This document shows positions 1 to 64,000 of a stretch of DNA of 64,000 nucleotides, piece after piece. Origin of the DNA: Candidatus Marinacidobacterium sp. (GTDB lineage: Bacteria; Acidobacteriota; Vicinamibacteria; Marinacidobacterales; Marinacidobacteraceae). Each line of letters starts with the position of its first letter. Within the stretch, counting starts at the first letter, position 1. The stretch spans positions 3,072,001 to 3,136,000 of the forward strand of contig OZ242011.1 of assembly GCA_965204755.1 (NCBI GenBank), read 5' to 3'. The notes beneath the pieces are model-generated. The model did no database searches, was not told where the DNA came from, and saw nothing but the letters and a program-made list of their open reading frames with translations. A program made the position numbers and the translations under genes.

Positions 1-160
1 TCCAGTACCGCCCGGAGGCCCGGTCCACGCCGCGGTCCACGAGGACGGAGACCGCCGCGGCGGCGGCGAGGACGAGGAGCGCCTGCTTCAGCCGCCGGCG
101 TCCGCCGCCGCCGGTCGAACCGGGCGGGCCGGGCGGGGGCGCGGCGCCGATCGTGTTCAC
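1..160 (-). CDS. 5' part of a membrane-anchored or exported protein (runs off the window)
   Basis: Manual translation from GTG at 160: MNTIGAAPPPGPPGSTGGGGRRRLKQALLVLAAAAAVSVLVDRG; basic patch then hydrophobic stretch; no stop before the edge. Confidence 0.5.
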   Translation of the reverse strand, partial: MNTIGAAPPPGPPGSTGGGGRRRLKQALLVLAAAAAVSVLVDRGVDRASGRYW

Positions 161-240
161 TTCGCGGTCGCCTTGCTCGATACGGGAGGGGGTGGCCGGG
201 AGCGTCCGATGGCGCCCCCGGCCGAAGTCGCGGGAAACCG

Positions 241-1860
241 TCAGGAGCCCGAGACCGAGAACGGGATGACCTGGGAGACGGACTGGCCGGTGACCAGGTC
301 GTTCACGGTGATTTCGGCGGTGTAGTCGCCGGGCTCGAAGTCTTCCCGGCGTCCGTCCGAGAACAGCCGGGCGAGCGGGATGTCCACGATGGCGATGGAG
401 AGTTCGGCGGAAGCCAGGTTGAACGCGGTCGGGTTGTAGCGGAGGTAACGCGTCCCGTCCTTCTCGAAGGCGATCTGCCAATTCAAACTCGGCTCGCCGT
501 CGCCGCCGACGCCGTAGCCGTAGGCGTTGAACACCACGCGGAACTCGCTGCCCGGCTCGTACACCGACGAAACGCGCGGCGTGAAGTGGAAGCCGCCGAC
601 GAGGAGCGCGCGGCCCGGCACCGGGGAGAAGTCCTCGATCCGGGTTCCGTCGGAGAAACGCGCCATCGTGGACACCATGAGTTCCTCGCCGCCGAAGTCC
701 GGGCTTTCGAGGTCCACATTCATCGTGCCCACCATGTCGGTGGAAGGGTCGCGCAGTCCCAGCCGCACCGTGTACATCCCCGGAGGCATCTGCATCGGGA
801 GTTCCAGGATCGCGTCGCCGTCGTCGGCCGCCACGAGTTCCACTTCCTCCTCGGCCTGTCCGATCACGGTGCCGAGCGCGTCTTCGACGCTGTAGAACGC
901 CTGCATGGTCTTGCCGGCCATCGCCTCCCCGCCGTCCACTTCGATCAGGACCGCGACATAGGTGTCCATCGTGTTCGAGCGGAAGAACGAGAAGTTCGGT
1001 TCGAGCGCGATGGCGTCGCTGGTTTCGCCGCCCTCGCGGAGCGCGTTCAGGATCTGCTTCGCCGGGCTGTTCGGGTCGAAGAGGTCCTCGAGTTCGCGCA
1101 GCCGACCCTCCTCGTCCACCGAGTAGTTGATGCTGGGCCAGGCGATCTGCCGCCGGCGGGCGCGATCGATCGCGGCCTCCAACTCGTCGTTCCGGACCAT
1201 CCGCATTCCCAGGTTCGTCGAGCGGAATTCGATGTCCAGCCCCTCCGGCAACCCGGCGTCCGGGTTCGGGACCCAGGTCATCTTCATGCCGCCGCCGCCG
1301 GGCCCGCCGAAGCCGCCCGCGCCGCCGCGGCCTCCGCCTCCGCCTCCGCCGCCGACGCCCGCGCCGGGGCCGCCTCCGCCCTCAGCGACCGGGTTGTTGC
1401 CGGTCGCGCCGGCCGGGGGGCCGCCGCCTCCGGGGCCGGCGCTTCTTCCGCCGGTGCGCTCCCGGTTGTCCGGCGGGCCGAACAGCAGCATCACCAGCGC
1501 CATGTCGGTCCGCGACCCCTTCTGCCCCCGGCGGCCGAACTGCTCGTCCGCCTGCTTGCGCCAGTTCTCGAAGCCGTCCTTCGCCTCGTTGTTCCGGTTG
1601 GTGGGGGTCGGGTCGCGCCGCGCCCAGAACAACTCCCGGAACAGGTCGCGGTCGCGCCGCTGGATCTCCATGAACTTCTGGCGCTCGTCGGCGGTCATGA
1701 TCGGCTCGACCTCTTCCAGCCAGCGCCGGTCGCCCCGGCTGAGGTCGTCCTGGGCGAGGGCCGGGGCCGCTCCGGCGAGCAGCGCGAGGGCCGCCAGGGA
1801 CGGGATCCACCGTCCTCCGGAGATGGGGGCGAAGGGCGTCTGGGGGGCGGGGGTGCTCAT
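241..1860 (-). CDS. GWxTD-domain exported protein
   Basis: Likely start MSTPAP at 1860 (GGAGG upstream); signal peptide ending APALA; FWARRDPTP...GSRTD...LFGPPD matches the GWxTD domain; Gly-rich linker. Confidence 0.8.
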   Translation of the reverse strand: MSTPAPQTPFAPISGGRWIPSLAALALLAGAAPALAQDDLSRGDRRWLEEVEPIMTADERQKFMEIQRRDRDLFRELFWARRDPTPTNRNNEAKDGFENWRKQADEQFGRRGQKGSRTDMALVMLLFGPPDNRERTGGRSAGPGGGGPPAGATGNNPVAEGGGGPGAGVGGGGGGGGRGGAGGFGGPGGGGMKMTWVPNPDAGLPEGLDIEFRSTNLGMRMVRNDELEAAIDRARRRQIAWPSINYSVDEEGRLRELEDLFDPNSPAKQILNALREGGETSDAIALEPNFSFFRSNTMDTYVAVLIEVDGGEAMAGKTMQAFYSVEDALGTVIGQAEEEVELVAADDGDAILELPMQMPPGMYTVRLGLRDPSTDMVGTMNVDLESPDFGGEELMVSTMARFSDGTRIEDFSPVPGRALLVGGFHFTPRVSSVYEPGSEFRVVFNAYGYGVGGDGEPSLNWQIAFEKDGTRYLRYNPTAFNLASAELSIAIVDIPLARLFSDGRREDFEPGDYTAEITVNDLVTGQSVSQVIPFSVSGS

Positions 1861-2191
1861 GGGTTCCTCCGGAGGAGCGGTGTCCTGCGGCGTGTTCGCA
1901 TCGGTGCGGAAGGGGGTCGGCGGGCGGCGGACGCCGGCGTCCGGGCCCGCCGCCTCCGGGGCCCGGGCCGGCCGGGTCGGGGCGCCGGGGGCAACGGTTT
2001 CCCCCGGAGCGGAACGGGAAAGAATACGCCCGCGGGAACCGCCCCGCAAATCGGCAGGAACTTCCCGCCCGGCCCCGCCGTAACTTCCCGAAAGTCCCCG
2101 CCGCGGCGCCCCGCGCGAGCGCCCGAAAAGGCGCCTCCGTACCCGCGCTATACTCGATTTCGACCCTCCCGTCCAGAGGCCGCCACCCTCG

Positions 2192-3421
2192 ATGAACCGC
2201 TCCCGAACGCTCCGCTCCGTCCTCCCGCCGCTCGCCGCCCTCGGGCTGCTCGCCGCCTCGGCCTGCGGGACCGCCGCCAAGCGGGCGTGGACGGTGGACG
2301 AGATCCGCGCCGACCTGAACCACCGGATCACCCCGGAGATGCTGGCGCGGGTGGAGATCCCGTTCGAGATCGACGACGAGATCCGGGAACTGGCGTACCG
2401 GGTCACCGAGAACCTGCGCACCGACAAGGAGAAGATGCGGGCCATCGTCCGCGCCATCCGCCAGCACACCGGCGGCTCGATCTCCTACGACTGGCTCTCG
2501 AACAAGACCGCGAAGAGCGTCTTCCGGGAAGGGCGGGGGAACTGCCTCGCCTACACCAACCTGTTCGTCGGCATGTCGCGCGCGGTGGGCGTCGAAGCGG
2601 TCTATGTGGATGTGACCACGATCGAGAAAGTCACGAAGGAAGCGGAAGTCATCGTGAACAGCGGCCACATCACCGGCGGCATCAAGGACGGCCCGGACCT
2701 CATCTTCGTGGACTTCACCGCGAACCCCGAGCGCGAATACGGCGGCGCGAAGATCATCGACGACTTCGAAGCCATCGCCAACTTCTACAACAACCAGGGA
2801 TTCCTCTACGGCTACTTTGCCGAAGCGCTCCAGGACCAGGGCGGTTTCGACCCGCTCTCCCGCGAGATCGAGATGTACGAGTTGGCGCTTTCGGTGCGGC
2901 CGGCGTTCAACCGGGCGCGGAACAACCTCGGCGTGGCGTTCAAGCGGCGCGGCCGGGTGGAGGACGCCATCGAGCAATACCGCCTGGCGCTGGACATCGA
3001 CCCCGACTTCACCGAGGCGCGGTCGAACCTGGGGAGCGCCTACTACTCGCAGGGCGCCACCGACCGGGCGATGACCGAGTTCCGCCTCGCCGCGAGGAAC
3101 GACGACGGCAACGCCTATGTCCACTACCACCTCGGCGTCCTGCACTACCACCGGGGCGAATACGACCGGGCGGCGGGTTCCTTCCGCCGGGCGCTCTCGC
3201 GCGACCGCAAACTGGTGGACGCGCGGTTCTTCCTCGGCGAGACCCTGCTGAAACTCGGCGAGGAAGCCCAGGCGATGCGCGAGTACGAACGCGCCATCGA
3301 AATCGATCCCAACTACATCTCGGCGCGCGCGAAGTTGGACCTCCTGCGGGATTCGCAGAGCCGGAAGGTCTCCGAAGATTCCGGAGACGGCCCCGCCCCG
3401 GAGGGCGCGACTTCCCGCTGA
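2192..3421 (+). CDS. Lipoprotein with transglutaminase-like domain and TPR repeats
   Basis: Lipobox-like ASAC; GNCLAYTNLF, GHI and VDF motifs; C-terminal TPRs (ARNNLGVA, ARSNLGSAY). Confidence 0.8.
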   Translation: MNRSRTLRSVLPPLAALGLLAASACGTAAKRAWTVDEIRADLNHRITPEMLARVEIPFEIDDEIRELAYRVTENLRTDKEKMRAIVRAIRQHTGGSISYDWLSNKTAKSVFREGRGNCLAYTNLFVGMSRAVGVEAVYVDVTTIEKVTKEAEVIVNSGHITGGIKDGPDLIFVDFTANPEREYGGAKIIDDFEAIANFYNNQGFLYGYFAEALQDQGGFDPLSREIEMYELALSVRPAFNRARNNLGVAFKRRGRVEDAIEQYRLALDIDPDFTEARSNLGSAYYSQGATDRAMTEFRLAARNDDGNAYVHYHLGVLHYHRGEYDRAAGSFRRALSRDRKLVDARFFLGETLLKLGEEAQAMREYERAIEIDPNYISARAKLDLLRDSQSRKVSEDSGDGPAPEGATSR

Positions 3422-3492
3422 CTCTCCCGCCCGGGCGGCCCGCCCGCCCGACCGCGTAGCCGCGCGGAAACGAGGGCTTCGGGGCGAACGCC

Positions 3493-5397
3493 TTGCGCGT
3501 CCAGGGGAACACCTCCGGGCTGAAGACGCGCGAGCGCCGGGCGCTCGACCGCCTGGCCGACCGGCGGCTCCCGCCGGCGGCGCTGGTCACCCGCGAGTTC
3601 GCCCGGCAGATCGCCGCGGTCTCCCGCGCCGTCCGGCGGCAGGTCGGCGTGCTGGTGGACCGGCGCGGCGCGGTCACCTGGGTCGGGGTCGGCGACGCCC
3701 ACGGGATCGAACTCCCCGACCTGAAGCGGCAGCGCGTGGCCGGCGTCCGGCTCCGGGGCCTGCGCTGCCTCCACACCCACCTCGCCGGCGAAGGCCTGAC
3801 CCGCGACGACCTCACGGACCTGGTGCTCCTCCGGCTCGACCTGATGGCGGCGCTGACCGTGGGGGAGGACGGCCTCCCCGGCGTCCTCCACGCCGCCCAC
3901 CTGCGGGTTCCCGGCGGCGCCGGGGAAGACGCGGAGGGCGTCGAACCTTGGGAGCGGCTGCCGCCGACGCTCCCGGGCCGGCTCGACCCGCTGCTCGACC
4001 TGGACTGCCTGGAGATCGCCTCGGAGATCGAGCGCGGTTTCGCCCGCCTCCTGCCCGAACGGCCTTCGCGCCGGTTCGCCGGGCGGGCGGTGCTGGTCGG
4101 GGCGGTCGAGGGCGCGGTTCCGCTGCCGGAAGCGATGGACGAACTCGCCGAACTGGCGGCGGACGCCGGGCTCGAAGTCGCCGACCGGGTCATCCAGCGC
4201 CGCTCCCGGCCCGACCCGCGGACGCTGCTCGGGCGGGGGAAGTTGGAGGCGCTGGTGATCCGGGCGCTCGACCGGGGGGCGGACGCGCTCCTCTTCTCCT
4301 CGGACCTCTCCCCCTCGCAGGCGCGGAACATCTCCGCCGCCACCGACCTGAAGGTGCTCGACCGGACGCAACTCATCCTCGATGTCTTCTCCCGGCGGGC
4401 GCGGAGCCGGGAAGGCCGGCTGCAGGTGGAACTCGCGCAGTTGCGGTACCGGCTGCCGCGGCTGACCCGGCAGGACACTTCGCTCTCGCGGCTCGGGGGC
4501 GGCATCGGCGGGCGCGGGCCGGGGGAGACCCGGCTGGAGGTGGACCGGCGGCGGACGCGCGACCGGATCGCCCGGCTGGAGCGCGACCTGCGCGGCGTCG
4601 CCGGGGTCCGGGAACTGCGGCGCAAGCGGCGCGGCGCGCGGGGGCTGCCGGTCGTCTCGCTGGTGGGCTACACCAACGCCGGCAAGTCCACGCTGCTCAA
4701 CCGGCTGACCCGCAGCGAAGTCGCCGCCGGCGACCGGATGTTCGAGACGCTGGAACCGGCCAGCCGCCGGCTGAGGGTCCCGGTGGAGCGCGAAGTGCTG
4801 CTCGCGGACACCGTGGGCTTCATCCACGACCTGCCGGAGTCGCTGATCGAGGCCTTCCGGGCGACCCTCGAAGAGATCTCCGCCGCCTCGCTGCTGCTCC
4901 ATGTGGTGGACGCGGGCAGCGAGCGGCTGGAAACCCGGATGCGCGCGGTGGACGGCCTGCTCGCGGAACTCGGCTACGCCGGGATCCCGCGCCTGGTGCT
5001 GCTGAACAAGGTGGACCTGCTGTCGCCCGGCGATCTCGCCGCGCTGGAGCGGCGGCTGGCCGCGGCGGAACCGGGTGTCCGCTCCGCGGCGGGCGAGTCC
5101 GCCCCGGAGGCGATCGGGATCTCCGCCGCCACCGGCGCGGGGCTCGACGAGGTCGTTCGCGCGGTCGCCCGGCTGATTCCCCGGGCCGCGTCGGCGCGGC
5201 GGCACGCGCCGGCGGCCTTCGCCCCCGCCGCGCCGGGCGCTCCCGCCGCGCCGGGTGTCGCGGTCGCGCCGGGTGTCGCGGTCGCGCCGGATGTCGCGGT
5301 CGCGCCGGACGCCCCTGCTGCGCCGGATGCTCCCGTCGCGCCGGACGCTCCCGCCGTGCCGGCTGTCGCGCTCGCCGCGCGCGCCGCTTCCGGCTGA
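3493..5397 (+). CDS. hflX: GTPase HflX (long form)
   Basis: LQVELAQLRYRLPRL, GGIGGRGPGET, GYTNAGKST, DTVGFI, NKVD. Confidence 0.95.
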   Translation: MRVQGNTSGLKTRERRALDRLADRRLPPAALVTREFARQIAAVSRAVRRQVGVLVDRRGAVTWVGVGDAHGIELPDLKRQRVAGVRLRGLRCLHTHLAGEGLTRDDLTDLVLLRLDLMAALTVGEDGLPGVLHAAHLRVPGGAGEDAEGVEPWERLPPTLPGRLDPLLDLDCLEIASEIERGFARLLPERPSRRFAGRAVLVGAVEGAVPLPEAMDELAELAADAGLEVADRVIQRRSRPDPRTLLGRGKLEALVIRALDRGADALLFSSDLSPSQARNISAATDLKVLDRTQLILDVFSRRARSREGRLQVELAQLRYRLPRLTRQDTSLSRLGGGIGGRGPGETRLEVDRRRTRDRIARLERDLRGVAGVRELRRKRRGARGLPVVSLVGYTNAGKSTLLNRLTRSEVAAGDRMFETLEPASRRLRVPVEREVLLADTVGFIHDLPESLIEAFRATLEEISAASLLLHVVDAGSERLETRMRAVDGLLAELGYAGIPRLVLLNKVDLLSPGDLAALERRLAAAEPGVRSAAGESAPEAIGISAATGAGLDEVVRAVARLIPRAASARRHAPAAFAPAAPGAPAAPGVAVAPGVAVAPDVAVAPDAPAAPDAPVAPDAPAVPAVALAARAASG

Positions 5398-5426
5398 TCC
5401 GTCTCGGCCTCGGCGGCCGCCCCGAC

Positions 5427-6398
5427 TCAGAACTCCGGGACGCGGTCGTCGTCCGCGGCTTCGGCGGCTTCCTCCAGGAGCAGCAGCAGGCTCTCGTACC
5501 GCTCCTCGGGGACCGTCCCGTCCTCCACGGCGGCCTTCACCGCGCAGTCGGGCTCCCGGTCGTGCGAGCAGCCGGCGAACCGGCACCCCTCGGCCAGCCC
5601 GGCGAGGTCCGGGTAGGCGGCCAGCACCCGCTCCGGGGTGAGCCCGTCGAGTCCCAGCGCCCGCACGCCCGGCGTGTCCACGATCTCGCCGCCGCCGGGG
5701 ACTTCCAGGATCTCCGCCGCGGTAGTGGTGTGGCGGCCCCGGTTCCTCCGGTCGAGCCCGCCCCGCCGCCGCTCCGCCACGCCGAGCGCGGACAGGAGTT
5801 CCGTCTTGCCGACGCCGGAATGGCCGAAGAGCAGGGAGCGCTTCCCCGCGAGACCCTCCCGCAGGGGTTCGACCGCCTCCCCGGTGAGCGCGCTCACCGG
5901 ATAGATCGGGAGTTCGAGGCGCCGGTACTGCGCCAGGTCGTCGGCGAGGCCCCCGAGGTCGGGGGCGTCCGCCAGGTCCGCCTTGTTGAAGACCAGCGCC
6001 GGAGCGATCCCCGCGTCGTACGCGAGCGCCAGCGCCCGGTCGAGCAGGCCGGTGCGGTACGGGGGCTCCCGGAACGCGGAGACGATGAGGAACCGGTCGA
6101 GGTTCGCGGCCACCGTCCGCATCTCCCGGCGCTCCGCCGGCCCGGTGGCCCGCTTCAACTCGTTCCGCCGGGGGAGGACCGCGGTGATCCGCCCGCCGCC
6201 GTCCGCCGCCTCCACTTCCACTTCGTCGCCCACCGCCACCGCCTGCGCGTCCGTCCGGCGGCGGGAACCGTCGAACAGCCGGCCCCCGAGCGCGACCCGA
6301 ACCGCCCCGCCGGAGACTTCGCCGCCGGAGGAAATCCGCACCAGCGCCGCCTTCCGGGTGAGCCGGACCACGACGCCCCTCGCGGTCTCGCCGGCCAT
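5427..6398 (-). CDS. rsgA: Ribosome small subunit-dependent GTPase A
   Basis: Circularly permuted GTPase: NKAD, GHSGVGKT, GRHTTT, DTPG; zinc motif CRFAGCSHDREPDCAV. Confidence 0.95.
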   Translation of the reverse strand: MAGETARGVVVRLTRKAALVRISSGGEVSGGAVRVALGGRLFDGSRRRTDAQAVAVGDEVEVEAADGGGRITAVLPRRNELKRATGPAERREMRTVAANLDRFLIVSAFREPPYRTGLLDRALALAYDAGIAPALVFNKADLADAPDLGGLADDLAQYRRLELPIYPVSALTGEAVEPLREGLAGKRSLLFGHSGVGKTELLSALGVAERRRGGLDRRNRGRHTTTAAEILEVPGGGEIVDTPGVRALGLDGLTPERVLAAYPDLAGLAEGCRFAGCSHDREPDCAVKAAVEDGTVPEERYESLLLLLEEAAEAADDDRVPEF

Positions 6399-6483
6399 GC
6401 CCCGATGCTATCCGTCCGCCGGTCGAATCGGCGGTTTCTGCTAACTTAGGAAGGTTGTGAACCGGCCCCCATCGGCGAGAGGA

Positions 6484-7086
6484 ATGGCGACGCGGACGGC
6501 GAAGCGCGTTTCGGCCGTCGTCTTCGTTGCGGCAATGGGCGCCGGCGTGTTCGCCACGGGCGCGGTCGAGGCCTCGACGGTGCGTTACCTGGCGCTCGAC
6601 GAGATGGCGCGGGAAGCCCACTCGGTCTTCACCGGCGAAGTCGTCGGCGTGAAGAGCCAGTGGAACGCGAGAAGGAGCCGCATCCATACCTTCGTCACCG
6701 TTCGCGTGAGCCGTTTCCTGAAGGGCGGCCGCGGCGGCCGGTTGGTGACGCTGCGGGTGCTCGGCGGCGAGGCGGAGGGCTACCGCCTGCTGGTCTCCGG
6801 CGCGCCTTCGTTCCGCCTCCGGGAGCGCGTCCTCGTGTTCTCCGAAGGCGGCGCCGGGCGCGTGCCCACCGTGCTCGGGCTCGCCGCCGGCAAATTCACG
6901 ATCCGCGAGGATCCGGAGACCGGCGAGGAGACGCTCCACCGCTCGCTCAAGGGCCTGACCCTGCGCGGCGCCGAGGGCGTCCTCCGGAGTTCCGTGGCCT
7001 TTCCCCGGGAGCGGCTGTCGCTTCCCGAGTTGGAGCGCGCGGTCGAGTCCGCCCTCTCCCCCCGACCGCGGGGGAGATCCGGATGA
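6484..7086 (+). CDS. Exported hypothetical protein, operonic with the matrixin gene
   Basis: GAGG before ATG 6484; signal peptide ending VEA; stop overlaps next ATG (ATGA). Confidence 0.7.
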   Translation: MATRTAKRVSAVVFVAAMGAGVFATGAVEASTVRYLALDEMAREAHSVFTGEVVGVKSQWNARRSRIHTFVTVRVSRFLKGGRGGRLVTLRVLGGEAEGYRLLVSGAPSFRLRERVLVFSEGGAGRVPTVLGLAAGKFTIREDPETGEETLHRSLKGLTLRGAEGVLRSSVAFPRERLSLPELERAVESALSPRPRGRSG

Positions 7087-8117
7087 CCGCCGGGGCGCGC
7101 CGCCGTTCCCGCGGGCCGGCCGGGGCGCCCGCCGTCCTCGCGCTGTCGCTCGGCCTGGCGTTCCCCTTCGGGGTTCCGGCGCCGGCGCCGGCGTACCAGT
7201 TCCTTCCCGACGAGGCGTTCCGGTGGCCGGAGGAGTTGCGGCCGGTGCCGTTCTGGGTGGCGAACCGCGGGGACAACCAGATGACCGTGTTCAAGGTCGT
7301 CACCGAAACCCGCGCCGCCTTCGCCGCCTGGGAGCGACCGGACGAAGTCGGGATCGAGTTCCTTTACCGCGGCCTCACGAATCTGGAGCCGTTCGAGTTC
7401 CTCGACGACACGAACACCGTCGGGTACACGCCCACTTCGCGGATGGTGGAACTCGGTCTCTCCCGCACCGCGCTCGCCGTAACCGGTTGGCTCACCCAGG
7501 TGGAGACCGGGGAGATCGCCGAGTCGGACATCGCGGTGAACCCCGGCTACAGTTGGAACGACAACCCGGTTCGCGGCGGTTGGGACTTCCGCTCGATGAT
7601 GGTGCACGAGGTCGGGCACTTCCTCGGGCTGGGCCACTCGAATGTGGGGCGCGCCGCGGACGGCGAACTGCTGACCGGTTCGGCGATCATGTGGCCCTTC
7701 AGTTTCGGCGAGGGCAAGACCACCGGCCGGACGCTCACCGCCGACGACATCGCCGGCGCCTCGGTCCTCTACCCGGGGCCGGCCGCCGAAGGGGCGCTGA
7801 TCCGCGGGCGCGTGCTCCGGCCCTCCGGGCTCGGCGTCTCCTTCGCGCATGTGACGGCGTTCGAGCCGGTGCGGAACCACCTGGTGGGCGCTTGGGCGGA
7901 CATCGGCGGGAACTTCGAAATCCGCGGCATTCCGCCCGGTCGGTACCTGTTGCGGGTGAACCCGCTGCCGGAGGAGCACTCCGCCGCCGACTACTTCCTC
8001 CGGGAGTCGGAGGTGGAGACCGACTTCCGGGTGACGATCCTGCCCCGGCTGGTCGCGGTCCCGGCGGACGGCGCGGTCGAGGCCGACATCGAGGTGCTCC
8101 GGGAAGCCCCCCGGTGA
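7083..8117 (+). CDS. Matrixin-family (M10-like) zinc metalloprotease with C-terminal carboxypeptidase-regulatory-like domain
   Basis: HEVGHFLGLGHS zinc motif, Met-turn SAIMWP, signal peptide. Confidence 0.85.
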   Translation: MTAGARRRSRGPAGAPAVLALSLGLAFPFGVPAPAPAYQFLPDEAFRWPEELRPVPFWVANRGDNQMTVFKVVTETRAAFAAWERPDEVGIEFLYRGLTNLEPFEFLDDTNTVGYTPTSRMVELGLSRTALAVTGWLTQVETGEIAESDIAVNPGYSWNDNPVRGGWDFRSMMVHEVGHFLGLGHSNVGRAADGELLTGSAIMWPFSFGEGKTTGRTLTADDIAGASVLYPGPAAEGALIRGRVLRPSGLGVSFAHVTAFEPVRNHLVGAWADIGGNFEIRGIPPGRYLLRVNPLPEEHSAADYFLRESEVETDFRVTILPRLVAVPADGAVEADIEVLREAPR

Positions 8118-8190
8118 CGCCGCTCCGACAGACCGCCCGCCTCCCGGCCGCCGCTTCCTGAACCGCGGGTTCCCGGCGATTCCGCAGCGC

Positions 8191-8997
8191 GTGGGCCGCC
8201 GCCGTCCGACCGCGCCGGTCGGGCCCGTCGGTTTTGTCGCACTCCTGCTCGCCGCCGCCGGCGCTGCGGGTGGCGAACCGCGCTGCCCCGAAGACCCGCC
8301 GCCGGCCCCCGGGGCCTGCCCGAGCGAATCCCCTTCGGGGAATTCCGCCGAGTCCGCCCCGGTCGGCGGAAGCCAGCCGACGCCGGTGCGGGCCGGGCCG
8401 GTGTTCACCCCCGGCGGCGGGTGGTCGCGCGCCGAGGTCGGGCTGCTCATCGGCAGCCAGCGGGTGAACGAGGACCTCGGCTTCTCCACGAACATCTTCC
8501 AGACCGTTTCCGCCGCCGCGCAGGATGTGGGGTTCGGCGAGCACTACGGGGCGCGGGGCTCGGTCTTCTTCAACCGCTACTTGGGCGTCGAGGGCGCGTT
8601 CACCCGCACCCGCACCTCCTTCGAGTTCTCGATCTCCGACGAGGAGGCGGGCGTGAACATCCTCGCGGAGAGCCTGGTGCGGAGCAGCACCGAGTTCGCC
8701 GGCGCGCTCGTCGGGCAGTTCCCGCTCTCCGCGATGACCCCCTACGCCGCCCTCGGCTACGGCTCGGGGAACGCCTCGGTGGGGGACGGGGACGACTTCC
8801 GCAGCGGGGCGTTCGTCCTCGGCGGCGGCGTCAAGGTGCCGTTTCCCCAACTCCCGTTCCTCCTCACCCTCGACTTCCGCTTCTTCCGCTACCGGGAGGC
8901 GAACGCCGCGCTCCAACTCGCCGAAGGCGGCCGCCCCCCCTCCGCCACCGTCCTCACCGTCGGCGTGATGTTCCGCCTCGGGCCGTCTTCCTCCTGA
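8191..8997 (+). CDS. Outer-membrane beta-barrel protein
   Basis: Signal peptide; alternating beta-strand pattern (PYAALGYG, LGGGVK, VGVMFRL). Confidence 0.7.
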   Translation: MGRRRPTAPVGPVGFVALLLAAAGAAGGEPRCPEDPPPAPGACPSESPSGNSAESAPVGGSQPTPVRAGPVFTPGGGWSRAEVGLLIGSQRVNEDLGFSTNIFQTVSAAAQDVGFGEHYGARGSVFFNRYLGVEGAFTRTRTSFEFSISDEEAGVNILAESLVRSSTEFAGALVGQFPLSAMTPYAALGYGSGNASVGDGDDFRSGAFVLGGGVKVPFPQLPFLLTLDFRFFRYREANAALQLAEGGRPPSATVLTVGVMFRLGPSSS

Positions 8998-9106
8998 GGG
9001 CGCGCCGTCCCCGGACGACTCCGGACCGCGGGGCCGCCCGGCGCGGCTAGAATCGGTTTCCCCCGGCGCTCCGTCCGCGCCGGGCCCGGGGCGGGGCGTT
9101 GCGAAA

Positions 9107-9178
9107 GCCGGTGTAGCTCAGGGGTAGAGCAGCTGATTCGTAATCAGCAGGTCGGTGGTTCGAATCCACTCGCCGGCT
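9107..9178 (+). tRNA. tRNA-Thr(CGT)
   Basis: Acceptor GCCGGTG/CGCCGGC; anticodon arm GCTGA-TTCGTAA-TCAGC; T-loop GGTTCGAATCC; TAGAAT -10 at 9048-9053. Confidence 0.95.
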
Positions 9179-9231
9179 CCGCGCGGCCCCCCCCTCCCGC
9201 CGCGCCCGACGGGGGCCTCCGCCGCGGGCGG

Positions 9232-10269
9232 TCAGGGCTCGTCGCTCACCAGTTCGCGGTCGGTGATGCCGCCGAGTTCGTGCACATCGTCGGCGCGGCC
9301 GATCAGGATCAGCGTGTCGTTCGCCCGGATGCGGTGGTCGCCGGTGGGAGCGAAGACGAAGCCGCCGTCGTCGCGCTGGATGGCGAGGACCAGCACATTC
9401 CGCCCGGGGTTGATGGCGGCCTGCGACAGGGTCCGGCCGTCGTGTTCCGAGCCCGGCGCCACATGGAGCCGCCCGCCGTCGAAACCCTCCCGGACCATCT
9501 GTTCGATCCCCCGGAACACCCGGGCCATGTGCACCCCGCTGAGGCTGTGGAGCACCCACTTGCCGGCGGTGGTGTAGGGGGACACCACATCCTGCGGTTG
9601 CGCTCCGGCCCGGTGCAGGTTGTTCCGCGACCGCTCGTCCTCGGAACGGGCGACGATCCGGATGTCCCCGTTCAGCGCGCGGGCGGTCATGGCGATGGAG
9701 AGGTTGTCGGGGTCCGAAGGGAGGAGCGCCGCGATCGCCTCCGCGCGCTTCAGGCCCGCTTCGACGAGCACCTCCTCGGCGGTCGCGTCCCCGGCGATCG
9801 CGGCCACGCCCCGTTCGCGGAACTGCGCGACCTTCTCCGCGGACTTCTCGATCACCACGAACTCCCGGTCCTGCGCGATGAGTCCTTCGACGACCGGCCG
9901 GGCGATGCGCCCGCCGCTGCAGATGATGGTGTGGTCTTGCATCCGACGAATCCTCCGTAGGTGGCGGCGGCCGTGTCCGGTGACGATGCGGTCGCCGAGT
10001 TCGCGCAGCGCGAATCCCAGCGTGGCGACGCCGCCGAGGATGAGGAAGGCGGCGAACATCCTCCCCCCCTCGCTGAGCGGGCGGACCTCGCCGAAGCCGA
10101 CGGTGGAGAGCGTGATCACCGTCATGTAGAACGCTTCGCGCAGCCCCCAGCCCTCGATCACCATGAACCCGGCGGTGCCGGCGAGGAAGACCAGCGCCGC
10201 CGCGCCGACGAGCGCCCGCTGCGGGCGCGAACTCTTCGCCGTTCGCGGCGGAAGGGGAAAGGCGGTCAA
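9232..10269 (-). CDS. Potassium channel protein (2TM pore, TrkA-N/RCK, TrkA-C)
   Basis: Selectivity filter TLSTVGFG; Rossmann RCK GDAT; C-terminal TrkA-C. Confidence 0.9.
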   Translation of the reverse strand: MTAFPLPPRTAKSSRPQRALVGAAALVFLAGTAGFMVIEGWGLREAFYMTVITLSTVGFGEVRPLSEGGRMFAAFLILGGVATLGFALRELGDRIVTGHGRRHLRRIRRMQDHTIICSGGRIARPVVEGLIAQDREFVVIEKSAEKVAQFRERGVAAIAGDATAEEVLVEAGLKRAEAIAALLPSDPDNLSIAMTARALNGDIRIVARSEDERSRNNLHRAGAQPQDVVSPYTTAGKWVLHSLSGVHMARVFRGIEQMVREGFDGGRLHVAPGSEHDGRTLSQAAINPGRNVLVLAIQRDDGGFVFAPTGDHRIRANDTLILIGRADDVHELGGITDRELVSDEP

Positions 10270-10329
10270 GACCCGGCGGTCCCGGCCCGGTTCTCAACGG
10301 GCCGTAAACAAAATCCCTCCCCGGTCCGG

Positions 10330-10402
<73 letters not shown>

Positions 10403-10567
10403 TCCGGACCGGGGAAGGAACCGGGAATACTAGGCCGCCTCCCGTTCTTCGTCAACTCGCGCGGGCGTCGGCGAGCCCCTCCGGCAAGCGTTAGCATCCG
10501 CGCCGCCGCGCCGGCCTTTCCTCCTTTCCGGAGTCTTGAGTCGAGGCCTCCGCCGCGGCCTGAGTCC

Positions 10568-11596
10568 GTGCCCGATACCGCGCCCCCTTCCCCGTCACTG
10601 TCCCCGTCCGAGGTCGAGGCCGCCCTCGAAGCCCTCGCCGCGCTGACCGACGACGCCGGGATCGAGGCCTGGCGGACGAAGCACCTGGGCCGGAAGTCCC
10701 GGCTGCAGACCGCGCTCAAGGGCCTCTCCGCGCTCGACCCGGCCGACCGGGCCGCCGCCGGGCGCGCGCTCAACGAGGCGAAGACCCGGCTACGCGCCGC
10801 CCTCGACCGGAAGCGGGCCGAGGAAGAGGCCCGCCGCCTCGAGAGCCGGCCGCCGCTCGATGTCACCCTGCCCGGCCGCCCGCTCCCCTCCGGCCGGCTC
10901 CACCCGATCACCCTCACGGAACGCGCCATCGTTTCCTCGTTCGCCCGGATGGGCTTTTCGGTGATCGAAGGGCCGGAGGTGGAACTCGACTACTACAACT
11001 TCGAGGCGCTGCGCATCCCCGCCGACCACCCGGCCCGCGAGGCCATGGACACCTTCTACCTGGCTCCCGGCGCGGGCCGCGGGGACGCCGCCGGGCCGCC
11101 GCTCCTGCTCCGCACCCACACCTCGCCGAACCAGATCCGCTTCATGGAGCGGAACGCGCCGCCGATCCGCCTGGTCTCGCCGGGCCGCACCTACCGGAAC
11201 GAAGCCACCGACGCGACCCACGAATGGATGATCACCCAGACCGAGGTGCTCGCGGTGGACCGGGGGCTGACGCTCGCGCACCTGAAGGGGACGCTCTACG
11301 AGTTCGCGCGCCACCTGTTCGGCGAGGACCGGGAGATCCGGTTCCGCTGCGACTACTTCCCGTTCGTCGAGCCGGGCGTGGAAGTGGCGGTGAGCAGCCC
11401 CGGCGGCTGGATCGAGATCCTCGGCGCCGGGATGGTGCACCCGGAGATCCTGGAGCGCATGGGTTTCGACCCCGAGGAATACACCGGCTTCGCCGCCGGG
11501 CTGGGCGTGGAGCGGATCGCCATGCTGCGTCACGGCATCGACGACATCCGCCGCTTCTACGAGAACGACCTCCGCTTCCTGGAGCAGTTCCGGTGA
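10568..11596 (+). CDS. pheS: Phenylalanine--tRNA ligase alpha subunit
   Basis: [42 protein letters not shown]. Confidence 0.97.
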
Positions 11597-11621
11597 CCGG
11601 GCCCGGCGGCCCTCCGGCGTA

Positions 11622-14132
11622 GTGCGCGTCCCGCTTTCCTGGCTCGGGGAATTCGTCCCGCTGCCGGCGGACCGCGAGGCCCTGGCGCAGCGCCTGACCT
11701 CCGCCGGCGTCGAAGTCACCGCCGTCGAGCGCATCGGCGGGGACTGGGAGGGGGTGGTCGCGGGCCGGGTGCTCGAGGTGGCGCCCCACCCGAACGCCGA
11801 CCGCCTGCGGCTGGTCACCGTGGCCGTCGGCGGCGAGGAACCGCCTCCGCCGGTGATCTGCGGCGCCCCGAATGTGGCCGCCGGGCAAATGATCGCCTTC
11901 GCCGGGGAAGGGGCGGTCCTCGCCGACCCGGCCACCGGCAAACCGCGCAAGTTGAAGAAGTCCCGCATCCGGGGGGTGGTCTCCGCCGGGATGGTCTGCT
12001 CCGAGGCGGAACTCGGCCTCTCCGGCGAGCACGCCGGGATCCTGGTCCTCGACGACATCCTCGACGCCGGGGCCGAGCCGGGGACGCCGCTCCGGGAAGT
12101 CCTCGGCGATCAGGTCTTCGTCCTCGACCTGACGCCGAACCGGGCGGACGCGCTCTCGATGGTCGGCCTCGCCCGCGAGGTCTCGGCGCTCACCGGCGCG
12201 CCGCTCGCGCCCTGGCCTACCGAACCGGAAGCCGCGGGGCCGGGGATCGCCGGGCGGGCGTCCGCGGAAATCGCGGACCCGCGGCTCTGCCGGCGATTCA
12301 CCCTCGCGCTCATCGAGGGCGTCGAAGTCGGCCCGTCGCCGGAGTGGATGCAGGCCCGGCTGACCGCCGCCGGGCTCCGGCCCATCAACAACCTGGTGGA
12401 CATCACGAACTATGTGATGCTCGAATGCGGGCAGCCGGTCCACGCGTTCGACTACGACCGGGTGGCGGAGCACCGGATCATCGTCCGGCGGGCGGAGGCC
12501 GGCGAGACGCTGGTCACGCTGGACGGGAAGGAGCGCGAACTCGACCCGGAGCGGCTGGTGATCGCCGACCCGTCGGGGCCCGTCGCCCTCGCCGGGGTCA
12601 TGGGCGGCCGCGACACCGAGATCACCGGGGACACGCGCAACCTGCTGCTGGAGGCGGCGAACTTCGACCCGGTGAGCGTCCGGCGCACCGCCCGCCGCTA
12701 CGACCTGTTCACCGACGCGGCGCGCCGCTTCGCCTGGGGGCTGCCGCCGGAGTCGGCGCCGATCGCCTCCGCCCGGGTCTGCCGGCTCCTCGAACGCCAC
12801 GCCGGGGGGCGGGTGGCCGCCGGCCGGGTGGATGCGTGGCCGGCGCCCGAACCGAGCCATGCGATCCGCCTCCGCCGCTCGCGGATCCCGCAGGTGCTGG
12901 GGATGGCCCCGTCGGACGAGGCCGTCGAAGGGGCGCTCACCCGCTTGGGTTTCGGGGTCGAGCGGGAGGAGGGGGCGGACGGGGCGAGTGGCGGCGCGGA
13001 GGAAGCGGGGCTCTCGGTGACCGTCCCCCGGTGGCGGCGCGATGTGCGGTTGCCGGACGACCTGGTCGAGGAAGTCGCGCGGGTCCTCGGCTACGACGAC
13101 CTCCCGGCGGCGCCGCTCGCCGGCGCCATCCCCCACCACTCGCCGCTCCCCGCGCGGGCGCTGCGGGAGCGGGTGCGGGACCTGGGCGCGGCGGCGGGGC
13201 TCAGCGAAGTGATGACCTACTCGCTGGTCTCGGACGCGGACCTCGCGGCGGTGCTCTCCGAGGACGCCCGCCGCGCCTCGCCGGCGCTGCGGGTGGCGAA
13301 TCCCCTGGGCGAGGCGCGCGACTCGCTGCGCACTTCGCTCCGTCCGGGAGTGCTGCGCGCCGCCGCGCTGAACTTCGACCGGGGCGCCTCGAGCGTGGCG
13401 CTGTTCGAGGTCTCCCGCGTCTATCGGCCGGGGGCCGACGGAGGCGACGGCCGGCCCGAAGAGGCGGAGTGCGCGGCGGCGGTGGTCGCCGGCGCCCGGC
13501 TCGACCGGTTCGGGCATCCCGTCGCGGAGCGGCTGGACTTCTTCGACGCGAAGGCGACCCTGGAGCGGGTGCTCGCCGGGCTGGGACTCTCGCCGGAGTT
13601 CCGGGCGGTCGAGGAGTTCGGGTATGTCCCCGGACGGACGGCGGAAGCGCGGATCCCGCTCGGCGGCGGCGGGAAGTCGGTCCGGGTCGGGACGATCGGG
13701 CAGGCGGCCCCGGCGTCCGCGGCGGCGTTCGGGTTGGAGGAAGAGGCCTTCGCCTGGGAACTCGACCTCGCCGCGCTGCTCCGCGCCGAACCGGACGGTC
13801 TCACCGCGCCGGCCGCCGCCTCCCCGCTGCCGCGGTTCCCGGCGGCGGCGGAAGACTTCGCGTTCCTGGTCCCGGAGGACACTCCGGCCGGGGCGCTCGC
13901 GCGGGAGGCGGAGAGCCACCCGCTCGTCGTCGAGGCGCGGGTCTTCGACGACTACCGACTCACCGAGGGGCAGGGCGCAGAAGCCGCCCCCGGTTCGCGT
14001 TCCCTGGGTCTCCGCGTGCTCTACCGCGCGCCGAACCGGACGCTGAACGAGAACGACATTGCCAAAGTCCGAAGGACGATCTTGAAGCGGTTGAAGTCGA
14101 GTCTCGGTGCAGTCGTTCGGGACCGCGCCTGA
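11622..14132 (+). CDS. pheT: Phenylalanine--tRNA ligase beta subunit
   Basis: HPNADRL, CGAPN, LTPNRAD, INNLVDITNYVM, DLVEEVARVLGYD. Confidence 0.97.
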   Translation: MRVPLSWLGEFVPLPADREALAQRLTSAGVEVTAVERIGGDWEGVVAGRVLEVAPHPNADRLRLVTVAVGGEEPPPPVICGAPNVAAGQMIAFAGEGAVLADPATGKPRKLKKSRIRGVVSAGMVCSEAELGLSGEHAGILVLDDILDAGAEPGTPLREVLGDQVFVLDLTPNRADALSMVGLAREVSALTGAPLAPWPTEPEAAGPGIAGRASAEIADPRLCRRFTLALIEGVEVGPSPEWMQARLTAAGLRPINNLVDITNYVMLECGQPVHAFDYDRVAEHRIIVRRAEAGETLVTLDGKERELDPERLVIADPSGPVALAGVMGGRDTEITGDTRNLLLEAANFDPVSVRRTARRYDLFTDAARRFAWGLPPESAPIASARVCRLLERHAGGRVAAGRVDAWPAPEPSHAIRLRRSRIPQVLGMAPSDEAVEGALTRLGFGVEREEGADGASGGAEEAGLSVTVPRWRRDVRLPDDLVEEVARVLGYDDLPAAPLAGAIPHHSPLPARALRERVRDLGAAAGLSEVMTYSLVSDADLAAVLSEDARRASPALRVANPLGEARDSLRTSLRPGVLRAAALNFDRGASSVALFEVSRVYRPGADGGDGRPEEAECAAAVVAGARLDRFGHPVAERLDFFDAKATLERVLAGLGLSPEFRAVEEFGYVPGRTAEARIPLGGGGKSVRVGTIGQAAPASAAAFGLEEEAFAWELDLAALLRAEPDGLTAPAAASPLPRFPAAAEDFAFLVPEDTPAGALAREAESHPLVVEARVFDDYRLTEGQGAEAAPGSRSLGLRVLYRAPNRTLNENDIAKVRRTILKRLKSSLGAVVRDRA

Positions 14133-14289
14133 CCCTCCGGGTCGGGCCGTCCGCCGCTCCGCCGCCGGCGGGCGCCCCCGCCCGCGGCCCCGCGAACGCT
14201 CCGGCGGGCGTTCGTCGGGCGGGCGCCCAACCGACGGACATCCCGCCGACGGACATCCTGCCGGCGAACATCCCGCCGGCGGGGCGGCG

Positions 14290-15258
14290 CTGTCGGGCGA
14301 CCTCATCGCCGCCTCCCCCCGGATGCGGGCGCTCCTCCGGGACGCCGCCCGGATCGCGCGTTTCGATGTCCCGGTCCTGATCGAAGGGGAGACCGGGGCC
14401 GGGAAGGAACTGCTGGCGCGGTTCCTCCACCGGGAGAGCCCCCGGCGCCGCCGGGCGCTGGTCGCCGTGAACTGCGGCGCGGTCCCGGACGACCTCCTCG
14501 AGGCGGAGTTCTTCGGCCACGCCCGCGGCGCGTTCACCGGGGCCGCCGAGGCCCGCGCCGGGCTGGTCGAGGCGGCGGACGGGGGCACGCTCTTCCTCGA
14601 CGAAGTCGGCGAACTCTCGCCGAGGGCCCAGGCGCTGCTGCTGCGCGTCCTGCAGGAGCGCGAGTACCGGCGCGTCGGCGAAACCCGCGTCCGCCGCTCC
14701 GACTTCCGGCTGGTTTCGGCCACCCACCGCGCGCTGGCCGACCTCGTTGCCGCCGGGTCGTTCCGGGCCGACCTGTTCTACCGGCTGGCGGTGGCGCGCG
14801 TCCGCATCCCGCCGCTCCGGGAGCGCTGCGACGAGTTCGGGGAGATCGCGGCGGGCCTGCTCGCCCGCCTCTCCCGGCGCTACCGGATCCCGGTGCCGGA
14901 GGTCTCCCCGGAGGCGCTCTCCGCCCTCGCCGCCCGCCCCTGGCCGGGCAACATCCGCGAACTCGAGTCCGCGCTCGCCGCCGCCGTCCTCTCCCGCCCC
15001 GGCGCTGCCCGGCTGGAACCGGAGGACTTCTCCGCCGCGCCGCCGCCCGAAGCGGCGCCGACCGGGGAATCCCGCCCCGCCGCCGCAGCGCCGGCGGCGG
15101 ACGGACGGGCCCTCTCCGAAGCCCTCGCCGCGTTCGAGCGCCTGTTCCTGCTCGCCGCGCTCCGGCGCGCCTCCGGCAGCCGCGCGGCGGCGGCGAGATC
15201 GCTCGGCATCACCCGCCAGGGGCTCTGGCGAAAACTCCGCCGCCACGGCATCCGCTGA
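14290..15258 (+). CDS. Sigma-54 enhancer-binding AAA+ activator with Fis-type HTH and no N-terminal sensor domain (start uncertain; ATG at 14323)
   Basis: GETGAGKE, GAFTGA, LFLDEVGE, FRADLFYRL, WPGNIREL, C-terminal AARSLGITRQGLWRKL. Confidence 0.88.
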   Translation: MSGDLIAASPRMRALLRDAARIARFDVPVLIEGETGAGKELLARFLHRESPRRRRALVAVNCGAVPDDLLEAEFFGHARGAFTGAAEARAGLVEAADGGTLFLDEVGELSPRAQALLLRVLQEREYRRVGETRVRRSDFRLVSATHRALADLVAAGSFRADLFYRLAVARVRIPPLRERCDEFGEIAAGLLARLSRRYRIPVPEVSPEALSALAARPWPGNIRELESALAAAVLSRPGAARLEPEDFSAAPPPEAAPTGESRPAAAAPAADGRALSEALAAFERLFLLAALRRASGSRAAAARSLGITRQGLWRKLRRHGIR

Positions 15259-15269
15259 CCGGCCTCGAA

Positions 15270-15860
15270 ATGCGGAGGGAGCCGGGCCCGGTCGCGACGG
15301 AAGACCACCTCGAAGAGGCCGCCGGCGCCGACTACGCCCTCGCCCGCCGCCGCGTCCGCTCCATCGTCGGGGGCCCGGCGTTCGACCGCTTCCTTCGCCA
15401 AGTGAGGGACTACCGCAACCGAACCTACCCGCCGGAGGCGAAGAGAGTCCACCGGGTACGGATGAAAGACGAAGACAAGGCTCGCATCGGACATCTCTTC
15501 GTCGCCGCGCTGGGCGATTCGGCGCGCCAAGTCCTGCCGCCGCCTCCGGGCCTCGGGGCTACGCCGACCCGCCTGGTGCGGCTGTCCCCGGAAACTGCGG
15601 TCAAACAGGTACTCCACCACGGAGACCTGACGCCGGCCGACTACCGACGGATCCCCGACCTCATCGAAGACGAACGCTTCCAGAAGACGGGCGACCGTAA
15701 ACTGGCCTTCTTCGGCTACTACGATGGCCAATGGCGCCGCGCCATCGTGAAGCAAGCCACGAGCGCCGACGAGCTCTATCTCGCCAGTTACCACAAGGCT
15801 CGCCCGAACCAAGTCCCCGAGTCCGTCCGCACGGAACGGGAGCAGTCACAACGGGACTAG
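15270..15860 (+). CDS. Stand-alone PBECR2-like (BECR-fold) putative RNase/toxin domain
   Basis: LSPETAVKQVLHHGDLTPADYRRIPDLI...WRRAIVK...DELYLASYHK resembles the PBECR2 domain found at the C-terminus of phage MuF proteins (by eye). Confidence 0.65.
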   Translation: MRREPGPVATEDHLEEAAGADYALARRRVRSIVGGPAFDRFLRQVRDYRNRTYPPEAKRVHRVRMKDEDKARIGHLFVAALGDSARQVLPPPPGLGATPTRLVRLSPETAVKQVLHHGDLTPADYRRIPDLIEDERFQKTGDRKLAFFGYYDGQWRRAIVKQATSADELYLASYHKARPNQVPESVRTEREQSQRD

Positions 15861-15976
15861 GTGGCGCACGGTGGGGCCCGCAATCCGAGCAACGCTCGGC
15901 AACCCCACGTAACGCGCTGTCCCCGTAAGGGGAACTGGCTACGGCTTGCGGAGTATTACCGTGTCACGTGCGCCGC
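15861..15976. ncRNA. Structured RNA repeat copy A1
   Basis: Terminal stem GTGGCGCAC/GTGCGCCGC; GTGGGG/CCCCAC; crossing CCGCAA/TTGCGG; hairpins CCGAGC-AAC-GCTCGG and TCCCC-GTAA-GGGGA. Confidence 0.7.
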
Positions 15977-16091
15977 CGAGAATGCTAGCACGCCACGCCC
16001 CGTGCGTCGGCGCCACTTGTCGGGCCGGGGCATCCGGTCGGAAGCCGCCCGCGGCGAAGGTCGGCGAGGCCGATGACTCCGTTGATCCGGT

Positions 16092-16209
16092 GTGGCGCAC
16101 ACGGTGGGGCCTCCTGTCCAGCCGAGGCTGGCAACCCCACATTTCACCGGTCATTCCCGAAGGAACGGGCCACGGGTAGGAGAATGTCACCGTCCGTCGC
16201 GTGCGCCAC
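16092..16209. ncRNA. Structured RNA repeat copy B1
   Basis: GTGGCGCAC/GTGCGCCAC; GTGGGG/CCCCAC; crossing CTCCTG/TAGGAG; hairpins CCAGCC-GA-GGCTGG and TTCC-CGAA-GGAA. Confidence 0.7.
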
Positions 16210-16384
16210 CGGGAAGTATAGCGGCGCCGGGGTCGCCTGCCGGGGGCGGGTCGAACCGGGGGCGCCGGTGGGCGGGGAGCCTCCGGATGGCCGAGAGGCG
16301 CCCGAACTCTCACCGCCGGAAACTCCATGGTCCGGAGGAACTCGTCTTGGGAGCGCGGGTACGCCACTCCGGTACCCGACCGGT

Positions 16385-16500
16385 GTGGCGCACGGTGGGG
16401 CCCGCAATCCGAGCAACGCTCGGCAACCCCACATAACGCTCTGTCCCCGTGAGGGGAACTGGCTACGGCTTGCGGAGTATTACCGTGTCACATGCGCCAC
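16385..16500. ncRNA. Structured RNA repeat copy A2
   Basis: Near-identical to A1, 524 nt downstream; hairpin loop GTGA instead of GTAA. Confidence 0.7.
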
Positions 16501-16616
16501 CGGGGACATTAGCGCCCCGGATGTCGCGCGTCAGCGCCACCTGTCTCGCTCGGGGCATCGGGTCGGAAGCCGCCTGCGGCGAAGGTCGGCGAGGCCGATG
16601 ACTCCGTTGATCCGGG

Positions 16617-16732
16617 GTGGCGCACGGTGGGGCCTCCCATCCGGTTGAAGCCGGCAACCCCACATTTCACCTGTCATTCCCGAAGGAACGGGCCACGGGC
16701 GGGAGAATGTCACCGTGCGTCGCGTGCGCCGA
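16617..16732. ncRNA. Structured RNA repeat copy B2
   Basis: Similar to B1, 525 nt downstream; crossing CTCCC/GGGAG; hairpin CCGGTT-GA-AGCCGG. Confidence 0.7.
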
Positions 16733-16949
16733 CGGGAGCGTAGCGCTTTCACTACGCGCCGCCCGGCCGGCCAGCCGGCCCGAGGAGCGAGAGAATCGCC
16801 GGACCGGCGAGGCGCGGATCGCGGATGAGGGCGTCGGCCGGCGGCTCCGGGCCGCCGAAGGCGGGGAGGCCTCCCGCCCGTAGAATCGCCGCCCAACCGG
16901 AATTGCCCGATACGCCCTGCGAAATCCACCCGGACGGAGGGAGTCCGTC

Positions 16950-19900
16950 GTGAGCGGGACGGGGAAGCGGCTGATCGAGGTCGCGTTCCCGTTGGAGCAG
17001 GTGTCCAAGGACTCCGTCCACGAGAAGAATGTGCGGCACGGGCATATCTCGACCCTGCACATCTGGCCGGCGCGGAGGCCGCTGGCGGCGAGTCGGGGGG
17101 TGGTTCTCTCGACGCTGTTGCCGGACCCGGGGGCCTCCGACCGGCGGCGGGTGCTGGAGCGGATGGCGGGGCATTGGACGGTGATCCGGGACGAGGACGG
17201 GGAGGTCGTCGACCGGGTGTGGAAGGACGGGATCTTCCATTGGGGGAAGGAGAACCGGCGGGAACTGGACGCCTTCCGGGAGGAAGTCCGCGAGGTGTTC
17301 GGGGGGCGGGCGCCGCGGGTGCTGGATCCGTTCGCGGGGGGCGGGGCGATTCCGTTGGAGGCGATGCGGCTGGGGTGCGAGGTGGAGGCGGCGGACCTGA
17401 ACCCGGTGGCCTGGTTCATCCTGCGGTGCGCGCTCCACTACCCGCGGCTCGCTTCGGGGGAGCGGCGGCTGCCGGAGTCCCTGTCGGCGTATCCGGCGTT
17501 CGGGGAGGCGCTTGGGTGGGCGGCCGACCGGGAGGCGGCGAGTCTCGGCGGGCGGCGGCGGGGGAGGAAGAGGAAGGCGGGCCCGGAGGCCGGCTCGGAG
17601 GCGGGGCCGGCGCTGCTGACACCCGGTCGGGCGGGCGCGCCGGCGGTTCCGTTCGCGTGGCACCTGCGGGCGTGGGGGGAGCGCGTTCTCGCGGGGGCGC
17701 GGCGGGAGGTCGCGGCGCGGTATCCGGTGTATGCGGACTTCGAGCCGAAACGGCGGAAGGGGCGGGGCTACGACTCGCCGGAGGTCGGTTTCGAGCCGCG
17801 GCCCATGCGGCAGTTGGAACCGGACGCCGAAGGGCTGGTTTCGGTGGAGGAGTTGAACCGGGAGTTCGGCGAGGAATACCTGGAGGACGAGCGGAATCCC
17901 CGGTGGGTGGCGAAACCGCCGGTGGCCTACCTGTGGGCGAGGACCGCGAAGTGCGCGGGGTGCCGGGCGGAAGTGCCGTTGTTGAAGACGCGATGGCTTT
18001 GCCGGAAACCCGAGGGCGCGAATCGGCCGGCGAAGCGCGTGCTCCTCGAGATGACGCCGCGGGCGGACGGGAGCGGGGTGGACTTCGGGCTCGATCTCGA
18101 AGTTCCGGAGGAAGCGGAGACTCCGGCGGCGCGGCGCGAGAGCGACCGGAAATTGGGCGCCGGGACGATGACCCGGCGGGGCGCGACCTGCCCGTGCTGC
18201 GGCGCGATCGCCACGATGGCCGACCTGCGGCTGGAAGGGCGGGCCGGGCGGCTCGGGGAGCGGATGACCGCGGTGGTGGTGGACGGCCAGCGGGGGAAGG
18301 AGTACCGGTTGCCTACGGAGGCGGAGTTCGCGGCGGCGGAGGTGGGCGAGGAGGAGTTGGAGGGGTTGTATGCGGGTATCCCGTTCGGACTTCCCGACGA
18401 GCCCACTCCGAGACCGGGGATGGGCGCGTCGCGCGCGTTTTCGGTGCGGGGTTACGGCTTCGACACCTGGCGGCGCCTGTTCACGAATCGGCAGTTGCTC
18501 GCCATCGGCATCCTGCTACGGGAGATCCGGGTCTGCGCCGAAGAGATGGACGGGTATCCCGAAGCGTGGCGCGAAGCGTTGTGGGTGACTCTCTCCGGCG
18601 CGCTGAGCAAGTTCACGGACTACAGCAGCGCCATCTGCTCCTGGCACAACAGCGGAGAAAAACTGAGGAGCACTTTCGCCCGCTTCGCGCTGCCGATCGT
18701 GTGGGACTACTGCGAAGTCAACACCCTGGCGGCGACTACCGGGGGATTCCTCGCCTCCGTCGAATGGGTGGCGCGGGTCATGGCGCACCTGACGGAGATC
18801 GAGAGCGCGAGTGCGCCTTCGGTGCAGCGGCGGTCGGCGATCGAGGCGATTCCCGGCGAGTTCGATCTCATCTGCACCGACCCGCCGTACTACGACGCGA
18901 TTCCCTACTCCGACCTGATGGACTTCTTCCACCTCTGGCTTCGCCGCGCGCTCCACGGCGTCTCGGAGGAAACCGACCGCGCGCTCGCCTCGGCGCTCGG
19001 CCCGAAGTGGGACGCGGACGCGAACGACGGGGAACTCATAGACGACGCCAACCGGTTCGACGGCAGCCGCGAAGCCTCGAAACGGAACTACGAGGACGGC
19101 ATGGCGCGGTGCTTCGCGCGGTTCCGCGACGCGCTGCGGGACGACGGCCGGTTCGTGGTCGTCTTCGCCAGCAAGGACCCGAACGCCTGGGAGACGCTGG
19201 TCTCCGCGATCATCCGCTCCGGTTTCGTGGTTTCCGCTTCGTGGCCGATCCAGACCGAGATGGCGACGCGCCAGCGGGGCCGGGCGTCGGCGGCGCTCGC
19301 CTCTTCGATCTGGCTGGTGTGCGGGAAGCGGCCGGCGGCCGCGAGGCGCGGCTGGGACCGCCAGGTGCTCCGGGCGATGCGCCGGAACATCCGGGAACAG
19401 TTGCATCGGTTCTGGGACGCGGGGATTCGCGGGCCGGACTTCGTATGGGCGGCCACCGGGCCGGCGCTCGAAGCGTTCAGCCGTCACCCGTTCGTCGAAA
19501 AGGCGGACGAAGAAGGCGAACGAATGGGCGTGGCGGAGTTCCTCGGGCAGGTCCGGCGCGAAGTCGTGGGCTTCGCGGTGAGCCGGGTGCTCGCCCGCGA
19601 AGAGGGAGGAGCGGATTCTTCCCTCGTCGAAGGCCTCGACGACCCGACCACCTACTACCTGCTGCACCGGAAGGACTTCGGGCTCGACCCGGCGCCGGCC
19701 GGCGCCTGCATCCTCTACTCGCTCTCCTGCGGCGTCTCCGACTCCGACCTCACCGGCCGCCTCGACTTCCTGGCCCGCAAGGAGTCTCGCGGCGGGAGCG
19801 AAGCGGAGGCCGAAGCGGACGACGACGACGGCGGCGCCGCCGGAGGCCGGATGCGGCTCAAACCGTGGGCCCGCCGCCGTCGGTCCGTCGGCGATCCCGG

Positions 19901-20225
19901 GGCGGACGGTTCGCCCCCGCCGTTGATCGACGCGCTGCATCGGACGATGCGCCTCTGGAGGGAGGGCGACCAGGGGAAGGTGGACGCCTACATCGCGCAA
20001 ACCGGGATCGCGGAGAGCGAACTGTTCGGGCGCGTCCTCCAGGCGGTGATCGAGATGGCGGAACCGGACTCGGAAGAACGCAGCCTGCTGGAATCCATCC
20101 GCAACCATGTCCCGGCATTCCGCGCCGCGGCCCCCGCGCCTTCGGGACCGCGGCCGGCGAGTCTGCCCTTCGCCGCGCCGGACGCTCCGGAACCATCCAC
20201 CCGATCCGCCGCCTCCGAGTCCTGA
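16950..20225 (+). CDS. DUF1156-family adenine DNA methyltransferase with zinc ribbon
   Basis: HISTLHIWPARRPLAA, SAM motif DPFAGGGAIP, CAGC and CPCC, catalytic TDPPYYD; GGAGG RBS; TAGAAT at 16881. Confidence 0.9.
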   Translation: MSGTGKRLIEVAFPLEQVSKDSVHEKNVRHGHISTLHIWPARRPLAASRGVVLSTLLPDPGASDRRRVLERMAGHWTVIRDEDGEVVDRVWKDGIFHWGKENRRELDAFREEVREVFGGRAPRVLDPFAGGGAIPLEAMRLGCEVEAADLNPVAWFILRCALHYPRLASGERRLPESLSAYPAFGEALGWAADREAASLGGRRRGRKRKAGPEAGSEAGPALLTPGRAGAPAVPFAWHLRAWGERVLAGARREVAARYPVYADFEPKRRKGRGYDSPEVGFEPRPMRQLEPDAEGLVSVEELNREFGEEYLEDERNPRWVAKPPVAYLWARTAKCAGCRAEVPLLKTRWLCRKPEGANRPAKRVLLEMTPRADGSGVDFGLDLEVPEEAETPAARRESDRKLGAGTMTRRGATCPCCGAIATMADLRLEGRAGRLGERMTAVVVDGQRGKEYRLPTEAEFAAAEVGEEELEGLYAGIPFGLPDEPTPRPGMGASRAFSVRGYGFDTWRRLFTNRQLLAIGILLREIRVCAEEMDGYPEAWREALWVTLSGALSKFTDYSSAICSWHNSGEKLRSTFARFALPIVWDYCEVNTLAATTGGFLASVEWVARVMAHLTEIESASAPSVQRRSAIEAIPGEFDLICTDPPYYDAIPYSDLMDFFHLWLRRALHGVSEETDRALASALGPKWDADANDGELIDDANRFDGSREASKRNYEDGMARCFARFRDALRDDGRFVVVFASKDPNAWETLVSAIIRSGFVVSASWPIQTEMATRQRGRASAALASSIWLVCGKRPAAARRGWDRQVLRAMRRNIREQLHRFWDAGIRGPDFVWAATGPALEAFSRHPFVEKADEEGERMGVAEFLGQVRREVVGFAVSRVLAREEGGADSSLVEGLDDPTTYYLLHRKDFGLDPAPAGACILYSLSCGVSDSDLTGRLDFLARKESRGGSEAEAEADDDDGGAAGGRMRLKPWARRRRSVGDPGADGSPPPLIDALHRTMRLWREGDQGKVDAYIAQTGIAESELFGRVLQAVIEMAEPDSEERSLLESIRNHVPAFRAAAPAPSGPRPASLPFAAPDAPEPSTRSAASES

Positions 20226-20296
20226 ACTACGGGGGCTCCGGTATCCGGCCCCCCGGCCGGCATGACCGGTTGGGCGAAGGGGACTGACTCGGCGGG

Positions 20297-20411
20297 GTGG
20301 CGCGCGGTGGGGCCTCCCTTCCGGCCGGAACCGGCAACCCCGCCTATCACCAAGCATCCCGAAGGAACGGGTCACGGGCGGGAGAATTTCGCCGTGCGTC
20401 GCGCGCGCCGC
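20297..20411. ncRNA. Structured RNA repeat copy B3 (diverged)
   Basis: GTGGCGCGC/GCGCGCCGC; GTGGGG/CCCCGC; CTCCC/GGGAG; TCCCGAAGGAACGGG retained. Confidence 0.65.
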
Positions 20412-20542
20412 CCGGAGCCGAAGCCAAGCCGGGAGTGATTCGCGGCGAGGGGGGCTCGCTGCCCGCCGCCCCCTACTATTTCCCTTCCACTTTCCTTCCC
20501 CGTCGGGCCCTCCGCCGGTCCGGCCGTTCGCCGGGAGGCCCG

Positions 20543-23500
20543 ATGGCACACGACACTTCGACAACGACGCCGCCGGAGCGGCGGCCCGCTTCCCGGGCGC
20601 GGCTGCCGCTCCTCCTCGCCCTGTGCGCCCTCGCCGCTCCCGGCGCGCCGGCAACCGCGCAGGAAACCGCGCCGCCGGTCTTCGACGACCTCCGGCTGCG
20701 CTCCATCGGCCCGGCGGTGATGGCCGGACGGGTCTCCGCGCTGGAAGTCGTTCCCGGCCGTCCGCACGAGTTCTACATCGGGACGGCGTCCGGCGGCCTC
20801 TTCCGGACGCGGAACAACGGCGCGACCTGGGACGCGCTCTTCGAGCGCTACACCACGACCTCCATCGGGGCGCTGGCGCTCGCGCCTTCCGACCCGGCGA
20901 CGGTCTGGGTGGGAACCGGCGAGCCGGCGAACCGCCAGAGTTCCTCTTTCGGCGACGGCGTATACCTCTCGTTCGACGCCGGGGAGAGTTTCACCCGAGT
21001 CGGGCTCGAAGAGAGCGAACACATCGGCCGCATCGTGGTGGACCCGCAGCGGCCGCGCCGCGCGTTCGTGGCCGCGCTCGGCCCGCTCTGGCGCTCCGGC
21101 GGCGACCGGGGCGTCTTCCTCACCGAAGACGGCGGCGCGACTTGGCGGCATTCGCTCGCCATCTCGGAAGACACCGGCGCGGTGGACCTGGAGATGGACC
21201 CGACGAATCCCTCGATCCTCTACGCCGCGGCCTATACCCGCCGAAGAACTCCCTGGGGTTTCAACGGCGGCGGGCCGGAAGGCGGCATCTACCGCACCAC
21301 CGACGGCGGCGCCACCTGGTCGCGCCTCGCCGGGGGTTTGCCGGAAGGCCCGGTCGGCCGCATCGGCCTGGAGATCGTGGAATCGAACCCGACGGTGGTG
21401 TACGCGACGGTGGAGCACGCCACCGAGTCGGGAACCTGGCGCTCGGAGGATCGGGGCGGGACCTGGGAGCGGATCTCCGACCTGAACCCCCGCCCGATGT
21501 ACTACTCGCACATCGAAGTGGATCCGGCGGATCCGCGCCGGGTGTATGTCCTCGGCGCGCAGTTCCACCTGTCGGACGACGGCGGACGCACCTTCCGCGA
21601 AAACCGCGACATGACGCCGACCTACGACATCGGCGTGCACGGCGACCACCACGCCCTGTGGATGGATCCGGAGAACGGTGACCACCTGCTGCTCGGCGGC
21701 GACGGCGGCGTGTACGAGTCCTGGGACCGCGCGGTCTCCTGGCGCAAGATCAACAACCTCCCGCTCACCCAGTACTACGCGATCTCGCTGGATATGGAAA
21801 CTCCGTACAACATCTACGGCGGCGCGCAGGACACCCATTCCTGGGTCGGCCCGTCGGCCACGCGCAACCAGGCCGGCATCCTGAACTCGGACTGGAAGCA
21901 GACGAACTTCGGCGACGGCATGGACCAGGCCGCCGCGCCCGACGAACCGGGTCTCGCGTTCACTTCGTCGCAGAACGGGAACATCGTCCGCATCGACACG
22001 GCGAACGGGCAGCGCCTGACCGCGCGTCCGTTCCCCGAGGAGGACGAAGACCGCTACCGCTTCCATTGGCTATCGCCGATGGACACTTCGCCGCACCGCG
22101 CCGGCCGGGTGTACTTCGGCGGCAACCGGATGTTCCTCTCGGACGACTTCGGCGCGGTCTGGCGCGCCACCGAAGACCTGACGCTCCGGGAAGACCGGAG
22201 CGAGTTGCCCATCCTCGGCGTCCTACCGGCGGAAGGAATCCTCTCGATGCACGACGGCGTGTCGCACTGGGGAACGCTCACCACGCTGGCGGAATCCCCG
22301 CTGGTTCCCGGCCTGCTCTACGCGGGCTCGGACGACGGCCGGGTATCGCGGTCCGACGACGACGGCGCGACCTGGGTGTTCCTCGAAGACAACCTGCCGA
22401 CGGAGACCCTCCGAGCCACGATCAGCCGGGTCACGCCGTCCTCCCACGAACCGGACCGGCTCTATGTCGCGGTGGACCGCCACCATTCGGGTGACTTCGC
22501 GCCGCTGGCGTTCGTTTCCGAGGATCGCGGCGAAACCTTCCGGGAGATCGGCGGCGGCCTGCCGCGCGGCTGGGTGAACGACCTGGTGGAGCACCCGGAC
22601 GGCGCCGACCTGCTCGTGGCCGGGACGGAAGTCGGGGCTTTCGTTTCGTTCGACCGGGGCGGTTCGTGGATGCGGCTGGGCGGCGGGCTGCCCCATGCGC
22701 CGGTGGACGACATCGAAATCCACCCGCGCGACCGGGACCTGGTGCTCGGCACGCACGGCCGGTCGATCTACATCCTCGACGACAGCGCCCCGCTCGCCCG
22801 GCATGATCCGGACGCCGGCGTCCAACTCTTCGAGCCGCGCCCGGCGCTCGTGTACCTCCCCTGGAAGCACGAGAGTTACGAGGCGCAGGCGCGCTACGCC
22901 GGGGAGAACCCGCCGGCGGGCGCGCTGCTGACGGTGTTCCTGCCCGAGGGCGCCGTCGCGGGGACGCCGCCGGAGATGGAAGTCCGGAACTCCGGGAAGG
23001 TGGTGGCCCGCCCGACCGTCGAGGCGCGGGCGGGCTTCCAGCGCGTCGTCTGGGACTTGGCCGCCGCTCCCGAAGACACCGCGTCCGGGTCGGCGGAATC
23101 CGGAGGCGAAGACGACTGCGCCATCCCCGGCCCGCGCGCCGCCGTCGGCCGCTATACCGTCCGGTTGACCGCGGGCGGCGTGGAACGGGAAGCGCCGCTC
23201 GAAGTGCGCCTCGACCCCTCGGTTACCGTGAGCGAAGCGGCCTACGCCGAGCGGACGGGTTTCCTGCTGGACATCCGCAACACGCTGGTGGAGGCCTGCC
23301 GCGCCGCCGCGCCGTTCGCCGACGCGAACGAAGACGAGTTCACCGAGGCGCAGCGCTCTGCGCTCACGGACCTCCGCTCCGGCGGCGGCTTCCGCAACCC
23401 TTCCGCCCGCTCCCGCCTCGCCCGCCTCTACTCCGAGTTCACCGGCGACCGCGTCCGCCAGGGCACGCTCGACGCCCCCACCCCGGTGCATCGCCGCCGC

Positions 23501-23557
23501 TTCGCCTCCCTCCGTTCGCGCCTCCTCGCCGCCGCCGGCCTCCTCGAATCCCGCTGA
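20543..23557 (+). CDS. Exported BNR/Asp-box (sortilin/VPS10-like) beta-propeller, glycosyl hydrolase-like
   Basis: GGAGG then ATG 20543; signal peptide; LRSIGPAVMAGRV; many (S/T)xDxGxTW boxes. Confidence 0.85.
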   Translation: MAHDTSTTTPPERRPASRARLPLLLALCALAAPGAPATAQETAPPVFDDLRLRSIGPAVMAGRVSALEVVPGRPHEFYIGTASGGLFRTRNNGATWDALFERYTTTSIGALALAPSDPATVWVGTGEPANRQSSSFGDGVYLSFDAGESFTRVGLEESEHIGRIVVDPQRPRRAFVAALGPLWRSGGDRGVFLTEDGGATWRHSLAISEDTGAVDLEMDPTNPSILYAAAYTRRRTPWGFNGGGPEGGIYRTTDGGATWSRLAGGLPEGPVGRIGLEIVESNPTVVYATVEHATESGTWRSEDRGGTWERISDLNPRPMYYSHIEVDPADPRRVYVLGAQFHLSDDGGRTFRENRDMTPTYDIGVHGDHHALWMDPENGDHLLLGGDGGVYESWDRAVSWRKINNLPLTQYYAISLDMETPYNIYGGAQDTHSWVGPSATRNQAGILNSDWKQTNFGDGMDQAAAPDEPGLAFTSSQNGNIVRIDTANGQRLTARPFPEEDEDRYRFHWLSPMDTSPHRAGRVYFGGNRMFLSDDFGAVWRATEDLTLREDRSELPILGVLPAEGILSMHDGVSHWGTLTTLAESPLVPGLLYAGSDDGRVSRSDDDGATWVFLEDNLPTETLRATISRVTPSSHEPDRLYVAVDRHHSGDFAPLAFVSEDRGETFREIGGGLPRGWVNDLVEHPDGADLLVAGTEVGAFVSFDRGGSWMRLGGGLPHAPVDDIEIHPRDRDLVLGTHGRSIYILDDSAPLARHDPDAGVQLFEPRPALVYLPWKHESYEAQARYAGENPPAGALLTVFLPEGAVAGTPPEMEVRNSGKVVARPTVEARAGFQRVVWDLAAAPEDTASGSAESGGEDDCAIPGPRAAVGRYTVRLTAGGVEREAPLEVRLDPSVTVSEAAYAERTGFLLDIRNTLVEACRAAAPFADANEDEFTEAQRSALTDLRSGGGFRNPSARSRLARLYSEFTGDRVRQGTLDAPTPVHRRRFASLRSRLLAAAGLLESR

Positions 23558-23599
23558 CCCTTCGTTCGCTTGCGCCCCGACCTTCGCCGAAGCCCCGAC

Positions 23600-25390
23600 A
23601 TGAAGATCCTCCACTACCTCGAGATCGAGAACTTCAAGCGGTTCGGCGAGCGCCAACGCATCGAACTCGACCACCCGACCGTCCTGATCGGCCCGAACGA
23701 CTGCGGCAAGACCACCGCCCTCCAGGCCATCGCCCTCTGGTCGCACGCCGTCCGCCACTGGTGGGACGCGAAGGGAGCGAACGCTCGCCGGGACGCGCCC
23801 GCCTCGCTGGTCCGGTCGGAGATCGTCTCGGTTCCGGTGCGTCGGACGCGCCACTACTGGCGCAACCTCGTCGCAAGGAAGGGCAACCGCGAGGTCCCGC
23901 TGCGTATCGCCGTGGGAATGGAGCAGGACGGCAAGGTCGAACCCGTGGCGATGCGGTTTCGCAGCCACGGAGACGACCTCGTGTACTGCGTTCCCGAAGA
24001 GGAGACCCTGGCGAACCGCGATCTGCTCCGTTCCGCCTCGCGGGTGAAGGTGGACCTGCTGTATCCCATGTCGGGACTCGAAATGGACGAGCCGGTGCTC
24101 CTGCCGCGGCGCATCGACGCGTTGCTGGGGCAGGGACAGACCGCCTCGATCCTCCGAAATGTCTGCCTGGAGGCGCGCGGCTCCTCGGAGGACGACTGGC
24201 GCGAGGTCACGCATCGGATGCGGCGCCTGTTCGCAGTCGAACTCGGTGAACCGGTGGCGAACGCTCGCGGAGGCATCACGCTCGAGTATCGCCGGGCCGG
24301 AGCCCGCGAACCGCTCGATGTCTCCTCGGCCGGCCGCGGACTGCAGCAGGTACTGCTGCTCCTCGCTTATCTCTACTCCGATCGTGGTCGAGTCCTCCTG
24401 ATCGACGAACCGGACGCCCACCTGGAACTGCTCCGCCAGAGGCAGGTGCATGTGCTGCTCCGGGATCTCGCCGCGAAGCGCGGCACCCAGATCGTGCTGG
24501 CCACGCATTCCGAAGAAGTGTTGCGGGAGGCGCTCGACCACAACCTCACGCTCCTGCTCGACGGCCGCGCGGAGTCGTTGGCCGGTAAGGGCGAAATCGT
24601 CGACGCGCTGCGCCACTTCGGGGCGGAGCACTATGTCCGGGCGCGGCAGAGCGGGTATGTGCTCTATCTCGAAGGGCGGACCGACCTCGACCTCCTGCGG
24701 GCGCTCGCGGAACACTCGGGGCATGCGGTCCTCGACCGCTGGGACGAGATGCCCAATGTGTTCTTCGTCCGCGACAACTACCCCGATCCCGACGCGGACT
24801 CCGAGTTGGAACGGGTGGAGGGAGGCTACGGCGTCACGCCGCGGAAGCACTTCTTCGGCATCCGCGACATGGCGCGGGGCCTTCCTGGACTCGCGATCCT
24901 CGACAGCAAGGGCCGTTCCCCCAGCGACACGGACGACGGCGGCCTTCGTATCGCCTACTGGCGGCGCTACGAGATCGAGAACTACTTCATCACGCCCGCG
25001 GTGCTGGAGGCATATGCGCTCTCCCGTTACGGGGACGCGACCCTCTTCGCCGGGTTCCGTACCGAGATCGAGTCCGTCTTGGACACGGTGGTCCGGGAGC
25101 GCGTGTTCGGGGGCAACGAACGCGACTTTCTCACTTGGAAGGGTCTCGCCGAAGACGCCGCCCGGCTCCTGTGGGAAGCCCGGACCGAACGACTGAAGGT
25201 CAGCGCGGTGGCGGAAGCGTTCTTCGAGGCCTTGGCGGAGCGCCTGAACCGCCCGGTCCTGCTGCGCAAGCGCGACTTCCGCGACTTGGTTCCGTTCGCT
25301 TCCCGCGAGGCGATTCCGGCAGAGGTCGGAGAGAAGTTGGATCTGCTGAAGAGCCTCTTCGAACGCGCAGAACCCGGGATCGTGGAGTAG
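23600..25390 (+). CDS. ABC/AAA_15-type ATPase fused to a TOPRIM-like domain (OLD-like)
   Basis: IENFKRF, Walker A GPNDCGKTT, LLIDEPDAHL, ATHS; C-terminal YLEGRTD and RYEIENY. Confidence 0.8.
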   Translation: MKILHYLEIENFKRFGERQRIELDHPTVLIGPNDCGKTTALQAIALWSHAVRHWWDAKGANARRDAPASLVRSEIVSVPVRRTRHYWRNLVARKGNREVPLRIAVGMEQDGKVEPVAMRFRSHGDDLVYCVPEEETLANRDLLRSASRVKVDLLYPMSGLEMDEPVLLPRRIDALLGQGQTASILRNVCLEARGSSEDDWREVTHRMRRLFAVELGEPVANARGGITLEYRRAGAREPLDVSSAGRGLQQVLLLLAYLYSDRGRVLLIDEPDAHLELLRQRQVHVLLRDLAAKRGTQIVLATHSEEVLREALDHNLTLLLDGRAESLAGKGEIVDALRHFGAEHYVRARQSGYVLYLEGRTDLDLLRALAEHSGHAVLDRWDEMPNVFFVRDNYPDPDADSELERVEGGYGVTPRKHFFGIRDMARGLPGLAILDSKGRSPSDTDDGGLRIAYWRRYEIENYFITPAVLEAYALSRYGDATLFAGFRTEIESVLDTVVRERVFGGNERDFLTWKGLAEDAARLLWEARTERLKVSAVAEAFFEALAERLNRPVLLRKRDFRDLVPFASREAIPAEVGEKLDLLKSLFERAEPGIVE

Positions 25391-25399
25391 CCTTCCCGA

Positions 25400-26635
25400 A
25401 TGCTCTTCCACGAACTGCGCCTTTCCGGTCTGCTCTCCTTCGGTCCGGACGGCGTCTCGCTGCCGATGAAGCCGCTCAATGTGCTGATCGGCCCGAACGG
25501 TTCCGGCAAGTCCAACTTCCTGGAAGCGATCTCCTTGTTCCGCGCGGCGCCGGGGGAAGTCACCGCGCCGATATCGCGCAGCGGAGGCATCCGCGAGTGG
25601 CGTTGGAAGGGGGACGGTCCCGGGGCCAACCTGAGACTCCACGCCCGTTTGGATGTGCCGGGCGTCGGTGAAGTGCAGCACGAAATCGCGTTCGGTGAAC
25701 GCGAGGGCGCCACGGTCGTTACGGAAGAGATGCTTCGGTGTTGCGGACCGGATGACCCGGAGAACTTGCAGAGCCGCTATTCCCGCCCTCCGTGGTCGAC
25801 GATTCTCGTGCGGCGCATCGCGCGGCTCACAGAAGCGAAAGGAGAGGATGCCACGAAGAATCCGGAAACAGCCGATCGTGTTTCCCGAGAGTCCCGGGAA
25901 ACCGCACGATCGGTGGACTACGCGGAGGACTTGCGTCCAAGGGAGTCCATCCTGTGCTTGGCTGCCACGCCCGACCATCCGGTGCCGTGGCGCGTGAAGG
26001 AGCAATACGAAGGCATCCGGATGTATCGCAACTGGTCGTTCGGCCCGAACGCCGAGGTGCGTGTTCCGGCCAGCGCTCACGACCGCAGCGACTTTCTCGA
26101 GGAAGACGCCGGTAATTTGGCGCTCGTTCTGTCGCACCTGCAAGGAGAGCGGAAGAGGAAGTTTCTGGGGGCCGCCGGCCGATTGTTCGAGGGGATCGTG
26201 GACTTCCGCTGTCCGGTTACCGGCGGCGTCGTCTCGCTGTTCCTCGAGGAGGGCGACGGACGGATCATCCCGGCGAGCCGTCTGTCGGGCGGGACACTGC
26301 GCTACCTGAGCCTCCTCGCGATCCTCCTCCACCCGGAGCCGCCGCCCGTCATCTGCATCGAAGAACCGGAATTGGGTCTGCACCCGGACCTGTTGCCGAC
26401 CCTGTGCGACCTGATGCGGGAGGCTTCGGCGCACAGTCAGTTGATCGTCACGACCCACTCCGACATCTTGGTGGATGCGTTGACCGAGGAGCCGGAGGCC
26501 GTCGTCGTCGTCGAGAAGGAGGAAGGGCAGTCCACCATGCGCCGGCTCGACGGCGAGAACCTCGCGAAGTGGATCGAGAACTACGGACTGGGCGAACTGT
26601 GGATTTCCGGCGAGTTGGGCGGGAATCGCTGGTGA
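25400..26635 (+). CDS. AAA_21 / ABC-type ATPase
   Basis: GPNGSGKSN, signature LSGGT, IEEPELGLHP, TTHS, C-terminal LGELWISGELGG. Confidence 0.9.
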   Translation: MLFHELRLSGLLSFGPDGVSLPMKPLNVLIGPNGSGKSNFLEAISLFRAAPGEVTAPISRSGGIREWRWKGDGPGANLRLHARLDVPGVGEVQHEIAFGEREGATVVTEEMLRCCGPDDPENLQSRYSRPPWSTILVRRIARLTEAKGEDATKNPETADRVSRESRETARSVDYAEDLRPRESILCLAATPDHPVPWRVKEQYEGIRMYRNWSFGPNAEVRVPASAHDRSDFLEEDAGNLALVLSHLQGERKRKFLGAAGRLFEGIVDFRCPVTGGVVSLFLEEGDGRIIPASRLSGGTLRYLSLLAILLHPEPPPVICIEEPELGLHPDLLPTLCDLMREASAHSQLIVTTHSDILVDALTEEPEAVVVVEKEEGQSTMRRLDGENLAKWIENYGLGELWISGELGGNRW

Positions 26636-27261
26636 AGGTCACCCTCTACATCGAAGGCGGCGGAGAGGGCAAGAGGAACTCCTTCCGGTTCCGGGAGGCG
26701 TGGCGTTCGTTCTTCGAGGCCGCCGGCTTGGGCGGCCGGCTGCCGAAAGTGATTCGATGCGGATCCCGCAACGAGACCTATCGGCGTTTCTCCACGGCCG
26801 TAGAGGACGAGGACTCCGAACGAGTCCCGATCCTCTTGGTGGACAGCGAAGCGTCGGTGGCGTCGGGGCATTCGGTCTGGCGGCACCTGAGGGATCGGGA
26901 CGGCTGGACCCGCCCCGCGGGAGCGGGGGACGATTGCGCCTTCCTGATGGTGCAGTTCATGGAGACTTGGCTCGTCGCCGACCGGGCCGCGCTCCGGAGT
27001 TACTTCGGAAAGGATTTCCGACCGAACGCGATTCCGTCGTGGCCCCGGTTGGAGGATGTTCCGAAGTCGGATGTCATGAAGGCGTTGAAGAGCGCCACGG
27101 CAGCGTGCCCGAGCCCGTACGCCAAAGGGCGAGTCTCCTTCGAACTCCTGACGAGGACGGACCCGTCCATCGTGGAGCGGGAGTGTCCGAACGCGCGGCG
27201 ACTTCTCGAACATCTTCGGGGTTCGACCAGCGGGTCATCGGGCGACTCCGCGGCCCCGTAG
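26632..27261 (+). CDS. DUF4276-family (TOPRIM/RloB-like) partner protein
   Basis: GTGA overlap with the ATPase stop; YIEGGG, LLVDSE, MVQFMETWLVAD, PYAKG. Confidence 0.8.
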   Translation: MKVTLYIEGGGEGKRNSFRFREAWRSFFEAAGLGGRLPKVIRCGSRNETYRRFSTAVEDEDSERVPILLVDSEASVASGHSVWRHLRDRDGWTRPAGAGDDCAFLMVQFMETWLVADRAALRSYFGKDFRPNAIPSWPRLEDVPKSDVMKALKSATAACPSPYAKGRVSFELLTRTDPSIVERECPNARRLLEHLRGSTSGSSGDSAAP

Positions 27262-27347
27262 TCGTCGGGACCCGCCGCCGGCCCGGCAGCGCGACGGGTG
27301 GAGAGCGGCAACGGTGCTCGCCTCATCGAAGGCGCCGTACTGACGCC

Positions 27348-28547
27348 GTGACTTCGACCGCTTCCCGGCGAACGGTTCGGGTACCGGTGAGGCCGGCGCT
27401 GCTTCGGTGGGCTTGCCGCCGGTCCGGGATCGAGAGCGGCGCGGTCGGGAAGCGCTTTCCGAAGTTTCCGGAGTGGGAGCGCGGAGAAACGCAGCCGACG
27501 CTGCGGCAGGTCGAGGAGTTCGCGCGGTTCACCCGCGCGGCGGTCGGTTACCTGTTCCTCCGCGAGCCGCCCGAGGAGACGGTCCCGATCCCCGACTTTC
27601 GCTCGGTCGCCGACCGCCCGCTGCGCCGGCCGAGCCCCGACCTTCTGGACACGATCTTCCTCTGCCAGGAGCGTCAGTACTGGTATCGCCAACACGCGGC
27701 GGCGTCGGGAGAAGCCGCCTCGCGCCTGGTCGGGATGCTCCGCCGGTCGGACGGGCCGGTCGCGGCGGCGGCGAAACTTCGGGAGGCGTTGCGCTTCGGT
27801 TTGGAGGAACGAGCGGAGTGCCCGACCTGGACCGAAGCGCTGCGAAGTTTCCGGGACCGGTGCGAGGACGCGGGCGCGCTGGTGATGACGAGCGGCATCG
27901 TCGGCAGCAACACCCGGAGGAAACTCGATCCGACCGAGTTTCGCGGGTTCGCCCTGTCCGACCCCTCGGCGCCGCTGGTCTTCGTGAACGGCGCCGACGC
28001 GAAAGCGGCGCAGATGTTCACGCTCGCCCATGAGATGGCCCACATCGCGCTCGACGAAACCGCGCTCTCCGACAGTCCGCTCGAACACGAGCCGGATGAT
28101 GCGACGGAGCGCTGGTGCAGCCGGGTCGCGGCCGAATTCCTCGTCCCCTCGGCCGCGCTGCGGAAGAACTACGACGCCCGCATCGGACTCCGGGAAACGC
28201 TGCGGCGGCTGACGCGGCGATTCAAGGTGAGCGCGCTCGTCGCGCTTCGCCGGCTCCGGGACGCGGACCTGGTGCCCGTTTCGACTTACCGGGAACGGTG
28301 GGCGGAAGAAATGGGGCGACTGCGCGCTTCCAAGGGCGGAGGCGGCGACTTCTGCGCGACCCCGGGCTCACGCGCCGGACGCCGATTCGCGCGCTCTCTC
28401 GTCGTGAGCACCCTGGAGGGCCGAACCACCTATTCGGAGGCATTTCGGCTGCTCGGCATTCGCCGGGCGGAGACTTTCCGAAAGGTGGCGGACGGGCGGC
28501 TCGCCCCCGTCAGGAGAACGGAGGGATGCGGGCGAGGACGGCGGTGA
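27348..28547 (+). CDS. XRE HTH plus ImmA/IrrE metallopeptidase
   Basis: LLRWAC...WERGETQPTLRQ HTH; IPDFRS; EFRGFALSD; FTLAHEMAH zinc motif. Confidence 0.88.
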   Translation: MTSTASRRTVRVPVRPALLRWACRRSGIESGAVGKRFPKFPEWERGETQPTLRQVEEFARFTRAAVGYLFLREPPEETVPIPDFRSVADRPLRRPSPDLLDTIFLCQERQYWYRQHAAASGEAASRLVGMLRRSDGPVAAAAKLREALRFGLEERAECPTWTEALRSFRDRCEDAGALVMTSGIVGSNTRRKLDPTEFRGFALSDPSAPLVFVNGADAKAAQMFTLAHEMAHIALDETALSDSPLEHEPDDATERWCSRVAAEFLVPSAALRKNYDARIGLRETLRRLTRRFKVSALVALRRLRDADLVPVSTYRERWAEEMGRLRASKGGGGDFCATPGSRAGRRFARSLVVSTLEGRTTYSEAFRLLGIRRAETFRKVADGRLAPVRRTEGCGRGRR

Positions 28548-29319
28548 GGTAACCCGGTCTCGACGCCGGGGGCAGGGAGGCGAGTTCCCGGCGGAGGCGG
28601 GCGAGGTCTTCCGGGCGGTCCACATCCCACGACCCCGGCGTCCGGAAGAGATCGACCCCGGCGGCGGCGGCGTTTCGGGAGACGGCGGCGAGGACGCCGT
28701 CGCTTCCCCACGGGACGGCGCGGAAGAGGGAAGACGCCGCCGGGCGCGGCAAACGGCCGACGGCGAGGCCGAGCAGCACGAAGCCGCCGTCCTCGGCGGG
28801 GGCGATGACGGCTTCGCGCTCGGCGAGAGCGGCGAACGCGCCCTCCACCGCCGAGAGCGGGAGCAGCGGGGAGTCGGCGCCGACGACGACCAGGCGCTCG
28901 ACGCCCGCCGCGGCCGCCGCCCCCGCCGCGCGCGAGAGGCGGGCGCCGAGGTCGCCGTCCCCCTGCGGGGCCGGGTTCCAGCCGTCCGGAACGACGAGGC
29001 GCGGGCCGTCCGCGTCGCCCGAACGCTCGTCCGCCTCCCGCGCGGGCCGTTCCCCGGAGCAGCGGAGTTCGAGTTCCACCGGCGGCCCGTCGCCATCCCC
29101 GAGAGCGCTGCCCGTCCGCGACCACCGCGAGAGCCGCCCCAGCAGCGCGTCCGCCATGGCGAACGACAGCGCGGCGGCCTGCGCCGGAGTGAGCGGCGGG
29201 ACGAGGCGCGTCTTCATCCGCCCCGGCGCCTCGTTCCGGGCGAAGACGACCAGCCGCCGCCCCGGCGCCCGCCCCGGATCCCGACGCGGCGCCCGCCCCG
29301 GCGCCCGCCCCGGCGACAA
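28510..29319 (-). CDS. DUF2064 / TIGR04282-type glycosyltransferase-like protein
   Basis: VFAR...GRMKTRL, QGDGDLGARL, GADSP, PAEDGGFVLLG, WDVDRPEDL. Confidence 0.85.
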   Translation of the reverse strand: MSPGRAPGRAPRRDPGRAPGRRLVVFARNEAPGRMKTRLVPPLTPAQAAALSFAMADALLGRLSRWSRTGSALGDGDGPPVELELRCSGERPAREADERSGDADGPRLVVPDGWNPAPQGDGDLGARLSRAAGAAAAAGVERLVVVGADSPLLPLSAVEGAFAALAEREAVIAPAEDGGFVLLGLAVGRLPRPAASSLFRAVPWGSDGVLAAVSRNAAAAGVDLFRTPGSWDVDRPEDLARLRRELASLPPASRPGYLTAVLARIPPFS

Positions 29320-29338
29320 CGACGCGCCGCCCGCGGAC

Positions 29339-31549
29339 CTAGCGACCGACGGCGGCCTCCCCCGCGGCGCGGTTCCCCGGATCGTCCTCCACGCGCACCA
29401 CCACCGTCGCCGCGCCCGCCGGGAAATCCGGGATCACCCCCCCGTACTCCTCCGTCAGCGAGTCCGCGATCCCGTCCAGCGGGCGGAGCACCTGCGGCTC
29501 GCCGCCGTCCACCGAGACATCCGCCCGGCGGATGGGGCTGCCGGCGTCCGTCGCGGTGAACCGCACCGAGCCGTCGCCGCCCACCGTGAGCCCGGAGATC
29601 GTCGGCGGGGTGTTGTCCACCACGAACGGCCGGCTGACCCGCGTCCCGGTGAGCGCCTCGTCGGGCGGGTTGTCCGGGGCGTCCCCGGCCTCCACCCGCA
29701 ACTCGTAGCGGCCGTCCGCCATCGCCGAGGTGTCCCAGGCGACCACCCGCTCCCGGAGCCCGGAGCGCAGCACCCGCCACTCGACTTCGCCGGCGAGTCG
29801 CACGGAGACCCGGTAGCGGAGCCGGTCGCCGTTCGGGTCCGCCGCCTCGAAGGTCGCGGTCCGGATTCCCGGACGGAACAGCCGCCGCCCGCCGCCGAAC
29901 GAGGCCCCGGCGCCGCCGTTCTCCCGCTGCGCCTGCGTGGTCTCCGGCTGCCCCTCCATGCCCTGGAGGCGCGGCGCGGAGGGGTTCAACATCTCCTCGA
30001 ACACCCGGCCCGGCGGGTGCAGCGTGATCGAAGCCACCCGGGGGGCGAGGTTCTCCGGCAGGTAGGCCGCGGTGAGCCCGGTGAGTTCGGGACTCGCCAT
30101 GCCGTCCGACCGGAGCACCGCCCGCCACTGGAGGAACCGCGCCGCCGGGCTCGCGACGGACGCCCCGCTCTCGGCGGCGGCCCAGTCGCTCCAGGTGTCG
30201 TCGGGCTCCTCCGAGTTCCCGGCGCGGGTCTCGACGGCTACGGCGGTCCCCGGCGGCGTGCGGGCCTCCCACTCGATCCGGCCGAACCGCGCGGCGCCGC
30301 CGGCGTCCAGCACCCGCGAGCGGTACCGCCCCTCGGTGCGCGGCCCCGGGCCGAGCGCCAGCACCCGGCCGGGGTTGGACGCGCCGAGGAAGACCGTCTC
30401 GCCATCGGCCACCGCCGCCGTGACCTGCTCCGAGTCCACCCGGAGGACGAGCGCGGCGTCGCCGTCGCGGGAGACCCGGTAGAGCCGCCCCCGGTCGCCG
30501 GTTCCCAGCAGCAGCCGCTCGTCGCGCTGCATGGCGAGCGCCAGCGGGCGGTCCTGGTCCGACTCCCAGATCGCGGTCGCCGCGCCGTTCGGGGCGATCC
30601 GGTAGAGCGCGTTCTTCGCCCCCCCGTTCCCGCCGCCCGACCCGCGCCCGCTCCGGCCGGCCGCCGCAGCCGCAGCCGCCGCCGCGGCGCCGGCGAAGGC
30701 GCGGAAGGAGACCGTGGTGGTCACCCCGGCGGCCGCCGGCGGGGCCTCCGGCGGCCGCGCGGCCGCGGCGCCCGCGGCGTCCCCGCCCTCGCCCTCCGCG
30801 ACCGCCGCGGCGAACACCTCCCCGGCGGCGTTCACCGCGAGCCCCCGGATCTCCGCCTGCGGCGTGTCGTAGAGCGCCATCGCGTCGCCGTCCGCGCCGA
30901 TGCGGAACACGATCCCGGAGGGCTCGACCCCGGCGTGCAGGACGCCGTCGGCGCTCCGGTGGAGCGCGGTCACATTCTCCTCGCGCGCGGAGAAGACCGT
31001 CGCGACCTCCCCGGTCGCCCCGACCCGCAGCACCGCGCCCGGCATCCCGGTGGCGACCAGCACGCCGCCGCCCGGCTCCGGCACGATCGCCCACACATAG
31101 CGCGCTTCCGTCTCGGCGAGCACCGCGCGCTCCCCGCCCGGGGACACGCGCTGCAGGCTTCCGCCGGGAGAGGCGGCGAAATAGACCGAGCCGTCGGCCC
31201 CGACCGCCGCCGCGTGGACGGCCGATTCCCCGGTGTCCGCCAACCGCCGGGGCTCACCGCTCCCGGCGCGGAGCAGCCCGTCGGCGCCGCTGCCGCCGGC
31301 GACCACGCCGCCGGAACCGTCGCTCGCCACGGCCCAGACGAAGGGCTGCTCCGAGTCGTGGAGCGGGCGGAGCGCCGGCGCGAGCCGGACCCGCGCCTCC
31401 GGGCCGACGCTCACGCCCTCGCTCTCGCCGGAGAGGAAGTCGCCGCCGGTCTCGAACCGCCAGAAGTCCCGGCCCCCGGCGAAGGCCAGCCCGGCGAGGG
31501 CGAGTCCGGCGGGGAGCAGCAGCGCCCGCCGCGCCCGAACCCGGCTCAT
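29339..31549 (-). CDS. Exported beta-propeller plus Ig/FN3-like protein
   Basis: Signal peptide; repeated propeller blades; TRAGNSEEPDDTWSDW; VDNTPP. Confidence 0.75.
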   Translation of the reverse strand: MSRVRARRALLLPAGLALAGLAFAGGRDFWRFETGGDFLSGESEGVSVGPEARVRLAPALRPLHDSEQPFVWAVASDGSGGVVAGGSGADGLLRAGSGEPRRLADTGESAVHAAAVGADGSVYFAASPGGSLQRVSPGGERAVLAETEARYVWAIVPEPGGGVLVATGMPGAVLRVGATGEVATVFSAREENVTALHRSADGVLHAGVEPSGIVFRIGADGDAMALYDTPQAEIRGLAVNAAGEVFAAAVAEGEGGDAAGAAAARPPEAPPAAAGVTTTVSFRAFAGAAAAAAAAAAGRSGRGSGGGNGGAKNALYRIAPNGAATAIWESDQDRPLALAMQRDERLLLGTGDRGRLYRVSRDGDAALVLRVDSEQVTAAVADGETVFLGASNPGRVLALGPGPRTEGRYRSRVLDAGGAARFGRIEWEARTPPGTAVAVETRAGNSEEPDDTWSDWAAAESGASVASPAARFLQWRAVLRSDGMASPELTGLTAAYLPENLAPRVASITLHPPGRVFEEMLNPSAPRLQGMEGQPETTQAQRENGGAGASFGGGRRLFRPGIRTATFEAADPNGDRLRYRVSVRLAGEVEWRVLRSGLRERVVAWDTSAMADGRYELRVEAGDAPDNPPDEALTGTRVSRPFVVDNTPPTISGLTVGGDGSVRFTATDAGSPIRRADVSVDGGEPQVLRPLDGIADSLTEEYGGVIPDFPAGAATVVVRVEDDPGNRAAGEAAVGR

Positions 31550-33480
31550 CGGGCCTCCACTTCGATCTCGAGCCGCCTCGTCCCGCTCACCGCCGCGTCG
31601 AAGTCCAGGTGTCCCTCCCAGAGCACGGAACTCGAGAGCGACCGGGTGAAGCCGCCCGAGGAGTCCCTCGACAGCACCGAGCGGACGCTCGGGGGCAGGG
31701 AAGGCAGGTACTCCCCGCCCACCACCGCGGCGGTCCGCCCGGTTCCGGCCAGCCGCACATAGAGCCGGCTCTGCCGACGGTGGCGGCTGATGACCCGGAA
31801 GATCTGCTCCACGCGCCGGGGCGCGCTCCCGGCCCCCTCCGCCCGGTCGGCGGCGGCGGCGGCGCGGGAATCGCCGACCAGCAGTTCCAGCCGCTGGCCG
31901 GCGGCGCTCGCCGGGATCGGGACCGCCAACTCCTTCACCCGCTCCTCCCCCCGGTAGTCGCGGGTGGCCACCTGGAGGGTGACCGTCTCCCCCGGCCGGA
32001 CGCGCGCCGACTCGATCCAGGCGCGGGTCAGCGCCGCCGTCCGCGCCGTTTCCGTCGCGCTGACTTCCACTTCCACCCGGCGCACCGGGATCCGCTCCAG
32101 CGGGTTGCCCAGCAGGAGCGCGATCGGCGCCGCGACCAGCGCCGCCGCCTGCTGCAGCGATCCGGAGGCCCCCGAGGCGAAGACATCCTCCAAGGCCAGC
32201 GTCCGCCCGCCCGCGACGCCGAGCCGGGCTTCGAGCCGCATGGTCTGCGGCCCGGACAGGCGCTCTTCCTGCGCGAGCGCCGACATCAGCCCGGAGAACG
32301 CCAGCAGCGGCGTCAGCAGGTCGTGGTCCACCAGTTCGAGGCGGTAGGTCCGCCGCGCGCCCCGGCTCCCGCCCACGGTGAGTTCCAGCGGCACCAGCGG
32401 GGCGCGCGCGCCGAGTTCGCCCCGGACGCCGGTGGCCCGATCCTGCCGCCAGACGCCCAGCGGCCGGCCGGCGCTGGTGAGTTTGAAGGAGTTCGCCAGC
32501 GAGGCGACCGCCGCCTCCACCCGCGCCTCCTGCATCGGGACGGCGAGGGTGCCGAGGCCGGTGAACGGGTGTCCGAAGGCGAACACTTCGCCGGTGGCCT
32601 CGTCCACATGGGTGACCGTGCCGCTCGCCATCATCACCAGGTCGCCCCCGATCAGCGTCGCGCCGATGGGACTGCCGGGGACCGGCGCCGGGGGCTCGCC
32701 GGCGGGTTCACCGGCGGGTTCGCGGTGTTGGGGGCCGCCCCCGGTCGTCACGGAACCGCCGACGGAGACGCCGCCGGGGGCGATCTCCATCCCCAACTGC
32801 CGGAACACCGGGGCGATCACTCCGGCCACCGCCGGGTCGAGCCCGCTGACCGAAACCGGGCTGAGGATCGCGGCGGGGGCGCCCGCGCCGGCGAGCGCCG
32901 GGGCGGCGCTGCCTCCGGGAAGCGGCGGATCGAGCGACGGGACTCCCTCCGGCGAGAACCGGAGGACCGGGGCGAGCCCCCGGCCGGCGGCGGCGTCCGC
33001 CGCGCCGGAGGCCGCGTTCCCGACCGGCGCCTCGGTGAACCGCAGCATCTCCTCGAACGGCGTGATGCCGCAGATCGGATCTCGCGAGAACGGGAAGGCG
33101 TAGGCCACCGCCCCGACCAGCCGGCCGTCCACATACACCGGGCTCCCGCTCATCCCCTGCATCACGCCGGTGTGCTCCAGCGGCCCGCCGGAGAGCCGCG
33201 CGAGGACGATGCTGCGCCCGGGAAAGGGGTTCCGCAGGACGCCGAGGATCTCCACGCCGAAGGTCTCGATCCGGTCCCCGGCGAACACGGTGCGCCCTTC
33301 GCCGGTCATCCCGGCCCGCACTTCGTCGAGCGGGAGAATCGCCTGCGCCGAGGCCGCCGTCGGCGCGAGGGCGACCGACCCGAAGATGGCCGGGGCCGCT
33401 AGGAACGCGAGTGTTCGGCGCCGGAGCGCCCTGCCGACCGCCGGCGGAATGCGCCCCGCGGGCGCTGTGGGGTGCCTCAC
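31546..33480 (-). CDS. SpoIVB peptidase S55-domain protein (start uncertain)
   Basis: GMTGEGRTVF, GVMQGMSGSPVYVDGRLVGAVAY, FAFGHPF; ATGA overlap with the downstream gene. Confidence 0.85.
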   Translation of the reverse strand: MRHPTAPAGRIPPAVGRALRRRTLAFLAAPAIFGSVALAPTAASAQAILPLDEVRAGMTGEGRTVFAGDRIETFGVEILGVLRNPFPGRSIVLARLSGGPLEHTGVMQGMSGSPVYVDGRLVGAVAYAFPFSRDPICGITPFEEMLRFTEAPVGNAASGAADAAAGRGLAPVLRFSPEGVPSLDPPLPGGSAAPALAGAGAPAAILSPVSVSGLDPAVAGVIAPVFRQLGMEIAPGGVSVGGSVTTGGGPQHREPAGEPAGEPPAPVPGSPIGATLIGGDLVMMASGTVTHVDEATGEVFAFGHPFTGLGTLAVPMQEARVEAAVASLANSFKLTSAGRPLGVWRQDRATGVRGELGARAPLVPLELTVGGSRGARRTYRLELVDHDLLTPLLAFSGLMSALAQEERLSGPQTMRLEARLGVAGGRTLALEDVFASGASGSLQQAAALVAAPIALLLGNPLERIPVRRVEVEVSATETARTAALTRAWIESARVRPGETVTLQVATRDYRGEERVKELAVPIPASAAGQRLELLVGDSRAAAAADRAEGAGSAPRRVEQIFRVISRHRRQSRLYVRLAGTGRTAAVVGGEYLPSLPPSVRSVLSRDSSGGFTRSLSSSVLWEGHLDFDAAVSGTRRLEIEVEAR

Positions 33481-33530
33481 GGAAACGCGCCGAAATCCTA
33501 CCGCCACACCGAACCTGGAATTTCGCGCGG

Positions 33531-34754
33531 TCAGCGCGGCGCCTTCCAAAGACGCACGGTGAACCGGTGTTCCTCCTCGATCAGACCGGGTTCGGTGTCG
33601 TTGTGGCGACGCATCGCCAAGATGATTCGGTTCCGAACCCCCATTCCGAGGTGCTCCACATACCGATAGTCCCGAAGAACGTCCTTCAGCAATCCGTTCC
33701 TCGTGGCGCGCATCCCCTCCTTCATACGCTCCACCGTGACCCCGTTCGGCAATCTTCCCGGAGAAATCACCTCCAGACGGTCATCGTACAGCGAAACCTC
33801 CACATCCGTGGTTTCTCGAGCGTAGTCGCGATGCGTCACGGCGTTCACCACCGCCTCCCTGATCGCATCCAATGGCAGAGCGCGTCGGAGGCGCCGGCGG
33901 CCGCCCTTCAACCACGCGCGCGTGCCGACATTTCGCCGAACGAAATCGAGAGCGCGGTCGATCACGCCCTTCTCCTCGACCCGCCCTCTGGCAGACAGCC
34001 GCGACACGAGCGGACCGCGGATCACTTCCTCGTCGGTCGTCGCATAGTCCTTGTCGCTCGACGGGAACGAAACCGCGGTGATTCCTGCCTGCGGCAGATG
34101 CCGGTTCGGGTTGCGCCCGAACAGGAGGAGGCCGGCCACTGTCGCCGGATGACCGGCCCGCTCGTCGAGCAGTCCCAAGTTCGTCAGGACCCGGGCCCAC
34201 TCGTCGGTCTCTTTCGGCGTGTCGCGACGCAAGACCACGCCGAAGTAGTTCTCGAGCAGCGACAGGTCCAGATTGCCCAATCCGGTCTGCGGCACCGGCT
34301 TCATTTCATAATGCACGATTCCGGCCTGCTGCCAGAGTCGCAGCTCTTCCTCTCGCGTCGTTTCACGCGAAGTAGCGCCGACCCGGGAAAACGAAACCCA
34401 CGCCTTCCCAATCCGCGCGCGATAGGGCTTTCCGGGGCTGTTGTCAGGCAGGTCGACGATTCCGACTCGACGGCCGCTCTCCATCGTCACCGTCGTCCAG
34501 AAGGGAATGATCGGCGGCTGCACATTGTTCTGCGCGATGCTCATGATGCGCTGGTCCGCCTGGTCGCGAGGCTGCGTCAAGCCGCTGACTTCTCCGTCAT
34601 CTTCCACGCCGAGAAGGATCCGTCCGCCGTTGGCGTTGAGCAAGGCCGACATCGCTTTGGCGATCTTGTCGGGATGGACATCATCCCTCTTGAACTCGAC
34701 CGCGGAGTTCTCTCCATTCCGCAGCAGTTCCAGGATATCGGCGCGTGTTGTCAT
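33531..34754 (-). CDS. Schlafen/AlbA_2 domain plus HATPase_c_4 (RecG-C-like) protein
   Basis: GENSAVEFK, ALLNANGGRILLGVEDDG, REAVVNAVTHRDY, DRLEVISPG, GMGV. Confidence 0.88.
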   Translation of the reverse strand: MTTRADILELLRNGENSAVEFKRDDVHPDKIAKAMSALLNANGGRILLGVEDDGEVSGLTQPRDQADQRIMSIAQNNVQPPIIPFWTTVTMESGRRVGIVDLPDNSPGKPYRARIGKAWVSFSRVGATSRETTREEELRLWQQAGIVHYEMKPVPQTGLGNLDLSLLENYFGVVLRRDTPKETDEWARVLTNLGLLDERAGHPATVAGLLLFGRNPNRHLPQAGITAVSFPSSDKDYATTDEEVIRGPLVSRLSARGRVEEKGVIDRALDFVRRNVGTRAWLKGGRRRLRRALPLDAIREAVVNAVTHRDYARETTDVEVSLYDDRLEVISPGRLPNGVTVERMKEGMRATRNGLLKDVLRDYRYVEHLGMGVRNRIILAMRRHNDTEPGLIEEEHRFTVRLWKAPR

Positions 34755-34755
34755 G

Positions 34756-37437
34756 TCAGAAACCGTACTTGCGCTGCCTGGTCTCGAAGGCGGTTCTGCC
34801 CCCTTCCAGCAGTTCCTCGATCAGTTCCTTCACGGTCTCTTGATCGATGGAACCTCGATGTTCGTCACGGATCTGAGCACTTCCGACGCCTGCTTCTCCT
34901 GCCGCCGTCAATCCGAGAATCAACTCCGCGTCACCCAGCACGGGTATGTTCGCGTTGTGTGTGGACAGGACGAATTGCCGCTCGCGCTTGGCGGCCCGCA
35001 AGCGCGGAACGATGTCGGCGCTGATGAACCGGTTGTCGAGATCGTCCTCAGGTTGATCGACCACCAGCGGGCCGTCGGCCTTGAGCAACATGAGAAGCAG
35101 GACGGCGGTCGCCTTTTGACCCTTCGACAGTTGGTCGACTTCCTTCCACTGCGGCGGATCGCTCGTCGAGGCCGTGTTCAGGCGAAGCGCCGTCTGCGCC
35201 CCGAGATCGACCTCCTCGATAAGCATCAAGGCCTCGTCAGGCGCCCCGGCGACGCTCAGAGCCTGCGAAGGGGTGATCCCGTAATGCTTCTGGAGCGCGG
35301 CGGCGCCCTCGCGGCAACGGATAACGAACTCCTGCAGCGAAAAGTCCTCCGCCCGCCGGAGGGCCTGTTCCACGCTGTCGAGCCGCCCGCCGACCTGTTC
35401 CCGTAGGATCTGCATCACCGGGCTCCTGTCGGTTGCCGGCGACACTCCGATAGCGACTCTGCCGCTAAGTTGGCGACTCAAGTTCTTGGCCGCCCTCTGG
35501 AGCCGCAGCAGGCGCGCGGACTGCAGATCCTGCCATTCCCGGAGAAGGGTCTGCCGCCGATCGGCGTGCTCGCTTTCCGCCTGCAGACTGAGTTCTTCCC
35601 GTTGGCGAAGCGGGCGCAGACGTTCGATCTGTTCACGCAGGCGAATCAGTTCCCCTCCCTGAACCGCACCTTCCCCAAGCCCGCGAAGGATCTCCTGGTA
35701 GGTCGTTTCAACTTCGGTCTTGCGCGCCACCCACCGTGCGCGAACTTCGTCGATACGCCGATCTGCCTTGCCGAGGGACTTCTCCATCTCGGCCGCGTTG
35801 GCTTCAAGATCACTGCTCAGCGAAGTCAAGACGGGGTTCAGGTCGTCGAGGATGGCGCGGCCGGGCAGATCCTCGAGCGCTCTCTCGGAGAGAAAGGCCC
35901 GATCGATCGGCAGTTCCACGGCCAAATTCGATACGAGCGCCCGCAAGGACTCCAGACGCTCGGGTACGGAGTTCAGGAGGCTCTCCTCCCGCACGACCAA
36001 GGTGCGCTCCCGAAGACGGTCCTCGAATCCGGCATCTCGGAACCGCTCCAACTGCTCCTCCAAGCCCGGCAGCGTGGCGAGACGGTCACGAGTGGCTCTC
36101 AATTCCTTTCGGGTTTGGAGAAGGGCGTCGCGATTCTTCGCGAGTTCTCGCGACAGGTCGGCCTGCCGGTCGTCGAGACTCGGATCTGGATCGAGAAAGA
36201 CTCCGAGCAGGCGGGCCAGACCGGCGGCGTCCGCCGTCAACTCCGAGATTTCTCGTTGACCACAGACTACGACTTCGGGGAACACATCCTCGGGAGCGAG
36301 ATCGGTTCTCTCCGCATTCGCCTTCAGGACGACCGGCGGGTTCGGAACCGTGCGCTCGATCGTGTACTCATGAACGGACGGTTGCGCCGACCGAATCCGC
36401 AGGGACACCTTGGTGCCCTCTCGCAGGACATTCCTTACGATGCCGCGGTGCGCACTCCTCGAACTGTCGTCCCTTGGCTCGCGGCGAAGAACATACCGAA
36501 GGCTCTCGATGACGGTCGATTTTCCGGCGCCCCGCCCTCCCAACAGGACATTCAGGTTGGGATTGAAGAAGATCTCCGTGTCGTCCAGAAAGCCGCCCGT
36601 CCACTTCATGGAGACGAATTCGTAATTCGCACGCGTGTCTTCTTCACCGTGGAGCCGCACTCTGGACTCCGGATCCAGAAACGCTTGGCGCAGCCCCTCG
36701 AGACTCACATCGACCATCTTGAGGAAACAGGAAGTACCGGGTTCCGACAACTCTTCCGGGTCATCTACATCTTTCGCGTTGATGATGGCGACGGGTTGCT
36801 TCCTAGAGTACTCGGCGCACTTGTTCCGTAGGATGAGGCGATCTCCTTCGTCAACATCGTCTATCGAACCACTGAGAGAGCAGGCCAGAAGGTCCGGTGA
36901 TTTCCACGCGTTGACGCGCGGCTCTTTCGACAACTGTCGCAGGAGACCGCCGCCTGTCGTTACATGGGCAGCAATGCAGATCGCGCCCCATCCCTTGGAC
37001 ACTTCCAAGAATTCCAGAACATCATGGTGTCCGGTGGACAAGGCGTCTCTCGTGGATCGAATATCACAGCCACCGATCCGCCTCTCGATCTCTTCGACGG
37101 TGACATCCAAGTCGAAGAGACAGAGAAGATGGACTCCATCCTTCGTCTTGGCCTCGAACCCGGGGAAGACAGAGATCCCGTTCGAGCGGCAGGCATCCAT
37201 CAGGGATACCGAAGTGTGGATTTCGTAGTGATCGGTGATCGCGATCGCGTCTATGCCGTTGTTGCGGCACGCTTCGACCATTGCCGTGTTGTAGTCAACC
37301 GCGGTGTCGAACCGGATTGGCTTCGAGTTCTTTCGCAGATACTCGAATGGATTCACTTGGAGAGCGCATTTGTAGAAGTGCGCTCCGGATCGCCGCTCTC
37401 GGGGGGGGGCGAGGGCCGGGTCGATCATCGGTGACAA
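34756..37437 (-). CDS. PHP phosphoesterase plus SMC/ABC ATPase fusion (Ppl/TrlF-like defence protein)
   Basis: AITDH, GFE, HLL, AAH PHP motifs; GGRGAGKST; coiled coil; LSKGQK, DQPEDDLDN, STHNAN. Confidence 0.85.
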   Translation of the reverse strand: MSPMIDPALAPPRERRSGAHFYKCALQVNPFEYLRKNSKPIRFDTAVDYNTAMVEACRNNGIDAIAITDHYEIHTSVSLMDACRSNGISVFPGFEAKTKDGVHLLCLFDLDVTVEEIERRIGGCDIRSTRDALSTGHHDVLEFLEVSKGWGAICIAAHVTTGGGLLRQLSKEPRVNAWKSPDLLACSLSGSIDDVDEGDRLILRNKCAEYSRKQPVAIINAKDVDDPEELSEPGTSCFLKMVDVSLEGLRQAFLDPESRVRLHGEEDTRANYEFVSMKWTGGFLDDTEIFFNPNLNVLLGGRGAGKSTVIESLRYVLRREPRDDSSRSAHRGIVRNVLREGTKVSLRIRSAQPSVHEYTIERTVPNPPVVLKANAERTDLAPEDVFPEVVVCGQREISELTADAAGLARLLGVFLDPDPSLDDRQADLSRELAKNRDALLQTRKELRATRDRLATLPGLEEQLERFRDAGFEDRLRERTLVVREESLLNSVPERLESLRALVSNLAVELPIDRAFLSERALEDLPGRAILDDLNPVLTSLSSDLEANAAEMEKSLGKADRRIDEVRARWVARKTEVETTYQEILRGLGEGAVQGGELIRLREQIERLRPLRQREELSLQAESEHADRRQTLLREWQDLQSARLLRLQRAAKNLSRQLSGRVAIGVSPATDRSPVMQILREQVGGRLDSVEQALRRAEDFSLQEFVIRCREGAAALQKHYGITPSQALSVAGAPDEALMLIEEVDLGAQTALRLNTASTSDPPQWKEVDQLSKGQKATAVLLLMLLKADGPLVVDQPEDDLDNRFISADIVPRLRAAKRERQFVLSTHNANIPVLGDAELILGLTAAGEAGVGSAQIRDEHRGSIDQETVKELIEELLEGGRTAFETRQRKYGF

Positions 37438-37964
37438 GCGTTGACTGACGGAGAAGCGAAATCCGTCGAATTCACGGACCGAGGAAGAGCGGGCGTTCGC
37501 GCCAAGCCCCCACTAGAGGAAACGCAACGGATGGCGAGGGAAGGGGCGACGGAATCATCAGGGTGCGAAAAGGCTCTCGGCAGCACGACCGGGCAAAATG
37601 CCAGTCCGCCCGACGCAGACGCGCAGTAATGTTAGCAACCACCCCGGCCAGCCGGTCGATCCTCACCCCGGACGGGACGTTCCGCCGATTCGATGCCGGT
37701 CGGCTGACGGAGGGGGCTTGGTCGCCTTTTCACTCGGAGTTCCGGCAGGACCGGCGAAGCGCCACAATCCCTCCGAGACCCGGCGCTCGAGTGGGTGCGC
37801 CGAACTCTCGGCGCGGCACGGGCGATGAGGCCGCCTCTCGCCGCGGCCCCGCCGGGGACCGGCCCCCGCCATGGGACCGAGCGGGGACTCGTGCCTTCGG
37901 TTGAGAGGGGGGACGGCGGCGCGCTCCCGGCGCCGCCTGCCCGCCCCCTACACTCTCCGGCGTC

Positions 37965-39032
37965 GTGGGGGAGAGCCGGTACTCGCGCCAGACGCGGTTT
38001 TCCCCCATCGGCGAGGACGGGCAGGAGCGGATTTCGCGGAGTCGGGTGTTGGTGGTGGGCGCGGGGGCGCTCGGGTGCTCGGCGCTCGACCAACTGGTGA
38101 GGGCCGGGGTCGGGAGGGTGCGGTTTTGCGACCGGGACACCGTGGAGATCACCAACCTGCAGCGGCAGTCGCTCTACGAGGAGACCGACGCCGCCGAGGG
38201 GCTCCCCAAGACGGAGGCGGCGCGCCGCCGATTGGCTCGGGTCAACGGGGAAGTCGAACTCGAACCGCTCGCGCTCGACCTCCACGCGGGGAATATCCGG
38301 CGGGTCTTCGACGGGGTGGACCTCGTCCTGGACGCCACGGACAACTTCGAGACCCGCTACCTGATCAACGACGCCGCGGTCGAGGGCGGGATCCCCTGGA
38401 TCTACGCCGCCTGCGTCGGCAGTTACGGGATGACGCTGACGGTCGTTCCCGGCCGGACGCCCTGCCTGCGCTGCGTGGTTCCCGACCTCCCGCCGCCGGG
38501 CTCCTCCCCGACCTGCGACACCGCCGGGGTGATCGCGCCGGCGATCGCCGCGGTCATGGGTTACGCGGTCGCCGAAGCGCTCAAGGCGCTCGCCGGGCGC
38601 GGCGGCGACCTGGCGGCGGGCATCTGGCATCTGGATGTCTGGGAACGGACCGCCTACCGGATGGACATCGGCGCCCCGGATCCGGACTGTCCGGCCTGCG
38701 GGCGGCGGGAGTTCCCGTTCCTGGCCGGGGGCGGCGCCGGGGCGTCGCTGACGCTGTGCGGGAGGAACGCGGTGCAGGTGCGTCCCCCGACGCCCGCGGA
38801 ACCCGGAGACGGGACGGCCGGGGAGGAGGACGAGGCCCGGCTCGCGCGGCTCGCGGCCCGGCTGGAGGGCGTCCCGGAAGTCGCCGGCTCCCTCCGCGCC
38901 AGCGAGCACCTGCTGCAGTTCGAGGTGGAGGGGCGCCGGCTGGTGGTCTTCCCCGACGGCCGCGCCATCGTCCACGGCGTCACCGAACCGGGCGAAGCCC
39001 GCTCGCTCGTCTCCCGCTATGTCGGGAATTGA
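37965..39032 (+). CDS. ThiF/MoeB-family adenylyltransferase
   Basis: RYSRQ, GAGALG, NLQRQ, DATDNF, CLRC, CPAC. Confidence 0.92.
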   Translation: MGESRYSRQTRFSPIGEDGQERISRSRVLVVGAGALGCSALDQLVRAGVGRVRFCDRDTVEITNLQRQSLYEETDAAEGLPKTEAARRRLARVNGEVELEPLALDLHAGNIRRVFDGVDLVLDATDNFETRYLINDAAVEGGIPWIYAACVGSYGMTLTVVPGRTPCLRCVVPDLPPPGSSPTCDTAGVIAPAIAAVMGYAVAEALKALAGRGGDLAAGIWHLDVWERTAYRMDIGAPDPDCPACGRREFPFLAGGGAGASLTLCGRNAVQVRPPTPAEPGDGTAGEEDEARLARLAARLEGVPEVAGSLRASEHLLQFEVEGRRLVVFPDGRAIVHGVTEPGEARSLVSRYVGN

Positions 39033-39062
39033 GTCGGCGGGCGCCGCCCGGGAGCGGGAGGC

Positions 39063-40175
39063 ATGAGCGGCCTTCCTCCCGCCCACCCGTCCGGCGGGGC
39101 CGCGGTTTCCGGCGCGGGCGCGCGGCTGCGGCGGCGGATCGAGGCGGTGGCCGCCTCCGTCTTCGCCGGCTGGGGCTACGAGGAAGTCCTGGCGCCGCTC
39201 TTCGACTATTCGGAGGTCTTCGCCCGGAGCGGGAGGTGGTCGGAGCGGGCGGCCTACCGGTTCACCGAGGCCGGCGACCTGCTGGCGCTCCGGGCCGACT
39301 TCACCGCGCTGGTGGCCCGGATCGCGGCCACCCAGTTGCCGCGCGAAGTCACCCGGCTGTTCTACCGGGGGGAGACCGCGCGGCGGCAGGCGCGCCGCCT
39401 CGGCCCGGCCACCGGTTCCGAGACCGGGATCGAGCACTTCGGCGGAGGGCCCGAGGCCGACCTCGAGACCCTGCTGGTCGCGCTGGAAGTCCTCGACCGG
39501 CTGGAAGTTTCCGGCTGCTTCGTGACGCTCGGCCACGCCGGGTTCCCGCTCGGCCTGCTGGACGCGGCCCTCGAAGTCGTCCCCGACGCCGCCGCGCGGG
39601 CCGCCGCCCGGAAGGAAGCGCTCGCCGGGCTCTACCGGCGGGACCGGGCGCGGATCCGGGAGGCGCTCGGCCCGGCGGCCGGCCCGCTGACGGCGGCGCT
39701 CGACCGCGCCGGCGGGCCGGAAGTCCTCGCCGCCTCCGCCGCCGAGGAGCGCTCCCTCCCCGATCGCGCGCGGCGGGCGCTCGCCCGGCTGCGGACGATC
39801 TCCGAGACCCTCGCCGCGCTGGGCCTCGCCGACCGGTTCGGGTTCGACCTGGCGGAGATGCGCGGCTTCGACTACTACACCGGCCTGGTCTTCGAGATCC
39901 ACGCGCCGGGCGCCGGCGTGGAGATCGGCGGCGGCGGCCGCTACGACGACCTGTTCGGCAACTACGGCGCCCCCCGCCCGGCGGTCGGGTTCGCGATCCA
40001 GGTGGATCGCGTCGCGGCCCTGCTCGAAGCCGGGGCGCCGGAGGAACCGCCCCCGGCGCCGCTCCCCGTCGCGGGACGCGCTCCCGACGCGCTGGCCGCC
40101 GTCTTCGGGGAGGCGCTGGAGGCCCGGCGGAGCGGCCGTCCGGTCCGGGTCTCGCCCGAGCCGCGGACGCCGTAG
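39063..40175 (+). CDS. hisZ: ATP phosphoribosyltransferase regulatory subunit
   Basis: HisRS-like LALRADFT, YYTGLVFE, GGGRYDDL; no anticodon-binding domain; next to short hisG. Confidence 0.9.
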   Translation: MSGLPPAHPSGGAAVSGAGARLRRRIEAVAASVFAGWGYEEVLAPLFDYSEVFARSGRWSERAAYRFTEAGDLLALRADFTALVARIAATQLPREVTRLFYRGETARRQARRLGPATGSETGIEHFGGGPEADLETLLVALEVLDRLEVSGCFVTLGHAGFPLGLLDAALEVVPDAAARAAARKEALAGLYRRDRARIREALGPAAGPLTAALDRAGGPEVLAASAAEERSLPDRARRALARLRTISETLAALGLADRFGFDLAEMRGFDYYTGLVFEIHAPGAGVEIGGGGRYDDLFGNYGAPRPAVGFAIQVDRVAALLEAGAPEEPPPAPLPVAGRAPDALAAVFGEALEARRSGRPVRVSPEPRTP

Positions 40176-40278
40176 TCCCTCCCGGCGGGCGAACCGCCCC
40201 CCCGCTACCTACAATCCGCGCGCCGCGCCGCCCCCCCGGCGGCGGCGACCCCGACCACCCCGAGCCCCCGCGAACCCC

Positions 40279-40998
40279 ATGGACTCCCGGCTGCTCGTCG
40301 CGCTGCCCACCGGCCGGCTCCTCTCCGCGGTGGCGGGGTTGCTGCGCGAGGCCGGGATCCCGCTGCCGCCGCCGGAGGGGGCCGACCGCAGCCTGCGGGT
40401 GTCCGGGCCGGACGCGGTCGCGCTGTTCGTCAAGGATCGGGATGTCCCGGTCTATGTGGAGCACGGCGCCGCCGATCTCGGCGTGGTGGGGCGGGATGTC
40501 CTCGAAGAGCGTTCCGCCCGGCTCTACGAACCGCTCGACCTCGGCCTCGGCCGGTGCCGGATGGCGCTCGCCCGCCCGGAGGATCGACCGCTGCCCGAAC
40601 CGCCGTTCCGCATCGCCACCAAGTACCCGGAAGCCGCCGCCCGCCACTTCCGCCGCCGGGGGACCGCGGTGGAACTGATCCGCCTCTCCGGGGCGGTGGA
40701 GATCGCCCCCGGCCTCGAACTCGCCGACGGGATCGTGGACCTGGTGGAGACCGGCGCCACGCTCCGCGCCAACGGGTTGGTGGAGGAGGAGACGCTGTTC
40801 GAGAGCACCGCCCGGGTGGTGGTGAACCGCGCCTCCTTCCGTCTGCGCCGCGCGCTGCTCCAACCCGCGCTCCGCCGGCTGGCGGCGGCCGCCGAAGCGG
40901 CCCGGGTCGGCGCCGGGGGCCCGGATGTCCGTCCCGCCATCGCCCCCGCTGTCCAGCCCGCTGTAGGTCCCGCCGTCCGCGGCGCGGTCGGCGGGTAG
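40279..40998 (+). CDS. hisG: ATP phosphoribosyltransferase (short form)
   Basis: ALPTGRL, DVPVYVEHGAADLG, IATKYP, IVDLVETGATL. Confidence 0.95.
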   Translation: MDSRLLVALPTGRLLSAVAGLLREAGIPLPPPEGADRSLRVSGPDAVALFVKDRDVPVYVEHGAADLGVVGRDVLEERSARLYEPLDLGLGRCRMALARPEDRPLPEPPFRIATKYPEAAARHFRRRGTAVELIRLSGAVEIAPGLELADGIVDLVETGATLRANGLVEEETLFESTARVVVNRASFRLRRALLQPALRRLAAAAEAARVGAGGPDVRPAIAPAVQPAVGPAVRGAVGG

Positions 40999-41019
40999 CC
41001 CGCGCGGCCCCTCCCCTCG

Positions 41020-42366
41020 GTGCCGAACGGCAGCGAGCCGGCCGGCCGGTTCGCCCTCCCCATCTTCTCCCGGGCCGCCGCCTACCGCGCCGACCCCCGC
41101 CAGCGGAGCGGCGCCTCCGGCGGGGGAGATCCGGCGGTGACCGCCGCCGTGGCCGCCATCCTCGAGCGCGTGCGGGAGGGCGGCGACGAGGCGCTCCTCG
41201 CCCTGACCCGGGAACTCGACGGCGCGGAACTCGAACCCGCCGCCCTCCGGGTCCCCGAAGAGGAACTGCGCCGCGCCGCCGCCCGCGCCACCGACGACGA
41301 GCGCGCCCTCCTCCGCCGGGCCCGGGCGCGCATCCACGACTACCACCGCCGGGAGCGGGAGGAGTCCTTCCGCATGGACCTCGGCGGGGGCGCCGGGCTC
41401 GAGTGGCGGGTGTTCCCGCTGGCCTCGGCCGGCGTCTATGTCCCCGGCGGCGCCGCCGTCTATCCCTCCACGGTGCTCATGAACACCGTCCCGGCGGCGG
41501 TCGCGGGCGTCCCCCGGATCGCGCTGGCCACGCCGCCGGGGGCGCTGGAGCGGAGCCCGGCGCTCGCCGCCGCCATCGAGATCGCCGGGGTGACCGAGGC
41601 GTACCGGATAGGCGGCGCGCAGGCGGTGGCGGCGTTCGCCTTCGGGACGGAGACGGTCGCGCCGGTGCTGAAGGTGGTCGGCCCCGGGAACGCGTATGTG
41701 GCGGAGGCGAAACGGCAGGTCGGCGCGCTGGTCGGCGTGGACTCCTTCGCCGGCCCCTCGGAACTCGCCGTCGTGGCCGACGGCAGCGCCCGCCCGGACT
41801 GGATCGCCGCCGACCTGCTCGCCCAGGCGGAGCACGGCTCCGGCGGCGAGCGCGTCGTCCTGGTAACCACTTCCGGTGAGGAAGCCGCGGCGGTGGCCGC
41901 GGAAATCGCCCGGCAGGCGCCCGGCCAGCCGAACGAGGAGGCCATCGCCCGGGCCCTCGCCCGGCGGGGGGCGGCGGTGGTGGTTCGCGACCTCGACGAG
42001 GCGGTGGAGGTCGCCGAGGAGATCGCCCCGGAGCACCTCCAGGTGGTCACCGCCGACCCGGACCGGATCGCCGACCGCTTCCCCGCGGCGGGGACGGTGC
42101 TGCTCGGCGCCCACACCCCGGCGGCCGCCTCCGACTACGGCGCCGGGCCGAACCATGTGCTCCCCACCGGCGGCGCCGCCCGGTTCGCCTCGCCGCTGGG
42201 CGTCGGCGACTTCCTGAAGCGCCAGAGCCGGGTCCGCTACCGGCGGGAGACGCTGCGGGGCCTCCGGGACGACTTCGAGCGGTTCGCCCGGCTGGAGGGG
42301 TTCGAAGCGCACGCCCGCTCGGTCGCCGCCCGGTTCGAGCCGCCCCCGGAGGGCCGGGCGCGGTGA
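41020..42366 (+). CDS. hisD: Histidinol dehydrogenase
   Basis: YVPGGAAVYPSTVLM, GPGNAYV, AGPSE, QAEH, APEHL, GPNHVLPT. Confidence 0.97.
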   Translation: MPNGSEPAGRFALPIFSRAAAYRADPRQRSGASGGGDPAVTAAVAAILERVREGGDEALLALTRELDGAELEPAALRVPEEELRRAAARATDDERALLRRARARIHDYHRREREESFRMDLGGGAGLEWRVFPLASAGVYVPGGAAVYPSTVLMNTVPAAVAGVPRIALATPPGALERSPALAAAIEIAGVTEAYRIGGAQAVAAFAFGTETVAPVLKVVGPGNAYVAEAKRQVGALVGVDSFAGPSELAVVADGSARPDWIAADLLAQAEHGSGGERVVLVTTSGEEAAAVAAEIARQAPGQPNEEAIARALARRGAAVVVRDLDEAVEVAEEIAPEHLQVVTADPDRIADRFPAAGTVLLGAHTPAAASDYGAGPNHVLPTGGAARFASPLGVGDFLKRQSRVRYRRETLRGLRDDFERFARLEGFEAHARSVAARFEPPPEGRAR

Positions 42367-43490
42367 AACCGGTCCCGACGGCGGCGGTCCGCCCGGAAGT
42401 CCTCGAGTTCCCGGCGGACGCGAACCGCCGCCCGGAGGCCCGGATCCACCTGGAGTGGAACGAGAGCCGCTGGCCGATCCCGGCGGAGGTCAGCCGGGCC
42501 CTGGCCGACGCGGTCGGCGCCGCCGACCCCCGTCCGTACCCGGACACCCTCTACCCCGGGCTGCGGCGGCGGTTGGCGGAAGTCAGCGACTGGGATCCGG
42601 ACGGGATCGTCTTCGGGAGCGGGGGCGACGAGATGCTGGCCCTCGCCGCCCTCGCGACGACCGGCTCGGGGGCGGCCGGGACTTACCCGTCGCCGGGTTT
42701 TTCGATGTATCCGTGGGCGCTGCGGGTCGCCGGGGCGCGCGCGCTGCCGTACCCGCTGGGCGCCGACCTCCGCTACGACCTGCCGGCGGTCTTCGCGCTC
42801 TTCGCCGCCGGGCAGCCGTCGCTGGCGTTCGTCACCGCGCCGCACAACCCCACCGGCGAGTTGCTGCCGGAGGCGGCGCTGCGGGAGTTGGCCGCCGCCG
42901 CTCCCGGCTTCCTGCTGGTGGACGAGGCCTACTTCGAGTTCTCCTCCGGGAACGCCCGCCCGCTGCTCGACGACTTCGGGAATGTGCTGATCCTCCGCAC
43001 CTTCTCGAAGGCGATGGCGATGGCGGGGGCGCGGCTCGGCTACCTGCTCGGTCGGCCGGAGGCGGTCTCGCTGCTGCGCCGCGCCCAGGCGCCGTTCCCG
43101 GTGGGGGTCTATACCTGCCGGGCGGCGCTGGCGGCGCTGGGCTTCCGGGAGGTCCTCCTCGACCTGACCCGCCGGATCGCCGCGGAGCGGGACTCGCTCG
43201 CCGAACGGCTCCGCGCCCTTCCCGGCGTCTCGGTCCCGCCCTCGGAGGCGAACTTCCTGCTGTTCCACACTCCCCTCCCGGCGACGGCGCTCTCCCGCCG
43301 GCTGCTCGCCCGCGGCGTCTCCGTCCGGGACTTCTCCGGCCACCCGCGCCTCCGCTTCGCGCTCCGGGCAACGGTGGGCCCGCCGGAGGAGAACGCGGTA
43401 TTCCTCGCCGCTCTCGAAGATTCGCTCCGCGCGGAACCCGCCGAGGAGGAGATCGCCGCCGCCGGCGGCTCCGTCTTCCCGGTGGCCTGA
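42363..43490 (+). CDS. hisC: Histidinol-phosphate aminotransferase
   Basis: PHNPTG, DEAYFEF, RTFSKAMAMAGARLGY. Confidence 0.95.
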   Translation: MKPVPTAAVRPEVLEFPADANRRPEARIHLEWNESRWPIPAEVSRALADAVGAADPRPYPDTLYPGLRRRLAEVSDWDPDGIVFGSGGDEMLALAALATTGSGAAGTYPSPGFSMYPWALRVAGARALPYPLGADLRYDLPAVFALFAAGQPSLAFVTAPHNPTGELLPEAALRELAAAAPGFLLVDEAYFEFSSGNARPLLDDFGNVLILRTFSKAMAMAGARLGYLLGRPEAVSLLRRAQAPFPVGVYTCRAALAALGFREVLLDLTRRIAAERDSLAERLRALPGVSVPPSEANFLLFHTPLPATALSRRLLARGVSVRDFSGHPRLRFALRATVGPPEENAVFLAALEDSLRAEPAEEEIAAAGGSVFPVA

Positions 43491-43526
43491 CCGGCCGCCC
43501 CGGCGAACCACCCCGGCAACACCCCG

Positions 43527-44141
43527 ATGACCGACCGCCCTCCCCGCCGCGCCGCCTGCGAACGCGAGACCCGCGAGACCCGCGTCCGCGTCGCGATCGA
43601 CCTCGACCCGCCGCCCGACTCACCGAAGCCGCGGGCCGAAGTCTCCACCGGCCTCGGCTTCCTCGACCACATGCTCGACGCGTTCGCCCGCCACTCCGGG
43701 GTCGCGCTCACCGTCGAGGCGAAGGGGGACCTGGAAGTGGACCCCCACCACACCATGGAGGATGTGGGGCTCGCGCTCGGCGGGGCGATCGCCGACGCGC
43801 TCGGCGACCTCGCCGGGGTCCGAAGATTCGGCGCCGCGCATGTCCCGCTCGACGAGGCGCTCAGCCGGGTGGTGGTGGACCTCTGCGGCCGCCCGTTCCT
43901 CGCCTGGCGCGCCGCCTTCCCCGCCGAGCGGGTCGGGGAAGTGCCCACGGAACTCTTCGAGGACTTCTTCCGGGCGCTCACCGACCGGGCGCGGATCACC
44001 GCGCATGTGGATGTGTTGGCCGGCCGGAACACCCACCACATCGCCGAGACCGTCTTCAAGGCCTTCGCCCGCGCCTTCGCCGGGGCGAAGGAAGTCGTGG
44101 GCGTGGAGGTCCCGTCCACCAAGGGGACGCTGACGGCTTGA
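43527..44141 (+). CDS. hisB: Imidazoleglycerol-phosphate dehydratase
   Basis: RETRET, FLDHML, DPHHTMED, NTHHIAE, PSTKG. Confidence 0.97.
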   Translation: MTDRPPRRAACERETRETRVRVAIDLDPPPDSPKPRAEVSTGLGFLDHMLDAFARHSGVALTVEAKGDLEVDPHHTMEDVGLALGGAIADALGDLAGVRRFGAAHVPLDEALSRVVVDLCGRPFLAWRAAFPAERVGEVPTELFEDFFRALTDRARITAHVDVLAGRNTHHIAETVFKAFARAFAGAKEVVGVEVPSTKGTLTA

Positions 44142-44797
44142 CGGGGAGCGGGGGCGCGTCCGGCCCGCCGGCGCTGGTGGTGGACCACGGCGCCGGCAAC
44201 CTCGCCAGCATGGTGCGGGCGCTCCGGCGCGGCGGCCGGGCGGAACTGACCTCCGACCCGGCCCGGATCGCCGGGGCCGAGCGGCTGGTGCTGCCCGGCA
44301 ACGGGCACTTCGGGGAAGCCATGCGGGGGCTCCGGGAGCGCGGGCTGGAAGCGCCGCTCCTCCGGGCGGTGGAGGAAGGGGCGAGCCTGCTCGGGGTCTG
44401 CGTGGGTCTCCAGATGCTGTTCCCCGCGAGCGAGGAAGCGCCGGGCGTTCCCGGCCTCTCGCTCCTCCCCGGCGAGGTCCGCCGGTTCCGACCGGGGCGC
44501 CCGGTGCCCCACATCGGGTGGAACCGGCTGGAAGCGGTGCGCCCGGGGCCGGTGCTCGCCGGGCTGCCGGAGGGGGGGTACGCCTACTTCCTCCATGCCT
44601 ACTACGCGGCGCCGGAGGAGCCGGAGCACCGGCTCGCGGAGACGGAGTACGGCTGCCGGTTCGCCGCCGCCGCCGGGGCCGGGCGGGTGACCGGGATCCA
44701 GTTCCACCCGGAGAAGAGCGGCCGGCTGGGCGCCCGCGTGCTCGCCAACTTCCTCCGCCCGGCAGCCCTCCCGCCGGATTCGGCGACCCCGCGATGA
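44138..44797 (+). CDS. hisH: Imidazole glycerol phosphate synthase glutaminase subunit
   Basis: GAGNLAS, LPGNG, GVCVGLQ, PHIGWN, QFHPEKS; TTGA overlap. Confidence 0.95.
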   Translation: MTGSGGASGPPALVVDHGAGNLASMVRALRRGGRAELTSDPARIAGAERLVLPGNGHFGEAMRGLRERGLEAPLLRAVEEGASLLGVCVGLQMLFPASEEAPGVPGLSLLPGEVRRFRPGRPVPHIGWNRLEAVRPGPVLAGLPEGGYAYFLHAYYAAPEEPEHRLAETEYGCRFAAAAGAGRVTGIQFHPEKSGRLGARVLANFLRPAALPPDSATPR

Positions 44798-45555
44798 CCG
44801 CTCCGGACGCCGTGCAGCCGATCCCGGCGGTGGACCTGCTCGGCGGCGAGGTCGTCCGGCTCTACCGGGGCGAGCGGGCGCGGGCGACGCGCTACGGCGA
44901 CCCGCTCGAAGCGGCGGAGCGCTTCGCGGCCGCCGGCGCCCGCCGGCTCCATGTGGTGGACCTCGACGGCGCCTTCGGCGGCAGCGGGAACCCGGAGGCG
45001 GTGCGGCGGCTGCTCGGCGTGTCCGGGTTGTCGGTGCAGGTCGCCGGCGGGGTGCGGACGCTCCCGGCCTTCGCCGCGCTCCGGGAGGCCGGGGCGGCGC
45101 GGGTGGTGTTCGGCACCGCCGCCCTCGAAACCCCGGAGGTGGTGGAGGAGGCGGCGCGGCGCGACCCGGCGGGAGTCGCGGTCGCCCTCGATGTGCGCGC
45201 CGGCCGGCTGCGCGGGCGCGGCTGGGTGGCCGGCGGGGAGACCGGCGGGGAAACCCCGGAGGACGCCGCCCGGCGCTGGGCGGACGCCGGGGTCGGGGCG
45301 CTGGTCCACACCCGCATCGAGCGCGACGGCACGATGGAGGGCCCGGACCTCGACGGCGCGCTCCGGGTGGCCGCCGCTTCCGGGATCCCCACGATCCTCG
45401 CCGGCGGGGTCGGGGAGACTGCCCACCTGGCGGCGGCGGCCGCCGCCCGCGGGCCTTCGGGCGCCCGGCTCTCCGGGGTGATCCTGGGCCGCGCGCTCTA
45501 CGAGGGCCGGTTCACCCTGGCCGAGGCCCGCGCCGCCCTGACGCTCCCCGGCTGA
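44794..45555 (+). CDS. hisA: ProFAR isomerase
   Basis: IPAVDLLGGEVVRL, HVVDLDGA, RDGTMEG, GRALYEG. Confidence 0.95.
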   Translation: MTAPDAVQPIPAVDLLGGEVVRLYRGERARATRYGDPLEAAERFAAAGARRLHVVDLDGAFGGSGNPEAVRRLLGVSGLSVQVAGGVRTLPAFAALREAGAARVVFGTAALETPEVVEEAARRDPAGVAVALDVRAGRLRGRGWVAGGETGGETPEDAARRWADAGVGALVHTRIERDGTMEGPDLDGALRVAAASGIPTILAGGVGETAHLAAAAAARGPSGARLSGVILGRALYEGRFTLAEARAALTLPG

Positions 45556-45591
45556 CGGCTTCCGCTTGACGCCCGCGCCGGGGTGGCGCCG

Positions 45592-46278
45592 TCAGTCCGG
45601 GTCGGCGGGGAAGCGGCGGGCGAGTTCCCCGCCCACCCGGTCGGGCGCGACGCCCCGGCTCTTGAGCAGCACCAGCAGGTGGTAGAGCAGGTCCGCCGCC
45701 TCGCCGACGACTTCCTCCTCGGTCCCGGCGGCCGCGGCGAGCGCGGTCTCCACGCCTTCCTCGCCGACCTTCTGGGCGATGCGGGCGGCGCCCGCCGCGA
45801 GCAGCCGGGCGGTGTAGGAGTCCTCGGGCCGCTTCTCGGCGCGGTCGTCCACGAGGGCGGCCAGCCGGGTCAGCGCCGCCGCCAGCCCGGGCGCCGGTTC
45901 CACTTCCGCGCCGCCGTCCCCCCCGCCCTCGAACAGCGGCTCGAAGAAGCAGGACTCCTCGCCGGTGTGGCAGGTCGGGCCGGCCGGGTCGGCTTCGACC
46001 AGCAGCGCGTCCCGGTCGCAGTCCGTCCGGAGGGAGCGGAGGCGGAGGAAGTTCCCCGAGGTCTCGCCCTTCTTCCACAGCGCGCCGCGGCGGCGCGAGA
46101 AGAAGTGCACTTCGCCGGTCGCCAGCGTCCGCTCGAGCGCCTCGGCGTTCATCCACCCGAGCATGAGCACCCGCCCGGTGCGCCGGTGCTGCACCACCGC
46201 CGGAGCGAGCCCGGCCTCGTTCCAGCGGATCGCGCCGCCGGCGGGCGCGGGGCCGCCTCCCGCCCGGTCCCCGCTCAT
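45592..46278 (-). CDS. hisIE: Bifunctional phosphoribosyl-AMP cyclohydrolase / phosphoribosyl-ATP diphosphatase
   Basis: [37 protein letters not shown]. Confidence 0.95.
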
Positions 46279-47084
46279 CCGGCGGGGCCGAAGAAGTCGG
46301 CCTCCGGCGGGCGCACCGGAATCCCCCGCGCCCCGAGGAACCGCTTCGCCTCCGGGATCGCGTACATCCGGCGGTGGAAGATGGAGGCGGCGAGCGCGGC
46401 GCTCGCGCCGGTCCGCTCGAAGACCTCCGCCAGGTGGAGCAGGTTCCCGGCGCCGCCGGAAGCGATCACCGGGATGGACACCGCTCCGGCGGCCTCCCGC
46501 AACTGCTCCAGGTCGTAGCCGTCCTGCGTCCCGTCCCGATCCATGCTGGTGAGCAGGACTTCGCCGGCGCCGAGTTCCTCGCCCCGGCGGATCCACTCCA
46601 CGGCGTCCAGCCCGGTCGGCGTCCGCCCCCCGGCGACCACGACCTCGAACCCGCCGGCGCCGTCGTTTCCGTCACCGCCGCTCCGCCGCCGCGCGTCCAC
46701 CGCCAGCACCACGCACTGCGACCCGAACCGCCGGGCGCACTCTTCGAGCAGTCCCGGCCGGGCGACCGCCGCGCTGTTCATCGACACCTTGTCCGCCCCC
46801 GCCCGCAGCAGGCGGTCGAAGTCCGAAACCCGGCGGACGCCCCCGCCCACGGTGAGCGGGATGGTCAGCGCCTCCGCGACCCGCGACACCGTCCGGACCG
46901 CGGCGCCCCGCTCCTCCCAGGTCGCGGTGATGTCCAGCAGGCAGATCTCGTCCGCCTCGTCCCGGTCGTAGGCGGCGGCGCACTCCACCGGATCCCCCTC
47001 GTCGGTGAGGTCGAGGAACCGCACCCCCTTCACCACCCGCCCGTCCTTCACATCGAGACAGGGGATGATCCGCCGCGCCAGCAC
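46275..47084 (-). CDS. hisF: Imidazole glycerol phosphate synthase cyclase subunit
   Basis: [33 protein letters not shown]. Confidence 0.97.
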
Positions 47085-47129
47085 GGCGGCGATTATCGCG
47101 CCTCCTTCCCCCGCCTCCTCTCCGAGGAG

Positions 47130-47630
47130 CTATACACAATTCCGCCGAGCTATACACAATTCCCCGGAGCTATACACAATTCGCGCGGAGCTATACACAA
47201 TCCCCGGAGCTATACACAATTCGCTCGCACCTATACACAATTCGGACAATTCGGGCTCACCTATACACAATTCGGCCCGATTCGGCCCGGTTCGGCGCGA
47301 TTTCGGCCCGTCCGAGGCTTGCCCGCCGCTCCGGTCGTCCCGTCGCCCGCGGCCCCGGCGAACCCGCCCCATTCGGCCCCCTTCGGCTCCATTCGGCCCC
47401 ATGTCGTCCCTACGGCCCCCTTCGACCCCATCCCGTTGCCGGCGAACCCCCCGGGCGGAACCATCCGCCGCGCCCCCGGGCCGCCGGCCGCCCGGCTATA
47501 CACAATTCGCGCGCCGCCCGGCGCGGCGGGAGCCTCAGCTATACACAATTCCCCGGAGCTATACACAATTCCGGGCACCTATACACAATTCCCGGAGCTA
47601 TACACAATTCCTCGGAGCTATACACAATTC
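47130..47630 (+). repeat. 13 direct copies of CTATACACAAT in two ~20-bp-phased clusters
   Basis: Copies start at 47130, 47150, 47170, 47191, 47210, 47231, 47261 and 47496, 47539, 47559, 47579, 47598, 47618. Confidence 0.95.
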
Positions 47631-47675
47631 GCCGCCCGGTCGCGGCGCAGGGCGGGGAACCGCCGTCTGTCAAGA

Positions 47676-47718
47676 GACACCAACTTTTACGCAGTCGGGG
47701 GACACCGACTTTTACGCA
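47676..47718 (+). repeat. 18-bp direct repeat GACACC(A/G)ACTTTTACGCA x2
   Basis: Copies at 47676-47693 and 47701-47718. Confidence 0.85.
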
Positions 47719-47765
47719 CCCGGCGCCGGCGGAGGGGGTCGGGCGCGCCCCGTAGAATCCCGCCC

Positions 47766-48587
47766 GTGCCCGAGCCGCTGCCGCTCCACCCCCGGGCGGC
47801 CGCGCCGACCGGCCCTCCGCCGGGCCCGGCGCAGGAACTCCGCGCCCGGAGGGACGGCGTCGCGGCCGCGCTCGGCGAAACCGCCTGGACCGAGGGGGTG
47901 CGGGCGCTGTTTCCCCTCGCGGCCTCCGCGACCATGGAACTCACCGGCGCCGCGGTGAGCGACGCGGACCGGGAAGCCGCGGCGGGCGCGTTCGTCCCGC
48001 CCGGCGTCCGGTCCGGCGTCCTGCCCGGTGTCTTGCCCGGCGTCCCGCCCGGCGTCCTGCCTGGCGTCTTGCCTGGCGTCTTGGGGCCCCCGATGGCGGC
48101 GCTCGCCCACCTCTCCGAGGCAGCCGCGCGGGACCGCAACCCGACCCGGCGACTCGCCGCCGAAGTCCACGCGCTCGCCACCTCCGCTCCGGCGCCCTCG
48201 CGGTTCCGGCTCGAGCAGATCGAGCCGCAGTTCGCCGGCGCCGGCCTCTCGCCGCCGCAGACCATCGCCGTCCGCCTCGACGACCTGCTGGAATGGATCG
48301 CCGGCGGGAGCGGGAGCGACCTCGAGACCGCGCCCCGCGCCGCGCTGTTCTTCGCCCGGTTCCTCGAGATCTCGCCGTTCCCGCGCGCCAACTTCCGGGC
48401 GGCGCACCTCCTCCTGACCTTCTTCGCGCTCGCCGACCGCCAGCCGCCGATCTGGTTCGAGGTCGCCGACGCGGCCGGGATTCGCCGCGATGTCTCCCGC
48501 GCCTTCCGCTTCGACACCGCGCCCCTGACCGAACGCATCGAGCGGGCGCTCCGGCGCTCGCTGGACGAAGTCGCCGGGCCTTCGTGA
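47766..48587 (+). CDS. Fic/Fido-like protein with degenerate active site
   Basis: FLEISPFPRANFRAAHLL aligns with HPFxxGNGRxxR; TAGAAT 7 nt before the GTG. Confidence 0.65.
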   Translation: MPEPLPLHPRAAAPTGPPPGPAQELRARRDGVAAALGETAWTEGVRALFPLAASATMELTGAAVSDADREAAAGAFVPPGVRSGVLPGVLPGVPPGVLPGVLPGVLGPPMAALAHLSEAAARDRNPTRRLAAEVHALATSAPAPSRFRLEQIEPQFAGAGLSPPQTIAVRLDDLLEWIAGGSGSDLETAPRAALFFARFLEISPFPRANFRAAHLLLTFFALADRQPPIWFEVADAAGIRRDVSRAFRFDTAPLTERIERALRRSLDEVAGPS

Positions 48588-48603
48588 CGGAGGACGCCGC
48601 GCC

Positions 48604-48867
48604 GTGATCCGCCTCTTCCTCTCGGCGCTCCAGGCGCCGCCCCCGCCGGCGGTCGAATTCTTCACGCTGCCCGACCCGGAGCCGCCCCGCGGCATCCTGT
48701 TCCTGATCCTGGAGTCCTTCTTCATGATCGCGGTGATGTTGGCCGTCACCGCCGTGGTCGGCGTCGGCGTCGGGTTCCTCCGCCTCTGGCTGCTCCGTCG
48801 CTACCCGAACAACCCGTTCAACGGCAGCGGCCGGGACGCCCCGCGGATCGACCTGAGCCGCCGGTAG
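48604..48867 (+). CDS. Small membrane protein
   Basis: 87 aa with one long hydrophobic segment. Confidence 0.6.
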   Translation: MIRLFLSALQAPPPPAVEFFTLPDPEPPRGILFLILESFFMIAVMLAVTAVVGVGVGFLRLWLLRRYPNNPFNGSGRDAPRIDLSRR

Positions 48868-49148
48868 CCCGGCCGTATCAGCCCGTGGAAAAAGCGCCCC
48901 GCCGTCCACTCCTCGACGCGAGGGCGCCAAGTCCGCGTTCGGTTTCGCGGCGGGGCGCTCTTCCCACGGGCCGGCGGCGCGAATCGCTGCGCGATTCCCC
49001 CCGCCATCTATCGCGGGGAGGGGGCCACCCCCTCCCCGCACCCCTCCCCGGTCGGCGCTTCGCGCCGACGGGGGCTCTCCGGACTTTCTCCACGGGCTGG
49101 TAGGCCTGTCTGGCCTGTCGGCCTGTCGCGCTGTCGGCCTGTCGGCTC

Positions 49149-49565
49149 GTGGCGGCGCTCGCTCCCGGCCCCGGCGCCGTCCTCATCTACGACGGCGGCT
49201 GCGGCATCTGCTCGCGCCTCGCGCGCGCCGCCGCCCGCTTCGCCGGGGACCGCGGCGTCGGGGTTTCGGCCTTCCAGGAGATTCCCGCCGGGGCGTTGTC
49301 CGCGATGGGGCTGACCGCCGGCGACTGCGCGCGGCGGCTCCGCTTCCGGGCGGAATCCGGCCGGGTGTTCGGCGGCGCGTTCGCGGTGAACCGGTTCCTC
49401 CTGGCCGCCGCCCCGGCGAACTTCGGCGGGCGGCTGGTCCGGGCGGCGGTCGCCCTCTGCTACGCCCTGCCGCCGCTGCTGCTGCTCGAAGTCGGGGCCT
49501 ACGAACTGTTCGCCCGGAACCGCCGCCGGTTCGGTTCCCCGGCCTGCGGCCCACATGCGGATTGA
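49149..49565 (+). CDS. DCC1-like (DUF393) thiol-disulfide oxidoreductase
   Basis: LIYDGGCGIC motif; C-terminal YELFARNR. Confidence 0.85.
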   Translation: MAALAPGPGAVLIYDGGCGICSRLARAAARFAGDRGVGVSAFQEIPAGALSAMGLTAGDCARRLRFRAESGRVFGGAFAVNRFLLAAAPANFGGRLVRAAVALCYALPPLLLLEVGAYELFARNRRRFGSPACGPHAD

Positions 49566-49768
49566 CCGGCGCGGATTGACCGACGGGGACTGACCGAGGG
49601 GGACTGACCGACAGGCACTGACCGACGGGGGCCGATCGAACCCGGCGGCGGTCGCTTCCCGGCGGCTGGTACGCTCGCCGGTTCGGTTCAGTCCGCCCGC
49701 CCGGGGCCCGACCCGCGGGAACACCCCGGCGCGGCGGCGCTTCTTCGCCGAGTCAGGAGCCTTCGTCC

Positions 49769-50680
49769 GTGTCCGGATCTTCGTTCTCGCCCTCTCCCTC
49801 CCCTTCGCGCCTCCTCCCGCTCGCCGCGGCCGCTCTCGCCGCCTCGGCCTGCGGGAGCGGCGCTCCCGCCTCCGGCGGCGGCGCCGCGGAACCGGAGATG
49901 GTTCCGGTGGCCGAGCAGCCCGCCGGCCGGTATGTCCGGTTCGCCTCGCCGGGGAACGAGGCCCGCTACGGGCGGATGGAAGGCGAAGAAGTCGTCGTCC
50001 TCCACGCCGCCCCCTGGGAGGGCGGGGCGCCCACCGGCGAGCGCGTCCCGGCCGCCGACGCCCGCCTCCTCGCCCCGGCCGAGCCGGGCAAGGTGATCGC
50101 CATCGGGTTGAACTACGCCTCGCACCTCGGCGGCCGCGAACCCGCGGAGTACCCCGGCGTCTTCGCCAAGTTGCCGACCAGCATCGTCGGCCCCGGCGAC
50201 GCCATCGAGAAGCGCGAGGACGCCGCGAACCTCCACTACGAAGGCGAGTTGGTGCTGGTGATCGGCAGAGAAGCGCGCGAGGTCCCGGTCGAGTCCGCCT
50301 CCGACTACCTCTTCGGCGTGACCGCCGGGAACGATGTGAGCGAACGCGACTGGCAGGGCGCCGACCTCCAGTGGTTCCGCGCCAAGGCCTCGGACACCTT
50401 CGGCCCCATCGGGCCGGTGATCTCCCGCGGCGTGGACTACGACGACCTCGAACTCACCACCCGGCTGAACGGCGAAGTCATGCAGCAGCAGCGCACTTCC
50501 GACCTCATCTTCGACACCTCGGACATCGTGTCCTATGTGAGCCGCTATGTGACGCTGATGCCGGGCGACCTCATCTTCACCGGAACCCCGGGCACGACCA
50601 CCGCGATGAACGACGGCGACGCGGTATCGGTCGAAGTCGAAACCGTCGGCGTTCTCGAGAACCCGATCCGCGCGCGCTGA
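49769..50680 (+). CDS. Fumarylacetoacetate hydrolase family protein with lipoprotein-like leader
   Basis: IGLNY, HYEGEL, NDVSERD, KASDTF, TGTP; N-terminal LAASAC. Confidence 0.9.
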   Translation: MSGSSFSPSPSPSRLLPLAAAALAASACGSGAPASGGGAAEPEMVPVAEQPAGRYVRFASPGNEARYGRMEGEEVVVLHAAPWEGGAPTGERVPAADARLLAPAEPGKVIAIGLNYASHLGGREPAEYPGVFAKLPTSIVGPGDAIEKREDAANLHYEGELVLVIGREAREVPVESASDYLFGVTAGNDVSERDWQGADLQWFRAKASDTFGPIGPVISRGVDYDDLELTTRLNGEVMQQQRTSDLIFDTSDIVSYVSRYVTLMPGDLIFTGTPGTTTAMNDGDAVSVEVETVGVLENPIRAR

Positions 50681-50721
50681 AGGCGCGTTTCGTCGGTTCC
50701 CCCGTCGGTTCCCCCGTCGAG

Positions 50722-50771
50722 CCGGGCGCGGCCTCGGCGCCGCGCCCGGAAAGGAAGGCCTGCGGGCCTTC
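50722..50771. terminator. Two GC hairpins between convergent genes
   Basis: CCGGGCGCGGC...GCCGCGCCCGG and GAAGGCC-TGCG-GGCCTTC; no long U tract. Confidence 0.45.
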
Positions 50772-50773
50772 GC

Positions 50774-53700
50774 CTAGAACTTGTAGGAGATGTCCAGTTT
50801 GACGCGGCGGCCCTTCGCGTTGTGGGTGAGCGCGTCGAACGCCAACTCGAAGTTGACCAGCGGCGGGTAGGTCCCGGCCAGGTTCAGCCCGGAGAGCGTC
50901 ACCACCATGCCGCTGTTGGGCACCCGGTACTGCGCGGTCGCGTCGAAGGTGAGCCAGGGAGCGATTTCCTCGTACTCGTCGATGGTCTCCCGGTCGGTGT
51001 AACCGGAGATCAGACGGCCGGCGGCGGTCAGCGTGGTGTTGCCGAACAGGTAGTTCACGACCAGGTTCGACCGCAACTTCGGCAGCGGCGGCGCGAGCGG
51101 GTTCGTCCGGTTGTAGTAGCCGGCGGCCTGCTCCTCCGCCTGGAGTTCCACGCCGTTGTAGTTCAGCGCGTCCACCGTGAAGTCCATCGTGTAACTGCCG
51201 TCGAAGGTGAACACCAGGGCGCTCAGGCCGACGGCCCGGCGCAGGCCGAAGTGCCAGTCGATCCCGGAGGTCTTGAGCCCCGGCCAGTTGATCCGGTTCA
51301 CCCGGATGCGCTCGATGTCCACCGCTTCGCAACTCCCGTCGCTGACGCCGCCGGGACAGACGATGCGGTCCTGCACCGCGCTCCGCGTCGCCGCCTCCGC
51401 GTAGGCGGAGGCCAGCCCGCTGTGGGGCAGGGTGCCGATCGGGTTGTCGAAGTCGAAACTCCAGTAGTCGAGCGTCGCCTCCAGGCCGGAAGCGTCGTCC
51501 TTCGCGGTCAGCCCGATGTTGTAGGTGAACGCCTCTTCGGGAACGAGTTGCGCGTTGCCCCGGTCGTCGATCGCCTTCCAGGTGCCGCTCGCCCCCACCC
51601 AGTCGAGCAGGGTGATGAGGTCTTCGTTCACATCGTCGAGCGACGGCGTGCGGAAGGAAGTCTGCACCGTGCCGCGCAGGGCGAAGATGTCCGACAGGCC
51701 CCAGATCACGGAGACCTTCGGGTCCCAACTGTCGGCGAAGTCGTACTTCTCGTAGTGGAGCGCGACCTGGGCGTCCAGCCGGTCGCCGAGGCTCAGCGCG
51801 AACTCGGTGAAGCCGGCGTGGGTGGTCTGCTGCGCGTCGTAGGGGTTTCGCGCGGTGGTGAAGGTGAACGGCCCGGTCTGGATGGTGCAGCCGGTGTCCC
51901 CGGGGACCAGGCAGGGATTCACCGAGAGGTTTCCGGCCTGGTTCGGGGTGCCGCTCGCCGAAACCCGGCGGAACTGGTAGCCCACCGCGTAACTGACGCT
52001 GTCGTTCAGGTTGCCGTTCAAGGTGGCGTCGGCGGTGAAGAGGTCGGAGACGCTGCTCATGACGACTTCCTCGCCGATCCAGGAGAGGAGTTCGGGAGTG
52101 TTGCCGAGTCCGGCCTGGTAGTTCGGGTTCGTCCCTCCCTCGAGCGGGGAACCGGGCTGCGCCGAGGTTTCGAGGCCGTTCGAGAACGGGTTGTAGTAAA
52201 CGCAGTTCCCCTGTCCGGGCATCGCGCCGTTCGTTTCGCCGAGGGCCATCCGCGTCGGGGAGTTCGGGTCCACCACCACCCCGACGCCGCAGTTCGCGCC
52301 GCCGTAGCCGCGGAAAGCCAGGAACTTCCGGTAGGCGTACTCCGCCGGCTGGGCCACATCGCCGGTGGCGCGGGCGTACACCGCCCCGATGTCGTAGTGG
52401 AGTTCGGTCTCGCCGAGTTCGCCGCCGAACGAGGCGGCGATCCGCGAGGTGGCGCTCTGGCGGGAAGAGAGGATGCGTCCCGGCCCGGAGTTGCCGACCA
52501 GCCGTCCGAAGAAGTACCAAGGCTGGTTCCCGGTGAGGTCGAGCGGGTCGCCGGCGGTGTCCGTCAGTGACGGGTTCCCGGCCACCAGCGCCTGCCGGCC
52601 GGGGTGGTCCGGGCCGACGAACTGCAACTGGTTGAACAGCGAAACCGGCGGGAAGGACGGCGTCGTCTCCCAACTCGGGGTCCGCGCGTCGGTGTAGAGC
52701 CCTTCGATCCGGTAGTGGCCGTGTTCGCCCACATCGCCGCTGATGTTCATCATCGCCCGGGTGTGGCGGTTGCCGTAGATCAGCGCGTCCCAGGCCTGGT
52801 AGCGGAAGCGGCAGGAGCGCACGCCGTTGTCGATGTAGCCGCCGAAGGCCTCGCAGTCCGGGTCCACGAACCGGGGCGAGGCCGCGAGGCTCGCGTCGTC
52901 CACCGGGCCGGCGGAGGGGACGATGAAGGAGCCGGGGTTCCCGACTCCCGACCAGCCCCACCACCAGTTCGGGTACTCGCGCAGCGTGAAGTCGCGCTCG
53001 CTCGCGCTCAACTGCTGGCGGCGCTGATGCTCCAGCGCGAACACCACATTCGTCGCGGCGAACCGCTTGCCCCAGATCCCGGCGAAGCGCGAGTCGCCGC
53101 CGCCCGAGTAGTAGTCGTGCGAGGCCTGCACCTCGAGGCCCTCGAACCGGTTCCGGGTGATGAAGTTCACCACGCCGCCGATCGCGTCCGACCCGTAGAT
53201 CGCGCCGGCGCCTTCCTTGAGCACATCCAGCCGCTCGATGGCGATGCTGGGGATCGTGTTCACATCCACATAGCGGCCGCCGGGCAACTGCGCCGGCAGG
53301 TACGCGGACCGCCGTCCGTTCAGCAGCACCAGCGTCCGCGAGGCGCCGAGCCCGCGGAGGTTCACATTGGCCACGGTCTCGGGCACATTCACCGAGCCGC
53401 CGTACCAGGAGTTCACCTCGCCGAGGACGCCGCTGCTGATGGTCAGGTTCTTGAACATGTCCACGAGTTGCGGCGCGCCCTGCTGCACCAGCGCGTCCCG
53501 GTTCAGCACGGCCACCGAGTAGGGCGAGTCGATCGGCGTCTCCCGGATGGCGGTGCCGGTGACCTGGATTTCCTCCGCGTAGCGGATCACGATGTCCGGC
53601 GGGGGCAGTTGGTCACCTTCGGCGGCTTCCTCCTGCTCCTGCTCCTCGGCGGGGGCTTCCTGTTGCGCGGCGGCGCCGGCCTCGGCGGCGGCGGCCCCGG

Positions 53701-53887
53701 CGCGGTTCGCCCGCTCCTCGAGGGTCGCCGGGTCCTCGGCTCGCGCCTCTTCCTCGGAGCGGGCGGTCGGAGCGCGTTCCGGCTCCTCCGCCCCCGGCGA
53801 AGCGGCGGCGAGAGCCGCCGTCAGGGGCAGGACCCAGAACAGCGCGGTCATCGTCGAAACGAGACGCGATGCAGGTCGGTCGTACAT
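50774..53887 (-). CDS. TonB-dependent receptor
   Basis: EEIQVTGT TonB box; plug NLRGLGASRTLVLLNGRR; GAIYGSDAIGGVVNFIT; terminal SYKF. Confidence 0.95.
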   Translation of the reverse strand: MYDRPASRLVSTMTALFWVLPLTAALAAASPGAEEPERAPTARSEEEARAEDPATLEERANRAGAAAAEAGAAAQQEAPAEEQEQEEAAEGDQLPPPDIVIRYAEEIQVTGTAIRETPIDSPYSVAVLNRDALVQQGAPQLVDMFKNLTISSGVLGEVNSWYGGSVNVPETVANVNLRGLGASRTLVLLNGRRSAYLPAQLPGGRYVDVNTIPSIAIERLDVLKEGAGAIYGSDAIGGVVNFITRNRFEGLEVQASHDYYSGGGDSRFAGIWGKRFAATNVVFALEHQRRQQLSASERDFTLREYPNWWWGWSGVGNPGSFIVPSAGPVDDASLAASPRFVDPDCEAFGGYIDNGVRSCRFRYQAWDALIYGNRHTRAMMNISGDVGEHGHYRIEGLYTDARTPSWETTPSFPPVSLFNQLQFVGPDHPGRQALVAGNPSLTDTAGDPLDLTGNQPWYFFGRLVGNSGPGRILSSRQSATSRIAASFGGELGETELHYDIGAVYARATGDVAQPAEYAYRKFLAFRGYGGANCGVGVVVDPNSPTRMALGETNGAMPGQGNCVYYNPFSNGLETSAQPGSPLEGGTNPNYQAGLGNTPELLSWIGEEVVMSSVSDLFTADATLNGNLNDSVSYAVGYQFRRVSASGTPNQAGNLSVNPCLVPGDTGCTIQTGPFTFTTARNPYDAQQTTHAGFTEFALSLGDRLDAQVALHYEKYDFADSWDPKVSVIWGLSDIFALRGTVQTSFRTPSLDDVNEDLITLLDWVGASGTWKAIDDRGNAQLVPEEAFTYNIGLTAKDDASGLEATLDYWSFDFDNPIGTLPHSGLASAYAEAATRSAVQDRIVCPGGVSDGSCEAVDIERIRVNRINWPGLKTSGIDWHFGLRRAVGLSALVFTFDGSYTMDFTVDALNYNGVELQAEEQAAGYYNRTNPLAPPLPKLRSNLVVNYLFGNTTLTAAGRLISGYTDRETIDEYEEIAPWLTFDATAQYRVPNSGMVVTLSGLNLAGTYPPLVNFELAFDALTHNAKGRRVKLDISYKF

Positions 53888-54115
53888 GGGGAACCTCCGT
53901 GGGGTGGCAGTCGTTTCGGCGTCGTCGCCATCGCGAACGGCCGGAGAGGGGGGTGGGGCGTTCCGGGCCTCCGAACGCCGATGCGGACTCCGTGTCCGGG
54001 TGGGGATAACTCTATATTCGCTCGGCGCGCCGGAGTCAAACGGGCCGCCGGGGGCGCTCCGCCCTCCCCGGCGGGCGCCCCGGCCTACCGCCGAGCCGTC
54101 AGCCCCGGCGGAATA

Positions 54116-54135
54116 GGGGGGGGGGGGGGGGGGGG
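54116..54135 (+). repeat. G20 homopolymer
   Basis: 20 consecutive G. Confidence 0.9.
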
Positions 54136-54136
54136 C

Positions 54137-54430
54137 TCACCGGGCCGCGGCCGCCTTGCGGAGCCGCCGTTCGAGGTGTTCGCCGATGGCCGAGCAGGGG
54201 ACGAAGATCGGTTTGCCCTCGACCTCGATCCGCACATTCGACCCGCCGTCCTCGGTACCGGTCACCCGGTAGGCGCCCCGGAACTCGCCGAGCGGCGTGG
54301 GGAGCGAGAACTCGCCCGCGCCGCCGTCCCCGGCGACTTCGCCCCCGAACCGGGCGAAGTCCGCCCGCAGCGCCCCGAGGAGCGCCTCCGGGGCCGCCGG
54401 CAGGTCGAACTCGAACTCGCAGGCGGCCAC
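54137..54430 (-). CDS. Small hypothetical protein (~97 aa)
   Basis: GTG 54430: MAACEFEFDLPAAPEALL...KPIFVPCSAI; protein-like composition. Confidence 0.6.
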   Translation of the reverse strand: MAACEFEFDLPAAPEALLGALRADFARFGGEVAGDGGAGEFSLPTPLGEFRGAYRVTGTEDGGSNVRIEVEGKPIFVPCSAIGEHLERRLRKAAAAR

Positions 54431-54486
54431 GGGGAACCGGATTCCGTCGGGGAGGACGCGGGCGGGTCGGGGCGCGAGGCGCCGGT

Positions 54487-55794
54487 TCAGTCCTCGGAGG
54501 CGAGCCCGGCCTCGGCGAGGATGAGCAGGAGCGCCTTCTGGATCCCCAGGTGGCCGTCGCGGTTCGCCCACCACTCGTTGAGCGAGTGGGCGCCGAAGCC
54601 CTCGCCGCCGCTGCCGATGGTGGTGGCCGGGATCCCGAGGGAGATGGCCACATTGGAGTCCGTGGAGCCCATGCTGAGTTCCGGCTCGGCGCCGACGGCG
54701 CGGGTGGCGGCGAGCGCCCGCTGGATGAGCGGCGTTTCCACCGGCACGATGCCGGAGGGCCGGTTGCCGATCATCTCGATCTCCACGGTGAGTTCCTCGC
54801 CGGCGCGCCGGAGCGCGTTCTGTTCGGCCAGCGCTTCCTGCATCGCCTCCTGGAAGATGGCGTCGATCTCCTCCAGCCGGCCGGGCTCCATGGAGCGCAT
54901 GTCCACTTCCATCCAACTCTCGAACGGGATCGAGTTCACCGAAGTGCCGCCGCCGATCCGCCCGATGCTGTAGGTGGTCTTGGCCCCGGCGGTCACATAT
55001 TCCCCGGCGCGGTCGTCGAACAGCGTGATCGCCCGCGACATGGCGTGCGTCGGGTTGCCGAGGCCGAAGGCGCCCCAGGAGTGGCCGCCCGGGCCGACGA
55101 AACGGACCCGGTACCGGTGGGAGCCGACGGCATGGTTCAGGACGCGGTCGTTGCTCGTCCCGTCGATGGCGATGAACGAGTGGATCTCCGGCCCGCCGTC
55201 CCGGAACAGGTGCTTCACCCCGCGCAGGTCGCCGAGGCCTTCCTCCCCGACCGAGCCGACGAACAGCACATCGCCCCGGGTGGCCAGGCCGTGCTCCTCC
55301 AGCAGGCGCATGACGGTGAGCATGGTCACGAGGCCCCGGGTGTCGTCGGCGATGCCCGGCGCCATGAGTTTGTCCCCCTCGCGGCGCACGGTCACATCCG
55401 TGCCTTCCGGGAACACGGTGTCCAGATGGGCGACGACGGCGACCGTGCGGTCCCCTTCCGCGAGCCCCTTCCGCCGGGCGACCACATTCCCGACCTCGTC
55501 GATCTCCGCGTCGAGGCCGGCCTCCCGGACGAGCCCGGCGTAGTGCGCGGCGCGCTCCGCCTCGAGGAACGGGGGCGCCGGGATCTCGGTGAGTTCGATG
55601 AGCAGGCGCTCGTTCTCCTCTTCGAGCGCGAGGACGCCTTCGAGCGCCGCGGCGACTCCCGGATGCGCGGTGAGTTCGTCGAGTTCTCGAAGGTATTCGC
55701 TCCCGATCTCCAATTCCTGACCGGGCGCGGTCCCCGCGGCGGCGAGGAGGAGGAGCGCGGGGAAGAGCGGGCGGGAGGGGGGCGGGGGGCGCAT
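54487..55794 (-). CDS. M20/M25/M40-family metallopeptidase, exported
   Basis: AHLDTVF, PGIADD, VGEEGLG, GGHSW, GSTDSN, AHSLNE. Confidence 0.9.
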   Translation of the reverse strand: MRPPPPSRPLFPALLLLAAAGTAPGQELEIGSEYLRELDELTAHPGVAAALEGVLALEEENERLLIELTEIPAPPFLEAERAAHYAGLVREAGLDAEIDEVGNVVARRKGLAEGDRTVAVVAHLDTVFPEGTDVTVRREGDKLMAPGIADDTRGLVTMLTVMRLLEEHGLATRGDVLFVGSVGEEGLGDLRGVKHLFRDGGPEIHSFIAIDGTSNDRVLNHAVGSHRYRVRFVGPGGHSWGAFGLGNPTHAMSRAITLFDDRAGEYVTAGAKTTYSIGRIGGGTSVNSIPFESWMEVDMRSMEPGRLEEIDAIFQEAMQEALAEQNALRRAGEELTVEIEMIGNRPSGIVPVETPLIQRALAATRAVGAEPELSMGSTDSNVAISLGIPATTIGSGGEGFGAHSLNEWWANRDGHLGIQKALLLILAEAGLASED

Positions 55795-55896
55795 GGCGGC
55801 GGCGATGGTAGCCGAGAGGCGCGGTCCCGGCCGTCCCGGCGCGGCCGCCGGCGGGGGCGCCGTCCGCCGCCCGGCGGTACGCTCTTCCGCCGACCG

Positions 55897-58077
55897 ATGC
55901 GTTTCCCGGCGGGGCCCCTGACCGCGCCGCTGCTGGCGGGCCTCGCCGCGTTTTCCGTCCCGGCGGCCGCCGGCGGGCAACCCGCCCCGGCCCCGCCGGA
56001 GGAGCGGCCGGAGGATCGAGTGGTCGTGCTCGGGTTCGACGGCGCGGACCCCGACGAGATCGCCGACCTGATCGCCGCCGGGGAACTCCCGCACCTGGCG
56101 CGGCTGGCGGAGGAGGGGACCTTCGGCCCCCTGGAGACCACGCTGCCCTCCGAGTCCCCGGTCGCCTGGGCCACCTTCGCCACCGGGATGAACCCCGGCA
56201 AGACCCGGATCTTCGACTTCCTGGAGCAGCGGGACGACGACTACGCCCCGCGCATCGCCCTGGTCGGGGAGACCACCGCCTCCCTCCCGGGGCCGATGGC
56301 GCGGGCGGCGCTGGTCCTGCTGCTCGCCCTGTCGGCCGCGGCGGCGGGCGCCTTCGCCGTCCGGCGGTTGACCAGCCGGCCGGGAGCGCCCCGGACCGCC
56401 GCGATCCTGCTGGGGGTCGGAGTCGCCGCGCTCGGCTGGACGGCCGCGCGCTGGATACCGGAGTCCCTCCCCCGGGCGCTCCGGGCCCGCCAGGGCGACG
56501 CGTTCTGGAAGATCGCCGGGGCCGCCGGCGTCCCCGCCGTCGCGCTCTCCGCGCCGATGGAGTTCCCGGTGGAGGAGTCCCCCGGCGCCCGGATCCTCGC
56601 CGGCTTCGGCGCGCCGGACCTCCGGAGGTCCTTCGGCCTCTGGTCGCTCTACGAGACCGACCTGATCGAGGAGGAGTCCACCGAGACCGGGGGCACGCGG
56701 TATCCGCTCCGGTTCACCGACGGGACGGCGGAGAGCGTGGTTCGGGGCCCCCGCGACTTCACCGCCCCGGGGCCGCCGGCCGGGCAGCCGGAGGTGGAAG
56801 TCCCGCTCCGGTTCCGCCTCCGGGACTCGGAGATCGAGATCGCCGTCGGCGGGGAGCGGGCGGTCCTCGCCGCCGGGGAGTGGTCGGACTTCGTCCCGGT
56901 GCGGTTCCGGCTGAACCCCCTGGTCTCGCTCTCCGGCGCGGTCCGGTTCCGGGTCCTCTCGCTCGAACCGAATGTGAGCGTGTACATGGAGCCGGTCAAC
57001 TTCGACCCGCTCGACCTGCCGCCCCTCGCGGACTTCTCCTGGCCGCGGTCGTTCGCCCGGAAACTCGCCGAGCGGACCGGCCGGTTCGAGACCGTCGGCT
57101 GGAAGATCATCACCAACCCGCTGCGCGACGAAGCGGTCTCCTTCGACGCCTTCCTGGAGGATGTGCGGTTCGCCCGGGAGTCCGGGGAGCGGCTCCTCCG
57201 GGACGCGCTCCGGGAGGACGACTGGCGCCTGCTGGTGTCCGTCTTCCTGTTCCCCGACCGGCTGCAGCACATGCTCTACCGCTTCGCCGACCCGGAGCAC
57301 CCGAACCACGACCCGGTCCTCGCCGAGCGCTACGGCGGCGGCATCCGGGACGGCTACCGCGAGATGGACCGGATCGTGGGGGAGACCGTCGCCGCCGCGC
57401 CGCCGGGAACCGCCGTCCTCGTGGTCTCCGACCACGGCTTCCACTCCTTCCGCAAGCAGTTCCAGGTGAACACCTGGCTGGCGCAGAACGGTTACCTGCA
57501 GGCCGCCGGGGACTCCGGGGAGCGGCGGCTGGAGGACCTGTTCGACCCCGACGCGCTCTTCTTCGCCGGGGTGGACTGGCGCCGCACCTCGGCCTTCGCC
57601 CTGGGCCTCTCCGGGATCTACCTGAACCAGCGGGGCCGGGAGCCGGAGGGGACGGTCGCCGCCGGGGCCGAGCGCGAGCGGCTGCTCGCGGAACTCGAGT
57701 CCGCCCTGCTGGCCTTCCGGGACCCGGAGACCGGGGAGCCGGTCGTCCGGGAGGTCCACCGGCGGGAGGACATCTACGACGGCCCCTTCGTCGAGGAGGC
57801 GCCGGACCTGGTCCTGGGGCTCGAGCCGGGGTACCGGATCGGCTGGCAGAGCACCCTGGGCGGGATGCCGGCCGAGGCGGTGATGCCGAACCTCGACAAC
57901 TGGAGCGGCGACCACTGCTCCATGGTGGAGACCGCCGGCGTCCTCCTCTCGAACCGGCCGCTCGGCGCGGGCGCCGACGGCGGGCCGGCGCTGAGGGATG
58001 TGGCGCCGACGGTGCTGGCCCTGCTCGGGCTCGCCCCGCCGGAGGGGATGGACGGGGTTTCGCTGCTTCCGCCCTGA
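55897..58077 (+). CDS. Alkaline phosphatase superfamily / type I phosphodiesterase
   Basis: VLGFDGAD, SPVAWATFATGMNPGK, DRLQH, VSDHGF, SGDH, DVAPT. Confidence 0.9.
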   Translation: MRFPAGPLTAPLLAGLAAFSVPAAAGGQPAPAPPEERPEDRVVVLGFDGADPDEIADLIAAGELPHLARLAEEGTFGPLETTLPSESPVAWATFATGMNPGKTRIFDFLEQRDDDYAPRIALVGETTASLPGPMARAALVLLLALSAAAAGAFAVRRLTSRPGAPRTAAILLGVGVAALGWTAARWIPESLPRALRARQGDAFWKIAGAAGVPAVALSAPMEFPVEESPGARILAGFGAPDLRRSFGLWSLYETDLIEEESTETGGTRYPLRFTDGTAESVVRGPRDFTAPGPPAGQPEVEVPLRFRLRDSEIEIAVGGERAVLAAGEWSDFVPVRFRLNPLVSLSGAVRFRVLSLEPNVSVYMEPVNFDPLDLPPLADFSWPRSFARKLAERTGRFETVGWKIITNPLRDEAVSFDAFLEDVRFARESGERLLRDALREDDWRLLVSVFLFPDRLQHMLYRFADPEHPNHDPVLAERYGGGIRDGYREMDRIVGETVAAAPPGTAVLVVSDHGFHSFRKQFQVNTWLAQNGYLQAAGDSGERRLEDLFDPDALFFAGVDWRRTSAFALGLSGIYLNQRGREPEGTVAAGAERERLLAELESALLAFRDPETGEPVVREVHRREDIYDGPFVEEAPDLVLGLEPGYRIGWQSTLGGMPAEAVMPNLDNWSGDHCSMVETAGVLLSNRPLGAGADGGPALRDVAPTVLALLGLAPPEGMDGVSLLPP

Positions 58078-58108
58078 TCCGGGGGCATCCGGGGGCGGCC
58101 GCCGCCGC

Positions 58109-58993
58109 TCACCCGACCAGGTAGCGGTCGAGCAGCAGGAACAGGAAGAGCGCGAACAGGTAGAAGATGGAGTAGCGGAAAGTCCTCATGGGCGTCCGCG
58201 GGTCGCGTTTCGCAAGCAACTCCCAGGCGCAGTACGCGAACCCGGCCCCGAGCGCGAGGGCGGCGGCCAGGTAGAGGAGGCCGCTCATCCCGATGAACCA
58301 GGGCCCGAGGCTCGTCGCGACGAGGAGCAGCGTGTAGCCGAAGATGTGCCGGCGGGTGGTCTCCTCCCCGTGGGTCACCGGCAGCATCGGGATGCCGGCC
58401 GCCGCGTACTCCTCCTTCCGGTCGAGCGCCAGCGCCCAGAAGTGCGGCGGCGTCCAGACGAAGATGATGAGGACGAGCAGGAGGCCGCCGGCCCCGACGG
58501 CGCCGGTTACCGCGGTCCAGCCGAAGAGCGGCGGCGCCGCGCCGAACAGGCCCCCGATGACGATGTTCTGCGGCGTCGCGCGCTTGAGGAACAGCGTGTA
58601 CACGATCCCGTAGCCGACCCAGGACGCCAGGTTCAGCCAGGCGGTGAGCGGGTTGACCCGGAGGTAGAGCAGCAGCATCCCGGCGGCGCCCAGGGCCGCG
58701 GCGAAGGCCAGTCCCTCGGCGATCCCGATGCGCCCCGAAGGCACCGGACGGCGCTCGGTGCGCGCCATCCGCGCGTCCACTTCCGCGTCGAGGATGTGGT
58801 TCACCGCGGCCGCCGAAGCGGCCACCGCGCCGATGCCGAGCGTCGCGAACAGCACCGTCGCGGGCGGCGCGGGGCCGGGCGCGGCGAGGAACATGCCGAC
58901 CACCGCGCAGACCAGCATCAGGCCGACGACCCGCGGCTTGCAAAGACCCCAGTAGTCGCGCCAGGGCGCGCCGGGGCGGGTGACTTCGATCAG
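58109..58993 (-). CDS. cyoE: Protoheme IX farnesyltransferase (heme O synthase)
   Basis: YWGLCKPRV, DARMARTERRP, LKRATPQNIVIGG, WTPPHFWAL; start placed at CTG 58993 (see findings). Confidence 0.93.
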   Translation of the reverse strand: MIEVTRPGAPWRDYWGLCKPRVVGLMLVCAVVGMFLAAPGPAPPATVLFATLGIGAVAASAAAVNHILDAEVDARMARTERRPVPSGRIGIAEGLAFAAALGAAGMLLLYLRVNPLTAWLNLASWVGYGIVYTLFLKRATPQNIVIGGLFGAAPPLFGWTAVTGAVGAGGLLLVLIIFVWTPPHFWALALDRKEEYAAAGIPMLPVTHGEETTRRHIFGYTLLLVATSLGPWFIGMSGLLYLAAALALGAGFAYCAWELLAKRDPRTPMRTFRYSIFYLFALFLFLLLDRYLVG

Positions 58994-59026
58994 GTCTCGA
59001 ACCCCGCGGGCGGGCCGGAACCGCGC

Positions 59027-60877
59027 CTACGCGCGCCGTCCGCGCCGGATCCAGACGGCGGCCGCGGCGAAGATCGCCGCCGCCGCCACCGTTCCCGCGT
59101 TCACCGCGCCCCGGCTGCCCCACCAGAGGATCGCGTAGCCGAGCGCGCCGGGGAGGAGCGCGTAGTAGCAGAACGGGAGCAGCGTGCGCCGGATGACCGG
59201 GCCCTCCCGGCCGACCATCCCGACGACCGCGGAGGCCGCGACCACATTGTGGACGCAGATCATGTTCCCGGCGGCGCCGCCGACCGCCTGCAGCGCGACC
59301 ACCCAGCCCGGGTCGAGCGAGAGCCGCTCGCCGACGCCGAACTGGAAGAGCGAGAACATCATGTTGCTCACCGTGTTGCTGCCGGCCACGAAGGCGCCCA
59401 GCCCGCCGATGAACGGGGCGAAGAACGGCCACGCCGACCCGGCCAGCCGGGCGGCGCCCTCGGCGAGCGCGATGGGCATCGAGGGCAGGCCGGCGGCGCC
59501 GTCCCCGGTGTTCAGGAAGACCTGCACCATCGGGACGGTGAACACGAGGGCCACCGAGGCCTTCGCGGTGCTGCCGAAGGACGCCGCCAGCGCCCGTCCG
59601 GCCCGCGCCGGCGCCATCCGGTGGAGGAGCGCGGCGAAGAGCGAGGCGGCGATGAAGACCGCTCCGGGGAGGTAGAGGGGCGCGGCGCTCGCGGAGATGC
59701 CGCTGCCGAAGATGTCCGGCCAGCGGACGACCGCCGAGGAGAGCGCCTCCTGGAGCGGGAGCGCCGGGAGCCGGGTGAGGAAGAGCAGGAGGCCGACGAC
59801 CGCGTAGGGCGCCCAGGCGGTGAAGGCGCCCATGCGGGGGCGTCCGGCGTCGTCCGGCGCGGGCGCGGGCGTCGGGTCGGGGGTCTTCTCGTCAGGAGTC
59901 TTCTCGTCGGGGGCCGGCTCGCCGGGCGGGTCGGTCGCTTTCGCCGCGCTCCAGTCGGCTTCCCAGGTCGAGCGCGGCGGGAATTCGAAGACTTCGTCGT
60001 CCTTGGGCATGAAGAGCCCGCGCTTCGCGGCGGTAACCGCGATCCCCAGCCCGACAAGGCCGCCGAGGAGCGCCGGGAACTCCGGCCCCAGGAAGACCGC
60101 GGTCAGCAGGTAGGGAACCGTCATGGCGAAGGCGGCGAAGAGCGCGAACTTCCATACCCGCAGCCCCTCCGCGAAACTCCGGCGCGCCCCGAAGAACCGG
60201 GTGAGCAGGGCGACCACCAGCAGCGGCACCAGCGTTCCCGCGACCGCGTGGAGCAGCGCCACCCGGACGCCGAGGAAGGCGAGGAAGTCCGTCCACTCGG
60301 CGAGACCGAGGCCGGCGGCGTACGCGGTGACCTGGTCCGCGCCGTCCAGGCCGGTGGACACCCCGACCAGGATGGGGGTGCCGGCCGACCCGAAGGACAC
60401 CGGCGTGCTCTGGATCAGCATCCCGGAGACCACCGCGGCGAGCGGCGGGAAGCCGAGCCCCACCAGGAGCGGGACGGTCACCGCCGCCGGCGTCCCGAAC
60501 CCGGCGGAGCCCTCGATGAACGCGCCGAAGAGCCAGGCGATCAGCAGGACCTGGATGCGGCGGTCCGGCGTGATGCCGGTGAACCCCCGGCGGATCACCG
60601 CCAGCGCCCCGCTCTCCTGGAGGGTATGGAGCAGCAGCAGCGCCCCGAAGATGATGTAGAGCAGCGTCCCGGCGACGACCAGCCCGTTGACCGAGGCGGC
60701 GGCGATCCGGATGCCGGGGATGTCCCAGACCGTCCAGGCGAGTCCGGCGGCGACGATCCAACTCAGCGGCATCGCCCGGGAGGCCGGCCAGCGCAGGACG
60801 ACCAGGAACAGCGCGACGACGGCGATCGGGGTGAGGGCGGCGAGCGCCGGGCCGAAGACTTCCACGGTTCGAATCAC
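59027..60877 (-). CDS. lctP: L-lactate permease
   Basis: [38 protein letters not shown]. Confidence 0.93.
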
Positions 60878-60952
60878 CTCTCGGGGCCGGCCGGTCGGCG
60901 CGGTCTCTGGGGCGGCCGCCGGTCCGGGCGGCGACTGCTACGCTCCCGCGCC

Positions 60953-62251
60953 GTGCCGAGAGCCGCTTTCACTTCGCTGGGGTGCCGCCTCAACCACACC
61001 GAAGCGGCGGCCTGGGCGGGTCAGTTCGCCGACAAAGGCTACACGATCGTCCCCTGGGGCGAGCCGGCGGAAGTCGCGGTCATCAACACCTGTTCGGTGA
61101 CCCACCGGGCGGAGGCGCACTGCCGCAACATCGTGCGCCGGGCGCTCCGCGATTCGCCCGACGCGTTCGTCGTCGTCGCCGGCTGCTACGCCCAGTCCGA
61201 CTTCGAGGCGCTCCGGAAGATCCCCGGCGTGGACCTCATCGTCGGGACCGAATACAAGGACACCTTCGCGGACTACCTCGACCGGCCGAGGAAACTCCCC
61301 GACCCGGTGGTCCTCCACTCGGCGCGGATCTCGCGGGAAGAGTTCGAGGTGCCTTCCACCGGCAGGTACGACTCGACGCGCGCCAACCTGAAGGTGCAGG
61401 ACGGCTGCGACTTCTTCTGTTCCTTCTGCATCATTCCCTATACCCGGGGCCGGGAGCGCAGCCGGCGTTACGCCGACCTGATGCGGGAGGCGCGCGAGTT
61501 GGCCGACGGGGGGTATCGGGAACTCGTGCTCACCGGAGTGAACATCGGCCGCTACGAAAACGGCGGCAAGACGCTCGCCGATGTGGCGGACGGGCTCGAA
61601 GAAGTCCCCGGGGTGGACCGGATCCGCATCACCTCCATCGAACCGACCACGGTCGAGGAACGCCTGCTCCGGGGTATGGCCGGCGAAGGCAAACTCTGCC
61701 GATACCTCCACCTGCCGGTCCAGAGCGGGGACGACGGCGTGCTGTCCGGAATGGGCCGCCGTTACACCGCGGAGGAATATTGCGAGTTCGCCGAGCGCGC
61801 CGCGGCGTCCGTTCCCGGACTCGGCCTCGGCACCGATGTCATCGTGGGTTTCCCCGGCGAAACCGACGCCGCCTTCGACCGCACCCGCCGGGTCCTCGCC
61901 GGTTTGCCGTTCGCGTACTACCATGTGTTCAGTTACTCCCCCCGCGCCGGAACGAAGGCCGCGCAGTCTCCCGACCGCGTGCCCCCCGAAGTCATCGCGG
62001 AACGGAGCCGCGCGCTGCGCGAAGACTCCGACCGCCGCCGCCGCGAATTCGCCGCCTCCCACCTCGGCCGAACGGTGGAAGTCCTCTTCGAACAACGGGA
62101 CCGCGCCGGCCGCTGGACCGGCCTGACCGATTCCTACCTCCGCGTCGGCGTCCTCTCCCCCGAACCCCTGGAAAACCAACTCCGCCCCGTCCGCCTCGCC
62201 TCCGTCGCCCCCGACACCCCGGGCCTCGCCATCGGCGCCCTCGTCGCTTAG
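60953..62251 (+). CDS. mtaB: tRNA t6A37 methylthiotransferase
   Basis: LGCRLN, INTCSVT, GCYAQ, KVQDGCDFFCSFC, LTGVNIG, TRAM domain. Confidence 0.9.
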   Translation: MPRAAFTSLGCRLNHTEAAAWAGQFADKGYTIVPWGEPAEVAVINTCSVTHRAEAHCRNIVRRALRDSPDAFVVVAGCYAQSDFEALRKIPGVDLIVGTEYKDTFADYLDRPRKLPDPVVLHSARISREEFEVPSTGRYDSTRANLKVQDGCDFFCSFCIIPYTRGRERSRRYADLMREARELADGGYRELVLTGVNIGRYENGGKTLADVADGLEEVPGVDRIRITSIEPTTVEERLLRGMAGEGKLCRYLHLPVQSGDDGVLSGMGRRYTAEEYCEFAERAAASVPGLGLGTDVIVGFPGETDAAFDRTRRVLAGLPFAYYHVFSYSPRAGTKAAQSPDRVPPEVIAERSRALREDSDRRRREFAASHLGRTVEVLFEQRDRAGRWTGLTDSYLRVGVLSPEPLENQLRPVRLASVAPDTPGLAIGALVA

Positions 62252-62254
62252 GGC

Positions 62255-62973
62255 CTACCTGTCACCGGGGCTCAGCGGCCGCTGCGGTTCCTGTAGGGTT
62301 TTGCCGGCCGGGTCTCGTTTCGCGGAGAGCCCCGAGTTCGACAGTCCGAGCACGGTGGCGCACTGCTCGTCGTTGAGGTCGTACGGGTACCAGCCGTAAC
62401 TCGCGGCAGCCTCACAGAAGGCGACTTCTTCGGGATCGGCATCGCGAATCGCGGCCCATCCCTCGCGCAGGCAGTCGTCTCGTATTCCCGCCGCCTCGAG
62501 CCGGCGCAGGACGGCTTCGACGAGGCGGGCGCACTCCTGCCGAAACACCGGAAGATCCACCCGAACCTCTCCTTGCTCGAGGTACTTTGTGGGTGAGAAT
62601 CGCGGGCGTTCCGGGGTGGACCGGAACCACTGCAGCCGGAGGCGTTTCTCGGTCGGCATGATGATCAGGTCGGGAAACACGAAGCCGTCCCCGCCGCTCA
62701 CCAGCGAGTGGCGTTGCCGAAACTCGTGGCGCTCGGAATCCGTCGGACTTCGGGACTCTCCGCCGTAGAACCACCAGTTCTCCGTCAGCGACGCGGCCAG
62801 GGGATAGAGCGGTACATGTATCCGGTCACTGACGCTTCCGTCCGTGCGGTCGAGGAACCGCGTAACTGTGACGGCCCCGACTCGAACTTCCAGGGAAGCG
62901 AAGGTCGCCGCCAGTTCGGGCCCGCGACGCCGTCCCCGTCGAGCCAGTCGAATCGGAAACCGAAACTCGCCAC
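62255..62973 (-). pseudogene. Probably frameshifted hypothetical gene
   Basis: VASFGFRFDWLDGDGVAGP (GTG 62973) continues as ELAATFASLEVRVG only after a 1-nt shift near 62920. Confidence 0.55.
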
Positions 62974-63181
62974 GGCGGCTTCTCGAACTTCGCGGCCAAC
63001 GGCGCCGCGCAGCGGATGCCCCTCCCCGGCGTCGTGCCCGCTCTCGAACGGAACCTGCTTTCGCCGCGCGCGCATGAACGCCTGACTTCCTGCGCGTCAT
63101 CGTAGCCGCGCCGGGCAGCCGCGCCGGAGACCGCTCCGGGGCGGGGCCGGGCGGGGGTCGTCCGGCCCCGGAGGGGTCAGG

Positions 63182-64000
63182 TCAGGAGCAGCCGGAGGTG
63201 GCGCCGCAGTTGAGGCACTTGAAGCAGGTGCCGCTGCGCACCATGAGGGCGCCGCAGGTGAAGCAGGGAGGGGCGTCGGCGAAGACCGCGGCGGGTTCGA
63301 GGACCCGGCGGCTCGTCGCGCCGGCGAGCGCCCGGGGGCGGCTCGCGCCGTTCGCCGGGGCGGGCGGCGGGGCCGACGGGCCCTCGCGCGGCGGCCGGTC
63401 GTCTTCGTCCCCGGAAGACTCCGCGGCGCCGTCTTCGAGGAAGCGGAGGCCGAGCCAGCGGAAGATGTAGTCGGTGATCGAGTCCGCGTAGGGGATGTCC
63501 GGGTTCCCGGTGTAGCCGGAGGGCTCGAACCGGGTGTGGATGAACTTGTCCACCAGCACGCGGAGCGGCACGCCGCTCTGGAGGCTGTAGGAGACCGCGC
63601 GGGCGAAGGCGTCCATCAGCCCGGAGACGAAGGAACCCTCCTTCGCCATGCGCAGGAAGATCTCGCAGGGCGACCCGTCCGGGAGGAGGCCGACCGTGAG
63701 ATACCCCTTGTGACCCCCGATCTCGAACTTGTGGATCACCGCGTCCCGCTCGGCGGGGATGACCTCCCGGTCCGCCGAGAGCGAGTTCCCGGACCCGGCG
63801 GACGGGGCCTCGGCGGACGGGGTCTCGGCGTCGCCCCGGTTCAGCGGCTGGGAACGCTTGCTGCCGTCCCGGTAGATGGCCACCGCCTTGAGACCGAGTT
63901 TCCAGGCGGCGATGTAGGTCTCCTCGATGTCTTCGACGGTGCTGGCCTCCGGCAGGTTCACCGTCTTCGAGATCGCGCCGGACAGGAACGGCTGCACCGC
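63182..64000 (-). CDS. nrdJ: 3' end of class II (B12-dependent) ribonucleotide reductase
   Basis: [24 protein letters not shown] domain (RFEPSG), terminal [14 protein letters not shown]. Confidence 0.93.

Follow-up and report, generated by a model that had tools for sequence, protein, structure and literature searches.

A stand-alone MuF-C/PBECR-like predicted RNase gene followed by an array of structured RNAs in Candidatus Marinacidobacterium, and the recurrence of this gene-RNA pairing in Mu-like phages

Introduction

Why should the gene of a small predicted nuclease be followed, from its own stop codon on, by an array of structured RNAs? The question is raised by a stretch of 64,000 nucleotides from Candidatus Marinacidobacterium sp. 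(contig OZ242011.1, positions 3,072,001 to 3,136,000), referred to below as the window. A sequence-only reading of this DNA had proposed that a PBECR2/BECR nuclease gene is followed here by four repeats of two sequence classes and by no immunity gene. We therefore analysed the gene, the RNA, and the association between them in the genome itself, in related genomes, and in phage and metagenome sequences.

Results

The gene at 15270-15860 (+ strand) encodes a protein of 196 aa and ends with a TAG stop codon at 15858-15860. Its GC content by codon position (0.74/0.47/0.82) is coding-like, and the ORF is real, as is the first repeat lying immediately behind it. Profile searching yielded 371 relatives of the protein, with an N-terminal Phage_Mu_F domain in 9 of 10, and then in 27 of 27, long relatives. 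The A7 profile matched the ORF at E 3e-33, and the ORF is a homologue of the domain at the C-terminus of phage MuF proteins. All 10 close homologues begin with MRREPGP or MRKEPGP and keep K112, H117 and S173 unchanged. The C-terminal domain covers about residues 98-190 and is preceded by an extra helical region of ~95 aa, which is common to the linker of MuF proteins. Judged by this homology, the ORF corresponds to the C-terminal MuF-C/PBECR-type domain of phage MuF head proteins in stand-alone form.

Curated family models were of little help in naming the domain. The ORF itself had no Pfam match even at E 10, so that it fell below every Pfam threshold and had no curated PBECR match; NCBIfam and PADLOC gave none either, and PDB sequences, searched with a profile of its relatives, returned 0 matches at E ≤ 1. 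PBECR3 (PF18812) was matched by 5 of the 27 full-length relatives at E ≤ 0.01 (best E 3.6e-7), and the one match detailed scored 25.4 bits where the cut-off is 30. No match to PBECR2 came up. The proposed assignment to the MuF-C/BECR type is supported, with Phage_Mu_F in all 27 long relatives aligned, while PBECR2 gave way to PBECR3, which appears, weakly, to be the nearest Pfam family and a distant relative.

The predicted structure of the protein (pLDDT 70.7) matched 7vd7_A, a TA toxin (Z 6.5), BrnT (Z 6.4) and CdiA-CT (Z 5.5) over residues ~100-189, and more weakly RelE (Z 4.3) and colicin D (Z 4.0) over the same residues; all these scores are at or below 6.5, and a Z under 8 may reflect merely a common arrangement. 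Foldseek returned nothing for the model at E ≤ 0.001 (best E 3.6e-3). The results suggest a RelE/BrnT-like predicted fold, with matches that are moderate only. H117 falls within the predicted helix 107-117, S173 belongs to the final predicted strand, and the equivalent H290 and S345 are unchanged across 8 MuF relatives. A passage of PMC5512222 describes the PBECR active site with a His in the first helix and a C-terminal Ser, which H117 and S173 would fit under our inferred residue mapping. Like BECR RNases (PBECR3, BrnT, RelE-type and CdiA-CT), the 196-aa family has a conserved His together with a C-terminal Ser, and RNase activity is predicted for it.

Behind the gene, the R1 model detected four RNA copies on the + strand: A1 at 15861-15974 (107.1 bits; the model match, 15858-15977, starts on the TAG stop codon), B1 at 16092-16207 (104.8 bits), A2 at 16385-16498 (106.6 bits) and B2 at 16617-16730 (115.9 bits). 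The order A1-B1-A2-B2 is indeed a diverged duplication, with an offset of 523-525 bp and identities of 85% for A and 88% for B. The earlier claim that the repeats are better conserved than the sequence following them was borne out past the B copies, where decay begins, and failed for the A-to-B linker, whose two copies found by repeat search (16026-16100 and 16551-16625, both + strand) are 96% identical and thus better kept than the repeats. The array contains no credible ORF, because the ORFs overlapping the repeats have flat GC by codon position (0.72/0.68/0.71 and 0.68/0.70/0.70), in agreement with the proposed absence of a downstream immunity ORF. Scanning 14900-20700 for promoters and terminators brought up no signal above shuffled sequences, and the array has no terminator-like site. 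A fifth copy at 20297-20409 (+ strand, 94.8 bits) lies 72 nt past the stop of an HmaB-like methylase gene, has no preceding family gene, and shows compensatory changes in its stem P1. The proposed division into two sequence classes was not upheld for A and B, which are sub-variants of one RNA family, named RNA-I here.

RNA-I, of ~115 nt, is a four-way junction with a pseudoknot, and every helix is backed by covariation among 99 copies. In this set 94.0% of cells pair versus 79.5% in shuffles and at most 50.9% in slid controls, and 23 of 35 pairs show two-sided changes. In the pseudoknot helix, 4 of the 5 pairs show compensatory changes, and its two strands occur in 28 different combinations, the majority of which are complementary. 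The 13 copies of the own genome alone give 92.7% paired cells, as against 35-49% with partners slid by 1-3 columns. The loops are about 90% invariant, and the stem P1 forms a 9-bp terminal inverted repeat. A single-stranded tail of about GGRA-N3-UAGC is conserved after the units, TAGC being present within 22 nt 3′ of RNA-I in 53 of 99 copies versus 14 of 396 control windows. Rfam 15 reported two tRNAs only in the window at gathering scores, and just two unrelated weak matches at E ≤ 10. RNA-I is established as a real structured RNA that is missing from Rfam 15. Two other identities of the repeats were rejected, namely a sigma-54 promoter at the repeat start (the spacing misfits and the covariation points to RNA) and integron attC-like cassettes, with which a four-way junction plus pseudoknot is at odds. 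A second pseudoknot between the tail and the GCUAC junction was also dropped, as the inspected variants did not covary.

The 3.98-Mb genome carries exactly 13 copies of RNA-I (95-132 bits) in 5 places. Ten of them sit in 3 places directly behind a family gene, and the other two places are behind the HmaB-like methylase and behind TcmP, so that the scattered REP/MITE behaviour that was looked for is absent. Arrays of at least four copies were found directly behind a family gene in 5 of 5 cases, i.e., in the window, at 2824379 of the own genome, and at L042, L043 and L044 of the related genome G001; the arrays behind the paralogues in these two genomes have 5-6 copies. RNA-I is carried by 7 of 151 relatives' genomes with the window's own included (6 of 150 others), and by 1 of 150 other genomes elsewhere in the phylum. 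At a family gene with two C-domains (1183765-1185057 of the genome), neither RNA-I nor the RNA-II described below is present.

The link was then followed in both directions in phages and metagenomes. In the RNA-first direction, IMG/VR and metagenomes were scanned for the motif; of the 41 distinct loci obtained, 25 have RNA-I right at the stop of a MuF-C gene (24 intact genes and 1 truncated remnant). The upstream ORF of the 24 intact loci is ~400 aa long and contains the C-domain, and 22 of the 24 RNA matches begin within 10 nt of the stop, the outliers being a 54-nt gap and a 42-nt overlap. The remaining 16 of 41 loci have no such gene upstream; some of these gene-less copies were seen close to the Mor/GemA genes of Mu-like prophages, pointing in either direction. 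For the gene-first search, 80 MuF loci were picked by the N-terminal domain alone, 23 with and 57 without the C-domain. RNA-I follows 12 of the 23 and 0 of the 57, and a shorter RNA of the same layout takes the same place behind 5 more of the 23; the other 6 have neither. As the model search had been expected to reveal, RNA matches lie directly 3′ of such genes, in other genomes as well as in phages. In the window's protein the MuF domain is lost and the link persists, which ties the link to the nuclease domain. This gene-RNA association is strong and reaches far beyond the own genome.

Phages carry one copy of RNA-I each, and no conserved small ORF was found after it. The next same-strand phage genes are long ORFs (about 340-400 aa) or start within ~20 nt; by likeness, we take them to be the Mu-type protease/scaffold (gene I) and gpG. 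The gpT gene lies 2-4 kb downstream. A phage RNA-I copy had no blastn match in INPHARED phages, complete E. coli genomes or PLSDB plasmids, and RNA-I is therefore known so far only from uncultured or prophage contigs.

A true second RNA class does exist, elsewhere in the genome and behind a different protein clade. This RNA-II, unrelated to RNA-I, has its start at the stop codons of further family members, which form a separate clade (support 100/100); directly behind a fifth member of that clade RNA-II was found as well. The proteins preceding the short RNA variant constitute another clade, also at 100/100, and the pairing of protein clade with RNA class is thereby established. RNA-II ends in the same tail motif as RNA-I in 10 of 12 copies, and in a sister genome the two classes are mixed in arrays. 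Rfam 15 gave one unrelated weak match only at the RNA-II loci.

Discussion

We consider a type III TA-like pairing, in which the BECR RNase is neutralised or held by its cognate structured RNA, the best explanation of the locus, with a probability of roughly 50%. RNA-I is probably the built-in antidote or partner of the nuclease, because the same pairing recurs in many Mu-like phages. RNA-I would be co-transcribed with the nuclease gene on one mRNA and would fold the moment the ribosome has cleared the stop codon. The RNA match starts next to this codon or overlaps it, and stem P1 begins within a few bases. The folded RNA would then capture the newly made C-terminal nuclease domain and hold it inactive, as in a type III toxin-antitoxin pair; binding and inhibition are predicted steps. 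In the cells that produce Mu-like phages, a single copy may serve to neutralise the RNase tip carried by the MuF head protein. In the acidobacterium, the domain would have lost its MuF part and the RNA would have been amplified to arrays, giving an excess of antidote suited to a chromosomal TA or abortive-infection module, or to immunity against incoming phage nucleases. The tail GGRA-N3-UAGC is a putative processing or binding site for the nuclease.

In type III TA systems the RNA repeats precede the toxin gene, with a terminator in between, and their units measure 34-45 nt; to our knowledge the families number only three (toxIN, cptIN and tenpIN). Like ToxIN, CptIN and TenpIN, the locus has a (predicted) endoRNase gene beside tandem direct repeats of a pseudoknotted RNA, so that the characteristic RNA of tandem direct repeats next to a toxin gene is present, except that phages are single-copy. 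Likewise shared are the pairing of distinct RNA families with distinct toxin clades, the presence in phages and defence islands, and a conserved single-stranded stretch between units as a candidate cleavage site. In contrast, the predicted toxin here is a BECR/MuF-C domain rather than a member of the ToxN/CptN/TenpN family, the RNA lies downstream from the stop codon in reversed gene order, and the units are 115-165 nt long with variable linkers. A fixed classification of type III TA systems, beginning with tenpIN, is introduced in the abstract of PMC13682666. The literature searched for new type III TA families held no description of an RNA-I-type pairing.

Known BECR RNases are neutralised by proteins, namely BrnA, RelB, CdiI and ImmD. 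The MuF polymorphic toxins portrayed in passages of PMC5576092 and PMC5512222 combine, as the phage relatives here do, a MuF N-terminus with a variable C-terminal toxin domain in a prophage head-gene module, and published abstracts as well as an excerpt of PMC11806420 give such toxins downstream protein immunity genes; at our loci a structured RNA stands in the immunity gene's place and there is no conserved ORF. The text of PMC5576092 mentions neither non-coding (or noncoding) nor intergenic. Rfam lists phage-associated RNA motifs that are likewise tied to a particular phage gene, but no Rfam 15 family fits RNA-I or RNA-II. In the literature searched, no RNA behind MuF/PBECR genes is described, although supplementary files might list such motifs.

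RNA-I invariably shares the strand of its upstream gene and starts at the stop codon, a location that would also suit a cis-acting 3′-UTR element (a processing, stability or termination-coupled signal) or a regulatory substrate through which the nuclease regulates itself. The conserved tail could be the cleavage site, and the BECR RNase RegB of phage T4 is described in part of PMC5512222 as cutting phage mRNAs. We nevertheless regard this explanation as unlikely, as it fits badly with arrays of 4-6 copies without a downstream gene, with stand-alone copies far from any such gene, and with the mixing of RNA-I and RNA-II in one array; moreover, the four-way junction, covarying pseudoknot and invariant loops exceed the needs of a stabiliser.

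Slightly less credible again is a positive role, in which RNA-I would be a cofactor or cargo for MuF-C folding, targeting, capsid incorporation or co-injection as a ribonucleoprotein. Co-occurrence and class pairing apply equally to it, and the same source, in a passage on phage Mu, suggests that the inactive MuF-C there may act by RNA binding (PMC5512222), but a neutralising or immunity role agrees better with the amplification and mixing of the arrays and with the orphan copies seen in host islands. It is very improbable that RNA-I is a selfish or autonomous element, a MITE/REP-like repeat or self-cleaving ribozyme, that landed behind these genes. Its multiple copies in several contexts, the 9-bp inverted repeat and the sporadic distribution (7/151 and 1/150 genomes) would agree with such an element; compensatory changes that keep the internal helices and pseudoknot are unlike recent transposition, only 13 copies occupy 5 places in the genome, two unrelated RNA classes each follow their own protein clade, and the known ribozyme families of Rfam 15 gave no match.

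The neutralising pairing can be extended, tentatively and at somewhat less than even odds, to a general scheme in which MuF-C/PBECR RNases are neutralised by structured RNAs in at least three co-diversifying protein-RNA pairs, i.e., those of RNA-I, the short variant and RNA-II. In phages, one cis-encoded copy would silence the injected RNase until delivery. In bacteria, the captured nuclease domain with amplified, mixed RNA arrays might represent a new BECR-based type III-like class of TA or abortive-infection modules, or heritable 'RNA immunity cassettes' directed at the nucleases of incoming phages. Should the RNA indeed neutralise the nuclease, a phage-borne polymorphic toxin would for the first time have an RNA as its 'immunity'. 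A new RNA-antitoxin branch, drawing on the BECR RNase fold, which is very common, would then be opened, and the absence of immunity genes at many MuF-C genes would be explained. Whatever the function, RNA-I and RNA-II are two complex, widespread RNA families with a clear candidate protein partner, and the pairing of RNA class and protein clade provides a ready specificity matrix for experiments.

As regards the surroundings of the 196-aa gene, the genes beside it include defence genes for an HmaB-like methylase, an OLD/Gabija-like ATPase and HEC-01A.

The MuF-C-like ORF and its repeat array

The ORF at positions 15270-15860 of the window (+ strand, 196 aa, TAG at 15858-15860) showed codon-position GC values of 0.74/0.47/0.82, a pattern usual for true genes in this genome of 72% GC, and its 10 close homologues (58-99% identity) agree with it in start and length. 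An element of ~115 nt, named RNA-I here, follows in four copies on the strand of the ORF: A1 (15861-15974), directly 3' of the TAG, B1 (16092-16207), A2 (16385-16498) and B2 (16617-16730). These coordinates agree with the sequence-only reading, which had described four repeats in the order A1-B1-A2-B2 starting right at the stop codon, and the array is a diverged duplication of ~524 bp. The reading's claim that the repeats are far better conserved than the sequence right after them needs correction: the A-to-B linkers are 96% identical to each other, above the identity of the repeats. ORFs overlapping the repeats had flat codon-position GC. A sigma-54-dependent activator gene (Sigma54_activat, HTH_8; 14107-15258) ends 12 nt ahead of the ATG of the ORF. 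Just past the array, a sub-threshold match to the Rfam DUF3800-XI RNA (16842-16875; 21.6 bits vs. a gathering score of 37.8, E 0.13) is probably due to chance.

The array lies in a defence-island setting. A DUF1156 methylase gene (16950-20225; PADLOC HmaB match, E 1e-108) is flanked by B2 and a fifth RNA-I copy on the ORF strand (20297-20409). An OLD/Gabija/AriA-like AAA ATPase (23570-25390) and a protein matching HEC-01A (25400-26635; E 2e-125) are encoded further on. Between the methylase and the ATPases lies a gene for a large Sortilin/BNR (Asp-box) repeat protein (20447-23557), which had no PADLOC match.

The ORF product resembles the C-terminal half of MuF proteins

NCBIfam, PADLOC and, even up to E 10, Pfam gave no match for the 196-aa ORF. 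When 1.84 billion representatives were searched with a profile of the 10 homologues, 371 proteins matched at E <= 0.001, most of them over ORF residues ~98-190 only. N-terminal to this region, 9 of 10 long matches carry Phage_Mu_F and one a PT-TG pre-toxin domain; when 27 long matches were aligned, Phage_Mu_F was found in 27/27 and PBECR3 in 5/27 (best E 3.6e-7). [quoted passage not shown] H117 and S173 of the ORF are invariant among its homologues, as are their counterparts in the MuF relatives. In the AlphaFold model (pLDDT 70.7), the folds nearest to residues ~100-189 were a RelE-type TA toxin (7vd7_A, Z 6.5), BrnT (Z 6.4) and a CdiA-CT tRNase (Z 5.5), followed by RelE and colicin D; these Z values are moderate, under 8, a range flagged for caution by the comparison tool. 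The best Foldseek match was BrnT (E 3.6e-3). The linker region of MuF proteins aligns with the first ~95 residues of the ORF. The ORF product resembles a MuF protein's C-terminal half, and we take it to be a stand-alone MuF-C/PBECR-like predicted RNase. The proposed BECR nuclease stands in part, with PBECR3 matches in relatives and moderate BECR-type fold matches, and its assignment to PBECR2 was not borne out.

RNA-I is a structured RNA with a pseudoknot

RNA-I comprises a 9-bp closing stem (P1), a 6-bp stem (P2) around a small hairpin, a variable hairpin (P3) and a 4-bp stem (P4), and the internal loop of P2 pairs with the loop of P4 in a pseudoknot. In the 13 copies of the own genome, 92.7% of cells were paired, against 35-49% when the partners were slid; in 99 copies from all sources the value was 94.0%, against 79.5% in shuffles and at most 50.9% in slid controls. 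Changes on both sides were seen in 23/35 pairs of the 99 copies and compensatory changes in 4/5 pseudoknot pairs, and the pseudoknot strands occurred in 28 distinct combinations, most of them complementary. Because G-U pairs fix the strand, RNA-I can be assigned to the strand of the ORF. Invariance reaches 90% or more at about 40 positions. In the tail 3' of P1, TAGC occurs within 22 nt in 53/99 copies vs. 14/396 control windows, mostly 7-8 nt past the model end. Searches of Rfam 15 found no RNA-I match, whether the whole window was scanned at gathering scores or 15200-20700 at E <= 10. Pairing and covariation agree with the initial proposal of a structured RNA. The only Rfam matches of the window at gathering scores were two tRNA genes (9107-9178, +; 10330-10402, -).

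RNA-I often follows genes encoding the MuF-C domain

The own genome holds 13 RNA-I copies at five places, three of which lie directly behind ORF paralogues: the window array, a five-copy array at 2824379 and a single copy at 3059584. The other two are the fifth window copy, after the methylase gene, and two copies at 1990502-1990829 (-), flanked by the genes for TcmP (three-Cys-motif partner) and its Gp37/Gp68-like partner. The sister genome G001 has RNA-I around the same gene pair, with the copies at different positions. RNA-I was found in 7/151 genomes (the window's own and 150 relatives), all seven in one family, and in 1/150 sampled other genomes of the phylum, there directly behind a full MuF-MuF-C gene. 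G001 carries 26 copies at 12 places, 5/12 behind a family gene, and all arrays of at least four copies in the two genomes (5/5) follow such a gene. One family gene (own genome 1183765-1185057, -), which encodes two MuF-C-like domains in tandem, is followed neither by RNA-I nor by RNA-II, the second RNA class described below.

An exact-motif scan for RNA-I alone yielded 38 IMG/VR and 46 metagenome contigs, on which the RNA-I model gave 67 strong matches representing 44 distinct sequences. One locus was kept per distinct sequence, leaving out duplicates, second copies in loci L114 and L135 and the end-truncated L137, which gave 41 loci. In 24/41, RNA-I is preceded by a ~400-aa ORF with this C-domain and lies at its stop codon; 22 of these 24 matches begin no more than 10 nt from the stop, the outliers being L078 (54-nt gap) and L090 (42-nt overlap). 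One further locus has a truncated gene remnant and 16 have no such gene. No conserved small ORF was found after RNA-I in these loci. The next same-strand ORFs are mostly long (about 340-400 aa) or start within ~20 nt. By likeness they are probably genes of Mu-type head modules, namely protease/scaffold (gene I) and gpG; gpT lies 2-4 kb further downstream.

Conversely, 80 MuF loci were picked by the N-terminal domain only, 23 of them with the C-domain. RNA-I follows 12/23 MuF genes with the C-domain and 0/57 without it, and its partner is therefore the nuclease domain rather than MuF as such. Five more of the 23 (two identical) have in the same place a ~90-nt RNA of RNA-I layout, the short variant. 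Beyond these, two show the same tail motif. No RNA was detected behind 6/23 in all.

A second RNA class accompanies a separate protein clade

A different conserved RNA of ~150-165 nt, RNA-II, starts at the stop codon of other family members in the own genome, namely one full MuF gene and genes of 211, 301 and 165 aa. It contains hairpins of its own together with a long-range helix, shares its terminal TAGC-type tail with RNA-I and had no match in Rfam. Fifteen blast matches were obtained in the own genome (3057702-3058860, -; 474554-474719, +; 3967325-3967462, -; 3895195-3895901, -; and others; loci L006 and L224-L226), among them an array of four that follows the 165-aa gene and two copies preceded by gene remnants of this kind. 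A tree built from 57 C-domains placed the RNA-II-linked proteins in one clade (100/100 support) and the short-variant proteins in another, likewise at 100/100. One extra protein in the RNA-II clade had first been labelled RNA-I, and RNA-II was found directly behind its gene. In G001, both classes are interleaved behind a MuF gene (RNA-II, RNA-I, RNA-II, RNA-II).

Possible function of the RNAs

A predicted RNase domain with an RNA beginning where translation ends, pairing that is both domain-specific and clade-specific without a protein immunity gene, and arrays amplified where the domain is chromosomal, in a defence-island setting, all fit a cognate protein-RNA pair, which would diversify like toxin-immunity pairs. 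On these comparisons, the RNA may be an inhibitor of its cognate predicted RNase, to which we give a probability of about 0.5. Type III toxin-antitoxin systems offer the nearest known logic; since the module differs from the known type III families in toxin family, gene order and unit size, it would be a variant outside them. Several observations count against an inhibitor: orphan RNA-I copies, some by Mor/GemA genes and in either orientation; the 6/23 C-domain MuF genes without a detected RNA; the two-domain gene without either RNA; and the moderate fold scores of the ORF model. That the RNA instead acts in cis as a 3'-UTR element, or is a substrate, seems unlikely to us; a positive cofactor or cargo is somewhat less probable still, and a selfish repeat or ribozyme is quite improbable.

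No RNA behind MuF/PBECR genes is mentioned in the open-access main-text literature searched (including passages of PMC5512222, PMC5576092, a 2026 BECR preprint and PMC11806420), and RNA-I had no match in cultured-phage, E. coli and plasmid collections. As far as this literature shows, RNA-I and RNA-II may be undescribed structured RNA families, an earlier description being possible.

Orphan copies of RNA-I lie beside Mor and GemA genes in Mu-like prophages (loci L126, L133, L131, L132 and L128). In two loci the RNA precedes mor and shares its strand, and in two more it is divergent from mor; such copies could be expressed separately from the late MuF gene. L114 and L135, with no MuF-C gene within the available contig stretch, each carry two tandem RNA-I copies convergent with a Mu-like gpT major head gene, and the L114 contig is, by its record, from a human gut metagenome.

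Follow-up and report, generated by a model that had tools for sequence, protein, structure and literature searches.

The window analysed here is a 64,000-nt stretch of the genome of Candidatus Marinacidobacterium sp. (G000), and the part of it under study (Table 1) holds a gene for a sigma-54-type activator, the P0001 gene, five copies of an element of about 135 nt and a DUF1156 methylase gene. The five copies are all co-oriented and lie where a previous reading of the sequence alone had placed them, and a repeat search of the window recovers the same five (families D1, D3 and D7). The closing stem of the first copy, A1, begins at 15861, the base right after the TAG stop codon of P0001. Copy A2 belongs to a tandem duplication of about 524 bp that comprises A1, the spacer and B1 (families D2, D4 and D8), and B3 starts about 70 nt past the stop codon of the methylase gene. 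The methylase is also matched by the NCBIfam anti-phage-associated DUF1156 model and by PADLOC HmaB (E 1.2e-108). The activator, which ends 12 nt before P0001, matches PADLOC RtcR_PspF2 (E 2.8e-106, profile positions 166-480 of 481) and is devoid of a CARF domain; it was not found at the other two loci of the genome that encode the P0001 domain and is regarded as local context only. In the genome as a whole, 13 copies of the RNA are present.

Table 1. Features of the locus. Positions are those of the window; RNA copies are delimited by their matches to covariance model (CM) R1.
Feature	Position	Strand	Basis
Sigma-54-type AAA+ activator, RtcR/PspF kind	14107-15258	+	Pfam Sigma54_activat E 2.3e-64
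P0001 gene, 196 aa; free-standing MuF-C domain in its last ~100 aa	15270-15860	+	translation, homology
RNA copy A1	15858-15997	+	CM R1 118.9 bits
RNA copy B1	16089-16230	+	CM R1 118.6 bits
Strain-variable segment (A2, B2, methylase, B3)	16232-20456		absent from related strains
RNA copy A2	16382-16521	+	CM R1 117.7 bits
RNA copy B2	16614-16749	+	CM R1 127.8 bits
DUF1156 / HmaB-like DNA adenine methylase, between B2 and B3	16950-20225	+	Pfam DUF1156
RNA copy B3	20294-20432	+	CM R1 102.3 bits

In the contigs of related strains (runs X4 and X10), position 16231 is followed directly by 21 letters of other sequence and then by 20457, and the break falls at equivalent places of the B-type copies. The number of copies also differs sharply among close relatives (13, 33, 2, 1 and 0), and the arrays of this genome and of G001 contain 2-6 copies in units of about 200-290 nt including the spacer. 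Together with the location of some copies after unrelated genes, this variability would suit an element acting at the DNA level, such as a recombination site, a cassette boundary or a miniature mobile repeat, with the structure as a by-product. Such an explanation is highly improbable, however, as the strain difference is explained by homologous recombination between the repeats, terminal inverted repeats or target duplications are missing apart from the stem, element and upstream gene share a strand in every case (68 of 68), and compensatory changes keep five helices including the pseudoknot in 106 distinct sequences, something that a DNA site does not need. The methylase is a passenger of the strain-variable segment.

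The copies had been proposed to share one covarying fold with a crossing helix, and each of its helices can be read in both the sequence and the alignment. The closing stem GGCGCAC/GTGCGCC is present, replaced by GGCGCGC/GCGCGCC in B3 and interrupted by a single C-A mismatch in A2, as are P1 (GTGGGG/CCCCAC), the inner and distal hairpins and the crossing helix in its CCGCAA/TTGCGG, CTCCT/AGGAG and CTCCC/GGGAG versions. Four helices meet at one junction: the closing stem S1, P1 with the inner hairpin, a variable hairpin and an invariant ACGG/CCGU hairpin. The closing stem is a covarying helix of 10-11 bp that joins the stretch preceding P1 to the 3' end of the RNA. The pseudoknot links the loop of the ACGG/CCGU hairpin, where the 3' strand of P2 is located, to the internal loop of P1. 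In the 13 genome copies (alignment A2), 90.1% of the cells pair against 84.5% in shuffles (0/500 reach the observed value), and pairing drops to 34-48% when the partners are slid. Within the crossing helix, five core pairs are formed in 13/13 of these copies, and four of the six pairs are changed on both sides. All the array copies of this genome thus retain the pseudoknot despite their differing sequences, which indicates that they are being maintained and are not decaying.

The test of covariation in a larger alignment, proposed with the fold, was carried out with alignment A6, which comprises 106 distinct sequences of many phage and bacterial origins; 22/32 nested pairs are changed on both sides in it. 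In this set 91.7% of the cells pair against 78.5% in shuffles (0/500), a figure that leans to the nested structure because the alignment was fitted to the covariance model. The crossing helix was left out of the model and counted separately, after dropping 6 of 110 sequences that could not be anchored. Its 5 bp are perfectly complementary in 95 of the 104 anchored sequences, in 13 distinct versions, while with shuffled partners 42 are complementary on average and 53 at most (0/1000 reach 95); four of the nine misses arise from the regular expression anchoring on a wrong ACGG in B-type copies. Hence, the crossing helix is a true pseudoknot helix in both the genome copies and the wider set, and the proposed selection on structure finds support in pairing above shuffles in both alignments and in a crossing helix above its shuffled partners. 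Single-sequence folding energies are unremarkable (z -0.5 to -1.9), so that the structural evidence is comparative and not thermodynamic. Conservation is also marked outside the helices: the unpaired segments GGCAACCCCACAU, GCUACGG and CACCGUGUC are more than 90% conserved across phyla, and 97-100 of 101 distinct single-stranded tails share a fixed UA, 16-19 nt past the GUCNC anchor, a conserved motif that immediately precedes the closing stem's 3' strand. Conserved unpaired stretches and a fixed UA are expected for an RNA that is contacted by a protein.

The sequence-only reading had also pointed out a resemblance to HDV-like ribozymes. The strand order P1-P2-P3-P1'-P4-P2' does hold in both alignments, with the helices arranged as a nested double pseudoknot (P1-P2-P3-P3'-P1'-P4-P4'-P2') like that of HDV-like ribozymes, but membership of the family is not supported, since no Rfam family matches. 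In HDV-like ribozymes, P3 is short (about 3 bp), its loop L3 pairs with J1/4 to give P1.1, and P1 carries a G-U at the end next to the cleavage site. In the RNA described here, P3 is a long hairpin of 5-6 bp with a loop of only 3-5 nt, which leaves neither an L3 nor a P1.1, as had been anticipated; P1 opens with G-C and not G-U in 105/106 sequences, and a closing stem and a further hairpin are added. The points against the HDV-like family are the lack of a covariance model match and of L3/P1.1, the G-C start of P1 and the extra closing stem. A broader version of the idea is a self-cleaving ribozyme, either very divergent HDV-like or of a new class, that would process a late transcript or an array into units. 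The double-pseudoknot strand order, the strongly conserved core nucleotides, the tandem arrays and the gene-end position, the last two being typical settings of ribozymes, are in agreement with it. It is nevertheless quite unlikely, not only because of the P3 and P1 features and the absence of any Rfam ribozyme match even at E<=10 on 15700-20600, but also because the covarying closing stem, a helix foreign to HDV ribozymes, extends across the presumptive cleavage site 5' of P1, and because phage copies are single and leave nothing to cut into units.

The Rfam scan recommended in that reading indicates that the RNA is uncatalogued. At gathering score, Rfam 15 returned only tRNAs (two) on the window and 10 viral loci, and at E<=10 neither a ribozyme nor any other family matching the repeats was found on 15700-20600. 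The repeats are not just a local feature but belong to an RNA family that is widespread in phages. In fact, a model built from the 13 genome copies alone matches 52/56 viral contigs as well as prophages of Alpha-, Beta- and Gammaproteobacteria, Desulfovibrionaceae and Acidobacteriota. Sampling of RNA loci began from an exact sequence pattern and divergent RNAs are therefore under-sampled in these numbers. Phage loci carry single copies of the RNA, and in Candidatus Marinacidobacterium a free-standing domain gene is followed by an array of 1-6 copies.

The fold proposed from the sequence stood, the HDV hint found no support, and the context that had been overlooked is that this RNA family abuts the 3' end of the coding sequence of one protein domain, MuF-C, the C-terminal domain of phage Mu F / SPP1 gp7-like head proteins. 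When 69 viral loci were retrieved by the protein domain alone, the RNA was present at the end of the protein match in 68, the 69th stopping at a contig edge. By comparison of contig names, 42 of these 69 contigs are absent from the set obtained with the RNA pattern, and the RNA is present in 41/41 of those having downstream DNA. Conversely, the domain ends at most 80 nt upstream on the same strand in 70 of 124 model matches, and 19 further matches are later array members behind a domain. Matches with no domain upstream in the examined DNA number 28/124 and include an RNA after an MmeI-type methylase (L165), one after a tape-measure region (L123) and window copy B3. Some paralogues of the domain in this genome and in G001 have no RNA behind them, and the RNA is likewise absent behind the two distant relatives of the domain in cultured phages. 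This near-obligate adjacency across phyla points to a dedicated protein-RNA pair.

The median distance from the stop codon to the model start is -0.5 nt in 50 distinct loci. The next gene, gpG-like in some cases and gpI-protease-like in the others, lies at distances of -21 to over 300 nt from the RNA, which assigns the RNA to the upstream gene. The variable distance and identity of the downstream gene, the arrays and the copies with no gene behind make it scarcely probable at all that the RNA is a riboswitch or another leader controlling gpG or gpI, even if its highly conserved junction and pseudoknot fold would suit one and a single phage group has its UA tail between a Shine-Dalgarno sequence and the start ATG of the following gene. 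The pair is also independent of the head module: free-standing domain genes of about 200 aa (three loci in this genome and others in G001, G024 and G027) are followed by the RNA amid differing neighbour genes, so that domain and RNA stay together where the MuF head module has been lost.

P0001 shares homology with P0002, with P0003 and with the C-terminal parts of Phage_Mu_F proteins, and the domain is found fused C-terminally to Phage_Mu_F in a head-gene neighbourhood (G021, G001 and viral loci). It seems to be an uncharacterised C-terminal extension of proteobacterial MuF proteins, and possibly corresponds to the Ct_MAD of Jamet 2017 (PMC5576092). S106, K112, Q113, H117 and Y125 are invariant, and K161 and S173 (a Ser/Thr position) nearly so; the domain thereby displays the N-terminal helix His, often with a preceding Lys, and the Ser/Thr near the C-terminus that characterise PBECR/MuF-C. 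According to the available part of a preprint (10.64898/2026.08.28.747851), colicin D and PBECR3 have a Lys-before-His pattern, which fits the invariant residues observed here. Searches of Pfam, NCBIfam, PADLOC and PHROG gave no match for P0001 itself, and PBECR3 is weakly matched by 11/38 family members (best E 5.7e-4), all below the curated cut-off. A search of the PDB with the AF2 model of P0001 (pLDDT 90.2) gave no match at E<=0.001, and a profile search of PDB sequences gave none. The BrnT RNase toxin ranks first among the fold matches (E 0.038, prob 0.97, TM 0.60 on target), and BrnT, CdiA-CT and RelE recur among them. The domain looks RNase-like, with a weak resemblance to the RelE/BrnT (BECR) fold, in line with the prediction that MuF-C binds RNA or acts as an RNase contained in the accessible text of Iyer et al. 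2017 (PMC5512222).

The position of the RNA, always co-oriented, abutting the stop codon and lying at a gene boundary within the late head operon, is also what would be expected from a cis-acting 3'-UTR element of the MuF mRNA that blocks exonucleases, forms the transcript end or modulates termination and re-initiation at the stop codon of F, without binding the domain specifically. This alternative is unlikely but deserves consideration. A stabiliser would need neither a pseudoknotted four-way fold nor unpaired segments that are conserved above 90% across phyla, and arrays of 4-6 copies are hard to reconcile with a 3' end. Moreover, the RNA tracks the C-terminal domain and not the MuF head module or the operon, being kept by free-standing genes outside prophages, and the distant MuF-C relatives of cultured phages do without it. 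No intrinsic terminator was detected near the window copies either; the only two predicted in 15000-20700 are both within the methylase gene, against 2.3 expected by chance over that interval.

The neighbourhood of head genes raises the question of a virion or packaging RNA resembling phi29 pRNA, whose loops would pair between molecules ("hand in hand") into a ring on the portal/MuF complex. The two RNAs are phage-encoded, comparable in size and built around a multi-helix junction, with two complementary loops that covary, and both are encoded near portal-associated head proteins, with which pRNA acts, as is proposed here. MuF/gp7 are portal-associated in the available text of Iyer 2017 (PMC5512222) and in PHROG 220, labelled "minor head protein and DNA pilot", and the MuF gene adjoins Portal_Mu. 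Nonetheless, no sequence or model similarity between them was found, and the two-loop covariation, which in pRNA reflects pairing between molecules, fits intramolecular pairing equally well. Adjacent array copies have different loop sequences, as befits folding inside each unit, and free-standing copies occur outside prophages with no portal or capsid genes nearby. Mu-like packaging is not known to need RNA, and a packaging role is very unlikely. Another phage element, Mu-gpT-DE, is an Rfam motif of unknown function downstream of the Mu-like major head gene. Motifs of this type share with the RNA the condition of a conserved structured element right after a Mu-like prophage head gene, but the gene and the fold are different, and the window and the 10 viral loci yielded no Rfam match at gathering score other than the two tRNAs.

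Two further known systems offer parallels in layout. In type III toxin-antitoxin systems (ToxIN, CptIN and TenpIN), an endoribonuclease-like gene also stands beside a pseudoknotted non-coding RNA that may be tandemly repeated, in small modules of changing genomic context that are often linked to phages or defence islands. ToxI is 36 nt long, the type III RNA lies upstream of the toxin gene with a terminator between, and the toxin, which has the ToxN/AbiQ fold, processes the precursor of the repeats into RNAs that inhibit it. Here, by contrast, the RNA has about 135 nt and abuts the stop codon downstream, phages have one copy with the domain fused to a virion protein, and the weak fold resemblance is RelE/BrnT/BECR-like, ToxN not being among the fold matches listed for P0001. 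MuF polymorphic toxins and MuF-fused BECR/PBECR effectors of temperate phages, in the available portions of their descriptions (Jamet 2017, PMC5576092; Iyer 2017, PMC5512222; preprint 10.64898/2026.08.28.747851), combine an N-terminal Phage_Mu_F with a variable C-terminal effector and encode the protective factor directly downstream. In other MuF-fused BECR toxins that slot is occupied, in the accessible part of the preprint, by a protein immunity gene, instead of the structured RNA found here.

We tentatively favour, at somewhat less than an even chance, the possibility that the RNA is a dedicated partner, inhibitor or substrate, of the RNase-like MuF-C head domain in a type III-like arrangement. 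On this view, each repeat is a gene, or a 3'-UTR module, that specifies the structured RNA of about 135 nt, and this RNA would be transcribed together with the domain gene. The terminating ribosome would melt the closing stem, which would refold once the ribosome leaves, and the freshly made domain would then capture the RNA. The captured RNA, which may be cut at its UA tail, would serve as an inhibitor or pseudo-substrate and keep the RNase-like domain harmless in the producing cell. A difficulty for the partner reading is that a single RNA per mRNA is too little to neutralise the many copies of the protein one for one, unless translation or the life of the mRNA is limited; the weak fold match, the domain-less RNAs and the RNA-less paralogues and distant relatives also count against it. 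In phages, the RNA-protein complex may enter the capsid. In Candidatus Marinacidobacterium, where the domain lacks the MuF head module and resides outside prophages followed by 1-6 tandem intact RNAs, the arrangement would be that of an RNA antitoxin.

Five copies of a pseudoknotted RNA element of about 135 nt are found in the window, all in one shared orientation, and a tandem duplication of A1, its spacer and B1 accounts for A2, the following spacer and B2 (repeat families D2, D4 and D8). The genome to which the window belongs (G000; 3.98 Mb, 71.7% GC, one contig) carries 13 copies, on which a regular expression and R1, a covariance model built from these same copies, agree, with scores of 102-138 bits. 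The element is closed by a stem of 10-11 bp (S1), on which P1 (GGUGGGG/CCCCAC) stacks directly. The internal loop of P1 opens onto a hairpin of 5-6 bp, and the fold further comprises a conserved joiner of about 10 nt, a variable hairpin and an invariant ACGG/CCGU hairpin, of which 5-6 loop bases form the pseudoknot with bases on the 5' side of the internal loop of P1. Every helix described in the sequence-only reading is present in the window copies.

Features of the window discussed in the text
Feature	Position	Strand	Basis and remarks
Sigma-54-type AAA+ activator	14107-15258		PADLOC RtcR_PspF2, E 2.8e-106; lacks the CARF sensor part
RNA copy A1	15858-15997	+	R1, repeat search, sequence; closing stem starts directly behind the TAG stop of P0001
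RNA copy B1	16089-16230	+	R1, repeat search
Strain-variable segment	16232-20456		A2, B2, DUF1156/HmaB-like methylase, B3; skipped in contigs of two runs
RNA copy A2	16382-16521	+	R1, repeat search
RNA copy B2	16614-16749	+	R1, repeat search
RNA copy B3	20294-20432	+	R1, repeat search; behind the DUF1156 methylase
BNR/sortilin-repeat protein	20543-23557		Upstream of the GajA/AriA-like ATPase
OLD/Gabija GajA/AriA-like ATPase	23570-25390		AAA_21, AAA_15

The folding energy of single sequences is unremarkable and, therefore, the case for the fold rests on comparison. Across the 13 G000 copies, 90.1% of cells pair versus 84.5% after shuffling (0 of 500 shuffles as high) and 34-48% with slid partners, and the five core pairs of the pseudoknot, which occur in seven sequence versions, are kept by all 13. 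In a wide alignment of 110 matches (106 distinct), whose fitting to R1 favours the nested helices, 91.7% pair versus 78.5% when shuffled, and both-side changes occur in 22 of 32 pairs. The pseudoknot is not part of R1, and its two strands are fully complementary, in 13 versions, in 95 of the 104 anchored sequences, compared with a maximum of 53 upon partner shuffling; six sequences that could not be anchored were left out of this count, and four of the nine misses are errors of the regular-expression anchoring. The shared covarying pseudoknot fold proposed from the sequence is in this way confirmed against shuffles, both in the G000 copies and in the 106 distinct sequences. Conservation across phyla exceeds 90% in the unpaired segments, and a fixed UA lies 16-19 nt past a conserved GUCNC, located immediately 5' of the 3' strand of the closing stem, in 97-100 of 101 distinct tails (log-odds 4.65 versus at most 2.95 in shuffled sequences).

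Several other identities for the element have been considered at this level. That it is a repeat acting as DNA is contradicted by the compensatory changes and the strict strandedness, although its copies do act as recombination points, as contigs from two sequencing runs join position 16231 to 20457 with 21 other letters between. Integron attC sites, REP and MITE elements were rejected, since R'/R'' cores and terminal repeats are lacking and the fold is more than a simple palindrome. A CsrA/Rsm-type sponge was also discarded: a GGA is present in a hairpin loop, but in every copy its Gs are engaged in the pseudoknot. A self-cleaving ribozyme is possible and would agree with the HDV order of the helices; nevertheless, the element departs from every testable HDV feature other than that order, and Rfam gave no match. 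The HDV suggestion of the sequence-only reading is not supported. Within tandem arrays, in a small sample, the pseudoknot sequences of adjoining copies nearly always differ (CCGCA, CTCCT, CCGCA, CTCCC in window 15858-16749; CCGCC, CCGTA, CCGTC, CCGCC, CCCCA in an array at 2.82 Mb, L244 8376-9507), which may reflect selection against mispairing inside one transcript.

At the distribution level, the element occurs in 7 of 61 related genomes, G000 included, with 33 copies in its congener G001, two in G021 and one each in G007, G014, G024 and G027, and it is absent from all 33 of these genomes that lie outside family f1. A 19-base pattern of the conserved core matched 56 viral contigs and at least 118 genome contigs. 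R1, trained on G000 copies only, confirmed the element in 52 of the 56 viral loci (53 matches). Among genome loci it did so in 21 of 73 (23 matches; seven Marinacidobacterium loci left out) and, in a further set, in 13 of 38 (16 matches). The hosts confirmed in this manner belong to the Acidobacteriota, the Alpha-, Beta- and Gammaproteobacteria and Desulfovibrio/Desulfocurvus; pattern matches in Vibrio, Rhodococcus, Streptomyces, Arthrobacter and others gave no R1 match and are due to chance. When the window, eight genome loci and ten viral loci were compared with Rfam 15 at the gathering score, only tRNAs and no family for the element were obtained. Lowering the threshold to E<=10 on the element region produced only chance-level hits (DUF3800-XI at 21.6 bits, cut-off 37.8, and mir-74), so the covariance-model comparison advised in the sequence-only reading matched the element to no family. 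No RNA motif tied to MuF was found by full-text searches of the literature, the 224 motifs of Weinberg et al. 2017 being covered through Rfam, and blastn of three element copies against cultured phages retrieved nothing real. The element represents a phage RNA family that is new, widespread, unlisted in Rfam and linked to one protein domain.

This domain is MuF-C, which makes up the C-terminal ~100 aa of P0001, the 196-aa protein encoded upstream of A1 at 15270-15860. The gene-then-RNA layout recurs with P0001 homologues at two other loci of G000 and at loci of G001, G021, G024 and G027. For G021 and G001, the homology lies in the C-terminal end of a Phage_Mu_F protein encoded within a Mu-like head module (large terminase, Portal_Mu, MuF, RNA, gpI protease, gpT), and in viral contigs the RNA starts between -9 and +60 nt from the stop of a protein of ~390-450 aa ending in MuF-C. 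Isolates with the domain and RNA together include Tritonibacter scottomollicae DSM 25328 (L226), Nitrosomonas halophila Nm1 (L229), Brachymonas chironomi DSM 19884 (L230), Azotobacter bryophylli KCTC 62195 (L175) and Phaeobacter sp. HF9A (L204). Among 124 R1 matches, a MuF-C domain ends at most 80 nt upstream in 70, 19 stand further along an array behind a MuF-C gene, five are more than 1600 nt away from one, 23 have none in the available DNA, and seven have too little upstream DNA to judge. When viral loci were retrieved by the protein domain alone, the RNA was found directly behind the match in 68 of 69, the DNA of the remaining one ending 30 nt past the protein match; by contig name, 42 of these 69 contigs lie outside the pattern-derived set. 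The gap between stop codon and RNA has a median of -0.5 nt, and the gene that follows is of one of two kinds, gpG-like at a gap of -21 to +18 or gpI-like at about 190-315, which ties the RNA to the end of the upstream gene. Recoding at the stop codon is not supported: all three stop codons are in use (19, 19 and 12 of 50), and a readthrough or frameshift signal was rejected as frames 0, -1 and +1 past the stop are equally open (medians of 44.5, 46 and 40.5 codons). Free-standing domain genes in unrelated chromosomal contexts keep the RNA; what it tracks is MuF-C rather than the head module or the operon. Were the element a plain 3'-UTR stabiliser, this linkage, the conservation and the arrays would go unexplained. 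The phage copies, but not obviously the free-standing ones, would fit a pRNA-like virion RNA.

Some loci depart from the common layout. At L062 (G001:C1:3532000-3551000, positions 6825-11486), three tandem MuF genes have RNA copies between them at 8235-8370 and 9837-9972, a row similar to the arrayed toxin cassettes of polymorphic toxin loci. One ORF of G000 (C1:1183795-1184400, L058) contains two tandem MuF-C-like domains with no RNA element behind it and, together with a similar gene of G001 (1769130-1769948), represents domain relatives that do without the RNA. In a Desulfocurvus MAG (L165, 6159-6291), an MmeI-family methyltransferase gene instead of MuF-C precedes the RNA, which with B3 makes two cases behind a defence-type methylase.

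Regarding the protein, an alignment of 38 domain members shows S106, K112, Q113, H117 and Y125 to be invariant and G74, K161 and S173 nearly so. The AlphaFold model is confident (pLDDT 90.2, pTM 0.85), and among PDB folds it comes closest to the RNase toxin BrnT (E 0.038, probability 0.97, TM 0.60 on target), followed by CdiA-CT and RelE entries, with no match reaching E<=0.001. A profile search of PDB sequences found nothing, PADLOC and PHROGs hold no family for the domain, and Pfam PBECR3 is weakly matched by 11 of the 38 members. At E<=1e-3 the family comprises 1199 cluster representatives; for nearly all of the 150 listed, the match is at or near the C-terminus. In the cultured-phage collection searched by tblastn there was no close member, only two distant relatives, neither with the RNA. 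Iyer et al. 2017 (PMC5512222) identify the MuF-C domain of Mu gp30 as a PBECR domain that, where inactive, 'probably' binds RNA, and that is an RNase in orthologues. Jamet et al. 2017 (PMC5576092) describe a C-terminal extension of unknown function in many proteobacterial MuF proteins (Ct_MAD), limited to temperate phages. A 2026 preprint (10.64898/2026.08.28.747851) reports a Lys-before-His pattern in colicin D and PBECR3, and a downstream protein immunity gene for another MuF-fused BECR toxin.

The surroundings of the window array look like a defence island, as far as the region 20543-25390 is concerned. The bridging of 16231 to 20457 indicates relatives without A2, B2, the HmaB-like methylase and B3, and the skipping of this segment in two runs makes the solo defence-type methylase a strain-variable cassette between RNA copies. 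DUF1156-domain genes are unusually numerous in G000 and G001 (7 and 21 matches); a general link to the RNA was rejected, since only the window's gene lies near a copy. On the other side, the sigma-54-type activator ends 12 nt short of the RNase-like gene, so that an RNA-repair-type regulator adjoins an RNase-like protein and RNA arrays, a suggestive arrangement. Neither of the other two G000 loci has the activator. For this reason, and because the -12 box, judged by eye, has its GC shifted by one base, the idea of a sigma-54 promoter inside the element (TGGCGC-N5-GGGG as -24/-12) was dropped.

As the RNA tracks the domain, has a fixed UA and is conserved to more than 90% in its unpaired segments, the element is read, on comparative grounds, as a putative dedicated RNA partner of MuF-C. 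Most simply, it would be an inhibitor or pseudo-substrate of the domain, and it would occupy the slot where related MuF toxins have a protein immunity gene. The acidobacterial arrangement, in which 1-6 tandem RNA copies follow a small RNase-like gene, is reminiscent of type III toxin-antitoxin systems. To our knowledge, the toxin fold and gene order of such a pair would be unlike those of all type III families. Against a partner role stand the 28 RNA copies without the domain upstream and a stoichiometry problem. It is conceivable, if rather doubtful, that the pair constitutes an undescribed but widespread ribonucleoprotein of Mu-like phages. Head protein F would then bear an RNase domain with a RelE/BECR fold, and the 135-nt RNA would supply its built-in immunity and possibly also be delivered in the virion as a cofactor. 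On this view, an acidobacterial lineage would have domesticated the pair, with the toxin gene free-standing and accompanied by diversified RNA arrays at which defence-gene cassettes also recombine.

Whichever reading holds, a large RNA family is missing from Rfam. The C-terminal extension of proteobacterial MuF proteins has stood without an assigned function since its naming in 2017 (MuF-C, Iyer et al.; Ct_MAD, Jamet et al.), and a conserved RNA at the end of exactly its coding region provides a concrete candidate ligand, with which the function can be put to experimental test. RNA-antitoxin systems would reach a second toxin fold and virion proteins if the RNA inhibits the domain or is processed by it; if the RNA is packaged, a tailed dsDNA phage would be delivering a dedicated RNA, a rarely seen situation.
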